Shown one piece after another: positions 1 to 47,711 of a stretch of 47,711 bases of DNA. The stretch spans positions 1 to 47,711 of the forward strand of contig JASJBU010000004.1 of assembly GCA_030066355.1 (NCBI GenBank). Direction: 5' to 3'. The DNA comes from Gammaproteobacteria bacterium. Its GTDB lineage: Bacteria; Pseudomonadota; Gammaproteobacteria; Chromatiales; Chromatiaceae. Below the pieces are notes generated by a model. It searched no databases, was not told the origin of the DNA, and worked only from the letters and a program-made list of their open reading frames with translations. Both the position numbers and the translations under genes were made by a program. Numbering within the stretch: the stretch's first letter is position 1; every line of letters starts with the position of its first letter.

Positions 1-280
1 TGGGGAATTGACTGTAATCGAGTCCGGAGAAAATCTCACGAACGTACATCTTGGCAATTCGATGAGGTGTTTCGATTAAACTGTCATCGTTCAAATCAAG
101 CCCGAGTGTATGCATTACATCGGCCATCAAACCTCTGATTCGATCGTACTTCTGGTCGTGGCTCAACCCATTATCAATCATGGGTGTTTCCAGGCCATTT
201 TCTATCAGCGCGTCGCGAACCAACGCGGCTTCGTCACTGATCTCGGGGTGCTTAGCTAAGCGTACAGGGGTATTCAACAT
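1..280 (-). CDS. folE: GTP cyclohydrolase I (FolE), N-terminal part; the gene runs off the window start
   Basis: Reverse translation from the ATG at 280..278 gives MLNTPVRLAKHPEISDEAALVRDALIENGLETP...DDSLIETPHRIAKMYVREIFSGLDYSQFP. This matches the conserved N-terminal block of E. coli-type FolE (ETPHRIAKMY..EIFSGLDY). It is absent from the ORF track because it is truncated. Confidence 0.85.
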   Translation of the reverse strand, partial: MLNTPVRLAKHPEISDEAALVRDALIENGLETPMIDNGLSHDQKYDRIRGLMADVMHTLGLDLNDDSLIETPHRIAKMYVREIFSGLDYSQFP

Positions 281-304
281 GGTCGTTTTCTCTCGGTGTA
301 TTTT

Positions 305-670
305 TTAGTCCTGTTCGTATGCGAGTCTGATGGCAACGGAGTCCGCAAAGCGCAGGGCATGGGGTTTATCTACGGTGACTCTTGCCGCAGTGACACTTGC
401 ATTGGCGCGACAGATATCCAGTATGTCCTTGGCCAGTTTTTCGAGTAAGAGGAATTTTTCACTCTCGACACGGCTGATGATTTTTTTGCTGATCCGCTTG
501 TAGTCTAACGCGCCGCTGACCTCATCTTTCAGCGCGGCTTGGGTGATGCGAAAGTCGATCTCCACGTTGACAACAACATCTTGCTTTTTAGCCTTTTCCT
601 CTGGGTTGAAGCCGATAAACGTGCGCAATCTTAGATTTGTAATTCTAATTGTTGAGGTAATTCTATCCAT
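305..670 (-). CDS. folX: Dihydroneopterin triphosphate 2'-epimerase / dihydroneopterin aldolase family (FolX-like)
   Basis: 121 aa. IRITNLRLRTFIGFNPEEK..ALDYKRISKKII..FLLLEKLAKDILD..DKPHALRFADSVAI is nearly collinear with E. coli FolX. It lies 24 nt upstream of folE on the same strand. Confidence 0.8.
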   Translation of the reverse strand: MDRITSTIRITNLRLRTFIGFNPEEKAKKQDVVVNVEIDFRITQAALKDEVSGALDYKRISKKIISRVESEKFLLLEKLAKDILDICRANASVTAARVTVDKPHALRFADSVAIRLAYEQD

Positions 671-1657
671 CGTGGGTCTGTTGTTTAATTAATTGATTAT
701 TTCCAGACATGGGACATATCTGGTTCAGTGTGTCTTGTGGCTTAAAGGGTAACTGCGAAATCACTTTGGTCGTAAAAAAACTGATTTGCGAAAAACCGCG
801 TTTCCCAGCCTTAAAGTCAGTCAACTATCCCCAAGTTCATGTACAGGTAATGTATAAAGTAGAGACAGTAAAAAAAACACGCAATTCGTGAAGGAAATCA
901 ATACGCACACGCAGTTCGGAAGAAAACGATTCTTCTACTCAGAACCAGATTTCCTGCCTAACACGTTTAAGGCAGGGATCATGCCTATCAGTGACTGACC
1001 TTAACCCCGTGTGAACTCGGGTTTTTATGGACGGTGACACCCTGGCCATGATCCTGCTGGGTTTTTACACACCTGCTGGGCCGCGAGTAACTGGGCGTAT
1101 CACAGTGTGCAGCGCAGCCATCAAACTAGAAACCAACTATTGATGAGTTGGTTCCTGACAAGACAACCCCCCTGTATAGCACAAGATGTCGAGCCAATGT
1201 CCATGTTTGATGCGATGCATAGAGAGAATCTCGCTTGCAGGCCAATCCCTTTCAACAGTCAGCGAGTAGCGGGTTGTCAACACGCTCTGTACGTGAGCAA
1301 CTTTGCGATGCATATCAACATGAATGAAATCAGATAGTTCATTGGTAACGACCGGAAAAACAGCGCAAGCCGGTTTGTCAGCCTGGCTGCCTGCAAACAG
1401 GAAAAGGCTGACATGGTCGTTGGGTCGGTCTTAATGCAGGCCGTAGACTGTCCAATTTTTGTATATTATTTACATGGAATATTTATTTGCAATACTCGAA
1501 TTCTCCAATAATACTATATATTGTCCAATACATATTTAGACACATGATGAACAGATCGTGCGATTGGACATAGTCATTCCTGAGCGAGCAATGCTTCGGA
1601 GAGACTCAGAAACGTTAAACATTCACACCCATCGAAAGATGAACCAGGAGACCGTAC

Positions 1658-2281
1658 ATGAAACTACAACTCACTGTACTCGCCACCAGTCTAGTCGGCT
1701 TAACAATCTCTGCCACAACCCTGGCAGGCCCTAATTGCGGAATGAAAAACAGCAATTATCAAATGACAATGGCACAGCATCCATACCACCACACCAATAT
1801 GATCTACGCTGTTCATCACGGCAACGCCATGCACAGTGGTTACAGCAAGGACGGATCGGCTGAGTACGACAAATACTCCACGCAAAAAAAAACCAACACA
1901 GACTCTACAATCGTAGGTGTGGCCTCTTCCGCCGGGTCCTTTAACACTTTGATCACTGCTGTCAAGGCAGCAGGCCTGCTGGACACTTTATCCGGCGAAG
2001 GACCATATACTGTCTTTGCACCGACAGATGCGGCGTTTGCAAAATTACCTGAAGGCACTTTAGACGCCCTGCTTGCAGACAAAAGCAAGTTAACTGAAAT
2101 TCTTACCTATCATGTGGTGCCTGGAAGGGTTGATGCTGCAGCCGTAAGCGGGGTCTCCAAGCTGTCTACCGTACAAGGCAGCGAACTCCCGGTTGCAGAT
2201 ATCAAGATCGCCAAGACTGATGTCAAAGCGTCGAATGGCGTCATCCATGTTATCGACGAAGTCCTCATCCCTGATGTCTAG
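1658..2281 (+). CDS. Secreted fasciclin (FAS1) domain protein with a His/Met-rich N-terminal region
   Basis: Signal peptide [26 protein letters not shown]1 hallmarks are [32 protein letters not shown] and [13 protein letters not shown]. The mature N-terminus is rich in His and Met ([19 protein letters not shown]). Confidence 0.85.
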
Positions 2282-2451
2282 CAGTGGCTTAACTCTTACG
2301 GCGAGGGTGGTATTCATCCTCGCCATGTCAAGTTCCCGAAATGTGCGGGAAAAATGTGTAAATAGACCCATCCCTGCCTCACGTCTGTATAATGTTTAAC
2401 TGAGTGCATACCACTCCATAAAAGACACCAAACAAGTGACGGGGCAACTCT

Positions 2452-3267
2452 ATGGAACTGGACCTAGATGGTGGACGCCTGGTGATATTCCTGGGTGGGT
2501 TGTCATTTTTTATCCTGATTGAATCGATACTTCCTGCTCGGAAATGGCTGGGAAGTCGGATCAAACGTGTCTTCTTTCACGCTACCGTAGCGATTTTCAA
2601 TACCATACTGGTGCGTGTCTTTATCTATGTACCCTTTCTGCTATGGGTTGTTTATGTCGAGCAACAGGGCTGGGGTATCTCCCGCTGGTTGGGGCTTGAC
2701 GGCTGGCTGGAGATCATACTGTCGCTCATCATGCTCGATGCCTTCGACTACCTCTGGCATCGTGCAAATCATCGAATCCCATTCCTCTGGCGTTTTCACA
2801 AGGCGCATCACGCAGATACTGAAATGGACGTTACAACTGCATTACGCTTTCATCCCGGCGAACTGGTCCTGTCATCTTTCGCTAAAGCGATATGGGTGCT
2901 GGTCTGGGGGCCAACCGCCATAGCCTGGTTTATATTCGAGGGCCTGATTAGCCTGTGTGCACAGTTCCACCACAGCAATATCGATTTCCCTGACCGCATT
3001 GAACGCTTCCTGTCCCGGATCATCGTAACGCCACGCTTTCATACCTCGCATCACGTTGTCGACAGACAATATGGCGATGCCAATTTTTCGACTATTTTCA
3101 GTTTTTGGGATCCTTTGTTCAGGAGCTACAACCAAGTACCACTGGGACCTGATGACCAACTCGCGGAGGACGCAATCGGGTTGCCAGAAGCACGCGATTT
3201 GTCACTATCGTTCCGTGCATGGTTTACCGAACCTTTCAGTCGTCGAAATATGGCTATACCTGACTGA
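2452..3267 (+). CDS. Fatty acid hydroxylase / sterol desaturase superfamily membrane protein
   Basis: Three histidine boxes typical of the family: HRANH, HKAHHAD, and HHSN..TPRFHTSHH. The N-terminal half is hydrophobic. Confidence 0.85.
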   Translation: MELDLDGGRLVIFLGGLSFFILIESILPARKWLGSRIKRVFFHATVAIFNTILVRVFIYVPFLLWVVYVEQQGWGISRWLGLDGWLEIILSLIMLDAFDYLWHRANHRIPFLWRFHKAHHADTEMDVTTALRFHPGELVLSSFAKAIWVLVWGPTAIAWFIFEGLISLCAQFHHSNIDFPDRIERFLSRIIVTPRFHTSHHVVDRQYGDANFSTIFSFWDPLFRSYNQVPLGPDDQLAEDAIGLPEARDLSLSFRAWFTEPFSRRNMAIPD

Positions 3268-3341
3268 CTGAGTGGTTTACCTGACAAAGCATGTAATGGT
3301 ATTTTAAGAGGATTAATAATAAACCCTGAGGAGGGCCTAGA

Positions 3342-3599
3342 ATGAAAAAAATCCTGATGCTTTTGTTACTTATCCCACTGACTACAATCGCTGCTGAGCA
3401 TGCAGGTAAAGCTGCGCAAAAGAAAATGTCCGCTCAACAGTCAACCGAAGAGGCCGCGGAGAAGAAGGAGCATGTCGGTGAAGCAATGGAGAAGAAAGAG
3501 CACGCGGGTAAAGCGATGAAGAAGCAGGAGCATGCTGGTAAAGCCGCTGAGCACGGTGGTAAAGCGATGGAGGAAAAACCCGCTGCTGAGACTGAATGA
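3342..3599 (+). CDS. Small secreted protein made of tandem (E/K)KxEHAGKAM decapeptide repeats
   Basis: RBS gaggag upstream. Signal peptide MKKILMLLLLIPLTTIAA. The mature part has five EH(A/V/G)G(K/E)A motifs. The stop lies 3 nt before the next ORF. Confidence 0.6.
   Translation: MKKILMLLLLIPLTTIAAEHAGKAAQKKMSAQQSTEEAAEKKEHVGEAMEKKEHAGKAMKKQEHAGKAAEHGGKAMEEKPAAETE
3459..3569 (+). repeat. In-frame 30-nt tandem repeat, 3 full copies plus a 21-nt partial copy
   Basis: Units at 3459-3488, 3489-3518 and 3519-3548, partial at 3549-3569. They encode EKKEHVGEAM / EKKEHAGKAM / KKQEHAGKAA / EHGGKAM. Confidence 0.8.
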
Positions 3600-3602
3600 G
3601 CT

Positions 3603-4124
3603 GTGAAGAAGACCGGTAAGCATGTGGATACAGCCATGGAGCAGGGTTTGGCCTGGATGTTTGGATACCTGAAAACATTTGTTGGCATTGCTGGGCTGAT
3701 CAGCACTATTGGTCTTGTCATGGTCTCTGCTTATGCAGCTGATCAACCCAACGATCAGCATAAGTTTTATGCCGAAGACATCAAGGCGACCATGGAGAAA
3801 TATATCGCCGCCAACATTGATGATGAGGGCATTTTTCGCCTGCGTGATGATAAAACCGGAGAAGAGTTGTCTTTGAAATTCGTACGCATACACGACCCGG
3901 TACGACAGATCGGAAGTGACACCTATTTTGCCTGCACGGATTTTCATGTGCTAGGCGAACCAGACAAACTTTACGATCTCGATTTTTGGATGAACGAAAA
4001 AGCAGGGGAGTTACAGGTTTACCAGTCTAAGGTGCACAAGGAGCCACGCTGGTCATTACTGTATGGTTGGTATAAACAACCACGCTACACCTTCGTGAAC
4101 GATGAGATTGAATATCTGTATTGA
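3603..4124 (+). CDS. Hypothetical exported protein
   Basis: 173-aa ORF from GTG. An internal signal-like segment, MFGYLKTFVGIAGLISTIGLVMVSAYA/AD, suggests the true start may be the ATG at 3636 or 3657. Amino-acid composition is balanced. No family recognised. Confidence 0.5.
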   Translation: MKKTGKHVDTAMEQGLAWMFGYLKTFVGIAGLISTIGLVMVSAYAADQPNDQHKFYAEDIKATMEKYIAANIDDEGIFRLRDDKTGEELSLKFVRIHDPVRQIGSDTYFACTDFHVLGEPDKLYDLDFWMNEKAGELQVYQSKVHKEPRWSLLYGWYKQPRYTFVNDEIEYLY

Positions 4125-4458
4125 GCCCTGAATCTCAGTCCTTGCCACTGTTTGTGCATGTACCGAGAAAACGAGGTGTGTAGTTGGCCTACATCTGACT
4201 ATCTGTGTAACTCCAACTCGTCTGGCAACCATCAAGCAACCCTTCGCTGCTTTTCTCAGGCAAAATGGCAATGTTCGGGATAAATATACAGGCCGGCACA
4301 TCACCACTGATGTGGCTGAAGACGTCTATTAGAAACCATTCTAAATCATGGCAAACAGCACTGCACCCGGAATCATAGGACGTCAGTGGCAGATAACCGG
4401 GTGAACTGCTGTGCCGTGAACAACTCACAACTCGGAAAGATCAACTTGGAGTATGCCT

Positions 4459-4584
4459 ATGAAAATTATCACGACCCTGTTACTGATCCTGCCTCTCCTG
4501 TTTGCGTGTAGTGGTGGTGAAGAACACGCAGGAGATGCTGCAGATGAAAAAGAGCATGCTGGTGATGCTGCAGAATCAAAATAG
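4459..4584 (+). CDS. Small lipoprotein (41 aa) with EHAGDAA repeats; paralogous in motif to 3342..3599
   Basis: Not in the ORF track (under 60 aa). GGAG lies 7 nt upstream of the ATG. Sequence is MKIITTLLLILPLLFACSGGEEHAGDAADEKEHAGDAAESK. It has an LFAC lipobox-like cysteine and two EHAGDAA units. Confidence 0.45.
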   Translation: MKIITTLLLILPLLFACSGGEEHAGDAADEKEHAGDAAESK

Positions 4585-5511
4585 CATGTGGTGTTCCTTC
4601 TGAAAAGGTGTCAATAAAGTGCATAAGTCCGTGCACCGTGATCAGATGAGGATGCCTGAATGCAAGTGCTCAAGACTGATGGTTTAAAGTATGGATATTA
4701 TTGCACTAGCCAAACTTTATGCTCATGGAGCCTATAAAAAAACAGTCTAGTCTTGGCCGACACATGCTACCTGGACAAACATAGCACACAGAGTATCCGT
4801 GGAAAGCCTTCTCGACCCTCCAGGATACAGACTATTCATCCATCATTGAGTGCTCGATGATGAGGGCCGGTGGCAGCATGATACTCAAAATCCCAGCATC
4901 GCGGCTGCACCCAGCACCTCTTCGACATTACGCTAATATACCCCTTTGATGATGATGCTTTCGTCACTCTCAGTACCGGAAAAGCTCCACACTTCAGGTT
5001 CAGAAAGGATGTTGTAGTGCAGACAGTCTTGCTGCCATAAAGCTATCGGCGATTGAGGGATACCGCGTTGAGTGTGACCCTCAGGGGTTGCGCAGAAGTC
5101 TCTTGGTACCGATGTGATCGATCGTGCGACCAGCGATGTATCACTCGGATGGGCAGATGGGCAATGCGAACAGCCAACTCCCGAACCTCATGAACGATGT
5201 CTATTTCTCGGTCATCCAACAACAAGTTCACACGCAGCTTGAGATGCCTCTGCGAAGCGTGCAAGTCATTGCTGACCGAATGGCATCGCCGTGACTATGC
5301 GTAGATCACCAGTTGCTTGAGCGGCATATGCTTACCAGACGATTTACAATCCTGCATTGTTTCCGTTAGAACGCATACCAGCTCCTGGTGCACTTCGCTC
5401 AACCAATACAGATAAGCGAGATAGTTCTCATGATGAAAAAAGTAAGATCCACGATGGAGGAAGGCGGTGCGAGCTGAACCCGGCTTCGCTCTGAGTTTCA
5501 AAGCGACGCAG

Positions 5512-5658
5512 ATGGCGCAGCAAAAGACGCAATTGCCCACCAAGATATGTGACGCATGCGGGCGATCTTTGGCTTGGCGGCGCCGCTGGGCGCGTTTTTG
5601 GGATGAGGTGCGCTATCACGCCAAAGCTTGTCGGCGACACAGGCGGAGAGGAAGCTGA
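5512..5658 (+). CDS. DUF2256-type small zinc-ribbon protein
   Basis: MAQQKTQLPTKICDACGRSLAWRRRWARFWDEVRYHAKACRR matches the KxCxxCGRxFxWRKKWxxxWDEVKYCSxxCR pattern of DUF2256. Its stop TGA (5656-5658) is 1 nt before the photolyase ATG. The start was chosen at the internal ATG rather than 5467. Confidence 0.7.
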   Translation: MAQQKTQLPTKICDACGRSLAWRRRWARFWDEVRYHAKACRRHRRRGS

Positions 5659-5659
5659 G

Positions 5660-7204
5660 ATGGGAATTCGAAATCTTGTGCTTGTCCTAGGTGATCAGCT
5701 CGATCCCCAGTCGCTCGTGTTTGACGATATCGACAAGGAAATGGACATGATCTGGATGGCTGAGTTAGCAGAGGAATCCGAGCATGTTTGGTCCCACAAA
5801 GTGCGTATCGCGCTGTTTTTCTCTGCGATGCGTCACTTCGCCAAGGGGCTTGAGAAGCTTGACATACCTGTGCGGTACCTGGCCATCAATGCACATACCT
5901 ATTCCGGCTTTACTGATGCACTCGGCGCCGAGATCGCCACCTACCAACCCGAACGAGTTGTGGTCGTTCAGCCCGGAGATTACCGCGTTCTGAAACAGCT
6001 TCGCGATGCCACATCCAGCGCCGGACTGCCGCTGGACGTACGCCCCAATCGGCAGTTTCTCATAGATTTGAAGGGCTTCCAGGACTGGGCCAGGGACCGC
6101 AAAACATTGCGACTCGAACACTTCTACCGCTATATGCGCCGGCGAATGGATCTATTGATGGACGGCAAGAATCCGCAAGGCGGCGCCTGGAACTTCGACA
6201 AAGAGAACCGCAAGACTTTCAAGCGTAAGGGACCGGGCCTGGTTCCATCGCCTGCCTCTTTCGCGCCCGATGTGCTTACGCAGGCTGTGATCGCTGACGT
6301 GCAGGAGCGGTTTCCCGACCACCCCGGCTCTTTGACGCACTTCGACTGGCCGGTCACGCCAGAGCAGGCCGAAGAAGCGTTGCAGGACTTTGTCATGCAT
6401 CGCCTCGCCGCCTTCGGCCCCTACCAGGATGCCCTGTGGACGGGTGAGACCTACCTTTATCATTCCCGCCTGTCGGCGGCGATGAATCTCGGATTACTTG
6501 ACCCACAGACCGTCTTAGATGCAGCCGTTGCGGCTTACCGACGCGGTACCGCGCCCTTAGCCTCGGTGGAGGGTTTCGTGCGGCAAATCGTAGGCTGGCG
6601 CGAGTTCATCCGTGGTCTGTATTGGACCCACATGCCGGATTATTTAGCGGTGAACAGCCTCGATGCCCACCAGGCGTTACCGACGTTTTTCTGGACCGGC
6701 AAAACCGATATGCTCTGCCTGGCCGAGACCATAGGTCAAACGCTGGAGTACGGCTATGCCCATCACATCCAGCGCTTGATGATCACCGGGCTCTTCGCCC
6801 TACTGCTTGGGGTCGAGCCACGACAAGTCCACGCCTGGTACCTCGCCGTATACGTGGACGCGGTCGAATGGGTCGAACTGCCGAACGTCCTGGGCATGTC
6901 CCAGTTCGCCGACGGTGGGTTGATAGCCTCCAAACCCTATGCAGCTAGTGGTAAGTACATTCAACGCATGAGCAATTACTGCGAGCAATGCCCTTACGAT
7001 CCTAACGAGGCAACCGGGGAGTTGGCTTGCCCGTTCACCACGCTGTACTGGGATTTTCTGATGCGCCATGAGGCGCGATTCAAAGACCATCCCCGTGCAG
7101 CGCTTCAATGGCGAAATCTCAGTCGTCTGGATGAAGGAAGACGTGCTCTAATTCGAAAACAGGCTGGGACGCTTATCCATCAGTTTGCGTCATCGTCCAG
7201 CTGA
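5660..7204 (+). CDS. Cryptochrome/photolyase family protein, Fe-S bacterial type (FeS-BCP, (6-4) photolyase-like)
   Basis: Starts MGIRNLVLVLGDQL behind the RBS ggagaggaag. The COG3046-like body contains WREFIRGLYW and YAHHIQRLM. The C-terminal cysteine set is C..(LCLAE) plus CEQCPYDPNEATGELAC. Its C-x2-C-x12-C spacing is that of the 4Fe-4S ligands in PhrB/CryB-type enzymes. Confidence 0.85.
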   Translation: MGIRNLVLVLGDQLDPQSLVFDDIDKEMDMIWMAELAEESEHVWSHKVRIALFFSAMRHFAKGLEKLDIPVRYLAINAHTYSGFTDALGAEIATYQPERVVVVQPGDYRVLKQLRDATSSAGLPLDVRPNRQFLIDLKGFQDWARDRKTLRLEHFYRYMRRRMDLLMDGKNPQGGAWNFDKENRKTFKRKGPGLVPSPASFAPDVLTQAVIADVQERFPDHPGSLTHFDWPVTPEQAEEALQDFVMHRLAAFGPYQDALWTGETYLYHSRLSAAMNLGLLDPQTVLDAAVAAYRRGTAPLASVEGFVRQIVGWREFIRGLYWTHMPDYLAVNSLDAHQALPTFFWTGKTDMLCLAETIGQTLEYGYAHHIQRLMITGLFALLLGVEPRQVHAWYLAVYVDAVEWVELPNVLGMSQFADGGLIASKPYAASGKYIQRMSNYCEQCPYDPNEATGELACPFTTLYWDFLMRHEARFKDHPRAALQWRNLSRLDEGRRALIRKQAGTLIHQFASSSS

Positions 7205-7439
7205 TCACTCTGACCAAAAGTTACTGGAACTGATGACAATCCACTTCCGAGGATCAGTTAGTTCTCGCGGCACCCTCCGCCGCACTATCATGCTATCCCC
7301 TACTTTGGTCTCGAGATCGCGGTCTCGGTTCACTAACAAACAACCAGATTGACGGTAATAGTCTGCTGCAACGTTGAGCGCTGAAGGCTGCTGGGCAACT
7401 CACACCACCTCCAACGTCTGTATCTGGTGGCTTTCCATT

Positions 7440-7468
7440 AAAAAAGGTGCTGCCCTTGTGGGGCAGCG
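7440..7468 (-). terminator. Rho-independent terminator-like hairpin (copy A of a repeated hairpin)
   Basis: On the minus strand: GCTGCCCC-ACAA-GGGCAGC followed by CCTTTTTT. It lies about 530 nt downstream of the 972-aa gene stop and is near-identical to the hairpin at 12243-12273. Confidence 0.5.
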
Positions 7469-8000
7469 TTCTATATATTATCTCATTGTTTTTATGATAT
7501 TTTATTTCCTTTCGTCCATATTTCGTCCACTGAGCGTCAGTAACACTGCAATATCAAAAGTTGCCAGCGAGATGCCCCAAGAACTTCTGTAGACCAGGGT
7601 AATCTGACAGCCAGTCTAAGATTGATTCGAATGTCACTATGGCAGATATGCGCCTATCACAGTCAACCAGATACGATTATTTGTGGTACGACCTCAATAT
7701 GATGTAGAAAAGCCCAGTAATTAAGTCATATATCCCCAGAACTTTGACCCTATTCTAAGTTCAATGCCCCGTTCTTTCGAAACGGCACCTAGGAAAATAC
7801 CTGTAACTGAGACGAGATATGAATGCTGGAAAGTTCAGGTGCCGGCCAAAGCGTATTATTGTACAAAACTCGGGACCATCGCTGTTGGGCCCTCCATGGC
7901 CCAACGTCATTAGCTACCCCATCTAAAAACTAAGGGGTGCACGTCCAGATTGCATAGCGACACAATCATCGGGTGCTATGGCTCGTTCACAGAGGAGTGT

Positions 8001-10919
8001 TTAAGGACACTCATAGTTTCCGCCTAGTCTGCCGTCGTGTTCTCCTGTCCCTTCATGGAGACCATCCCAGTTCCAATTGCTAGTTGCACCTGGGTTCGCT
8101 GGAAGGCCACCATCGCACTTGACACTGCCGTCAACGTAATTGTTGCTAGATAGGCCGCTGGCGTACAAAGTCCCGTTAAACATCTCAACATTACCATTGA
8201 CCGAACTACCAGCACCACCACCGATAAAGTCGACTATACGAGATCCTTCTTGTATGACGTTGCCGGTCACGTTTGCACCCTCATCCAGACAAACATCGCC
8301 ACCAACACCTTTAGCCTCGATGTTCCCTTCAATCGAACCTGAGACCCACAGGGTCCCACCGGAAAGTATGACGTTTCCAAATACAGTCCCCCCTGGAAGG
8401 ATCTGTACTGCCTGGTCTGGCGCAATGGTCACATTGCCTGAGAAAGGACCGGATATAATGTCTGGTGGTGTGGCGGTAACGACTGTCACTGTGGCAGTGC
8501 AGGAATTAGACTCGCCGAATTGGTCGGTTACTGTCAAAACTACCTTGGTATCTCCCAACGTGTAGGGTCCATAAGGTACTTGTTCTTGCGTGATTTGGAC
8601 ACCATCAGGATCATGAGAACCGTCATCCACAGACGCTGATTGGACACTACATGCACCTGTATCGGTTGTCACTGTGATGTCCTGACAGAGAGCTACTGGT
8701 GGAGCATTGACCTGAATGTTTACCGACTCGGTAGTGCTGTTACCCGCCAAGTCACTCACCGTAGCGGTAATGGTATGAGGTCCGATATCGAGGGATCGGG
8801 TTTCGCCGAAGGATAGACTGGACGCCGTAGTGTCGTTAGCAGGACCAGACACCTCGTGGATCAACTCCCCGTCCAAAGAAACCGTCAGGCTGAAACCATA
8901 GCCCTGGTCACTGGCAATAACATCGAGCTCTATAGCATTATCGAACGATTTGAAATAACTGCCATCGGCAGGAGAGTTGATTGTTACCTCAGGCAGCCAG
9001 TGATCCACATAGATATCCCGTGCGTTCGAGGATGCGTTGTCGTTGGTATCCAGCGCCACTACCGTGATAGTGTTTGCACCGGTGACCACCGCGAGGTCAT
9101 AGGTGTAGGAGACCTCGTTGGGATCTTCCGGGTTTCCGGTTGGGGTAATGGTAACACTCACACCGTTTACCGTGATGGAGGCCACGCCGGAGTCATCCGT
9201 GGCCGTGCCACTCACGTTCACGCTCTGGGCGTTTGTGATATCCCCGGCCGGTGGGGTCTCGACGGTCAGCGTCGGGCCGTCGAAGTCTCTGCCCTTCCGG
9301 ACACCACACTCGAGGCTCTCGTCAAACCGTGCGAAGGTAACGTAGCTGCCGTCCTCGGTGTAGGCACGAGCGTAGAAAGGATAGGTGGCTGGATAGCCGT
9401 GCACTTCGACCTCAGGAGCTTCCATTTCTGGTGGATACGAATATCCGTTGACGTAGACATAAAACTTCTGTTTCCCATCTTCGTAGATAGGCGTGGAGCC
9501 GTCGAGCCTCGGGTTCCGGAGCAGGCCGCCCGATGCGTCTCTGAACCGCACCAAAAGCGATCCGGTGCAGTACTCACGATCCTGCACGGTCGTTGCGCCC
9601 GGTTCGACATCGACGTTCTGGCCGAAGTTGTAGTAGTTGCCGTCGTAGTAATAATTGTAATCTTGGATCGTGAAAATAGAGCGGTTCTGATAACCAAGAT
9701 CGTAATTACGTTCATAGGCGTACAGGTAATCCGACCGCCACGGCCCCGGCGTCAGGAAGAGTCGATATGTCGTGGGATTCGGATCCGTGCCATATTTCGT
9801 CTGATGTGTGTACCCGTAATAAGTGGGTTGTGTAACCCATCCGGTGCCCGGCTCATAAATAGAGCTAATGCCTTGTGCGCGCAGCTGGAAAGAATTTAGA
9901 TCCTCATTGGCCAGCGTACCGGTCAGCGTCACGTCGCCGGTAAGTATTCCCGTATCGCTGATGAAGTCCAGGGTATAGTTACCCCCGGCAACCACGTTTA
10001 AAATGTTGTTTTGGCGAATTCCGTCAATGAACGGCCACCTGAAGTACGTACTGTAGTTATCGAAATAACTATAGGCCCGTATGTACTGCGATCCAGTCTG
10101 TACTTGGTCCATATAGTAATGGGCCGGATTAGTATATTGATAATCCCGATCGCCAGATGCATAGACGTAATGGTAGTTAAAACTATCCACCCCAATGAGT
10201 TCAATGTCTCCTTGCACGACCCCGTAATCATTCGGCGTAGCGTCGTGCACTATATCGATCGGGACCACGACCGTCTCGCCCGCTGCGATGTCCTTATAGT
10301 AGTACGGAGAGGCAATCCCAAAATCATACCGCTTCCCGTCTATGTAGACATAGGCGTAGATCCTCACTCCCGTGTTCGGCACGACCGGCATTTCCCAGAT
10401 GCCGTCTGGCGTATCGCTACTGCGCGTATAGCCGTAAGAGTTGGTCCGCTCTTCACCGGCCACGTAGTTGTTATACGCATAGCCATTCGTGGACCAGCTA
10501 TTGTACGCGTCGCCCGTGATATTGATCTGGAACTCGATAACACCCGGGTTCGCGACATTGTAGTCGTTCTGCACCGTCTCGCCTTCCGACACTGCCATGG
10601 TCCGATTACTGAAGTACATCTGCGTGTACGGGTAATAGCTCGTTGTCGGCCTTATATACGCGCGCGCATTGACGTTATACTCCCAAGGCCCGCCCTGCAC
10701 CGTCAGTGTGTAGGTATTGCCCGACGTGCTCTTGCTCGAGGAGTATCCCCCGCCGCTGGCACTGACGTGTGTGCTGTAAACATTGAAGTCGCCCACGGTC
10801 ACAGTACCTTGGATATAGCCGGGATAGAGGACGACGTCGGCTACGGCCGCCACGGGCAGCAGTAGAATACTGGCCACTTTCAACAAGCGGGCCAAGTTAA
10901 GCTTATTGAAGACTCTCAT
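8001..10919 (-). CDS. Large secreted multidomain protein: Tyr/Asn-rich repeated beta modules, Ig-like domains, an HYR-like domain, and a C-terminal GNV-repeat (beta-helix-like) region
   Basis: 972 aa. Signal peptide MRVFNKLNLARLLKVASILLLPVAAVA.
- The N-terminal ~550 aa have 3-4 modules opening G(Y/V/I)(I/V/L)xGxV (carboxypeptidase-regulatory-like feel) and unusually high Tyr content.
- The middle has Ig-like repeats (DDSGVASITVNGVSVTI; SLTVSLDGELIHEV; HTITATVSDLAGNSTT).
- CQDITVTTDTGACSVQSASVDDGSHDPDG...TVTDQFGESNSCTATVTV resembles a HYR domain.
- The tail has GNVxxxG repeats. Confidence 0.8.
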   Translation of the reverse strand: MRVFNKLNLARLLKVASILLLPVAAVADVVLYPGYIQGTVTVGDFNVYSTHVSASGGGYSSSKSTSGNTYTLTVQGGPWEYNVNARAYIRPTTSYYPYTQMYFSNRTMAVSEGETVQNDYNVANPGVIEFQINITGDAYNSWSTNGYAYNNYVAGEERTNSYGYTRSSDTPDGIWEMPVVPNTGVRIYAYVYIDGKRYDFGIASPYYYKDIAAGETVVVPIDIVHDATPNDYGVVQGDIELIGVDSFNYHYVYASGDRDYQYTNPAHYYMDQVQTGSQYIRAYSYFDNYSTYFRWPFIDGIRQNNILNVVAGGNYTLDFISDTGILTGDVTLTGTLANEDLNSFQLRAQGISSIYEPGTGWVTQPTYYGYTHQTKYGTDPNPTTYRLFLTPGPWRSDYLYAYERNYDLGYQNRSIFTIQDYNYYYDGNYYNFGQNVDVEPGATTVQDREYCTGSLLVRFRDASGGLLRNPRLDGSTPIYEDGKQKFYVYVNGYSYPPEMEAPEVEVHGYPATYPFYARAYTEDGSYVTFARFDESLECGVRKGRDFDGPTLTVETPPAGDITNAQSVNVSGTATDDSGVASITVNGVSVTITPTGNPEDPNEVSYTYDLAVVTGANTITVVALDTNDNASSNARDIYVDHWLPEVTINSPADGSYFKSFDNAIELDVIASDQGYGFSLTVSLDGELIHEVSGPANDTTASSLSFGETRSLDIGPHTITATVSDLAGNSTTESVNIQVNAPPVALCQDITVTTDTGACSVQSASVDDGSHDPDGVQITQEQVPYGPYTLGDTKVVLTVTDQFGESNSCTATVTVVTATPPDIISGPFSGNVTIAPDQAVQILPGGTVFGNVILSGGTLWVSGSIEGNIEAKGVGGDVCLDEGANVTGNVIQEGSRIVDFIGGGAGSSVNGNVEMFNGTLYASGLSSNNYVDGSVKCDGGLPANPGATSNWNWDGLHEGTGEHDGRLGGNYECP

Positions 10920-10949
10920 GATCTCACCTTATCTCTGATTAAGCTGGTG

Positions 10950-11354
10950 CTACTGCACCAGCGTGCCGTTCACATACACCGTCTGCTGTTCGTCGGCGGC
11001 ATTAAGGTACTCCACCTTCAGAGTTGCCTCGGCCTCGGGAGCAGCCACTTCACCCGGCGCGCTGAACTGCTCGACGAACTGCGCCGCCTCGCCAGCACCC
11101 AGGGCCGGCACGACGACCGGTTGGTTGCCGTAGGTGATATGGTTCTGACCATCCACGCTAAACACCAGATTCGTCACATCGACGCCGCTGGCGTTGACGA
11201 TATTGAAAACCACAAGTCCGGAAACGATACCGTCGGCCGACGAGACGTTGCTCTGTTCAAAAGTGATGTGGAAGGGATCTTCAGCCAGGGTAGGCTGAGT
11301 GAGAAAAAGTAGAAATGCGCCCACAACCGGCGCAAAGACAGGCTTCATTTTCAT
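10950..11354 (-). CDS. Small secreted hypothetical protein, co-oriented 30 nt upstream of the 972-aa gene
   Basis: 134 aa. Signal peptide MKMKPVFAPVVGAFLLFLTQPTLA/ED. RBS aggaggagg. Composition is beta-rich. An AT-rich putative promoter region lies upstream (11355-11740). Confidence 0.65.
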   Translation of the reverse strand: MKMKPVFAPVVGAFLLFLTQPTLAEDPFHITFEQSNVSSADGIVSGLVVFNIVNASGVDVTNLVFSVDGQNHITYGNQPVVVPALGAGEAAQFVEQFSAPGEVAAPEAEATLKVEYLNAADEQQTVYVNGTLVQ

Positions 11355-11740
11355 GGGACTTCCTCCTCCTTACTCCGCATCGAAGTGGGTGCGAAACAAG
11401 GCTGCAAACTGTTTTGAATATTATTTCTAACTTATGTATTTATGTGTGCTGTCTGGCTTCAATAGGCTCTTATCTCCTTTAAAATCCTAATAACATAAAT
11501 TTAATAAGGGATTTGCGAGACTGTCTATTGTCCTTATTGGTTATTAAGCTTGGAATCGATTGATCTTGGTCAGGAAAAGTAAATAAATTCCTACATCAAT
11601 TGCAGCTTTTCAATGACAAATGGATTTTTTGCCTTGATTTGAACTGCTTTTGATCAGGCTATGGTAAATAAGCTTGGAAGTGTAAAATGTGCCGCCTTAT
11701 CTAAAGTCCAACCAAGGGCAACCATTAACGGGGAGCAGCT

Positions 11741-12145
11741 TTGAGCGATTCGAATGTCAGTATTCATGTAGAGCCGGGCGGGAGACTCTCTGGCAAATTG
11801 CGGGTGCCCGGAGACAAATCCATCTCCCACCGCTCGATCATGCTTGATTCCCTGACTGAAGGAGTGATGGAAGTCAGTGGTTTTTTAGAGGGGGATGACA
11901 GCCTAACCACACCAACGCCTTTCAACAGATAGGGTCAAGATCGTTGAGCCGGACGCAGGACTAGTGGTGATTCACGGGGTCGGCATGCACGGGCTCCAAA
12001 CGCCTGATGCGCCTATCGATCTGGGAAATTCCGGAACCTCCATGCGGCTGCTTTCCGGTCTGCTGGCTTGGGAGGGCTTTGAGGTCAATCTCACAGGAGA
12101 CAGATCTCTTTCCGGTCGGCCCATGAAACAAGTTACCGAACTCAA
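11741..12145 (+). pseudogene. aroA: Truncated, frameshifted 5' fragment of aroA (EPSP synthase)
   Basis: - Frame 1: LSGKLRVPGDKSISHRSIMLDSLTEGVMEVSGFLEGDDSL.
- A second frame reads NAFQQIG.
- A third frame reads VKIVEPDAGLVVIHGVGMHGLQTPDAPIDLGNSGTSMRLLSGLL..LTGDRSLSGRPMKQVTE.
All are collinear with AroA residues about 1-135. Similarity ends near 12145, and the remaining roughly two thirds of the gene is absent. Confidence 0.8.
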
Positions 12146-12202
12146 TAAACCGTACCGACTATCGCTTCATCGTCAAAAGACGCCATGGATTAAAAAGGCA
12201 TG

Positions 12203-12273
12203 AAAAAACCGCTACCTTCTTGAAAAAAGTTAGCGGTTCCATAAAAAAGGCGCTGCCCTTGTGGGGCAACGCC
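12203..12273 (-). terminator. Tandem rho-independent terminators downstream of dsrE2 (the second is copy B of the repeated hairpin)
   Basis: On the minus strand: GGCGTTGCCCC-ACAA-GGGCAGCGCC+TTTTTT (12243-12273), then AACCGCTA-16 nt loop-TAGCGGTT+TTTTT (12203-12238). Confidence 0.55.
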
Positions 12274-12295
12274 CTGCACTGCGATTTACAACGGG

Positions 12296-12775
12296 TCAGA
12301 TGTAAAGGCAGATATCACTTTCTCCGGCGAACTCGAAGAAACGAGCCGCACCGGCATATTCGATCCCGTCGATGAACTCTGCGGTATCCAGTTCAAACAG
12401 ATCCACAGTCATCTGGCAGGCAATCAATTTAACCTCTGCCTCTTGGCAGAGTTCACGCAATTCCGCAAGGCCTGCGACGCCCTTGGAGGCCATCTTCTTT
12501 TTCATCATGGAGGTCATCATGCCCTGCATGCCCGGCAACGCCAGACCCAGCACAGGAAACCACTTGTCCATGCCCATCGGCATTGGCATACCCGGATTAC
12601 CCAGCGGGGTCACCTGCAGGTCAAGATCCTTTTTCAGCAATTGAAGGCCGTAAAAGGTGAAGAAAATCTCGGTCTCATAACCGAGCGCAGCGGCTGTCGA
12701 GGCCAGAATGAAGGGCGGGTAGGCCCAATCAAGAGAACCTTTCGTAGCGATGATGGCTAATTTTTTCTCATCCAT
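12296..12775 (-). CDS. dsrE2: DsrE/DsrF-like sulfur-relay family protein (DsrE2-type)
   Basis: 159 aa. The N-terminal LAIIATKGSLDWAYPPFILAS and C-terminal KLIACQMTVDLF are typical of the DsrE2/COG2210 group. It has a Met-rich hydrophobic insert. It sits directly downstream of tusA and rhd, as in the rhd-tusA-dsrE2 cluster of purple sulfur bacteria. Confidence 0.8.
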   Translation of the reverse strand: MDEKKLAIIATKGSLDWAYPPFILASTAAALGYETEIFFTFYGLQLLKKDLDLQVTPLGNPGMPMPMGMDKWFPVLGLALPGMQGMMTSMMKKKMASKGVAGLAELRELCQEAEVKLIACQMTVDLFELDTAEFIDGIEYAGAARFFEFAGESDICLYI

Positions 12776-12806
12776 CTGTCTCTCTCCTCAGATTGGGGAT
12801 CAGAAG

Positions 12807-13037
12807 TTAGGCCTTCTTGATCAGGAATTCGAATTTACCGCCGACTTCCTTGGACTCCATGAGCTCGTTGCCGGTCTGATTGGCGAAGGCCTCGAAATCC
12901 TTCACGGAACCGGGATCGGTCGCGATGATATGCAGAACCTGACCAGATTCCATGCCGTTGAGAGTCTTTTTGGCACGCAAAATTGGCAGAGGGCAGTTCA
13001 GTCCACTTGCGTCCAGTTCTTGATCAAAATCTGCCAT
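12807..13037 (-). CDS. tusA: TusA-family sulfurtransferase
   Basis: 76 aa. LDASGLNCPLPILRAKKTL carries the CPxP active-site motif. Size and fold pattern are typical of TusA/SirA. Confidence 0.9.
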   Translation of the reverse strand: MADFDQELDASGLNCPLPILRAKKTLNGMESGQVLHIIATDPGSVKDFEAFANQTGNELMESKEVGGKFEFLIKKA

Positions 13038-13167
13038 GGTACGACCTCCAGTATATGGCTGTATTAGAATGTAGGAAAAAACCAGGGTTTGAATTTATAT
13101 GCGAAGCGCGTCTGAAACGCAAGTAAAACCTCGCATGAGTCTCCGGCAAAATACTGAGCCCAGTCGC

Positions 13168-13494
13168 TCAACTCGCTTTCCTGACCGCAAGCTGATAACC
13201 CGACCTAGCCCAGCCGAGGATTCCTCCCTGCAGATTGATGACGTTCTCATAGCCCTGTTGAGCCAGATAGGCACAGGCATGAAATGAGCGGGCGCCACTG
13301 TGGCAGTACAGCACTACATCCTTGTCTGTCGGCAGTTCATCGATACGTACCGGGATCAGGTGCATCGGTAAGTGATCTGCATCTGGCAACATACCCTGGA
13401 CCAGTTCTCCTGTACTCCGGATATCCAGTAAAACAAGATCATCACCTTTGGCGATGCGTGCCTGCAACTCAGCGGCATCGATTTCCTTTACCAC
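13168..13494 (-). CDS. Single-domain rhodanese sulfurtransferase
   Basis: LVLLDIRSTGE..DKDVVLYCHSGARSFHACAYLAQQGYENVINLQGGILGW has the CxxGxR active-site loop. The start was moved to the GTG at 13494 (GAGGT lies 7 nt upstream). The track ORF extends to 13701 through an AT-rich, non-protein-like stretch, so the start is uncertain. Confidence 0.75.
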   Translation of the reverse strand: MVKEIDAAELQARIAKGDDLVLLDIRSTGELVQGMLPDADHLPMHLIPVRIDELPTDKDVVLYCHSGARSFHACAYLAQQGYENVINLQGGILGWARSGYQLAVRKAS

Positions 13495-13732
13495 AATCTC
13501 AACCTCGTCTCTATTAACCGAATAAATTAGTATATTAATATTTTTAAATATTTCAAGTATGATGATTGTTTGATCTTTGAATCGTGCGCGTCTTCGAACA
13601 GCTAACAGGCTCGGTCGATTCACGTTAAAACCGGTTGGCTGAAAGCGGAATTCCATATGACGGTCGCCAACATTCAGCATCGAGGCAACCGGCCACATCA
13701 AATTTATGGTTTTTTGATATCAGGTTGATGAC

Positions 13733-15157
13733 ATGGACTATTTTCCCATCTTTCTCGATATAAAGAGCAAACAATGTCTGGTGGTCGGCGGAGGGGCCGT
13801 CGCGGAACGCAAGACCGCATCACTGCTCAAATCAGGAGCGGATGTGATCCTTATCTCACCCACCCTGACCGCCAGTTTGAGCAGCTGGCGTGACGCTGGC
13901 CAACTCACGCATATCGAAAGGATGTTCGATGACCGGGATCTGACGGGCGCCCATCTGGTGATCGCTGCCACCAGCGACCGACAGGTTAATCGACGTATCG
14001 CGGAACTTGCCAATAATCAACGGATCCCGATCAATGTGGCGGATCAACCAGAGCTATGCAGCTTTATCGTACCGTCAGTCATCGACCGTTCACCGGTGGT
14101 GGCGGCTATCTCCACCGGTGGCGCATCACCCGTGCTCGCCCGCCTGATCCGCTCCCGGATGGAATCGATGATCCCCGCCGGTTACGGACGTCTCGCTGAA
14201 CTCTGCAGCCGCTTCCGCCAAAAGGTCAAGGAGACCTTCGTCAATCCCACCGACCGCCGGCTGTTCTGGGACCGAGTATTGGATGGCGGCGTTGCGGAAC
14301 GCATCTTCACCGGTCACGCCGAAGAGGCAGATCAGTTGATGGAAAAGGCCCTCGGCGAGGCCAGGCTGTTCGACGGTATGGGCGAGGTCTATCTGGTGGG
14401 GGCCGGCCCAGGCGATCCGGATCTACTCACCTTCCGCGCCCTGCGTCTCATGCAGCAGGCCGACGTGGTGGTCTACGATCGACTGGTGGCCAAACCGATC
14501 CTGGAAATGGCCCGTCACGACGCCGAGCATATTTATGTCGGCAAGGAGCGGGACAAGCATGCCATGCGCCAGGAAGAGATCAACAAGTTGCTGGCCCGTC
14601 TTGCCAAAGCGGGCAAGCGTGTCGTGCGTCTGAAAGGCGGCGATCCCTTCATCTTCGGCCGCGGTGGTGAGGAGATCGACACCCTGGCCGAAGAGGGTGT
14701 GCCATTCCAGGTGATCCCCGGTATTACGGCGGCAGCTGGCTGTGCCTCCTACTCGGGCATCCCGCTGACCCACCGTGACTACGCCCAGTCTGTGACCTTC
14801 GTTACCGGCCACCTCAAGGATGGCAGCATGAATTTGAATTGGTCGATGCTCGCACAACCCAACCAGACCCTCGTGTTTTATATGGGACTGGTGGGACTAC
14901 CGGTCATCTGCCGGGAACTCAAGGCCCAAGGCGTGGCAGCGGATATGCCGGTAGCCCTGATCCAACAGGGCACCACCCAGATGCAACGGGTCTTCATCGG
15001 CAACCTGGGCAATATCATAGAGATCGTCGAACGGGAGAAACCCAAACCCCCAACCCTGATCATCGTCGGCCGGGTGGTCGAACTGCAGGAGAAGCTATCC
15101 TGGTACAAGGCACCGGAGCACTCCGAACAGGGGGCGACTTCGCCGGTCGATTTCTGA
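13733..15157 (+). CDS. cysG: Siroheme synthase (precorrin-2 dehydrogenase / sirohydrochlorin ferrochelatase / uroporphyrinogen-III C-methyltransferase)
   Basis: 474 aa. The N-terminus is MDYFPIFLDIKSKQCLVVGGGAVAERK. The methyltransferase half has VYLVGAGPGDPDLLTFRAL..VVVYDRLV..RLKGGDPFIFGRGGEE. Confidence 0.95.
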   Translation: MDYFPIFLDIKSKQCLVVGGGAVAERKTASLLKSGADVILISPTLTASLSSWRDAGQLTHIERMFDDRDLTGAHLVIAATSDRQVNRRIAELANNQRIPINVADQPELCSFIVPSVIDRSPVVAAISTGGASPVLARLIRSRMESMIPAGYGRLAELCSRFRQKVKETFVNPTDRRLFWDRVLDGGVAERIFTGHAEEADQLMEKALGEARLFDGMGEVYLVGAGPGDPDLLTFRALRLMQQADVVVYDRLVAKPILEMARHDAEHIYVGKERDKHAMRQEEINKLLARLAKAGKRVVRLKGGDPFIFGRGGEEIDTLAEEGVPFQVIPGITAAAGCASYSGIPLTHRDYAQSVTFVTGHLKDGSMNLNWSMLAQPNQTLVFYMGLVGLPVICRELKAQGVAADMPVALIQQGTTQMQRVFIGNLGNIIEIVEREKPKPPTLIIVGRVVELQEKLSWYKAPEHSEQGATSPVDF

Positions 15158-15421
15158 CTTCACTGGTTCTTTGGCTTGGTTAAAAAGGTACAGAGTACAT
15201 CGAGGAAAGCTCTAAACGGCGCCTTGCTAAAGGCCTATTCTCCCCTGTGTTCAGGCAATCAGGCAGCGACCGCTTGGAGCTTGAAATCGAGGAAGCTTGT
15301 CGACAGGTTCGCACAAGCGGTGTGATTCCCGGTGTGCTGCTTGCCATACCGCGGCCACTGCGACTGCCCCGCAAGTACTGCTTATCTCTGTGGCTCTGCA
15401 TGGGTCCAGCGGAGATCCAGG

Positions 15422-15886
15422 CTATTTCGGACTGAGCTGATCCTCCCGCAGGCGGGGGGTGAAATACACCTCCGCATCGTCCACGTCCACGGGATCGCCC
15501 TGCCTGTCCACCAAGGGCTGTTCGAAATCATTCCAGCCCCGCAGGCCGGTTTTCAGCGAAACGACGTTTTCAAAGCCGAGCATCTTCATGGAGAAGGCGG
15601 ACAGTACACTTCGGTAGCCAGAGCGGCAAACCACAACCACTTCACGCTCCCGCGCTTTCACCAGTTCCGGAATGGTCTCCTCGTAATCCCATTCACAGGC
15701 CGACTCGAGGATTCCCCGGGGTACAGAGAGTGAACCTTGTATATGCATCGCGTCATACTCGTAGGGTTCGCGTACATCCACCACCAGCAGATCCGGGTTG
15801 GCGGCTAGCCTCTCCTCCAGATCCCAGGGCATGATCTCCCCCACATCACCGAGGCAGTCACTGATCAAATCCAGAAATTTCTTCAT
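15422..15886 (-). CDS. Rhodanese-domain protein
   Basis: 154 aa. LLVVDVREPYEYD..VVVVCRSGYRSVLSAFSMKMLGFENVVSLKTGLRGW (active-site CRSGYRS). Confidence 0.85.
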   Translation of the reverse strand: MKKFLDLISDCLGDVGEIMPWDLEERLAANPDLLVVDVREPYEYDAMHIQGSLSVPRGILESACEWDYEETIPELVKAREREVVVVCRSGYRSVLSAFSMKMLGFENVVSLKTGLRGWNDFEQPLVDRQGDPVDVDDAEVYFTPRLREDQLSPK

Positions 15887-16199
15887 CTCACCTTCATTCC
15901 CCCGTCAGGAGTTCATACCATTCTATGAGCCTGTTGCCAGGTCTGCATTGACATTTGGCCCGCAGTTTTCATCACAATCCGGAATTTTGGGGCAAACAGC
16001 TCAAGCAGATTGTGCATCGTCCAGCACAACATGGCTGCAGCTATGGCTCATGGAGGATGCTGTAAGCTGCACAGCCAGATTGTTCCAAATACCGGATAGG
16101 ACAGCGTGAATTAGGTAAATCAACCGCATTTAACTGCCAATGAGCCGTTAATTACACATACCTTTCAGTCGAGTGTCACAGTGCACTGAGACATCCGGG

Positions 16200-16856
16200 C
16201 TAACCCCTGGCACAGAGGTTTTGCTCCACGGCGATGACTGCCGCCTCCACCCGTGAATGGACATCCAGTTTGCGCAGAATCGCCTTCACGTGCAGCTTGA
16301 CTGTTCCGTCGGAGATGCCGAGATGCCGTGCAATGACCTTATTGCTCTGGCCATCCGCCAGATGACAGAGGATCTCCCGTTCACGGGGTGTCAGATCGTC
16401 CAACGACGAGGTCTGGGTGCCGCGCATATGCACTTCACCCTGTACTGCTTTGGCCAGCACGCCGGTGAGCTCCTTGGCGACCACCGTATTGCCCTGCACG
16501 ATCTGTTGCAGGGCATCGATCAACTCGTCAGGTTCCATATCCTTGAGCAGGTAACCCTGGGCACCGTTCTGCAAGGCGTCGATGACATCCTTTTCATCCC
16601 GGCTCGTGGTAAGCATGCAGATGGGCATATTCTGCTGATCCTTGCGCAGCTGGATCAGCATATCGATACCGGTCATGTCGGGCATGCGCATATCCAACAG
16701 GACCACGTCGGGCTGCTCCTCTCTGACCAGGGAGCGCCCCTGTTCACAATTCCCCACAGCGAGTACATCCAGGCCCCGGCGTTCCAGCAGTTCCTGCAAA
16801 CCGACCCTGAACAAGGCATGATCGTCAATCAGCAATACTCGCATCTGTCCGCTCAT
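16200..16856 (-). CDS. NarL/FixJ-family response regulator (REC + LuxR-type HTH)
   Basis: MRVLLIDDHALFRVGL..DVVLLDMRMPDMTGI, then LTPREREILCHLADGQSNKVIARHLGISDGTVKLHVKAILRKL. The ATG overlaps the kinase stop (ATGA). Confidence 0.9.
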   Translation of the reverse strand: MSGQMRVLLIDDHALFRVGLQELLERRGLDVLAVGNCEQGRSLVREEQPDVVLLDMRMPDMTGIDMLIQLRKDQQNMPICMLTTSRDEKDVIDALQNGAQGYLLKDMEPDELIDALQQIVQGNTVVAKELTGVLAKAVQGEVHMRGTQTSSLDDLTPREREILCHLADGQSNKVIARHLGISDGTVKLHVKAILRKLDVHSRVEAAVIAVEQNLCARG

Positions 16857-18526
16857 TTTGGTTTCTTTTTACCATGCAGCAAAAGCTCCACTCGGGTGCC
16901 TTCACCAGGCTCACTTTCGATATTCAATTCGCCTTTGATCCGTCTGGCCCGCTCTTCCATGATCGACAGCCCGATGTGTTCGCCCGGGTTGCCTTTTGGC
17001 GTTACCCCCTCGAAACCGATCCCGTCATCCTCCACCAACAGGAGATAGCTGCCATCAGAGCGGCTCCTCAGCAGAACCCTGACGGTATGCGCCTGGGCAT
17101 GCTTGCGGATGTTCGCCAGGGACTCCTGAACAATGCGCAGGGCCTGCATCTCTGCTTTGCTGTCAAGCAAAGCCTTGCGGCAGTCGGACTGGAAGAAAGC
17201 GGAGATCCCCGTCTCTTGCCGGAAGCGTTCTACCAGCCTTTCCAGGGCGGTCACCAGACCGCGTTGGTCCAGGGGGGCTCGAAAGCTGTTGATCAATTCA
17301 CGCAATTCATCATGCGCCTCATCCAGGCCACTGTGAACCCGCGCCGCCTCTTGTTGCGCTTCGTCGGAGATCTCCCGCTTCTGCAGAGTTTCTTCCAGCA
17401 TGCGAACCTGAAAGCGCAGGCTGGCCAGAGTCTGGGCCAGCGAATCATGCAGCTCATGGGCCAGCGCCGTCCGCTCTTCAACAATGGAAAGCCGCATTGC
17501 CTCTGCGTCGGAACGCTGCTTGGCAACCGCCATGCCCAAATGCGCGCCGATGGCGTTCAGGATATCCAATACATCTTCCGGGCCGCCATAGATCCCGGGC
17601 TTTTCCACGTAGAGATGGTAGAAACCGAGGACATCGCCATGGTACCAGAGGGGCACGGAAACCCTTTCGAGTTCTTCACTGCTGTACATCCGCTGGCCAT
17701 TGCGCACCGAACAGGCCGCATGATCATGCTTGCAGAGGATGTCTCCCGGGGACAGCGTGATCCCGCACTGACAGAGTTTGACCGGACGCAGCTCCTCTTC
17801 TTGATACAGGACGTCGTGCTGATCGATACAACCGACCAACCGGACCCGGTCTTCCGGCAACACCAGGTGAACCGTTGCAGAACGCCCACTGACCATGCGT
17901 TTGAAGACCCGTAGATACTCGAGCAACAGGGCGTCCAGATCTTCTGCACGGTTGATCGCGGCCGCCACGTCGTAAAGTACCTGCAGGGAGGTCGTCTTCT
18001 GCGCCAGCCGCCAGGATTGCCGCGCAACACGCACCTCCATGTCTTCGTAGATGTCGGTCAGTTCCTCACTCAGACTGTCGATATCCCGGGCCATGCCACG
18101 CAATACGTCACTCTTGACCGGCGCAGGATTGATCAAGGGTTCCCCCTGACAGACCTGGGTAACGGTTTTCTCCAGGGTCGCGAGAGGCTGCAAAAACTGG
18201 GTCTGCAGGCTCGTCATCAGTAAGACCAAAGAGACCCCCGCAATGCCGATTGAGACCAGGATGAGCACCAGCAGGTAATCGGTGTCGGCGGTATGGGTCA
18301 TCAACAACACCACCGATACCAGCCCACACATGATAGCGAACACCAACAGTCCGACCGGCAACAGGAGATGCCCGGTAAACAGCAGGCGTAGAGTCGGCCA
18401 GCGTTTGAGGTGAAGGAATCGCCGCAGACCCATGGCGTCCGTTGCGGACTCTGCAGCAGGATGCTCGAATGAGACCGAAACGGTCGACGGGGCAGATTGT
18501 CTGTCAGTGACATTCATCGTCTTCAA
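16853..18526 (-). CDS. Sensor histidine kinase, HisKA_3 (NarX/NarQ-like) type, with a TM hairpin, a HAMP-like linker and a Cys-containing GAF-like module
   Basis: H-box HELHDSLAQTLASL. ATPase motifs IVQESLANIRKHA..VEDDGIGF..GLSIMEERA. The two TM segments are joined by a very short loop, so there is no periplasmic sensor domain. The track start is TTG; an ATG lies at 18517. Confidence 0.85.
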   Translation of the reverse strand: MKTMNVTDRQSAPSTVSVSFEHPAAESATDAMGLRRFLHLKRWPTLRLLFTGHLLLPVGLLVFAIMCGLVSVVLLMTHTADTDYLLVLILVSIGIAGVSLVLLMTSLQTQFLQPLATLEKTVTQVCQGEPLINPAPVKSDVLRGMARDIDSLSEELTDIYEDMEVRVARQSWRLAQKTTSLQVLYDVAAAINRAEDLDALLLEYLRVFKRMVSGRSATVHLVLPEDRVRLVGCIDQHDVLYQEEELRPVKLCQCGITLSPGDILCKHDHAACSVRNGQRMYSSEELERVSVPLWYHGDVLGFYHLYVEKPGIYGGPEDVLDILNAIGAHLGMAVAKQRSDAEAMRLSIVEERTALAHELHDSLAQTLASLRFQVRMLEETLQKREISDEAQQEAARVHSGLDEAHDELRELINSFRAPLDQRGLVTALERLVERFRQETGISAFFQSDCRKALLDSKAEMQALRIVQESLANIRKHAQAHTVRVLLRSRSDGSYLLLVEDDGIGFEGVTPKGNPGEHIGLSIMEERARRIKGELNIESEPGEGTRVELLLHGKKKPK

Positions 18527-18623
18527 AGTACTATGTTAACCCGCAAAAAGGATAAAAAAAACGTGTATTTACTGAGCTTGGGAAGCACTATCCCGCACCT
18601 GCCGATTGAACGCGCTGCGGCAC

Positions 18624-19766
18624 TCAGTCAGCGTCCCCCACCAGCTTTTCCCGCAGCCGAGCCAACTGCTGTTCGACCAGTGCCACACCCAGAGCGCGGC
18701 CCTCGAGACCCGCGTCTCGCAATGCGTTCACGTTGCTCCTGTTCACCACCTCGTCAGCCATTGCCAATCCTTGCTCGATTTCCACCGCCCGTGCATGCCG
18801 AAGGGATTGCGCCGCCTTGATAAAGGCCGCCAAACGCTGCGGCTGGTGCCCGGGTTTGAGCCGTTTGATGACCTCCAAGAGTGACGCAGCTCGGACCCCA
18901 TGGTCGAACCGGGGCAGCCATTGCACGAGATCCTCCAACTGCACCCTGGCTAGCTTGCCGACCCGCAGACCGCGCAGGAAGCGCTCCCTGTCCTGCGCAA
19001 TCCTTGCTGCCGGATACATGACCACGGCGAAACGTAGCTCAGGCTCAGCTGCAAGCTCTACGGCTCTTTTGAGCGCCGCCATGGCATCTGTCTCTCGCCC
19101 GGCCTGATGTGACAGCGGATTGCCGACCACCACCGATACCTCGGGCAACAATCTCTGCAGCGCACCACAGCGTTGCAGGACCTCGAAGAAACGCCAGGGT
19201 TGCGCCTCCTGCAGGGCCTTCCACATTTCCTGAAAGACCCGCTCCCGGGTGAGGCTGAGGAGATCATCGTCCCTGGCCATTTTCTGCATGAGCCCATGGG
19301 TACCATGGGCGATCCTGAAGCCCCACCGACCCAGCTTCGCGGCGAATCGGGCGATACGCAGCAGACGCACCGGGTCTTCGACAAACGCCGGAGTGATATG
19401 CCGCAACAAGCCCTCGTCCAGATCATCGCGACCGTTGCAGACATCGATCAACCGGTCTTGCTCATCCATCGCCAAGGCATTGATGGTCAGGTCCCGACGC
19501 AGCAGATCCTGTTCCAGACTGACATCCGGTCCGGCATGGATGCGAAACCCTTTGTAGCCCGGCCCGACCTTCTCTTCGGTGCGCGCCAGGGCATACTCCT
19601 CACCCGTCTTCGGGTGGAGGAAGACCGGAAAATCTGCGTCGACTCGGGTGAAGCCCGCGGCCAGCATCTCCGCCTCATCGGCACCTGCCACCACCCAATC
19701 CCGCTCTTGCACCGGCAGGTCGAGTAGGCGATCCCGCACCGCTCCGCCGACCAGATAGATCTTCAT
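18624..19766 (-). CDS. cca: CCA-adding tRNA nucleotidyltransferase
   Basis: MKIYLVGGAVRDRLLDLPVQERDWVV..RRDLTINALA. The start was set to the ATG at 19766, which overlaps the upstream ABC gene stop (ATGA). Confidence 0.9.
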   Translation of the reverse strand: MKIYLVGGAVRDRLLDLPVQERDWVVAGADEAEMLAAGFTRVDADFPVFLHPKTGEEYALARTEEKVGPGYKGFRIHAGPDVSLEQDLLRRDLTINALAMDEQDRLIDVCNGRDDLDEGLLRHITPAFVEDPVRLLRIARFAAKLGRWGFRIAHGTHGLMQKMARDDDLLSLTRERVFQEMWKALQEAQPWRFFEVLQRCGALQRLLPEVSVVVGNPLSHQAGRETDAMAALKRAVELAAEPELRFAVVMYPAARIAQDRERFLRGLRVGKLARVQLEDLVQWLPRFDHGVRAASLLEVIKRLKPGHQPQRLAAFIKAAQSLRHARAVEIEQGLAMADEVVNRSNVNALRDAGLEGRALGVALVEQQLARLREKLVGDAD

Positions 19767-21553
19767 ATCGAATCCCGTTCTTCCTGCTGGAGCTGCCACA
19801 TCTGCCCGTAAAGTCCCCCCTGCGCCAACAGCTCGCGGTGCGTGCCCCGCTCCCGGATGCGCCCTCGATCCATCACCAGGATGCGATCCGCATCCACCAC
19901 GGTGGAGAGCCGGTGGGCAATCACCAAGGTGGTATGGTCCCGGGCCACCTCTTTGAGGGTCTCCTGAATCGACTGTTCGGTCTTGCTGTCGAGAGAAGAA
20001 GTGGCCTCGTCGAAGACCAGGATACGTGGCCGTTTGAGAATCGCCCGGGCGATCGCAATGCGCTGCTTCTCACCGCCCGAGAGCTTCAGGCCCCTTTCCC
20101 CCACCACGGTATCATAGCCCTCGGGCAAGGATTCAATGAACTCGGCGATATGCGCCATGCGAGCGGCCGCCTTGATCTCCTCTCGAGTCGCCTGGGGTCG
20201 TCCGTAGGAAAGATTGTAGAGGATCGATTCATTGAACAGCACCGAATCCTGGGGCACGATGCCGATCACCTCCCGCAGGCTCCTGCGGGTCACCTCCCGC
20301 ACATCCTGGCCGTCCACCAGGACCCGGCCGGCAGTGACATCGTAGAAGCGGAACAGTAGCCTCGACAGAGTCGACTTGCCCGCCCCGCTGTGCCCCACTA
20401 CCGCCACCTTCTCCCCAGGCTGTACGCTGAAATCGACCTGATGCAGGATCTGCCGCTCCGGTTGATAGGCGAAATCCACCTGCTCGAAACGCACTGCCCC
20501 CACCTTCAGCACGAGACTGCTGGCGTCATCACGGTCGGTGATCTCCGGTTCCCGCTCCAACAGTTTGAAGATCAGGTCCATGTCGGCCAGGGAGTATTTG
20601 ATCTGGCGATAAACGATGCCGAGAAAGCCCAGGGGGATGAAGAGCTGCAGCATGAAGGCATTGACCAGCACCAGATCGCCGATCGTCATGCTGCCGTCGA
20701 CCACCCCATCCGCTGCGAATATCATGATGAAGGTGACGCCGATGGCGATGATCGCCCCCTGGCCGAAATTGAGCAGGGACATGGAGGTCTGACTCTTCAC
20801 CGCATTCTCCTCCCAGTTCTGCAGGGTCTCGTCATAGCGCCGCAGTTCCAGAGGCTCGTTGCCAAAGTACTTTACGGTCTCGTAGTTGATCAGGCTGTCA
20901 AAGGCCAGACTGTTGGCCTTGGAGTCCAGACGGTTCATGGCGTGCCGGTATTCCATGCGCCATTCGGTAATCGCCAAAGTAAAACCGATATACACGGCCA
21001 CGGTACCGAAAGTCACCAGGGTGAAGATGATGTCGTACTGGGTGAGCAGCACCACCGCCACCAGGCTGAACTCCACCAGCATCGGCAGGATGCTGAACAC
21101 CATGTAGTTGAGGATCGAACTGACCGAGCGGGTGCCCCGCTCCAGGTCCCGGCTGATCGCGCCGGTCTTGCGCTGCAGATGAAAACGTAGCGAGAGGTCA
21201 TGCAGATGGCTGAGCACCCGGTTGGAAAGCCTGCGCATGGCCCGGTAACGCACCCGGGCGAACACCGCATCCCGCAACTCGTTGAACAGGGAACTGCTGA
21301 GGCGCAGCAAGCCATACGCCAACAACAGAAACAGGGGCAGTACCAGCAGCGTCTTCTCACCCTGCTCCAGTTGATCGACGATCTGTTTCAGGATCATCGG
21401 GATCCCGACATTGGCCAGCTTGGCCAGCACCAGACAGCCCAGGGCAAACAGCGCGCGGCCCCGATACTCCCAGAGAAAGGGCAACATGTTGCGCAGGTTG
21501 TGCAGGTCGCGCCGGTCCTTGTGGACCCGGGCATCGGCTATGACATGTGACAT
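19763..21553 (-). CDS. ABC exporter, fused permease/ATPase (Atm1/HMT1-like)
   Basis: Six-TM N-terminal half. Walker A GHSGAGKST, signature LSGGEKQRIAIARA, Walker B ILVFDEATSSLD. The N-terminus LPFLWEYRGRA is typical of the Atm1-like subfamily. The ATG start is at 21553 (the track uses an upstream TTG). Confidence 0.9.
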   Translation of the reverse strand: MSHVIADARVHKDRRDLHNLRNMLPFLWEYRGRALFALGCLVLAKLANVGIPMILKQIVDQLEQGEKTLLVLPLFLLLAYGLLRLSSSLFNELRDAVFARVRYRAMRRLSNRVLSHLHDLSLRFHLQRKTGAISRDLERGTRSVSSILNYMVFSILPMLVEFSLVAVVLLTQYDIIFTLVTFGTVAVYIGFTLAITEWRMEYRHAMNRLDSKANSLAFDSLINYETVKYFGNEPLELRRYDETLQNWEENAVKSQTSMSLLNFGQGAIIAIGVTFIMIFAADGVVDGSMTIGDLVLVNAFMLQLFIPLGFLGIVYRQIKYSLADMDLIFKLLEREPEITDRDDASSLVLKVGAVRFEQVDFAYQPERQILHQVDFSVQPGEKVAVVGHSGAGKSTLSRLLFRFYDVTAGRVLVDGQDVREVTRRSLREVIGIVPQDSVLFNESILYNLSYGRPQATREEIKAAARMAHIAEFIESLPEGYDTVVGERGLKLSGGEKQRIAIARAILKRPRILVFDEATSSLDSKTEQSIQETLKEVARDHTTLVIAHRLSTVVDADRILVMDRGRIRERGTHRELLAQGGLYGQMWQLQQEERDSI

Positions 21554-21723
21554 TAAAACAGCACCTACCCAGGACAACTGGGGAAACCGCCGGTTAAAAT
21601 CGGTTAATATTACCGGATTGGGGGCCGTAAGCGCAGGATCACCGGTTTTTTCCGTGGGAACGATCTGTTCGATCCCAGGATAATCCTCGCTTTAGCCGAT
21701 CCGACAACAGTGAAGCCAGAACT

Positions 21724-22080
21724 ATGAGCAACGATTGTAGCTACAATGAACTCTACCCACTGCAGGTCCTGGATGACAGCATGGAACCGGAATTTCCGAA
21801 AAAATGCATCATCGTCATCGAGCCTTCCGAAGTCTGTGCGACGGGTGCCTATGTGTTGGCCGAGGTCAATGGAGAGCGCTGGTTTCGGCAGTATCAGGCG
21901 GGGTCGGACGGCGTCAAACGGCTGGTTGCCTTGAAGGGGGGCTATGCGGATATCGCCCTGGACGGTCAGGAATTCAAGGTGGTAGGGGTGATCGTACAGC
22001 GCAATATCGGACGCAAGGTCAAACACTACCACCCCTATGTACCTGGCGGTGAAGCCCCGACACCCATCGAACTGAACTGA
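21724..22080 (+). CDS. Stand-alone S24 (LexA/UmuD-like) peptidase-fold protein
   Basis: 118 aa. LQVLDDSMEPEFPKKCIIVIEP..GAYVLAEVNGERWFRQY..VVGVIVQ follows the S24 pattern (GDSMEP motif region). There is no DNA-binding domain. Confidence 0.65.
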   Translation: MSNDCSYNELYPLQVLDDSMEPEFPKKCIIVIEPSEVCATGAYVLAEVNGERWFRQYQAGSDGVKRLVALKGGYADIALDGQEFKVVGVIVQRNIGRKVKHYHPYVPGGEAPTPIELN

Positions 22081-22106
22081 ATCTTCCATTCCGGTCCGAG
22101 GTTGTC

Positions 22107-23165
22107 ATGAGCGCGATAACGCATGCTCACCTGCTGCTGAGCTGTCTGACCATCCTCGCAATCAACCTCTCCTGCAGCGAAATCGGTCAGGAGGGCGGTA
22201 AGCCAAGTAAAAAAACCCGCGCCCCCAGCCCCCATCTGGTCGCCACGGAGGTCCTTGCCTATCGGGAGGCCGGTCTCAGCCACGCGCGCAGCGGCACCCT
22301 CAAGGCCCGGCAATCGGTGCGCATCTTCAATCAGGAAGAGGGGCGCATCACCGAGTTGCCCTTGTATGAAGGGGACCGGGTGACCGCCGGGCAACGACTG
22401 GTCCGCTTGGAAGACGACCGGCTCAGGGCCGAGCTCGAGAAGGCCCGGGCAACCCGTGAGCAGGCCCACAGCGATCTGCAACGCCTGACCGGACTCACTA
22501 AACGCAAAGCGATCTCTGACGATGAGCTGGCACGGGCCAATACGGCCTTGGACGTCGCCCAGGCGGAGGAAAAACTGCTGCAGATCCGTCTCGGGTATAC
22601 CCAGATCGAAGCCCCTTTCGATGGCTTGATCAGCCAGCGACTGGTGGAACCGGGAGATGTGGTGCCGAGGCATACCCATCTGTTGAGTCTGATCGACCCG
22701 GCATCCTTGATCACCGAGATCCTGGTCTCCGACCTACTTCTCCCCCGGCTCAGCTTGGGCGATACTGCCAGCGTGCGCATCGATGGCCTGTCGGGGGAAC
22801 CTTTTCCCGGACGGATTCTACGCATCCACCCCGAGCTGGACGCAAAGACCCGCATGGGTACTGTCGAGATCCTGCTCGATCCCGTCCCCCCCGGCGCCAG
22901 ACCCGGTCAACTCGCCCGGGTCACCCTGAATACGGCCAGCATGCAGCGCTTGATGGTGCCATTCCAGGCCCTGCAACGGGACCGTGACGGGGAGTATGTC
23001 TATCGTCTGGATGAGAACAACCGGGTTCATCGTGCCCCAGTCAACAGTGGACTGCGCATTGCCGACAGGATCGAGATCATCGATGGGCTCTCCACCGGAC
23101 AGAGATTGGTGGTCAAGGGGTTTCTCGGACTGCGTGAGGGCACACAGGTCGAACCGGTGGAATGA
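22107..23165 (+). CDS. RND efflux periplasmic adaptor (membrane fusion protein)
   Basis: 352 aa. Coiled-coil hairpin DDRLRAELEKARATREQAHSDLQRL..ALDVAQAEEKLLQIRL. Lipoyl-like IEAPFDGLISQRLVEPGDVV. C-terminal beta-barrel region. Confidence 0.85.
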   Translation: MSAITHAHLLLSCLTILAINLSCSEIGQEGGKPSKKTRAPSPHLVATEVLAYREAGLSHARSGTLKARQSVRIFNQEEGRITELPLYEGDRVTAGQRLVRLEDDRLRAELEKARATREQAHSDLQRLTGLTKRKAISDDELARANTALDVAQAEEKLLQIRLGYTQIEAPFDGLISQRLVEPGDVVPRHTHLLSLIDPASLITEILVSDLLLPRLSLGDTASVRIDGLSGEPFPGRILRIHPELDAKTRMGTVEILLDPVPPGARPGQLARVTLNTASMQRLMVPFQALQRDRDGEYVYRLDENNRVHRAPVNSGLRIADRIEIIDGLSTGQRLVVKGFLGLREGTQVEPVE

Positions 23166-23258
23166 ATCACCCTGCACAGTCAGACAATCGCGGTATTTGA
23201 GATGCACCCTGGATCGGCCGTACAATATTCGTACAAACCAAAGCAGAGGAGTGAAGCC

Positions 23259-23492
23259 ATGAACATCGACCTGGCAGATGTCACCATTCACGTGGATGAA
23301 ACCCTGGATGCAACCGGACTCAGCCAACTCGACGCGGCCTTCCGGGAAAAGGATGGCGTCGTCTCGGTGCATGTCGACGAGAAACGTCCCCATCTGTTCC
23401 TTCTGGAATACAATCCGGTGAAGGTCAACAGCAGTGACCTGCTGAAGGTGGTGCAACTCAAGGGTATGCATGGCGAGTTGGTAGGGCTCTGA
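23259..23492 (+). CDS. Small hypothetical protein with a ferredoxin-like/HMA-like pattern but no CxxC
   Basis: 77 aa from the ATG behind RBS gaggag. VTIHVDETLDATGLSQLDAAFREKDGVVSVHVDEKRPHLFLLEYNP..LLKVVQ resembles a beta-alpha-beta-beta-alpha-beta metal-chaperone fold. It lacks metal-binding cysteines. Confidence 0.45.
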   Translation: MNIDLADVTIHVDETLDATGLSQLDAAFREKDGVVSVHVDEKRPHLFLLEYNPVKVNSSDLLKVVQLKGMHGELVGL

Positions 23493-23666
23493 GAGTCCAG
23501 CCAGACAAACCAGCCGGTTGAGTCGATCATGGCTTGAGAGTAACCTCTCAGCCATTGCCGTGCCATTTCGTTCGCGGATCATCCGCGGTTTCACCGGGCA
23601 ACGGCTTCAACCCGCTTCACTGCCCTCAAGCACTCGAGTCTCGATATTATTCAGGAGCTACCCAGC

Positions 23667-24794
23667 ATGCAGCGTGTCACGATCGTCGGCTGTGGTTTTG
23701 CCGCATTGACAGCGGTAAAAACTCTCCGTTCGCAGAGTCCTGACCTGGAGATCACACTGGTCAGTCCCCGCGCGGAATTCCACTATTATCCGGGCTCTAT
23801 CTGGATACCCTCTGGCATCCGCGAACCTGAAGACCTGATCATACCCCTGGAGAACTTCTTCCGTCGCATGCGGGTAATTCACCGCACGGCCGAGGCGACC
23901 GGCCTGTCTGATGATGGACGGACCCTATTCACCAGCGACGGCGAAATCGAGAACGACGGGCTGATCATCTGTTCCGGCGGTAGATTCATTAAGAAATTAC
24001 CGGGTATCGAACATGCCATCACCCCTTGTGAAGGGATCGACGCCACCGTACGCATTCGTGAGCGCCTGCGGGCCCTGCAAGGTGGTACCATCGCCATCGG
24101 CTTTGCCGGCAACCCGAAGGAACCCAGCGCCATGCGCGGCGGGCCGATGTTTGAATTTCTCTTCGGTATCGACCAACAACTGCGCCAAGAGGGTCGTCGG
24201 GACAAATTCAAACTGGTGTTTTTCACTCCGGCGCAAAGCCCAGGCCAGCGCCTCGGCCCCAAGGCGGTGCAGGGTTTGATCCAGGAGATGGAGAAACGCG
24301 GTATCGAGACCCATCTGGGGCACAAGATGAAAGGCTTCAGCGCGAACAGCGTGACCACCGAAGGGGGCAGCTTCGATGCGGATCTGATACTTTTCATGCC
24401 GGGCATGACCGGGAATCAGTGGTTCGACAACACCGAGCTACCCCGCTCGGAGGGCGGACTACTCCAGGCCGATGCACAATGCCGCGTGACCGGCCTGGAG
24501 CAGGTCTATGTAGCGGGTGATTCCGGAAGCTTCCCCGGCCCCGAGTGGATGCCGAAACAGGCGCACATGGCGGATTTGCAGGCAGTGGCTGCGGCCAAGA
24601 ATCTACTGACCGAATTCACCGGCAAACAACCCACCGAGACCTACAAGGTGGAACTGGTCTGTATCGTCGACAGCCACAACACCGGTATGCTGGTGGCAAG
24701 AACGCAAAACCGCAATATCGTGATGCCCAGTATGCGCATCTTCCACTGGTTGAAACGCTTCTTTGAGTGGTGGTACCTGCGCCAGTACCGTTAA
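23667..24794 (+). CDS. FAD-dependent pyridine-nucleotide-disulfide oxidoreductase, sulfide:quinone oxidoreductase / NDH-2-like
   Basis: 375 aa. N-terminal Rossmann VTIVGCGFAALTAVKTL. A second dinucleotide motif, VYVAGDSG. Amphipathic aromatic C-terminal tail IFHWLKRFFEWWYLRQYR, typical of monotopic membrane flavoproteins. Confidence 0.75.
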   Translation: MQRVTIVGCGFAALTAVKTLRSQSPDLEITLVSPRAEFHYYPGSIWIPSGIREPEDLIIPLENFFRRMRVIHRTAEATGLSDDGRTLFTSDGEIENDGLIICSGGRFIKKLPGIEHAITPCEGIDATVRIRERLRALQGGTIAIGFAGNPKEPSAMRGGPMFEFLFGIDQQLRQEGRRDKFKLVFFTPAQSPGQRLGPKAVQGLIQEMEKRGIETHLGHKMKGFSANSVTTEGGSFDADLILFMPGMTGNQWFDNTELPRSEGGLLQADAQCRVTGLEQVYVAGDSGSFPGPEWMPKQAHMADLQAVAAAKNLLTEFTGKQPTETYKVELVCIVDSHNTGMLVARTQNRNIVMPSMRIFHWLKRFFEWWYLRQYR

Positions 24795-24832
24795 GGATCA
24801 CGGCTTGAGCATCCGGCAGCGTAAAACGAGGC

Positions 24833-26356
24833 CTAAAAAAGCTCCACCGAGGATGCCGACCCAAGTTTGGCATCCTGCTGTGTCTCCAGGCGACGTTTCT
24901 CCTCCACCATCTGGGTGATGGTTTCGATCAGCAGGGAACTAGCCTGCTCCATCTTCTGGAAACCCACAAAGATTGCATCACGCAGGGTTTCATCCCCATG
25001 CCAGTCCTCACTGAACAGTTGCATCACGCTGTGTGCGCTCTGGTGCACCTGTTCATGCGGTGATTGAATGGAAGGATACGAGGGCAGATGATTGAAATCA
25101 TTCAGACCATCGGCCGATTGGTACCACTTCCCGAAGCGGCATTGGGTGTGATTCAGACTGGCCGCCTGCCATTCATGGCTGCCTTCACCCTCTTCCATGG
25201 AGCGGTAGACGTTTTGGAGATAGAGCATATGATCGATCTTAACCAGAGATGCGGTACTGATGGCCTTGGCAAAACCAATTGTTTCATTAGTGGACTGGGC
25301 CGCATCGGCCACCTTGTTGAAGTCCGACTCGAAGTTGCCGATGACTTCCTGTGATTGGTCAGCCATCTCCACCATGGAGTGGGCATTCTCTGACATCTCC
25401 TTGGTCGCAGCGGAGAATCCCTGAATGATTTCCTCGATGCTGCCGGCCGCCTGTTTGGTGTTCTCCGCAAGCTTTTTGACCTCGTCAGCCACCACGGCGA
25501 AACCACGCCCATGCTCACCGGCCCGGGCCGCCTCGATGGCCGCATTCAGCGCCAGCAGGTTGGTCTGGTCGGCGATCTGAGCGATCAGCGACAAGGCGTC
25601 GATCACCTCGAAGCTACGCTCATTGAGGCTGTTGGAGGATTCCTGAATCTGCCCGATATTCTGCACCAGGCCGTTCAACTGGCCGAGCACATTACCAATC
25701 GAATTCCGTCCGGTCAGCGCAGTATCCGCTGCATGTCGTGAAATACCCTCGACATGCTTCATGTGCCCGGACATCTCCAGCAGATCATTCTGCGAGAGGG
25801 TCAGATTATCGATGAGAGACTTGGTTTTCAGCGCTGAGAGCTTGCCAACAAACAAATCGACCTCTCGCCGATCGGCATTCGCTGCCATCGCATCCAGCGA
25901 CAGATTGATACGTTCCAGGGCCTTCTGATAGGGGCCCTGCAGACCACCGGACAGACACTTTCGATGAAACCGATTCTGTTGCGCCATTTCAAAGGCCGCA
26001 CTGACCTCTTTGAAGAAGGCTTCCTCATGATCGCGCCCCTCATTCAGATCCCAGGCGAGCATCGCAAGTGGGTGGCGCTCGGGTATCGAGGTGATCCGAT
26101 GCTGCAGTTCACCCTCTCTGATGCACTCCCCCATGACACGGATCTTATCGATCAGAACCTGTTCTTCGCGCGTGGCACGATACAGCAAGCCACCCAAAAG
26201 CGCTGCCAGCACGGAACCGGCCACTGCTTCCGGGGTGATGCCCTGACGCAGAATCCCGACGACGATCATCACTGTCAGCAGTCCAAAGGGCAGCCAACTG
26301 AGGACGCGAACGTTAGATTTCAAGGACGAAATGCTCATAATCTGATTTACGTGCAC
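24833..26356 (-). CDS. Methyl-accepting chemotaxis protein with an N-terminal TM hairpin and a C-terminal chemoreceptor zinc-binding (CZB) domain
   Basis: Signalling hairpin [38 protein letters not shown]. The C-terminus [28 protein letters not shown] fits the CZB H-x3-C..GKWY..H pattern. The track start is GTG at 26356; an ATG lies at 26338. Confidence 0.85.
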
Positions 26357-26831
26357 TTAGTTTTTCATTCAGTAACGCCACAGAAGCCTGAATCGCGTCC
26401 CGCGGCCCGCTACGCTCCTCTTTTTCCAACATCTCAGCATAGAGCGGCTGTATGATCTCCAGCGCAGCCGCATCGGGACGGCGCCGTACGGAATAGTAGC
26501 CCACCCGTTTTCCTTGTGAGTCGTACGTGGGGGTCAGATTGGCGAACACCCAATAATAACCGCCATCCTTACAAAGGTTTTTTATGTATCCGAAAAATTC
26601 ACGACCCTGCTGGAGGTTTTGCCACAACAGATGAAAGACACCACGTGGCATATCCGGATGTCGCACGATATTGTGTTGACTGCCCAGCAGTTCGTTTTCA
26701 CGATACCCGGACAATGCCATGAAGACCCGGTTACAATAGGTGATCCGCCCCCTGGTATCGGTCTTGGATACAATGAAATCCTCTGCTTTCAGGGTCCTTT
26801 CAACATTGGTTGGATGGATATGTCGTTTCAT
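26313..26831 (-). CDS. PAS-domain protein (Aer-type PAS plus F1-like linker)
   Basis: 172 aa. [80 protein letters not shown] is the Aer-like N-terminal PAS signature. Its 3' end overlaps the start of the downstream MCP in another frame. Confidence 0.8.
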
Positions 26832-26972
26832 CTTGCGGAGAACGGTCTGATGATTATGGTCAAACGCACAACACTCACTTCGGTAGCGTTCATTGGGCGG
26901 AAATATTTAGGGGCTGCTGAAACGCGGCGAATTGTTGGTTCGCCTGACCGGTAAAACCGTTATAATCCTCTG

Positions 26973-28175
26973 GTGGAGATCGCGAAGAGACATAGAGCCA
27001 GTGAAATGCTGAAGCAGCTTTTTGCCAAGGAAGAGCAAAAAGTCGAGCGTTTTGCAAACAGCATCCGGTTCATACTCTCTTTTGTCTATATCGGCACCGC
27101 CTTCAGTTTCAAAAACCAGATATCTCCCGGGGCCTTCAACGCCATCATTATCGTTGCACTGTTGAATCTGGCCTATGTGGCATCGGTCTATCTCGAACTC
27201 AAAAAAGAGCACCCGGCCAACTGGGTCAAATCCACATCGATCCTTCTGGATATCGTCCTGTTGTCGGTTGTGGTCTACTCATTTGGCGCCTACCGAACAT
27301 TCAAGACCGATGTCTTTCTGCTGTACTTTCTGTGGATCGGCATGGCAGCCATGAAGTCGTCCATCAGGCTGACCCTGGTTGCCGGCGGTTTGAGTATGAC
27401 ACTGTATTTCCTGATCGCCAGTATCGCCATCAATACCGGATCGATCGAGCTGGGCACATTCAACGAGTCTCTGACGACCCACAGGGTCAGTCAGAGCGGT
27501 CTGGCGATCCAGCTCATCTCCCTGGCAGTGTTTGCAATGCTGGCGGGCCTGATCTCCTTCATGTTCCGGGATATCACTGCCAGAGCTGTCCGAGAAGACC
27601 TGCTGGAAGAGAAGAACACAAAACTGAACGTGACCTTGCACAAGTTACGTTCGACCCAGAAACAATTGGCGGCCCGCAACCGGGAGTTGGCGACACTCTA
27701 TGAAATCGATGCCCTGACTCAACTCTTCAACCGGCGCAAAATCGACCTGATCCTCCAGGAGGCGATCATTGAAAGTGACAACACCTCCGAGCCCCTGACC
27801 CTGATTATGCTGGATATCGATCTGCTCAAGCAGATCAACGATGAATACGGTCACCAGACCGGTGACCGGATCATCCGCAGTATCGCCGATCATTTACGAC
27901 TCACGGCCCGCGGCAATGACAACATTGGCCGCTGGGGCGGAGAAAAATACCTGATCGTCTGCCCAGACACCGATCACGAGGCCGCACAGATTCTCAGTGA
28001 GCGTCTCAGAAAACGCATTGAAACCTGCGATTTCGATATCAAGGCACCGGTCACCTGTAGTCTTGGCGTCACCGTCCACCACAAGGGCGAAACCGCCACT
28101 GCACTGTTGAAACGGGCAGACGATGCCCTGTTACAGGCCAAAGAGGCGGGCAAAAACCAAGTCTGCATCCTCTGA
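26973..28175 (+). CDS. Membrane-bound GGDEF-domain protein with a non-canonical GGEKY active-site motif
   Basis: About 190 aa of multi-TM N-terminus, a coiled-coil linker, then DALTQLFNRRKID..LIMLDIDLLKQINDEYGHQTGD..RGNDNIGRWGGEKYLIV. The GTG start follows a tataat at 26961; an alternative ATG is at 27006. Confidence 0.85.
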   Translation: MEIAKRHRASEMLKQLFAKEEQKVERFANSIRFILSFVYIGTAFSFKNQISPGAFNAIIIVALLNLAYVASVYLELKKEHPANWVKSTSILLDIVLLSVVVYSFGAYRTFKTDVFLLYFLWIGMAAMKSSIRLTLVAGGLSMTLYFLIASIAINTGSIELGTFNESLTTHRVSQSGLAIQLISLAVFAMLAGLISFMFRDITARAVREDLLEEKNTKLNVTLHKLRSTQKQLAARNRELATLYEIDALTQLFNRRKIDLILQEAIIESDNTSEPLTLIMLDIDLLKQINDEYGHQTGDRIIRSIADHLRLTARGNDNIGRWGGEKYLIVCPDTDHEAAQILSERLRKRIETCDFDIKAPVTCSLGVTVHHKGETATALLKRADDALLQAKEAGKNQVCIL

Positions 28176-28193
28176 TGCTGCCCTGAAACAGGA

Positions 28194-31100
28194 TCAACGG
28201 CCGATCAAGCGGTAAACGGACGGGATCAGCACCAGCGTCACCAGCGTGGAAAACAACAGACCCGAGACCATGGTGACCGCCAAGGGTTGGAGCATCTCGG
28301 AACCCTCCCCCAACGCCATGGCCAACGGCAACATCCCAGCCACCGTGGTCAAGGTGGTCATGAGGATCGGCCGCAACCGCAGTCTGGCGGCCTCGATGAT
28401 CGCCTCGTTGCGGGGACGTCCCGCCGTGCGCTGCAGGCCGATATACTCCACCAGCACGATGGCATTGTTGACCAGGATTCCCGCCAGCATGATCAATCCC
28501 AACCACACCGGCATGGACAGCGGCAAGTCGGCCCAACGCAGACCAATCGCCACGCCGATCACCCCGAAGGGTACACTGAACATGATCACCAGGGGGTTGC
28601 GCAGGGATTCATACTGTACCGCCATCACCACCAGCACCAAGAACAGAGCCAGTCCCAAGAGGAGTTCCCCCAGGTTACGCCCTTCCTTGAGAGCCTCCAG
28701 GCTACCGGCCTCGTAGATCGAGTAACCCCGGGGCAGATCCAGACTCTCGAGCACATCTTTGACCCGGTTCAACGCCTCTGCCAGGGTCAACTCGTCACTC
28801 AGGGACGCGCTCACCTCCACCACCCGGCGCTGACGGTCTCGATGGATGGCGGCCGGAGTGGGGATGAATTCCACACTCGCCAGTTCGCCCAAACGCAGCG
28901 GAACCCGGGGTTCGGTCCGGCTGAAGATGATGACTGATTCGATGTCACTCGGCGAGGCGAGATCGGTGCGTTTCAGGCGCAGGCGCACATCGATACTACG
29001 ATCTCCCTGGATAAAATCGGTGACCCTCTCCCCTCCCAAGGCAAGCTTGAGAATCTCGCCCACATCCTCGACACTCAACCCGAAACTGGTGGCCCGCTCC
29101 CGATCCACCTTCAAGGAGATCTCCTGAGTCAGATCTTCGCTGGTATGGGTCAGATTGCGCAGTCCCTCCATGTCATCCAGGCGCTCCATGACTTGGTCGG
29201 CGAGCCGGCTCAATTGGTTCAAATCCGGCCCCTGGATCCGCAGGCTGAGGTCGTCATCACCCTGATTGAGCCGAATTCCCCGAATTCCCCTGACCCGCAT
29301 ATAGACCTTGATGCCCACGAGCTTGGCCTCACGGATCTGTTGTTTCATGCGCTCGATCCAGGCCTGGCTGCTGATCCCGCCGGCCCGTTGCGGTTTCAGG
29401 GTCACCTGAATGCTCGCCCGGTTGGCTGACTCGTGCTCCGTTCTGCCGAAGACGAAGCCACCGACCTGGGCAAACTGGCTCTCCACCTCGGGCTGGGCGG
29501 CGATCATCGTCTCGAGCCGACGCACGACCTGATCCATCCCCTGCAGATTGATGCCCCGGTCAGCGGTCACACTGATGTAGATACGCCCCTCGTCCATATT
29601 CGGCAGAAATACCTCCTTGGCCTGGTTTAACCAGGGCCAGATCAGCATCAACCCCAGGGTAAAGACCAGGGGTGGTAACCAGGCGGCCTTGAGAATCCAG
29701 CTCACCGTCCAGGCATAGCCCTGCTGCAACCCGTGCATCAGGCGATTGACGATGCGGCGCATCAGGCCCTCACGAGAGGCGGCAATCCGCCCGGCCAGGG
29801 CGGGCACCAGGGTCAGTGCGACCATCAGGGAGGCGATGATTGCCGCCGAGATGGTAAAGATCAGCTCCCGGAACAGCAGCCCCACCAGACCGCCGATGAA
29901 CAGAAACGGCAACACCGCCGCCAGATTGGTGGAAGTCGAGGCCACGATGGCACTGTTGACTTCCGCGGCCGCCTGCTCGGAGATAGCGGGGCCTGGCGGC
30001 TCCCCACTTCGGTGTTGATCACGCTGATGCCGATAGATGTTCTCGAGCATCACTATAGTGCTGTCCACCAGCATTCCGACACCCAGCGCCAGGCCGCCCA
30101 GGGTCATGATGTTGAGGGTCAGGCCGGCGCTCGACATGAGGATAAAGGTCACCAGAATGGCAATGGGGATGGCGCTGCCGATGATCAGGGTGCGCCGCAG
30201 GCTGCCCAGAAAGAGATAGACCACGAGCATCGCCAGCAACGCCCCCATGGCCGCCGAGTTCATGGCATTGTTCAGAGCCCGCCGCACATAGCGGGCTTGA
30301 TCGTCCACCGGTAGAATCTCGATATCCGCCGGGATGATGCCCTGTTGCTGCAGCTCATCGAGCCTGGCCAAGACCCCATCCACCACCTCGATAGTATTTG
30401 CGGTGGGTTGTTTCTGGATCGACAGCTTGATACCCGGCAAACCGTTCAAGCGAATGCGCAGTCGTTCGTCCTCCGCCCCGTCATAGATCTCCGCCACCTC
30501 GAATAATCTCACCAGGCTGCTGGTTTGGGCATCGCCCACGGTGTGCAGGGGCAGCTGCAGAATTTCCTCAACCGATTGAAAGCGTCCATCCGTGCGACCG
30601 CTGATCTCGCCACGCTCCATCAGCAAACGGCCTCCGGCAGTCTCTACGTTGGCGCTCTGCAACAGCTCACTGAGATCCAGCAGATGCATGCCGAGACCAG
30701 CCAGGCGCAGTTGATCCGCCTGGATCAGGATTTCCCGCACCAGACCACCGCCAACCTCCGCCGCCGCCACACCGGGCAAATTCAGAAACCATTTGCTCAG
30801 CTCGTAATCGACCCAACTACGTAACTCTACAGGATCACGCAGGGAAGAACTGACGACGAACTCCGCCACGGGCCGCTGCGAGGGATCCCGCTTATAGATG
30901 ATGGGCGGTTCGATACTCTCCGGCAGAAAGCGCTTGGCCCGATCCAGGCGGGTACTGGCATCCCGCAGCGCTTTATCGATATCGGTCCCGTAGGCAAACG
31001 AGAGATCCACGGCGCTGCGGCCCTCGGTAGTGCGGGACTGGATATGCATGGCGTCCTCGGTGATCGCCAACTGCTCCTCGAGCTGTCGGGTGATCTGATC

Positions 31101-31298
31101 TTCCATGATCTTCGCCGGCACCCCCGGATCCACTACTCGTACCCGTATATCGGGATAGATGATATGCGGCAGCAGATCAACACCCAGTCTGCCAAGGGCA
31201 AACAGCCCGAGCACCATCACCGCCAGGGTGATCATCACCACACCGATGGGATGCCGGATGGACCAGGCGGCAAGGCCACCGCCGATGACTTTTCGCAT
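28194..31298 (-). CDS. RND-family efflux transporter permease (AcrB/HAE1-like)
   Basis: 1034 aa, 12-TM architecture. The N-terminus SIRHPIGVVMITLAVMVLGLFALGRLGVDLLP and the length are typical of the family. Confidence 0.95.
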   Translation of the reverse strand: MRKVIGGGLAAWSIRHPIGVVMITLAVMVLGLFALGRLGVDLLPHIIYPDIRVRVVDPGVPAKIMEDQITRQLEEQLAITEDAMHIQSRTTEGRSAVDLSFAYGTDIDKALRDASTRLDRAKRFLPESIEPPIIYKRDPSQRPVAEFVVSSSLRDPVELRSWVDYELSKWFLNLPGVAAAEVGGGLVREILIQADQLRLAGLGMHLLDLSELLQSANVETAGGRLLMERGEISGRTDGRFQSVEEILQLPLHTVGDAQTSSLVRLFEVAEIYDGAEDERLRIRLNGLPGIKLSIQKQPTANTIEVVDGVLARLDELQQQGIIPADIEILPVDDQARYVRRALNNAMNSAAMGALLAMLVVYLFLGSLRRTLIIGSAIPIAILVTFILMSSAGLTLNIMTLGGLALGVGMLVDSTIVMLENIYRHQRDQHRSGEPPGPAISEQAAAEVNSAIVASTSTNLAAVLPFLFIGGLVGLLFRELIFTISAAIIASLMVALTLVPALAGRIAASREGLMRRIVNRLMHGLQQGYAWTVSWILKAAWLPPLVFTLGLMLIWPWLNQAKEVFLPNMDEGRIYISVTADRGINLQGMDQVVRRLETMIAAQPEVESQFAQVGGFVFGRTEHESANRASIQVTLKPQRAGGISSQAWIERMKQQIREAKLVGIKVYMRVRGIRGIRLNQGDDDLSLRIQGPDLNQLSRLADQVMERLDDMEGLRNLTHTSEDLTQEISLKVDRERATSFGLSVEDVGEILKLALGGERVTDFIQGDRSIDVRLRLKRTDLASPSDIESVIIFSRTEPRVPLRLGELASVEFIPTPAAIHRDRQRRVVEVSASLSDELTLAEALNRVKDVLESLDLPRGYSIYEAGSLEALKEGRNLGELLLGLALFLVLVVMAVQYESLRNPLVIMFSVPFGVIGVAIGLRWADLPLSMPVWLGLIMLAGILVNNAIVLVEYIGLQRTAGRPRNEAIIEAARLRLRPILMTTLTTVAGMLPLAMALGEGSEMLQPLAVTMVSGLLFSTLVTLVLIPSVYRLIGR

Positions 31299-31415
31299 GC
31301 ACCTACTTCGTGAAAGGGAACCTGCCTCAATGATATGTCAAATCGACGGGTGGATGACACAACCCAGGCACCCGCCCGGGTATATTCGGGGTTATGGATA
31401 GGCTCTACCAGGTCG

Positions 31416-31856
31416 TTATAACCGCAGCTCGCGTTCCATTCGATTCGCGATCAGATCATAACCCTTGAGCCGCAGTTCGGCGATCTCGATATAGTGATCA
31501 TAAGTCCGATTGAGACGGGTGACGGTATCTGCATCGCCACGGGACAGGGCCTCGGCGGCGAAGGATTCCACCAGACCGATGAGGATTCGATAGGCCTCGA
31601 AGTTGGCCTGATGAGACCGGTCGGCAGAGATCATGGAGTTGATTCTGTCGTACTCCAAGATAAGTTCCCGCAGATAGGCGCGATTATAAAACAGCGTCGC
31701 GATTTCGGGCCATTCACAAGTTTCAGCGATGGCGCGCAGTTGATCAATCGTTGCACCCAAGTGATCAATGCTCAGCGTATCACAGGCCGAATGCTGTTCA
31801 GCAGCAGTAGAATAGACAGCCAATAAGAGAACCAATGCCATCGCTAACCTTCCCAT
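31416..31856 (-). CDS. Hypothetical secreted alpha-helical protein
   Basis: 146 aa. Signal peptide MGRLAMALVLLLAVYSTAA. No family recognised. Same strand as the RND gene and 117 nt upstream of it. Confidence 0.5.
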   Translation of the reverse strand: MGRLAMALVLLLAVYSTAAEQHSACDTLSIDHLGATIDQLRAIAETCEWPEIATLFYNRAYLRELILEYDRINSMISADRSHQANFEAYRILIGLVESFAAEALSRGDADTVTRLNRTYDHYIEIAELRLKGYDLIANRMERELRL

Positions 31857-32039
31857 TCCTCAACTCCTTTTATTACAGTTCCATGACAAGTTCCTAAAAA
31901 CTTAGTCGGGCAGTTGGATATGTGCAAGGTAAATATTTCACAGTCAGGCCAGGGCAGCCGCTTCTGTGTGCAGAAAAAAAAGCCCCTTTGCCGGGGCTTT
32001 TCCATGGAAGATTGGACTTGTACTTTCGAGTGCGGATGC

Positions 32040-33125
32040 CTAGGCGACCACCAGATCGTGCTTGGGCAGAAGCTCTCTCAGCACGTAATAACGGTGCATG
32101 GAGGCTGCCTGGTAAAAGCGATACAGGTTGGAGTCGAGGGCCACCTCGGAGTCTTTGCTGTTATCCATTTCGGCAGACTCAAACAACCAGTTTTCTGGAG
32201 CATAGCGGGGAATCTCATATCCCCGTGGGCTCAGCTTCCCTCGCCTGGCCGCAGACAGCCACTGCTTGATCCGCTCCTCCTTCTTCCCTTGGAACCCGAT
32301 GATCTTCTTGACCTCCGGTCTGATGCTATTGAATGTCATCCCGTTTCCTGTCGTGAGTTGCGGATTCTTCCCGGCAAACTTCTTGAACATACTGTGCAGG
32401 GCCAGGCAGCCCTCCATGAAGTCCCTGGGATTGTTGCGGATTTCCTGCCGCTTTTTCGGATACTCATAATCAAAGCCCCAGATCAGATAGGGGCGGTCCG
32501 GATAGGTGGCGACCGCGCCATGTCCCAAGGCACCGGAGATGGTCTCCGCCAGCCAGGATTTCAGATTGGCGAACAGGCCACCGCCCTTCCCAAAGCGGAT
32601 GAAGAAGTCCTCCGCTTTGCCTTCGATGTAATCCCTGATATCAGGGTCCAAGCCACCATCGAACCAGAAGCTGTCGTTGTCCACCTTGTTGCGGCGTGAG
32701 CCGACGCCGGAAAAGCCATGATGCGCGAAGGTATCGCCATAGACATGGGCGGTGATGCCGATCAGATGAGGGCCCATCTCAGACTTCGCATAGCCCAGAT
32801 GGTGCCGGACCATCTCTTTGGCGATCGCGCTGTTCTTCCGGCATAACAGTCGCTCTGAGTAGGTCGTACCTTCATTCCCCGGCAGGAAATGGAAGGGTAC
32901 CCAGACCTGCCGTTGATCCTCCTTGTCCAGATTACACAGTTCCGCGACATGATGCGCCGTGGCCTCCGCATCCACCCGGCCGCCATCCTGAAACTCGATG
33001 TTCATGGCTGCTGCGTTGTCATCCACGAATTGGGCAGCGGTTGCGATGATCCCGGCGGTCTGCTTATTCAAGCCGGCGGCATAGGCTAGGGCAAAGGTGC
33101 CGTAGTAGTGCATATCGAGTTGCAT
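32040..33125 (-). CDS. Hypothetical His-rich protein (possible metal-dependent hydrolase fold)
   Basis: 361 aa with balanced composition. The opposite-strand ORF 31914..32699 is P/L/G/R-rich and was rejected. His-containing motifs: MHYYGTFALAYAAGL, ATAHHVAE, VPFHFLPG, ITAHVYGDTFAHHGFSG, GALGHG. No confident family assignment. Confidence 0.6.
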   Translation of the reverse strand: MQLDMHYYGTFALAYAAGLNKQTAGIIATAAQFVDDNAAAMNIEFQDGGRVDAEATAHHVAELCNLDKEDQRQVWVPFHFLPGNEGTTYSERLLCRKNSAIAKEMVRHHLGYAKSEMGPHLIGITAHVYGDTFAHHGFSGVGSRRNKVDNDSFWFDGGLDPDIRDYIEGKAEDFFIRFGKGGGLFANLKSWLAETISGALGHGAVATYPDRPYLIWGFDYEYPKKRQEIRNNPRDFMEGCLALHSMFKKFAGKNPQLTTGNGMTFNSIRPEVKKIIGFQGKKEERIKQWLSAARRGKLSPRGYEIPRYAPENWLFESAEMDNSKDSEVALDSNLYRFYQAASMHRYYVLRELLPKHDLVVA

Positions 33126-33361
33126 CCTTGGTCTCCTTGTTTCTTCTTGTACGGGTGAAATTGCTCTGCAGGCTCAGTGATCGAGCCTTGTGAGTAAAGT
33201 ATGGCAGCAGGAACGAAACTCGCAAGACACGAGCAGACAGTCATTCGCTCTACTTGACTTCAACCCTTGTCGAGTGAACCTCGGAGTGTAGTCCAAAGAT
33301 TCAAGCAGTTTATCTTCCCGACGATAACTTATTAAATCAGCAATCAACAGTAGGTGACAAA

Positions 33362-34915
33362 TTGACAAGAACAAAGCTCACTATTGATCCGATGACACGA
33401 ATCGAAGGGCATTTGCGCTTCGAGACTCGAGTGGAAAATGGGATGGTCATGGATGCCCATTGCTCCGGGGAGATGTTCCGAGGTATCGAAGCGGCGCTCA
33501 TCGGACACGATGCCCGGGTCGCTCAGCAGGTCACCCAGCGAGTCTGTGGTGTCTGTCCATATGCCCACGCCGAGGCTGCATCACTGGCCCTCGAAGCTGC
33601 CATGGGGATTCGCCCCAATTCCAATGGTCAGTTGCTGCGCAATCTGATCGTCGGAGCCTACCAACTGCAAGATTATCTGCTGCACTTCTACACCCTTTGC
33701 GCATTGGATTTTATCGATGTCACGGCGGTGCTCGACTATAAAGGATCTGATGCCGGGTTGATCGGTTTACGTGAGTGGGTAGCCAGTGAGTTGGTAAGTA
33801 AAAAAATCTTCCCTGCCGCTCCTTTCCTGCCCCGCTATGAGGCCGACTATCTGCAAGACAAAGAACTCAACCACACGGCCATCCGTCACTATCTGGATGC
33901 TCTGCCGATGATGGCGAACTTGCATCGTATGGTGGCGATCTTCGGCGCCAAGGCTCCTCACCCCGTTACGATCGAGGCCGGCGGTGTGACTACTGTGCCG
34001 ACTGTTGATACCTTAATGCACTACCACTCCCTATTGGCCAAGGTGGAACCTTTCATCAAGCAGAGTTTTTTCAACGATGTGGTCGCCGTGGCCAAGGCCT
34101 TCAAGGGCTATTTCCGCGAGGGGAAAGGTTATGGAAACCTGCTGTCCTATGCCTACTTCCCTGACCAGTATGGCGCCAATCACATGACTGCCGGTGGCGC
34201 CACTATCGGAGGACGTTACACTCCACTGGATATACAAAAGGTCACCGAGGACCACCGCTACTCCTATTACGCCAACCAGCCGGACAAAGATCTGCGCCCT
34301 ATGGATGTGCGTCGTCTGGAGCCCATCGATTACGAGCGATACAAGCAGGAACATGGCAAACCCCAGGGCAAGTACAGTTGGACTCGATCTCCGCGCTATG
34401 CCGGTGAAGTGATGGAGGTCGGACCAGCGGCCCGGGTGGTAAACACCTATAAAGCGGGAACCAATCCACAACTGACCGAGCTGGTGGACCGACTCAACCG
34501 GGAGCTGGGCATCAGCATCGAGGATTACCCCTCGGTGATGGGTCGACATCTGAGTCGCTATATCATGTCGCACCTGACTATCGACCGGCTCAAACGCGAC
34601 CTGGCTCTGGTGGAACCTGGCAAGCTTGCCTACGAGGAGCGCGGGGTACCGAAAAACGCCCAAGGTATGGGGCTTACCGAAGCCACCCGCGGTGGTCTGG
34701 CTCACTGGATCGAGACGGATAACGAGGGACGCATCGCCAACTACGAGCTGATCGTACCCACGACCTGGAATATCTCTCCCCGAGATGCAGACGGACGACC
34801 AGGGGCGGTAGAAAAGATGCTGATCGGTACGCGGTTGCGAGATCCGGAGAATCCCATGGAGCTGACGCGAATCGTGCGCTCAACCGATCCCTGTATGGCT
34901 TGTTCGGTACACTAG
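33362..34915 (+). CDS. [NiFe]-hydrogenase large subunit, ending exactly at the C-terminal His (no protease-cleaved extension)
   Basis: 517 aa. TTG start behind AGGTGA. IDPMTRIEGHLRFE. N-terminal Ni-Fe ligands RVCGVCPYAH. C-terminal ligands DPCMACSVH followed immediately by the stop. Confidence 0.9.
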   Translation: MTRTKLTIDPMTRIEGHLRFETRVENGMVMDAHCSGEMFRGIEAALIGHDARVAQQVTQRVCGVCPYAHAEAASLALEAAMGIRPNSNGQLLRNLIVGAYQLQDYLLHFYTLCALDFIDVTAVLDYKGSDAGLIGLREWVASELVSKKIFPAAPFLPRYEADYLQDKELNHTAIRHYLDALPMMANLHRMVAIFGAKAPHPVTIEAGGVTTVPTVDTLMHYHSLLAKVEPFIKQSFFNDVVAVAKAFKGYFREGKGYGNLLSYAYFPDQYGANHMTAGGATIGGRYTPLDIQKVTEDHRYSYYANQPDKDLRPMDVRRLEPIDYERYKQEHGKPQGKYSWTRSPRYAGEVMEVGPAARVVNTYKAGTNPQLTELVDRLNRELGISIEDYPSVMGRHLSRYIMSHLTIDRLKRDLALVEPGKLAYEERGVPKNAQGMGLTEATRGGLAHWIETDNEGRIANYELIVPTTWNISPRDADGRPGAVEKMLIGTRLRDPENPMELTRIVRSTDPCMACSVH

Positions 34916-34926
34916 CGGAGGCCCTC

Positions 34927-35862
34927 ATGACCCAGACACCCATCAACCGTCGCGAAGCACTGAAAAAAATCTATCGTGCCATCGTAGCCGCCGGCGCCGC
35001 GACTTTCCTCTCCTATAGAGACTTGCTGGCTGCGGTCTCCCAGACACCAGATCAGCGCCCCAACGTCATCTGGTTACACGGTACCTCCTGCACCGGTTGT
35101 TCCTGCAGCTTTCTCGATATCGATTACGTACCCGTGGTCGATATCCTGACCAAATTCACCAACATGGCCTTTCACCCGGATATCTCCCTCGCCACCGGCA
35201 GTCAAGTGACGAACATCCTGGAGCGACTCGAGGCGAGTAGTCAGGGTTATATTTTTGTCCTGGAAGGCGGTATACCGGTAAGCATGCCGCATGCCTGCGT
35301 GATGGGCGAAAGGCCCATTACCGAGTGGGTGGAATTGCTGGCCTCGGGGGCCACCGCGTGTATTGCGGCCGGCACCTGTGCTGCTCTGGGCGGCATCCCG
35401 AAGATGCATGGGACGCTTACCGGTTCCATGACGCTGGATGAATTTCTTACCCACAAGGGAATAGAGAAACCCCTGGTGAGCCTTCCCGGCTGCCCCATGA
35501 AGCCTGAGCATTTCGTCTATACCCTGCTGCACCAGGTTAAAACCGGGCGTCTGCCCGAGTTGGATGAGAGCAAACGGCCATTGCACTTTTTTTCTTATAC
35601 CAATCACGACCGCTGCATCCTCTACGCCGACTTCCAGGAGAAACGCTTCGCCAGGCGTATTGGCGAGCCCGGCTGTCTGCTGAAGCTGGGTTGTCAAGGT
35701 CCGGTCACCAAGACCGACTGCATGATAAACGGCCACAACAGCAATACCAACACCTGCATTCGCGCCGGACATCCCTGTATAGGCTGCGCCAGTGAACAGT
35801 TCCCACGCCAGATCTTGTTACATGCCTATGATGAAAAGCGAGTGATCAAAAAAGATTTCTAA
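34927..35862 (+). CDS. [NiFe]-hydrogenase small subunit with a twin-arginine-like signal and no C-terminal membrane anchor
   Basis: ATG behind GGAGG, 11 nt after the large-subunit stop. The N-terminus is MTQTPINRREALKKIYRAIVAAGAATFLSYRDLLAA. Then VIWLHGTSCTGCSCSF, GTCAALGG and LPGCP (proximal cluster), followed by CLLKLGCQGPVTKTDC and CIRAGHPCIGC (medial/distal clusters). Confidence 0.9.
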   Translation: MTQTPINRREALKKIYRAIVAAGAATFLSYRDLLAAVSQTPDQRPNVIWLHGTSCTGCSCSFLDIDYVPVVDILTKFTNMAFHPDISLATGSQVTNILERLEASSQGYIFVLEGGIPVSMPHACVMGERPITEWVELLASGATACIAAGTCAALGGIPKMHGTLTGSMTLDEFLTHKGIEKPLVSLPGCPMKPEHFVYTLLHQVKTGRLPELDESKRPLHFFSYTNHDRCILYADFQEKRFARRIGEPGCLLKLGCQGPVTKTDCMINGHNSNTNTCIRAGHPCIGCASEQFPRQILLHAYDEKRVIKKDF

Positions 35863-35892
35863 CGCTGACACGACCAAAAAGGAAAAAATGCT

Positions 35893-37677
35893 ATGCAGGC
35901 ACAGCTCAATTTCCGTCAGACCCTGATATTCCGCGCCGTGCTTTATCTGGCGTTAAGCATTCTGATCCTGGCCAGCCTCTCGATCGCTGTCGTTTATTAT
36001 CACGAACACAACCAACTGGAACACAAAGTGCTGGATGTGGGTTACGGTTTGCTGGACAGTTATGTCAATGAGTCACGCGACTCCATCGCCAAGGGCCAGG
36101 CACGCAGTTTTCAAGATGTCATGGACAACGTGGCACGCATCTCCGAGGTTAAAGAGACCGCCCTGTATGCCCCATCAGGTCTCATGACATACCTTTCAGG
36201 GCAGGTTACCGTGGGTAAACCATTCGTTCACAAGGAAGAGACAGGCACTCTGGAGAATCCCAATTTGGAGACTTACGAGGAGTCACGAGGCCGTTTTCGC
36301 CGCTCTGATTGGAATCTACGGGATCATCACGAGACGGTTAAGGCCGGCAAACACATCCAGGAGAAAGAGTCCGAGGGCAAAGTCTGCGCAGACTGCCACT
36401 TCGTCGTGCCCAAGGATCTGGAGATTGCCGAGGGCAGATCTGCACACCAACTGCGGGGCAATGAAGCGGACTTCTACTATGCGTTGATCGCAGAACAGGA
36501 GTGTATCCATTGCCACTCCAACTGGCAGGACGGAGAATCTGCGGGCTTCCTGCGCCTGACTATGGACACAAGTTTCGTTAACGCCCAATCCCGCGAGATA
36601 GTGATTGGCAATATGGCCGTACTCGCAGCTGTCGTCATACCTGCGGGTATCGCTATGATTCTGGTCTTTTACCTGATGCTGTTTCGCCCTATCTCTGTTC
36701 TTGTGGAGAGCATCAGCGATCTCACTAAAGGCGAAGGTGACCTGACGAGCCGCCTGGATGAAGGAGCTAATACAGAGATGGGACTCTTATCCCGTCTGTT
36801 CAACGGATTTGTCAGCAAGATTCACGATATCGTAGTTTCGATTAAAGACAATATGGCTGGAGTATCAAATTCCGCCAGTAATCTTCACGAACAAGGGACA
36901 CGGATCAGTCAAAGCAATGTCAAGATCGCCGACCACCTTACCAGCATCAGTAACCAGGCCGAGGATGTACAGGGGGCCGCCAACGCCGTCAACAGCGCCA
37001 TCGATACCATTGGCGAAAGCTTCGATAGCGTCAGAACGGTCTTGGTACAAACCCGCACCAATGCATTGGACAACAAGGCCTCTACTCAGGCAGCCAGCAG
37101 TTCAGTGGAAGGTTTCTTCGGTACCCTGGCGACCTTGAAAGAACAATCACAAGAGGTGGTCGGACAACTTAAACAGATCGACAGTATCGCTGACCAGACC
37201 AATCTTTTGGCACTCAATGCCGCCATCGAGGCCGCTCGTGCCGGTGATCATGGCCGGGGGTTTTCCGTGGTGGCGGATGAGGTGCGCAACCTGTCCAACC
37301 AGACCGCTCAACTTACCGATTCCATCAAGACCATCCTGAGCGAGTTTTCCGACAATATGGAGCGAGTCGGCACGGCAATGAGTGGTACACGGGAACACAT
37401 GGACAAGGTCTCCGAGTCCTCCATCGCGACCGAAGAGGTACTGGAGCTGGCGACCGGGCAAATCGAAACGCTCTCCGACGAGATTCAGACTGTACGCAAT
37501 GCCGTATATCGACAGACCACACAAACCGAAACCATCGTCTCGACCATCTTACAGGCAAGTCATGAAGCGGATGAGACCTTACAAAGCACCGAGCTACTGG
37601 CGCAATTGTCACAGGACCTGATGTATTCGGTCGATGCGGTACAAACCGAGACCTCTAAATTCAAAACGAATAGCTGA
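35893..37677 (+). CDS. Methyl-accepting chemotaxis protein whose periplasmic domain carries two CxxCH c-type heme-binding motifs
   Basis: 594 aa. TM1 is residues ~11-36, and the periplasmic region ~37-235. CADCH is at residues 165-169 (nt 36385-36399). CIHCH is at residues 204-208 (nt 36502-36516). TM2, a HAMP domain ([24 protein letters not shown]) and the signalling hairpin [38 protein letters not shown] follow. It starts 30 nt after the small-subunit stop, with no visible terminator. Confidence 0.85.
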
Positions 37678-37787
37678 GGCTATCCGGTTTCAGCGGAACG
37701 ATACCAAGTGTTGATTCAGCGACTTCAGCAGAGAATCCTGTGTCTGGGAGGAGCACCAATCATCGAGCATTATCTGCAAGCAATTTT

Positions 37788-39794
37788 TCACTGACCGACT
37801 GTGTGTAGCCAACAACTGACGCGTTGCCCCCGGCTCAGTTCCGCCTGAGGGGGATAGGCCTGCCGGCACTGCTCTGAAGCCTGCGGGCAGCGGGGATGAA
37901 AATGGCAGCCGGTGGGTGGGTTCGCCGGGGATGGCATGTCGCCCTCGAGACGGATGACGTCCCGCTGATGGTCGGGATCGGGCACGGGAACGGCGGAGAG
38001 CAACGCCTGGGTGTAGGGATGCGCCGGTGAGTTCAGCACCGATTCGACCCTGCCCTGCTCGACGATACGCCCCAGATACATCACTGCCACTTCATCCGCC
38101 AGGTAGGAGACCACCGAGATGTTGTGGGTGATGAAGAGATATGAGAGATCCAGTTCATGCTGCAGTTCTTTGAGCAGATTGAGGATCTGCGCCTGCACCG
38201 AGACATCCAGGGCGCTGGTCGGTTCGTCGCAGATGATCAGTTTGGGTTGTACCGCCAGGGCGCGCGCCACGCAGATGCGCTGGCGCTGACCGCCGGAGAA
38301 CTCGTGGGGGTATCGCCCTGCCGCCTCCTCGGACAAACCAACCTGCTGCAGCAGCTGATTGACCCGCCAGGCCTGCTGCGGCTTGGTCCCCATTTTCTGA
38401 GCCTGCATGCCCTCGGCGATGATGTCCCCGACCAGCATCCTCGGATTCATGGATGACATGGGATCCTGAAAGATGATCTGCATATCGGCCCGGCGCTTAC
38501 GCAGGGCGGCACCCCGGAGCCGGGTCAATTCATCACCTTCGAACCGGGCGGAGCCTGCCGTGGGTTTGAGCAGTTGCAGGATCGCCTTGCCCACCGTGGT
38601 CTTACCACAGCCCGACTCGCCAACCAAGGCCAGGGTATGCCCCTTGGGGATCTGCAGATCGACCCCATCCACCGCCCGCACGTGGCCGACCACCCGGCGG
38701 AGCACCCCTTTGTGAATGGGGAAGTGGACCTTCAGATCGATCACACTCAACAGGGGATCGGCCGATGTCTTGCGAGTACGGTGCAGAGTCGTTTGTGGAT
38801 CTTGTTTGGCCTTGGAAACCAACGGCTTTTCCGCATAGAGCAGACAACGCACACCCTGCCGTCTATTCAACTGCCGCCACTCAGGAACCTCCCTGCTGCA
38901 CCGATCACCGCTCTCCTCACAACGCTGCAGGAAACGGCAACCGGTGAACTGTTGCTTGAGTGAAGGCACGAAGCCCTTGATCACCGCCAGCTTCTCGTCC
39001 CGCTTGTTGCTATCGGGTAGGGATTCGAACAATTTTCGGCTGTAGGGATGCTTGGGGCCCTGAAAGAAGGTGGATACATCGCTGGTCTCGACGATTTGTC
39101 CGGCATACATTACTGCCAGTCGATCCGCGGTCTCGGCAACGATGCCCAGATCATGGGTGATCAGCAGCACCGCCATACCGCTATCGCGTTGCAGATCCTT
39201 GAGCAGATTCAGCACCTGAGCCTGGATGGTCACATCCAGGGCGGTCGTCGGCTCGTCGGCGATCAACAACTCGGGACGCCCCGCCAATGCCATGGCGATC
39301 ATCACCCGTTGCTTCATCCCACCGGAGAGCTGGTGGGGATACTCCCTGGCGCGGCGCACCGGATCGGGAATGCCGACCGAATCGAGCAGTTCAAGCACCC
39401 GTTTGGTAACTCTTGAGCCACGCAACCGGTCATGCAGGCGCACCGCCTCCGCAATCTGGTCACCGATTTTGAGTACCGGATTCAACGAGGTCATGGGCTC
39501 CTGGAAAATCATGCCCATACGTCCGCCCCGTACCTGACGCATCTCCTGCTCACTCAACCAGAGCAGATCGGTGCCGCCGAACTCGATATCACCCTCGACC
39601 ACCCGCCCAGAGGGAGGCAACAGACGCATCATGGAGAGTGCGGTCATGGATTTGCCACAGCCCGACTCTCCCAACAGCGCAAAGGTCTCACCCCGATGGA
39701 TGGCCAGATCCAGACCATCGACCACCCGGACCGGGTCTTGTTCATCACCCAACTGGGTCTGCAGGTTCTCGATTTTCAGCAGGGGGTCAGTCAT
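37788..39794 (-). CDS. yejF: ABC transporter ATPase with duplicated nucleotide-binding domains (YejF-like, peptide/opine family)
   Basis: 668 aa. Two Walker A sites (GESGCGKS twice), two signatures (LSGGMKQR, FSGGQRQR), and oligopeptide-type C-terminal extensions (HPYS/HPYT). Confidence 0.9.
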   Translation of the reverse strand: MTDPLLKIENLQTQLGDEQDPVRVVDGLDLAIHRGETFALLGESGCGKSMTALSMMRLLPPSGRVVEGDIEFGGTDLLWLSEQEMRQVRGGRMGMIFQEPMTSLNPVLKIGDQIAEAVRLHDRLRGSRVTKRVLELLDSVGIPDPVRRAREYPHQLSGGMKQRVMIAMALAGRPELLIADEPTTALDVTIQAQVLNLLKDLQRDSGMAVLLITHDLGIVAETADRLAVMYAGQIVETSDVSTFFQGPKHPYSRKLFESLPDSNKRDEKLAVIKGFVPSLKQQFTGCRFLQRCEESGDRCSREVPEWRQLNRRQGVRCLLYAEKPLVSKAKQDPQTTLHRTRKTSADPLLSVIDLKVHFPIHKGVLRRVVGHVRAVDGVDLQIPKGHTLALVGESGCGKTTVGKAILQLLKPTAGSARFEGDELTRLRGAALRKRRADMQIIFQDPMSSMNPRMLVGDIIAEGMQAQKMGTKPQQAWRVNQLLQQVGLSEEAAGRYPHEFSGGQRQRICVARALAVQPKLIICDEPTSALDVSVQAQILNLLKELQHELDLSYLFITHNISVVSYLADEVAVMYLGRIVEQGRVESVLNSPAHPYTQALLSAVPVPDPDHQRDVIRLEGDMPSPANPPTGCHFHPRCPQASEQCRQAYPPQAELSRGQRVSCWLHTVGQ

Positions 39795-39803
39795 GATCGT
39801 CCA

Positions 39804-41204
39804 TCAACGGGTCGTGCGCAGGCGCGGATCGAAGGCATCGCGCACCACGTCGGAAAACAAGTTGGCTGCCAGCACCAGGGTAAACATGAAGACCAGGGCG
39901 GCCGCCAGGGACCACCAGACGATCGGTTCCCGGGCCATCTCCAGGCGCGCGCCGTTGATCATGTTGCCCCAACTGTTCATGGTGGGGTCGACCCCGATGT
40001 TGACATAGGAGAGGACCGCCTCGGCCAACACCAGGCCGCTGAAATCGAGCACCAGGGTGATCAGCACGATATGCAGCACATTGGGCAAGATGTGCCGGCC
40101 GATGATCTTGAAATGCCCCACCCCGAAAGCCAGGGAGGCCTGGACGTATTCCAACTCCCTGAGTTTGAAGGTCTCGCCGCGTAACAGCCGGCACAACCCG
40201 GTCCAGCTGGTGACCCCGAGGATCATGCAGAGAAACAACAGGCGCAAGTCGGCACGTTGGGTGAGACTGGTGAACTCCTCCTCGTGGTTGCTCATATAAA
40301 TCTGCATCATGAGGATCGCCGCGGCGATCAGCAGTACACCGGGGATTGAGTTGAGGGTGGTGTAGGTGTACTGAATGACGTCATCCACCCAACCACGGAA
40401 ATAGCCGGCCATGATACCCAGCAGAATTGCCGCCGGCAGCATCACCATGGTGGTCAGGGTGCCGATCACCAGACCGGTACGGATGCTCTTGAGGGCCTGA
40501 TAAAGGACATCTTCCCCTACCTTGTCGGTTCCCAGGAGGTGATAGTGCAGGCTCAGCTCGGCAGCAACAAAACCGACCAGGGTCAATACGCCCGACGTGA
40601 ACAGCAGACTCTTCCAGGGCAGGGTGGTGTCGGAGCGTCTGATCGCGGCAAACTTCTGCCGAAAACTTCCATCACTTCGCCTTGCCGACCAGTAGATCAA
40701 CAGTGCAGAGCACAGCAGCCAGAATATCAGCCCCTCAACCAGGCCTTTTGCGATCAGCCACAGAATATCCTGCAACCACTCTTCTTGCGGATTCTCCAGG
40801 TGGGCCCCTGCATGCTTCAGCCTGGGATAGTCACGCACCATACTCCCGTCCGCCAGTTCGATATTCTCCTTGGCATACTGATGCGTGGCCAGAGGCGCCG
40901 AATAGGTCTTCTCCTGACGGACGCGCAGGGGCGTCACCAGCTTGTCGAACAGGCTCAGCACCTCAGCCGTCTCCGCTTGGCCTTCCTGCGCCACCTGGGG
41001 GCGGTAATGGAGCGAATCCAACAGACCGATCGCCACATACACCGAGAGAACCACCAGGGCCCCCATGCCCACCCTGCTGCGGGCGATCTCTTGCCAAGGC
41101 GCGCGAAGATGCTCCTTACGCCTCGCATAGAGGGCGAATCCTGCGATCAGCAACACCAGCAGAAAGATCAGGGCATCGGTCCAGAGGATCACCGGCTCGA
41201 TCAT
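39804..41204 (-). CDS. yejE: ABC transporter permease with a long N-terminal extension (YejE-like)
   Basis: 466 aa. Its start overlaps the upstream permease stop (ATGA). It has a BPD-type permease core with an EAA-like loop and an extended N-terminal region, as in YejE. Confidence 0.8.
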   Translation of the reverse strand: MIEPVILWTDALIFLLVLLIAGFALYARRKEHLRAPWQEIARSRVGMGALVVLSVYVAIGLLDSLHYRPQVAQEGQAETAEVLSLFDKLVTPLRVRQEKTYSAPLATHQYAKENIELADGSMVRDYPRLKHAGAHLENPQEEWLQDILWLIAKGLVEGLIFWLLCSALLIYWSARRSDGSFRQKFAAIRRSDTTLPWKSLLFTSGVLTLVGFVAAELSLHYHLLGTDKVGEDVLYQALKSIRTGLVIGTLTTMVMLPAAILLGIMAGYFRGWVDDVIQYTYTTLNSIPGVLLIAAAILMMQIYMSNHEEEFTSLTQRADLRLLFLCMILGVTSWTGLCRLLRGETFKLRELEYVQASLAFGVGHFKIIGRHILPNVLHIVLITLVLDFSGLVLAEAVLSYVNIGVDPTMNSWGNMINGARLEMAREPIVWWSLAAALVFMFTLVLAANLFSDVVRDAFDPRLRTTR

Positions 41205-42178
41205 GACAACCTCACTCTGGGATCGACGATGGTATAGGAGATATCTGTCATAATCAGGCCGATGATGTAGAGCACCGAACCGAGAAAGACCATGGAGCGC
41301 ACAATCGCGAAGTCCTGGTTGTTGATGGCGTCAATGGTGTAACTGCCCAGCCCGGGGATGCCGAAGAAGGATTCGGTAATCAGACTGCCCATGAACAGCA
41401 AGGGTAACACCGCCACCACCCCGGTGAGGATGGGTATCAGGGCATTCTTGAAGACATGTCCGAACAGTACCCACTGCTCACTCAGGCCCTTGGCCCGAGC
41501 GGTCCGCACATAGTCACGGTTGATCTCCTCCAGAAACAGAGTGCGATACCAGCGAGTGCCGGCACCGATGCCGCCGATCACCCCGATGATCACCGGTAAA
41601 ATGAGAAACTTGACCGCCCCCAGACTGGTATCGTATCCGGAGATCGGCACCAGATGCAGCAGCTTGCCTACCAGATACTGGCCGCCGATGATGTAGAACA
41701 GAGCCGAAATCGACATCATCACCACACAGATCACCACTCCCCAGAAATCGATGTAGGTGGCGCGGAAGAAGGCGATCAGCAGCGCGAAGGTGATATTCAC
41801 CGCCAACCCCACCAGCAGTACCGGCAGGGCGATGGCCAGGCTTGGCCACATGCGTTGAGAGATGTCGTAGCCGATATCCCGCCCGCTGTCCGAGGAACCG
41901 AAATCGAACTGAAACAGCTTCACCGATTTCTCGAAGAAGATCGTATCCGTGAAACGCGAAAATCCCTGGGCCGAAGCGTTGTACAGCGTCGGCTTGTTGT
42001 AACCATGTTCCACCTTCCATTGCTCGATCGCCTCCGGTGTCACCCGCTTGACCCCCAGATGCATACGTGCCATGTCATCCGGAGAGTTGACAATAAAAAA
42101 CAGCGTGAAGGTGATCAGGTTGACCCCGATCAGGATCGGGATGGCATAAAGGATCCGCCTGACGATATAGGCCATCAT
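41201..42178 (-). CDS. yejB: ABC transporter permease (YejB/OppB-like)
   Basis: [28 protein letters not shown] is the OppB/DppB-type N-terminus. The start was set to the ATG at 42178, which overlaps the SBP stop (ATGA). The track ORF extends further upstream. Confidence 0.85.
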   Translation of the reverse strand: MMAYIVRRILYAIPILIGVNLITFTLFFIVNSPDDMARMHLGVKRVTPEAIEQWKVEHGYNKPTLYNASAQGFSRFTDTIFFEKSVKLFQFDFGSSDSGRDIGYDISQRMWPSLAIALPVLLVGLAVNITFALLIAFFRATYIDFWGVVICVVMMSISALFYIIGGQYLVGKLLHLVPISGYDTSLGAVKFLILPVIIGVIGGIGAGTRWYRTLFLEEINRDYVRTARAKGLSEQWVLFGHVFKNALIPILTGVVAVLPLLFMGSLITESFFGIPGLGSYTIDAINNQDFAIVRSMVFLGSVLYIIGLIMTDISYTIVDPRVRLS

Positions 42179-44373
42179 CGCGCGGCACTCCTCTCTCGAT
42201 GACGGAACATTCGCACGGCTGGAATCAGGGACAACAGCACCAGGGCCAGGATCAAGACGACTGGCCAGACGATCGGCGGGTTCCATTCCAACTGCCTGGT
42301 ATTGCGGAGTTGGGGATCAACCCGTCGGTATTTGAGTTTGTTGCGCACCATCAAGGTGGGTTTGACGTTATGCAACCACTCGTGATGCAAGGTGAATGCT
42401 TTGGGGAAGTAACCCCAAATCCAGGGGGCATCACGCCGCAGAATCTCCACCATGCGGTCGATGATCGCCTGGCGTTCCGGCGTATTGTCCATGTGCTTCA
42501 TTCGATTGAACAGTTGATCATACTCCGCGTTGGCGTAGTTCGAGGAGTTTTCACCCTCCACATCCACCTTCGAGTTGGGGCCGTAGAGAAGAAAGAGGAA
42601 ATTCTCCGGGTCGGGATAATCCGCATTCCAGCCCCATATATACATCTGTGAGGTTCCCTTGCGCATCTTTTCCTGAAAGCGGTTGTAGTCCGTATTTCTC
42701 ACCACCAACTGGATGCCCAGTTTGCTGAATTGCTTGCGCCACCAGTTCATGACTGCGCGACTGTCCGGCCCCGTCGCATAGACGTCGAAATAGAGCAACA
42801 GCGGTTTACCTGTCTGCGGGTCTTTACCATCCGCATAACCCGCCTGCTCCAGCAGCGCCTTGGCCTCATCGATGGAACGCCGTACCGCTTTACCCTTCTC
42901 GATACGGTAAACATAAGGATTGATTTCCGCTTCACCCTCACCATGGCCGAAGATACCGGGTGGAATCGGGCTGTGAGCCACGAGTCCCCGACCATTTGCG
43001 AAAATCGAGATGTACTCCTCATAATCACTGGCGATAGAGATGGCGCGGCGCAACAGCCGGGCGCGTTTCGAATCGCCACCCACCACAGGATCCCGCATGT
43101 TGAAACCGAAATAGCTGATGGTCGGTTTTACTGTGGCATTGAGTTGAATCCCCCGCTCACGCATTCCTTCAGTCAGGCTCACCTCACCCTGGCCGCCAAA
43201 CTGCACCGCCTGATCGAAACTATCGGAGGAGATCCCAGAGGCATCATAGTAACCTTGCAGGAATTTGTTCCAGTAGGGTATGTTCTCCTTTTCCAGGCTA
43301 TAGACAGCACGGTCGATCAGGGGCAAGGGTGCCCCCGCATCTTTCAGGAAACCCTGCTCTGCATCTCCGGCTTCTCCCTCCGTGGGATAGGCCTCACCGT
43401 GAAAATAGGGATTCCGCTCCAAGACCATACGCAGATTGGGATTGTTTTCGCTCAACATGAATGGCCCGGTTCCGACTGGATACCAATCAAGCTTGATGTT
43501 TCGTTTCCACAGCCCGGCCTGGGCATAGAAACGATCCGCTTCCCAGGGCATGGGAGCAAAAAACGGCATCGCCATCCAATAGAGAAACTGCGGATATTTA
43601 CCGTTAATCCTGATTCGATAGGTGTAACGATCGAGCACTTCGACGCCCTCTAGCTGGTATGGGCGCAGATCCAGATAAGGGCGCTCTTCTCCGGTCTCCT
43701 GTTTCAGTTTGGCATCGACTTCCTCAAACTCATCGATGAGATTTTCGAAACCGACGATATACTCGCCCAGCACCGAGGTGATCGGACAATGAAAGCGGGG
43801 AAACGCCATGCGTTTGATCTGGTACACATAATCCGCAGCCGTCAATTCACGGGTGCCCGTCTGGGTGAAATCTGCCAGGGTATGGATGCCATCCAGCATG
43901 TCTTCCGACAATTGGTGGTAGTGATATGTACCGCCAGCATCACGCGAAAACAGTGGATGAGGCTGATATTGGATACCGGGTTGAATCCGTATCAGATAGT
44001 CACTGAATGCGATATCTGTTACGGAATAGTCGCCTGACAGGGGGTTTCCATCCCGGTCCAGGTAGGTTACCCGGGGCATCTCTACAGTCGTCAATGGGAT
44101 CAGTTCATAGGGACGTTTGAGAAAATGATACTGCAGCGGTGGCTCGTAAATTTGCTGAATGAACAGGGCTTCATTCTCATTGTAAGAGCGCGCCGGATCC
44201 AGGTGTTTGGGACGCTCAGAAAACGAACTGTAGAGGATCTGTTGCTCTTCACTTTCTTTGGAATAGGGGCTGTTCCATGGTGTTCCGTCACAACCCGGCA
44301 TGAGCAGTAACGCACACAACGAAAGCAAAACCGATCTATTTATTTCTAATCGCATTTCTAGGAATACAGCCAT
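42175..44373 (-). CDS. Family-5 extracellular solute-binding protein (YejA-like), with a lipoprotein-type N-terminus and a C-terminal hydrophobic anchor
   Basis: 732 aa. N-terminus [16 protein letters not shown]_bac_5-like body. The C-terminal segment [20 protein letters not shown] is followed by [12 protein letters not shown]. It is the first gene of the four-gene operon. Confidence 0.85.
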
Positions 44374-44488
44374 CTCTTCCCGAACCAGGGAAATTCCGGT
44401 AAGTTACCCTGCTTTGAAAGTCGGAATAACCTACGAAAAATCGTATTATCCGTATTTCTGTTCACTGACACCACCAAGGATTTTTTCC

Positions 44489-45265
44489 ATGGGTTTTTTA
44501 CAAGACAAACGTATCCTGATTGTTGGCGTCGCCAGCAACCGTTCCATCGCCTGGGGCATCGCTGAGGCGATGCATCGAGAAGGGGCAGAACTGGCCTTCA
44601 CCTATCAGGGCGATAAATTGAAAAAGCGCGTCGATCAAATTGCCGAGCAGTGCGGATCGGAGATCGTTCTGCCCCTGGATGTCACCAGTGACGAGCAGAT
44701 TACAGCCGTATTCGAGGTGCTTGGCAAGCATTGGGATGGCTTGGACGGCATCGTTCATTCGGTGGGTTTCGCCCCCCGGGACCACCTGGAAGGGGGGTAC
44801 CTGGATCACCTTACCCGGGAAGGCTTTGCCCTGGCCCACGATATCAGCGCCTATAGCTTCGCTGCCCTGGCCAAGGCCGGGCTGCCGATGATGCAGGGCC
44901 GCAATGCCGCTCTGGTCACCATGAGTTATCTGGGTGCCGTGCGCACCGTGCCCAACTATAACGTTATGGGTGTGGCCAAGGCCAGCCTGGAGGCGAATGT
45001 CCGTTACCTGGCCGATTCCCTGGGGCCGCGGGGCATCCGTGTGAATGCGGTCTCCGCCGGACCCATCCGCACCCTGGCGGCTTCCGGGATTAAAAATTTC
45101 AAGGGCATGTTGGATGCAGCGGAGAAGAAAAATCCGCTACGGCGTAACGTGACCATCGACGAGGTCGGTAATGCGGCCGCTTTTCTCTGCTCGGACCTGG
45201 CCTCTGGCATCACCGGCGATGTTCTCTATGTCGACTCCGGCTACCACATCCTCGGCATGGCCTGA
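44489..45265 (+). CDS. fabI: Enoyl-[acyl-carrier-protein] reductase (NADH), FabI
   Basis: [70 protein letters not shown] is strongly FabI-like. The start was set at the ATG behind AAGGA, not at the track start 44300. Confidence 0.95.
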
Positions 45266-45294
45266 TGATGATTACCACTTTGCCATAAACCGGA

Positions 45295-45314
45295 AAGGCG
45301 CCGAGCGGCGCCTT
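45295..45314. terminator. GC-rich hairpin between the convergent fabI and ppiD genes
   Basis: AAGGCGCC-gagc-GGCGCCTT is a perfect 8-bp stem. The flanking U-tracts are weak. Confidence 0.4.
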
Positions 45315-45352
45315 AACGGTGGTGTGTCTGTCGATCAGCGTTCGCCGTCAGG

Positions 45353-47263
45353 TCAATCCTCCGGGTCAGACAGAAGATAGTTGATATCGGCATGACCCAG
45401 CAGGTCTTCCACCAGACTATTGAATTGATTGCGCGAGAGTCCACTGCGGACCTGCGCCTTCATTTGCTCCTTCAGCGCCTCATCCAGCTCTTCCATTGAG
45501 CCGTCATTCACCTCATAGATGCTGAAGACCGCGACATTGCCCTGATTCAGCTTTGCCAGTCCTGACACCACCTTGCCCGGTTCCGGACGGGGGCTGCGAA
45601 AAACCTTACGGAGCAACGGCAAGGGCATGCTCACTTCAGAGCGTTTGGCCGCATCCACGCCCTGGAGTTCATAATCTCCGGACAGATGGGCCAGGGCGGC
45701 ACCCTCATTGAGGCGCGCCAGCAGTTTTTCCGCCTCTTCCTCGGCCTTTTCTGCAGCCCGCTGCTGTTTGATCTTGCCAAGCACAGTCTCCTTGACCACC
45801 TCCAATGGTTCGAAGGAAGCCTCTTTGTGATCGACCACGCGCAACACGATCGATTGCAGTTGGCCCAATTCGATCAGTTCGCTGTTGTGCCGCTCCAGCA
45901 GCACATCCTCGCTGAAAGCCGCGGCCAGGACCTTGGGGGAACGCAGAATACCTTGCGCGGAATTGCGGTCCATCCAATCGCTTTCGATGATCTCCAAATT
46001 CAGCTCACTGGAGGCAGGCTCCAGACTTGACGGATCTTCGTAACTCAGGTCCGCCAGCTTTTCAGCCTGTTCGAAATACAGCCTTTCGCCTTCCGCCTTG
46101 CGGAAGTCCGCTTCCACATCGGCCCGAGCCTCTTCGAAGGTCTTGACGTCGCCCGCCTTGATGCCCGTCAGTTTGATCAGATGGTAACCGAAGGTCGTGC
46201 GTACCGGCTCGCTCAACTCTCCTTCCTGCAGATTGAATACCGCCTCTTCAAAGGCAGGATCCATGATACCTTTGCCAAAATAACCGAGGTCACCGCCGTT
46301 CTCTGCCGTACCCGTATCCTCGGAATTGGCCTTGGCCAATTCGGCAAAGTCTTCACCCTGCATCAGACGATGTTTCAGATCGCCGATCCTCGCCAACACC
46401 TGGGTCAAGGTTGCCTGATCCGCATCTTCGGCCAATTTGATCAGGATATGGCTGGCCTGGCGCTCCTCCGGCCGACCATATTTTTCCTGGTTGTCATCAA
46501 AGAATGCCAGCAGGGCATCGTCAGTGGCCTCGGCAGACTTACCGACACTCTGCGCATTCAGCAGGATATACTCGAGTTTGACCTGCTCGGGCGTACGAAA
46601 ATCGGTCTGGTGCTCGTCATAGTAGGCTGCGGCCTCTGCATCGGTGATGGCCTCGTCTGACTCGAAGTTCTTGCTTGGGATGACAACATAGTCGACCTTA
46701 CGGGTCTGGTTGTTGAGGCGTACCGCTTCGTTCAATTCATGCTCCGTGACGAACACACTGCCCTGAACAGCCTGGGACAGTTGCTCAGACAAAAGGGCTT
46801 GACGTACTCGCTCTTCAAACCCAGCGGGGGTCAGCCCCTGCAAGCGCACCGACCGTTCGAAAGTCTGCTGATCGAAACGCCCGTCTCGCGTGAAGGCACT
46901 GATGCCCAGAATCGTCTGGCGCACTAGCGAGTCACCGGCACGCATCCCCATATCATGCGAGGCTTGTAGGATCAGGTCTTCCCGTACCATGCGTTTCAGA
47001 ACTTCTTGACGCATGCGATTGTCATCAAACAGTTCCGGGCGATAGGCCGCACCCAATTGTTCACGCAGGTCCTGCCGAAATTGCTGATATCGTCGATCCA
47101 GTTCCCGTTCGGTTATCTCGTTGTCATTCACGGTGGCGACCACCGGCTCGGAGCCGACACCCAGATACTCCTGTATACCCCATAGGGCGAAAGGAATACT
47201 GATAAGAATGACGATTGCCCAGGCGATCCAACCCTGAGCCCTATCCCTTATGTTCTGCAACAT
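45353..47263 (-). CDS. ppiD: Periplasmic chaperone / peptidyl-prolyl isomerase PpiD
   Basis: 636 aa. MLQNIRDRAQGWIAWAIVILISIPFALWG is the N-terminal anchor. It has a SurA-N-like region and a parvulin block, ASHILIK..GGDLGYFGKG.MDPAFEEAVF.L..GE.SEPV.T.FGYHLIK. Confidence 0.9.
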   Translation of the reverse strand: MLQNIRDRAQGWIAWAIVILISIPFALWGIQEYLGVGSEPVVATVNDNEITERELDRRYQQFRQDLREQLGAAYRPELFDDNRMRQEVLKRMVREDLILQASHDMGMRAGDSLVRQTILGISAFTRDGRFDQQTFERSVRLQGLTPAGFEERVRQALLSEQLSQAVQGSVFVTEHELNEAVRLNNQTRKVDYVVIPSKNFESDEAITDAEAAAYYDEHQTDFRTPEQVKLEYILLNAQSVGKSAEATDDALLAFFDDNQEKYGRPEERQASHILIKLAEDADQATLTQVLARIGDLKHRLMQGEDFAELAKANSEDTGTAENGGDLGYFGKGIMDPAFEEAVFNLQEGELSEPVRTTFGYHLIKLTGIKAGDVKTFEEARADVEADFRKAEGERLYFEQAEKLADLSYEDPSSLEPASSELNLEIIESDWMDRNSAQGILRSPKVLAAAFSEDVLLERHNSELIELGQLQSIVLRVVDHKEASFEPLEVVKETVLGKIKQQRAAEKAEEEAEKLLARLNEGAALAHLSGDYELQGVDAAKRSEVSMPLPLLRKVFRSPRPEPGKVVSGLAKLNQGNVAVFSIYEVNDGSMEELDEALKEQMKAQVRSGLSRNQFNSLVEDLLGHADINYLLSDPED

Positions 47264-47295
47264 GATCTTGCACTCGTTATTATCAATGTCTTGAA

Positions 47296-47322
47296 TGAAA
47301 AAGGGGCATCGACCGATGCCCC
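47296..47322 (-). terminator. Rho-independent terminator downstream of the tRNA genes
   Basis: Minus strand: GGGGCATC-ggtc-GATGCCCC followed by TTTTTC. Confidence 0.55.
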
Positions 47323-47557
47323 GTTTTCATTTCGAGCAACTTCTGATGTATCCAGAGGTTCCTCTGGCACTAGGCAATCCCTTTGCTTGGCCTCCGTCCC
47401 CAGAAGCTGTCGGCACGTCACCTTCAATTGTTGACAACTTTTGAAGACGCCGGTAACGGAAAGCCGCATTTAGCTTCTCGGCAGCGCATCCGGGCATCCC
47501 TTAAATGTTTCGAAGCCCTGACCAAGCCAGGCATAACTCGTCAGGGCCTACGCAAAT

Positions 47558-47634
47558 TGGCGGAGCGGACGGGACTCGAACCCGCGACCCCCGGCGTGAC
47601 AGGCCGGTATTCTAACCAACTGAACTACCGCTCC
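47558..47634 (-). tRNA. tRNA-Asp (anticodon GUC)
   Basis: The reverse complement, GGAGCGGTAGTTCAGTTGGTTAGAATACCGGCCTGTCACGCCGGGGGTCGCGGGTTCGAGTCCCGTCCGCTCCGCCA, folds as a cloverleaf. It is nearly identical to E. coli tRNA-Asp. Confidence 0.95.
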
Positions 47635-47639
47635 AGGTA

Positions 47640-47711
47640 TGGTGGGCGCTGCAGGGATCGAACCTGCGACCCTCGCCTTGTAAGGGCGATGCTCTCCCAG
47701 CTGAGCTAAGC
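47640..47711 (-). tRNA. tRNA-Val (anticodon UAC), missing about 4 nt of its 5' end at the window edge
   Basis: The reverse complement is GCTTAGCTCAGCTGGGAGAGCATCGCCCTTACAAGGCGAGGGTCGCAGGTTCGATCCCTGCAGCGCCCACCA. The anticodon loop is CUUACAA. The acceptor 3' strand AGCGCCC implies a missing 5' GGGC. Confidence 0.9.

Follow-up and report, generated by a model that had tools for sequence, protein, structure and literature searches.

A three-gene cassette at positions 33362-37677 of the window (the whole 47.7-kb stretch of DNA analysed here) encodes the large (LSU) and small (SSU) subunits of a [NiFe] hydrogenase together with a methyl-accepting chemotaxis protein (MCP), and probably constitutes a self-contained periplasmic H2 sensor whose hydrogenase would reduce c-type heme bound to the receptor. 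The interpretation as a periplasmic H2-taxis sensor given in the initial annotation is thus supported, with heme attachment, electron transfer from hydrogenase to heme and H2-dependent behaviour as its predicted components. No description of such an arrangement of hydrogenase and heme chemoreceptor was found in the searchable literature, and the cassette represents the best candidate so far for extracytoplasmic H2 sensing and for swimming towards H2 in bacteria.

All three genes are located on the + strand and are tightly spaced, with gaps of 11 nt (LSU-SSU) and 30 nt (SSU-MCP); each is preceded by a ribosome-binding site, and together they are predicted to form a tight operon. No terminator-like site was detected on the + strand within the cluster. 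The promoter is presumed to reside in the intergenic region between a divergent DUF6765 gene and the LSU gene (33126-33361, from the ORF map), where no sigma-70-like site was found. Genes for cytochrome b, cytochrome c3 and Hyp proteins were absent from the large ORFs scanned in the window, as were ccm genes from the window. Among the open frames of 70 codons or more in the entire window, that of the MCP alone harbours any CxxCH motif, and it carries two. The organization described in the initial annotation was thus recovered in full: three co-oriented genes with gaps of this size, no intervening terminator and no cytochrome b or other respiratory partner gene, coding for a [NiFe] large subunit, a small subunit with an RR-type signal and no membrane anchor, and an MCP with two periplasmic CxxCH motifs.

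The LSU (517 aa; 33362-34915, +; PF00374, E = 1.9e-132) starts with TTG at 33362, preceded by AGGTGA as ribosome-binding site, and contains the L1 motif RVCGVCPYAH (aa 60-69; 33539-33568) and the L2 motif DPCMACSVH (aa 509-517; 34886-34912). The stop codon directly follows the Ni-ligand His of L2, such that a C-terminal extension is lacking. The score against model NF033181 (530 bits) lies below the cutoff of 600, and the nearest solved structures are those of periplasmic [NiFeSe] and [NiFe] enzymes (319 and 309 bits). Its catalytic motifs are intact, and the gas channel has the wide-type residues of catalytic enzymes (Val in CGVC, Leu in HFYTL). Rather than a slow sensor, the LSU may thus be an enzyme that works fast and is sensitive to O2, which counts against a sensory role.

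The SSU (311 aa; 34927-35862, +; PF01058, PF14720) most likely starts at ATG 34927, which is preceded by GGAGG, rather than at TTG 34900, where the mechanically defined ORF begins; this choice yields the 11-nt gap to the LSU gene that had been noted before. At the N-terminus, MTQTPINRREALKK precedes a hydrophobic stretch, the two together representing a twin-arginine signal (approx. 34927-35034; RR codons at 34948-34953). The motif (S/T/N)RR-x-(A/F/V)-(L/I) is kept in every readable SSU N-terminus of the related cassettes described below (13 loci; the N-terminus in L089 was unread), and the hydrogenase is accordingly annotated as a predicted Tat substrate. The score against TIGR00391 (185.8 bits) exceeds the cutoff of 179.5. 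The sequence contains ligand patterns for three FeS clusters, with the His of HDRC at the distal one, and alignment to the small subunit of the Dm. baculatum [NiFeSe] enzyme revealed the four-Cys pattern of [NiFeSe] enzymes at the medial cluster. The protein ends approx. 25 residues past the last Cys cluster in a charged tail devoid of a transmembrane anchor.

The MCP (594 aa; 35893-37677, +) starts 30 nt past the SSU stop codon, preceded by AGGAA, and, according to sequence and AF2 topology, comprises TM1, a periplasmic sensor domain, TM2, a HAMP domain (aa 263-311; 36679-36825, +; PF00672, E = 2.1e-6) and a signalling domain (aa 395-553; 37075-37551, +; PF00015, E = 2.8e-34). The sensor domain (approx. 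aa 36-237; 35998-36603, +) contains both CxxCH motifs, C165-A-D-C-H169 (36385-36399, +) and C204-I-H-C-H208 (36502-36516, +), which are located between the two hydrophobic helices and represent putative covalent heme-c sites; a conserved (T/S)xW...G.L stretch lies downstream of the second. No Pfam family matched the domain. The AF2 model (pLDDT 87.5, pTM 0.83) predicts a PAS/Cache (PDC)-like fold, and its Foldseek matches comprise the sensor domains of WalK, KinD, DctB and CitA as well as the Geobacter heme-c sensors GSU0935 and GSU0582. A search with the sensor domain retrieved 74 matches from 1.84 billion (1.84e9) cluster representatives, and the domain evidently constitutes a rare, dedicated family. 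In 46 of 46 sensor representatives, C165, C168, H169, C204, C207 and H208 are invariant. Fusions among these representatives are to an MCP (37), a histidine kinase (HATPase_c; 5) or a GGDEF domain (3), and the kinase and GGDEF fusions likewise adjoin the hydrogenase. The combination of one input front end with varied outputs is typical of signal-input modules; kinase and GGDEF outputs beside the hydrogenase fit a sensory module with an output wider than taxis.

Within the clade formed by the window LSU and its relatives, the sensor gene adjoins LSU and SSU in 14 of 15 readable loci, spanning at least five phyla (Gammaproteobacteria, Campylobacterota, Chrysiogenota, SAR324, Desulfobacterota). 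Besides the window, these are L001 (73% LSU identity), Thiocystis violacea (L002), Sulfurimonas (L004, L007), Desulfurispira natronophila (L086), a Desulfurivibrionaceae MAG (L088), SAR324 (L089), L031, in which the order is sensor-LSU-SSU, and L092, L094, L099, L100 and L101. The exception is Rhodoferax sp. 4810 (L087), where the LSU gene occurs alone. Conversely, a hydrogenase gene was detected upstream in 5/5 sensor-domain loci with readable upstream DNA: a sensor-seeded metagenome scan yielded six loci, of which the four with upstream DNA all carry the SSU or LSU gene directly upstream, and the fifth locus is that of the GGDEF-type sensor P0199, with the SSU gene directly upstream. A single sensor fragment of 135 aa was found without hydrogenase. 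Judged from this synteny, the trio is a conserved cassette and not a chance neighbourhood, and its occurrence in unrelated genomic neighbourhoods argues for functional coupling. LSU identities of 60-70% across phyla suggest that the cassette has been transferred as a unit. The MCPs of the window and of Sulfurimonas align over the full length of the sensor and over only approx. 60 aa of the signalling region; hydrogenase and sensor have apparently been retained while the cytoplasmic signalling part was exchanged. The LSU-SSU(Tat)-MCP layout recurs with a more distant hydrogenase at locus L023 (41% identity), also without LSU extension, which adds to the case for a sensory module; the remotely homologous sensor of L023 has one CxxCH, retaining only motif 2 of the two. 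Adjacency in relatives and conservation of the two CxxCH motifs, both proposed as checks in the initial annotation, hold across the loci and representatives covered, and the question raised there of whether the LSU nests inside a respiratory clade was answered in favour of a separate lineage. Export of the SSU, the remaining computational criterion, is supported by the conserved twin-arginine motif, so that none of the computational grounds for refutation named in the initial annotation applies.

The clade of the window LSU is monophyletic with a long stem; identity is at least 60% among its members and at most 45% to the next hydrogenases, which places the enzyme in a deep, Group-1-like clade of its own. 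All LSUs of the clade examined (18 aligned and those in fetched loci) end at the Ni-ligand His, whereas C-terminal extensions of 14-37 aa occur in 58 of the 65 Group-1 LSUs from outside the clade that the fetched loci contain. No maturation endopeptidase gene was found in the listed flanks of the 14 loci with gene tables. By analogy to HoxC, which also ends at the Ni-ligand His, loss of the extension may be regarded as a sensor-like maturation trait. Like the cassette, the H2-sensing regulatory systems of HydDB Group 2b (HoxBC-HoxJ-HoxA of Cupriavidus necator, HupUV-HupT of Rhodobacter) have a dedicated [NiFe] hydrogenase encoded beside a signal-transduction protein, and they share histidine-kinase output with some relatives of the cassette. 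They are, however, cytoplasmic, HoxB lacking the Tat signal that is conserved in the SSU, and they act via a soluble PAS kinase on hydrogenase gene expression, in contrast to the transmembrane receptor with periplasmic putative heme c and the proposed chemotactic output of the window. The Ile and Phe of the narrow HoxC gas channel are absent from the window LSU. Assignment to HoxBC-like Group 2b was rejected; HoxC is less similar to the window LSU (27% identity) than Group 1d HoxG (32%).

In the proposed mechanism, LSU and SSU would assemble in the cytoplasm, where the missing LSU extension obviates C-terminal proteolysis, and the heterodimer would be exported by way of the SSU twin-arginine signal to become a soluble periplasmic enzyme. 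The hydrogenase would then dock on the PAS/Cache-like receptor domain with its two covalently bound c-type hemes. Soluble periplasmic hydrogenases of Desulfovibrio reduce c-type cytochromes via the distal cluster; likewise, in the presence of H2, electrons could pass from the proximal via the medial to the surface-exposed, His-ligated distal cluster and reduce the receptor hemes. The resulting change in heme redox state or ligation would be transmitted through TM2 and HAMP to the signalling domain, which would modulate CheA and bias motility relative to H2; both the existence and the sign of this behavioural response are presumed. In relatives, the same front end would drive a histidine kinase or diguanylate cyclase in place of the MCP. 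Re-oxidation of the hemes by the reversible hydrogenase itself, or by O2 or other periplasmic oxidants, could reset the sensor, so that the signal may reflect H2 relative to ambient oxidant.

This leads over to a rather unlikely alternative, in which the hemes mainly sense O2, NO, CO or oxidants with the hydrogenase as dedicated reductase keeping them ferrous, or in which their redox level reports the H2-to-oxidant balance. None of the candidate distal ligands is invariant (H154 at 85%, M98 at 74%), and at least one receptor heme could therefore be ligand-binding (gas-sensing) rather than a pure electron acceptor. Sulfurimonas, Thiocystis, SAR324 and Desulfurivibrionaceae, all hosts of the cassette, are typical of oxic-anoxic interfaces, which would agree with such a function. 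So would the di-heme peroxidase gene located upstream in L023. Small ligands are bound by related heme-c PAS/Cache sensors. Cache_heme receptors (bioRxiv 2026; PMC12889525, 10.64898/2026.05.25.727664) resemble the window receptor in combining an extracytoplasmic Cache-type fold with an acquired CxxCH heme-c site and in serving several outputs; as described, they bind NO at a single heme, versus two CxxCH motifs here. Hydrogenase is not mentioned in the full text of PMC12889525. The Geobacter sulfurreducens MCPs GSU0582 and GSU0935, structural neighbours of the model that point in the same direction, carry covalent heme c in a periplasmic PAS-like domain with one CxxCH instead of two; sequence similarity to the window sensor was not detectable, and the sources consulted make no mention of hydrogenase linkage for them. 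An entire [NiFe] hydrogenase would, however, be costly merely for reducing sensor hemes, and H2 as the input is favoured by the strict linkage in both directions and by the absence, as in sensor enzymes, of an LSU extension. Moreover, this alternative overlaps with H2 sensing via heme reduction and does not exclude it.

An ordinary energy-conserving uptake hydrogenase feeding the soluble cytochrome c pool, with the receptor as mere neighbour or as membrane docking site with its own role in redox sensing or energy taxis, is quite improbable. It would agree with the intact catalytic motifs, the standard-type gas channel and the respiratory nature of the closest solved relatives, the soluble periplasmic [NiFe] and [NiFeSe] enzymes of Desulfovibrio and Desulfomicrobium (Groups 1a, 1b), which are likewise Tat-exported, anchor-less heterodimers with a c-type heme protein as acceptor. 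Adjacent hyp genes in Sulfurimonas and SAR324 would also fit. The window enzyme differs from Groups 1a/1b in its LSU-then-SSU order, lack of extension and selenocysteine and separate clade, and its candidate acceptor is a signalling receptor instead of cytochrome c3 feeding respiration. Partners of the cytochrome c3, cytochrome b or HmcA type are absent from all cassettes examined; the partner gene always harbours the one rare sensor domain, whichever its output; the clade stands apart from respiratory ones and has neither the extension nor the maturation step by a protease; and recurrence in unrelated neighbourhoods argues for functional coupling. Signalling by protein-protein contact, in which H2 binding or turnover would alter hydrogenase conformation for the receptor to sense and the hemes would be structural or separately regulatory, is very doubtful. 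In its favour, the route by which HoxBC informs the kinase HoxJ of H2 is described as still being under study (PMC6978683). The simplest reading of the two invariant CxxCH motifs and the conserved His-ligated distal cluster, however, is a path for electron transfer, and the di-heme stretch shows weak matches to a multiheme MtrC/MtrF domain model.

Two further groups of putative H2 sensors resemble the cassette. The [FeFe] hydrogenases of Group C2 are cytoplasmic, are not known to involve heme c and belong to an enzyme superfamily unrelated to the window [NiFe] hydrogenase. Termed 'chemotactic (putative)' in HydDB, they represent a likewise proposed, unproven link between an H2 enzyme and an MCP (PMC5037454). 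Group 2c [NiFe] hydrogenases, 'diguanylate cyclase-linked (putative)' in HydDB, share the GGDEF link with three of the 46 sensors; they are described as cytosolic, with the L2 consensus SFDxCLVCTVH, and as occurring chiefly among sulfate reducers and methylotrophs (PMC4853749). Membership in Group 2c was rejected based on STDPCMACSVH and the Tat signal of the window clade. Genes for GGDEF, EAL and HDOD proteins are located near the cassette in gammaproteobacterial relatives.

Three co-oriented genes on the forward strand (33362-37677) encode the large and small subunits (LSU and SSU) of a [NiFe] hydrogenase and a methyl-accepting chemotaxis protein (MCP). The LSU gene starts at 33362 and codes for a protein of 517 aa (PF00374, E = 1.9e-132), in which both Ni-Fe ligand motifs are intact (L1, RVCGVCPYAH; L2, DPCMACSVH) and the stop codon directly follows the final histidine of L2. 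Separated by 11 nt, the SSU gene begins at a likely ATG (34927, forward strand) preceded by GGAGG; its product possesses PF01058 and PF14720 domains, has FeS-cluster Cys/His ligands that align with those of the Dm. baculatum small subunit, and ends in a short charged tail without membrane anchor. The SSU N-terminus reads MTQTPINRREALKK ahead of a hydrophobic stretch, and NRREALKK together with the following hydrophobic region forms a predicted twin-arginine (Tat) signal. The MCP (in the following termed receptor; 35893-37677, forward strand, 594 aa) starts 30 nt behind the SSU gene, with AGGAA ahead of its start, and contains HAMP (aa 263-311; PF00672, E = 2.1e-6) and MCPsignal (aa 395-553; PF00015, E = 2.8e-34) domains. 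Two CxxCH motifs, CADCH (aa 165-169) and CIHCH (aa 204-208), locate in its predicted periplasmic loop between two hydrophobic helices and represent putative covalent heme-c sites. Among the open frames of 70 codons or longer in the 47.7-kb window, that of the receptor is the only one with any CxxCH motif. The initial annotation had described these three genes, their gaps and their motifs accurately, as judged from ORFs, Pfam domains and motif positions. It had also reported a cluster devoid of cytochrome b, membrane-anchor or other respiratory partner genes; correspondingly, no gene for cytochrome b, cytochrome c3 or hyp functions was detected among the large ORFs scanned in the window. A terminator-like site was not found on the forward strand inside the cluster, neither promoter nor terminator could be assigned to the cassette upon searching, and an Rfam scan retrieved tRNAs only.

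The stretch a few kb upstream of the cassette is rich in signalling genes, since it harbours a second MCP with a C-terminal CZB zinc-binding domain (24833-26356, reverse strand) and a GGDEF diguanylate cyclase (26973-28175, forward strand). Divergent from the hydrogenase operon lies a DUF6765 gene (32040-33125, reverse strand; E = 8.7e-95), the position of which is not conserved in the relatives examined. Convergent with the MCP gene, a four-gene ABC transporter of the Opp/Dpp/Nik type is located at 37788-44373 (reverse strand). Its fused ATPase exceeds the NikD and NikE TIGRFAM cutoffs, and its permeases and binding protein stay below the nickel-specific ones. The transporter, which could supply nickel, was not counted as a component of the system, because of these failed cutoffs and because its adjacency to the cassette is not kept in relatives.

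The LSU belongs to a well-populated clade. The top 120 database clusters share 60-100% identity with it, are nearly all 513-520 aa long, and their named sources comprise Thiocystis, Rhodoferax, Sulfurimonas, Arcobacteraceae, Desulfurivibrionaceae, SAR324 and Desulfurispira. Based on the closest named relatives and on gene content, the window probably stems from a gammaproteobacterium. A contig search with an LSU alignment yielded mostly distant Group-1 enzymes, with at least three clade members among the matches listed; no clade LSU was present among plasmid sequences (best identity ≤35%). In a rough neighbour-joining tree, the clade is monophyletic with a long stem, branching basally among the sampled Group-1 sequences and outside every respiratory clade sampled. 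This separateness agrees with an identity gap, among the matches listed, of at least 60% within versus at most 45% outside the clade. Nesting of the LSU within a respiratory clade, named in the initial annotation as an observation that would speak against a sensory role, was apparent neither from the tree nor from the identities. The nearest solved structures are those of periplasmic [NiFeSe] enzymes of Group 1a (319 bits) and Desulfovibrio [NiFe] enzymes of Group 1b (309 bits), followed at a distance by the Group 2a enzyme Huc (170 bits), and the LSU scored below the cutoff of NF033181.

Members of the clade differ from ordinary Group-1 hydrogenases in their LSU-then-SSU gene order, in encoding no partner cytochrome or anchor, and in lacking a C-terminal extension. 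None of the clade LSUs inspected, comprising 18 aligned sequences and those seen in the fetched loci, has the extension, in contrast to 58 of the 65 other Group-1 LSUs in the fetched loci, which have 14-37 extra C-terminal residues. None of the cassettes contains a maturation protease gene, and no respiratory partner (cytochrome b, cytochrome c3/Hmc, Isp or FeS subunit) was found among the large ORFs scanned in the window or in the listed flanks of 14 related loci. The known regulatory hydrogenases characteristically lack this extension; HoxC, the LSU of the Group 2b H2 sensor of Cupriavidus, likewise ends in ...C(S/T)VH. For an apparently Tat-exported enzyme, such a loss is not known to have a precedent.

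Both known classes of [NiFe] H2 sensors were ruled out as assignments for the cassette. Compared with Cupriavidus reference proteins taken from pHG1, the window LSU shares 32% identity with HoxG (Group 1d) and 27% with HoxC, and the window SSU 28% with HoxB. In Group 2b sensors, the SSU is cytoplasmic, Ile and Phe line a narrow gas channel, and the partner is a PAS histidine kinase; HoxB has no Tat signal, and HoxC carries Ile and Phe at the channel positions. The window SSU, in contrast, possesses a predicted Tat signal, and the corresponding LSU positions are the catalytic-type residues Val and Leu. A HoxBC-like sensor was therefore rejected based on identity, Tat signal and gas-channel residues. 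Since its channel residues are Val/Leu rather than Ile/Phe, the hydrogenase is probably catalytically competent and O2-sensitive. Group 2c of HydDB was considered because GGDEF, EAL and HDOD genes occur near gammaproteobacterial relatives, and was dismissed due to the Tat signal and the L2 motif, which reads STDPCMACSVH in the clade as opposed to the consensus SFDxCLVCTVH of the cytosolic Group 2c (PMC4853749). The twin-arginine motif is kept in every readable SSU N-terminus (13 loci), and the hydrogenase is predicted to be exported via the Tat system and to be soluble in the periplasm.

The receptor's periplasmic sensor domain (about aa 36-237) represents a distinct family. Pfam assigns no family to receptor residues 1-262, and neither Cache nor PAS models match. 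An exhaustive phmmer search with the sensor domain over 1.84 billion cluster representatives resulted in 74 hits, with E-values below 1e-30 for 52 of these; a word-indexed protein search retrieved 6 proteins with a single domain query and 11 with a 22-sequence profile, mostly fragments. The 46 full-length representatives that were aligned, the most divergent of which show about 21% overall identity, all share both CxxCH motifs as well as F73, Y100 and R137, and the motifs KGQ, G-x-PF and DW are nearly invariant; conservation of both heme motifs, proposed in the initial annotation as a check, is thus confirmed. The outputs attached to these representatives are MCP (37), histidine kinase (5, including 3 hybrids) and GGDEF (3) modules. 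A confident AlphaFold2 model based on 22 input sequences (pLDDT 87.5, pTM 0.83) displays two long hydrophobic helices; its N-terminal helix is long, the core is mixed alpha/beta, and the C-terminal helix continues into TM2. The predicted fold shows the features of PAS/Cache (PDC) extracytoplasmic sensors, in which helices flank a central antiparallel sheet. Foldseek returned WalK, KinD, DctB and CitA (best E 8e-4, modest TM scores) and, more weakly, the Geobacter heme-c MCP sensors GSU0935 and GSU0582 as well as the heme protein Tll0287. The previously drawn analogy to the Geobacter receptors hence holds for the modelled fold, but the two-heme family itself is distinct from them.

The main alternative to a purely electron-accepting role of the hemes follows from their distal side, since the sensor family possesses no invariant distal ligand, the only candidates being H154 (85%) and M98 (74%) among the 46 representatives. 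Accordingly, at least one heme could be a ligand-binding site, with the module reporting O2, NO or the balance of H2 to oxidant, and the hydrogenase serving as reductant. This possibility overlaps with a relay from hydrogenase to receptor hemes rather than contradicting it.

Linkage between hydrogenase and sensor domain was observed from both sides. The order LSU-SSU-receptor is shared by Thiocystis violacea (GCA_016583565.1), Sulfurimonas, Desulfurispira natronophila (GCA_014203025.1), SAR324, the fetched loci L001, L099, L100 and L101, and further metagenome contigs, and one metagenome-assembled genome (MAG; locus L031) has the order receptor-LSU-SSU. In a Desulfurivibrionaceae MAG (GCA_046537975.1, locus L088, 10521-13773), the third gene codes for a 775-aa histidine kinase and is followed by a gene for CheX and a receiver-domain gene; the kinase's N-terminal domain is the same di-heme sensor domain, here fused to a kinase in place of the MCP. 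Overall, a sensor gene accompanies the hydrogenase in 14 of the 15 readable clade loci. The sole exception is Rhodoferax sp. 4810 (GCA_014145235.1, locus L087), where an intact 516-aa clade LSU of 66% identity (8001-9551) stands alone: neither an SSU nor a receptor gene accompanies it, and its neighbours are a radical-SAM gene and type IV pilus genes. This LSU may represent an orphan, a remnant or an artefact of MAG assembly. Conversely, a metagenome scan seeded by the sensor domain only (a 7-sequence alignment giving one pattern) recovered six loci, and all four of them with upstream DNA have an SSU or LSU gene directly upstream. A further family member, a sensor domain-GGDEF fusion of 404 aa (P0199), is likewise encoded with an SSU gene directly upstream (L096:260-2072; ENA ERZ28566656 scaffold_13544). 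The conserved adjacency that the initial annotation proposed to check is hence borne out in both directions and extends beyond MCPs; none of the roughly 70 fetched loci of more distantly related Group-1 hydrogenases has the di-heme signature nearby. Because of this two-way linkage, it is unlikely that the hydrogenase is purely respiratory and the receptor a coincidental neighbour.

The best-supported reading of the cassette is a periplasmic H2-sensing relay, for which we infer heme attachment, docking, electron transfer and behaviour. Support derives from the strict synteny in both directions, the invariant heme motifs and the reuse of the front end with three output types. That this front end is retained while cytoplasmic modules are exchanged is shown by the receptors of the window and Sulfurimonas, the alignment of which spans the full sensor but no more than about 60 aa of the signalling region. 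The exported soluble hydrogenase would oxidize H2 in the periplasm, and its His-ligated distal cluster would hand the electrons on to the receptor hemes, much as Desulfovibrio periplasmic hydrogenases pass electrons to c-type cytochromes. The resulting change in heme redox state or ligation could then be transmitted via TM2 and HAMP to the control of CheA and, in relatives, the same heme change to a kinase or diguanylate cyclase. With a probability slightly above even, the cassette would be the first periplasmic H2 sensor: a hitherto undescribed Tat-exported, protease-free, Group-1-derived class of sensory [NiFe] hydrogenase that reduces two c-hemes of a Cache-like receptor, constitutes a portable front end for chemotaxis, two-component and c-di-GMP outputs, and has spread horizontally over at least five phyla of sulfur-, metal- and hydrogen-cycling bacteria.

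At redox interfaces, at hydrothermal vents and in syntrophic consortia, H2 serves as a central currency. Hydrogenotaxis has been demonstrated for the methanogenic archaeon Methanococcus maripaludis (PMC3817446), the only case in the searchable literature, in which a bacterial H2-taxis receptor has not been described. Likewise, the full texts searched, which include a minority of subscription-journal papers, describe neither a chemoreceptor nor a heme-c sensor that is coupled to a [NiFe] hydrogenase; a neighbourhood survey from 2025 includes MCPsignal among the gene clusters near [NiFe] LSUs without discussing it (PMC12727194). In HydDB, a putative chemotactic class exists solely among the [FeFe] enzymes (Group C2), and the [NiFe] sensors are confined to the cytosolic Groups 2b, tied to a histidine kinase controlling hydrogenase expression, and 2c, putatively tied to diguanylate cyclases (PMC4853749); HoxBC of Group 2b signals H2 to HoxJ, an established precedent for the relay reading (PMC6978683). 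Within sensory hydrogenase systems, the compartment, the partner and the proposed signal carrier of the present cassette are new. If the relay reading is correct, bacteria would possess real H2 chemotaxis, and the cassette would provide a compact genetic candidate for an H2 receptor in cultured Thiocystis violacea, Desulfurispira natronophila and Sulfurimonas spp., rendering the question of H2-taxis directly testable. It would further imply a new signalling principle, in which the state of a heme bound to a receptor is set by a redox enzyme, an extra functional class that hydrogenase surveys would probably score as respiratory Group 1, and a modular H2-responsive input usable in synthetic biology.

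Several observations relate to the genomic context of the relatives. HDOD, EAL-HDOD and PAS-GGDEF-EAL genes flank the cassette in two gammaproteobacterial loci (L001:423-7256; L002:1-7698 and 13278-14750), with an HDOD gene at most about 1 kb upstream in both (divergent in L002) and one small gene in between in each; a link of the cassette to c-di-GMP signalling is possible. In Sulfurimonas (L004:1-7725; GCA_050252815.1), the cassette adjoins hypD, a hypE-like AIRS-domain gene, a gene for a HypX-like formyltransferase/enoyl-CoA hydratase fusion and hypA, and in SAR324 (L089:6242-9991) hypD, hypA and hypF; a maturation endopeptidase gene is not among the hyp genes of these two loci. Two loci look like decayed copies: in L095 (5566-6231), fragments of an LSU (aa 110-244) and of a sensor (aa 147-225) adjoin each other, and on a 22.5-kb JGI contig a 135-aa sensor fragment (P0182) precedes a separate MCPsignal gene (234 aa) and lacks an upstream hydrogenase. 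A Sulfurimonas-like cassette (L094:778-3261; Ga0265293_10009830) with a frameshift in the LSU gene and an in-frame stop in the SSU gene (CSGC*TSF), which is not at a selenocysteine position, reflects either a pseudogene or a sequencing error.

More distantly, a Deferrisomatales MAG (JARGFW010000007.1; L023:6752-11095) encodes an LSU 41% identical to that of the window, likewise without extension, in LSU-then-SSU order with a predicted Tat signal and followed by an MCP. The periplasmic domain of this MCP is a shorter, remote homologue that keeps the GS-x-ERG...V-x-E-x-x-L core and retains the second CxxCH motif only, as EADCLRCH..GDVAGVL. This layout with a single-CxxCH receptor suggests that hydrogenases and heme receptors became coupled before the di-heme family arose, in which case the first heme site would reside on an insertion. 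A gene for a di-heme cytochrome c peroxidase (CCP/MauG) lies just upstream. MAGs of Nitrospira, Chloroflexota and Thermotogae (L009, L011 and L022) harbour Group-1-like hydrogenases in SSU-then-LSU order, with an SSU devoid of a Tat signal and an LSU with no extension or one of just 4 residues, followed by two conserved genes, the products of which we take, by sequence impression, to be MetV/MetF-like proteins; these enzymes look like a cytoplasmic lineage.
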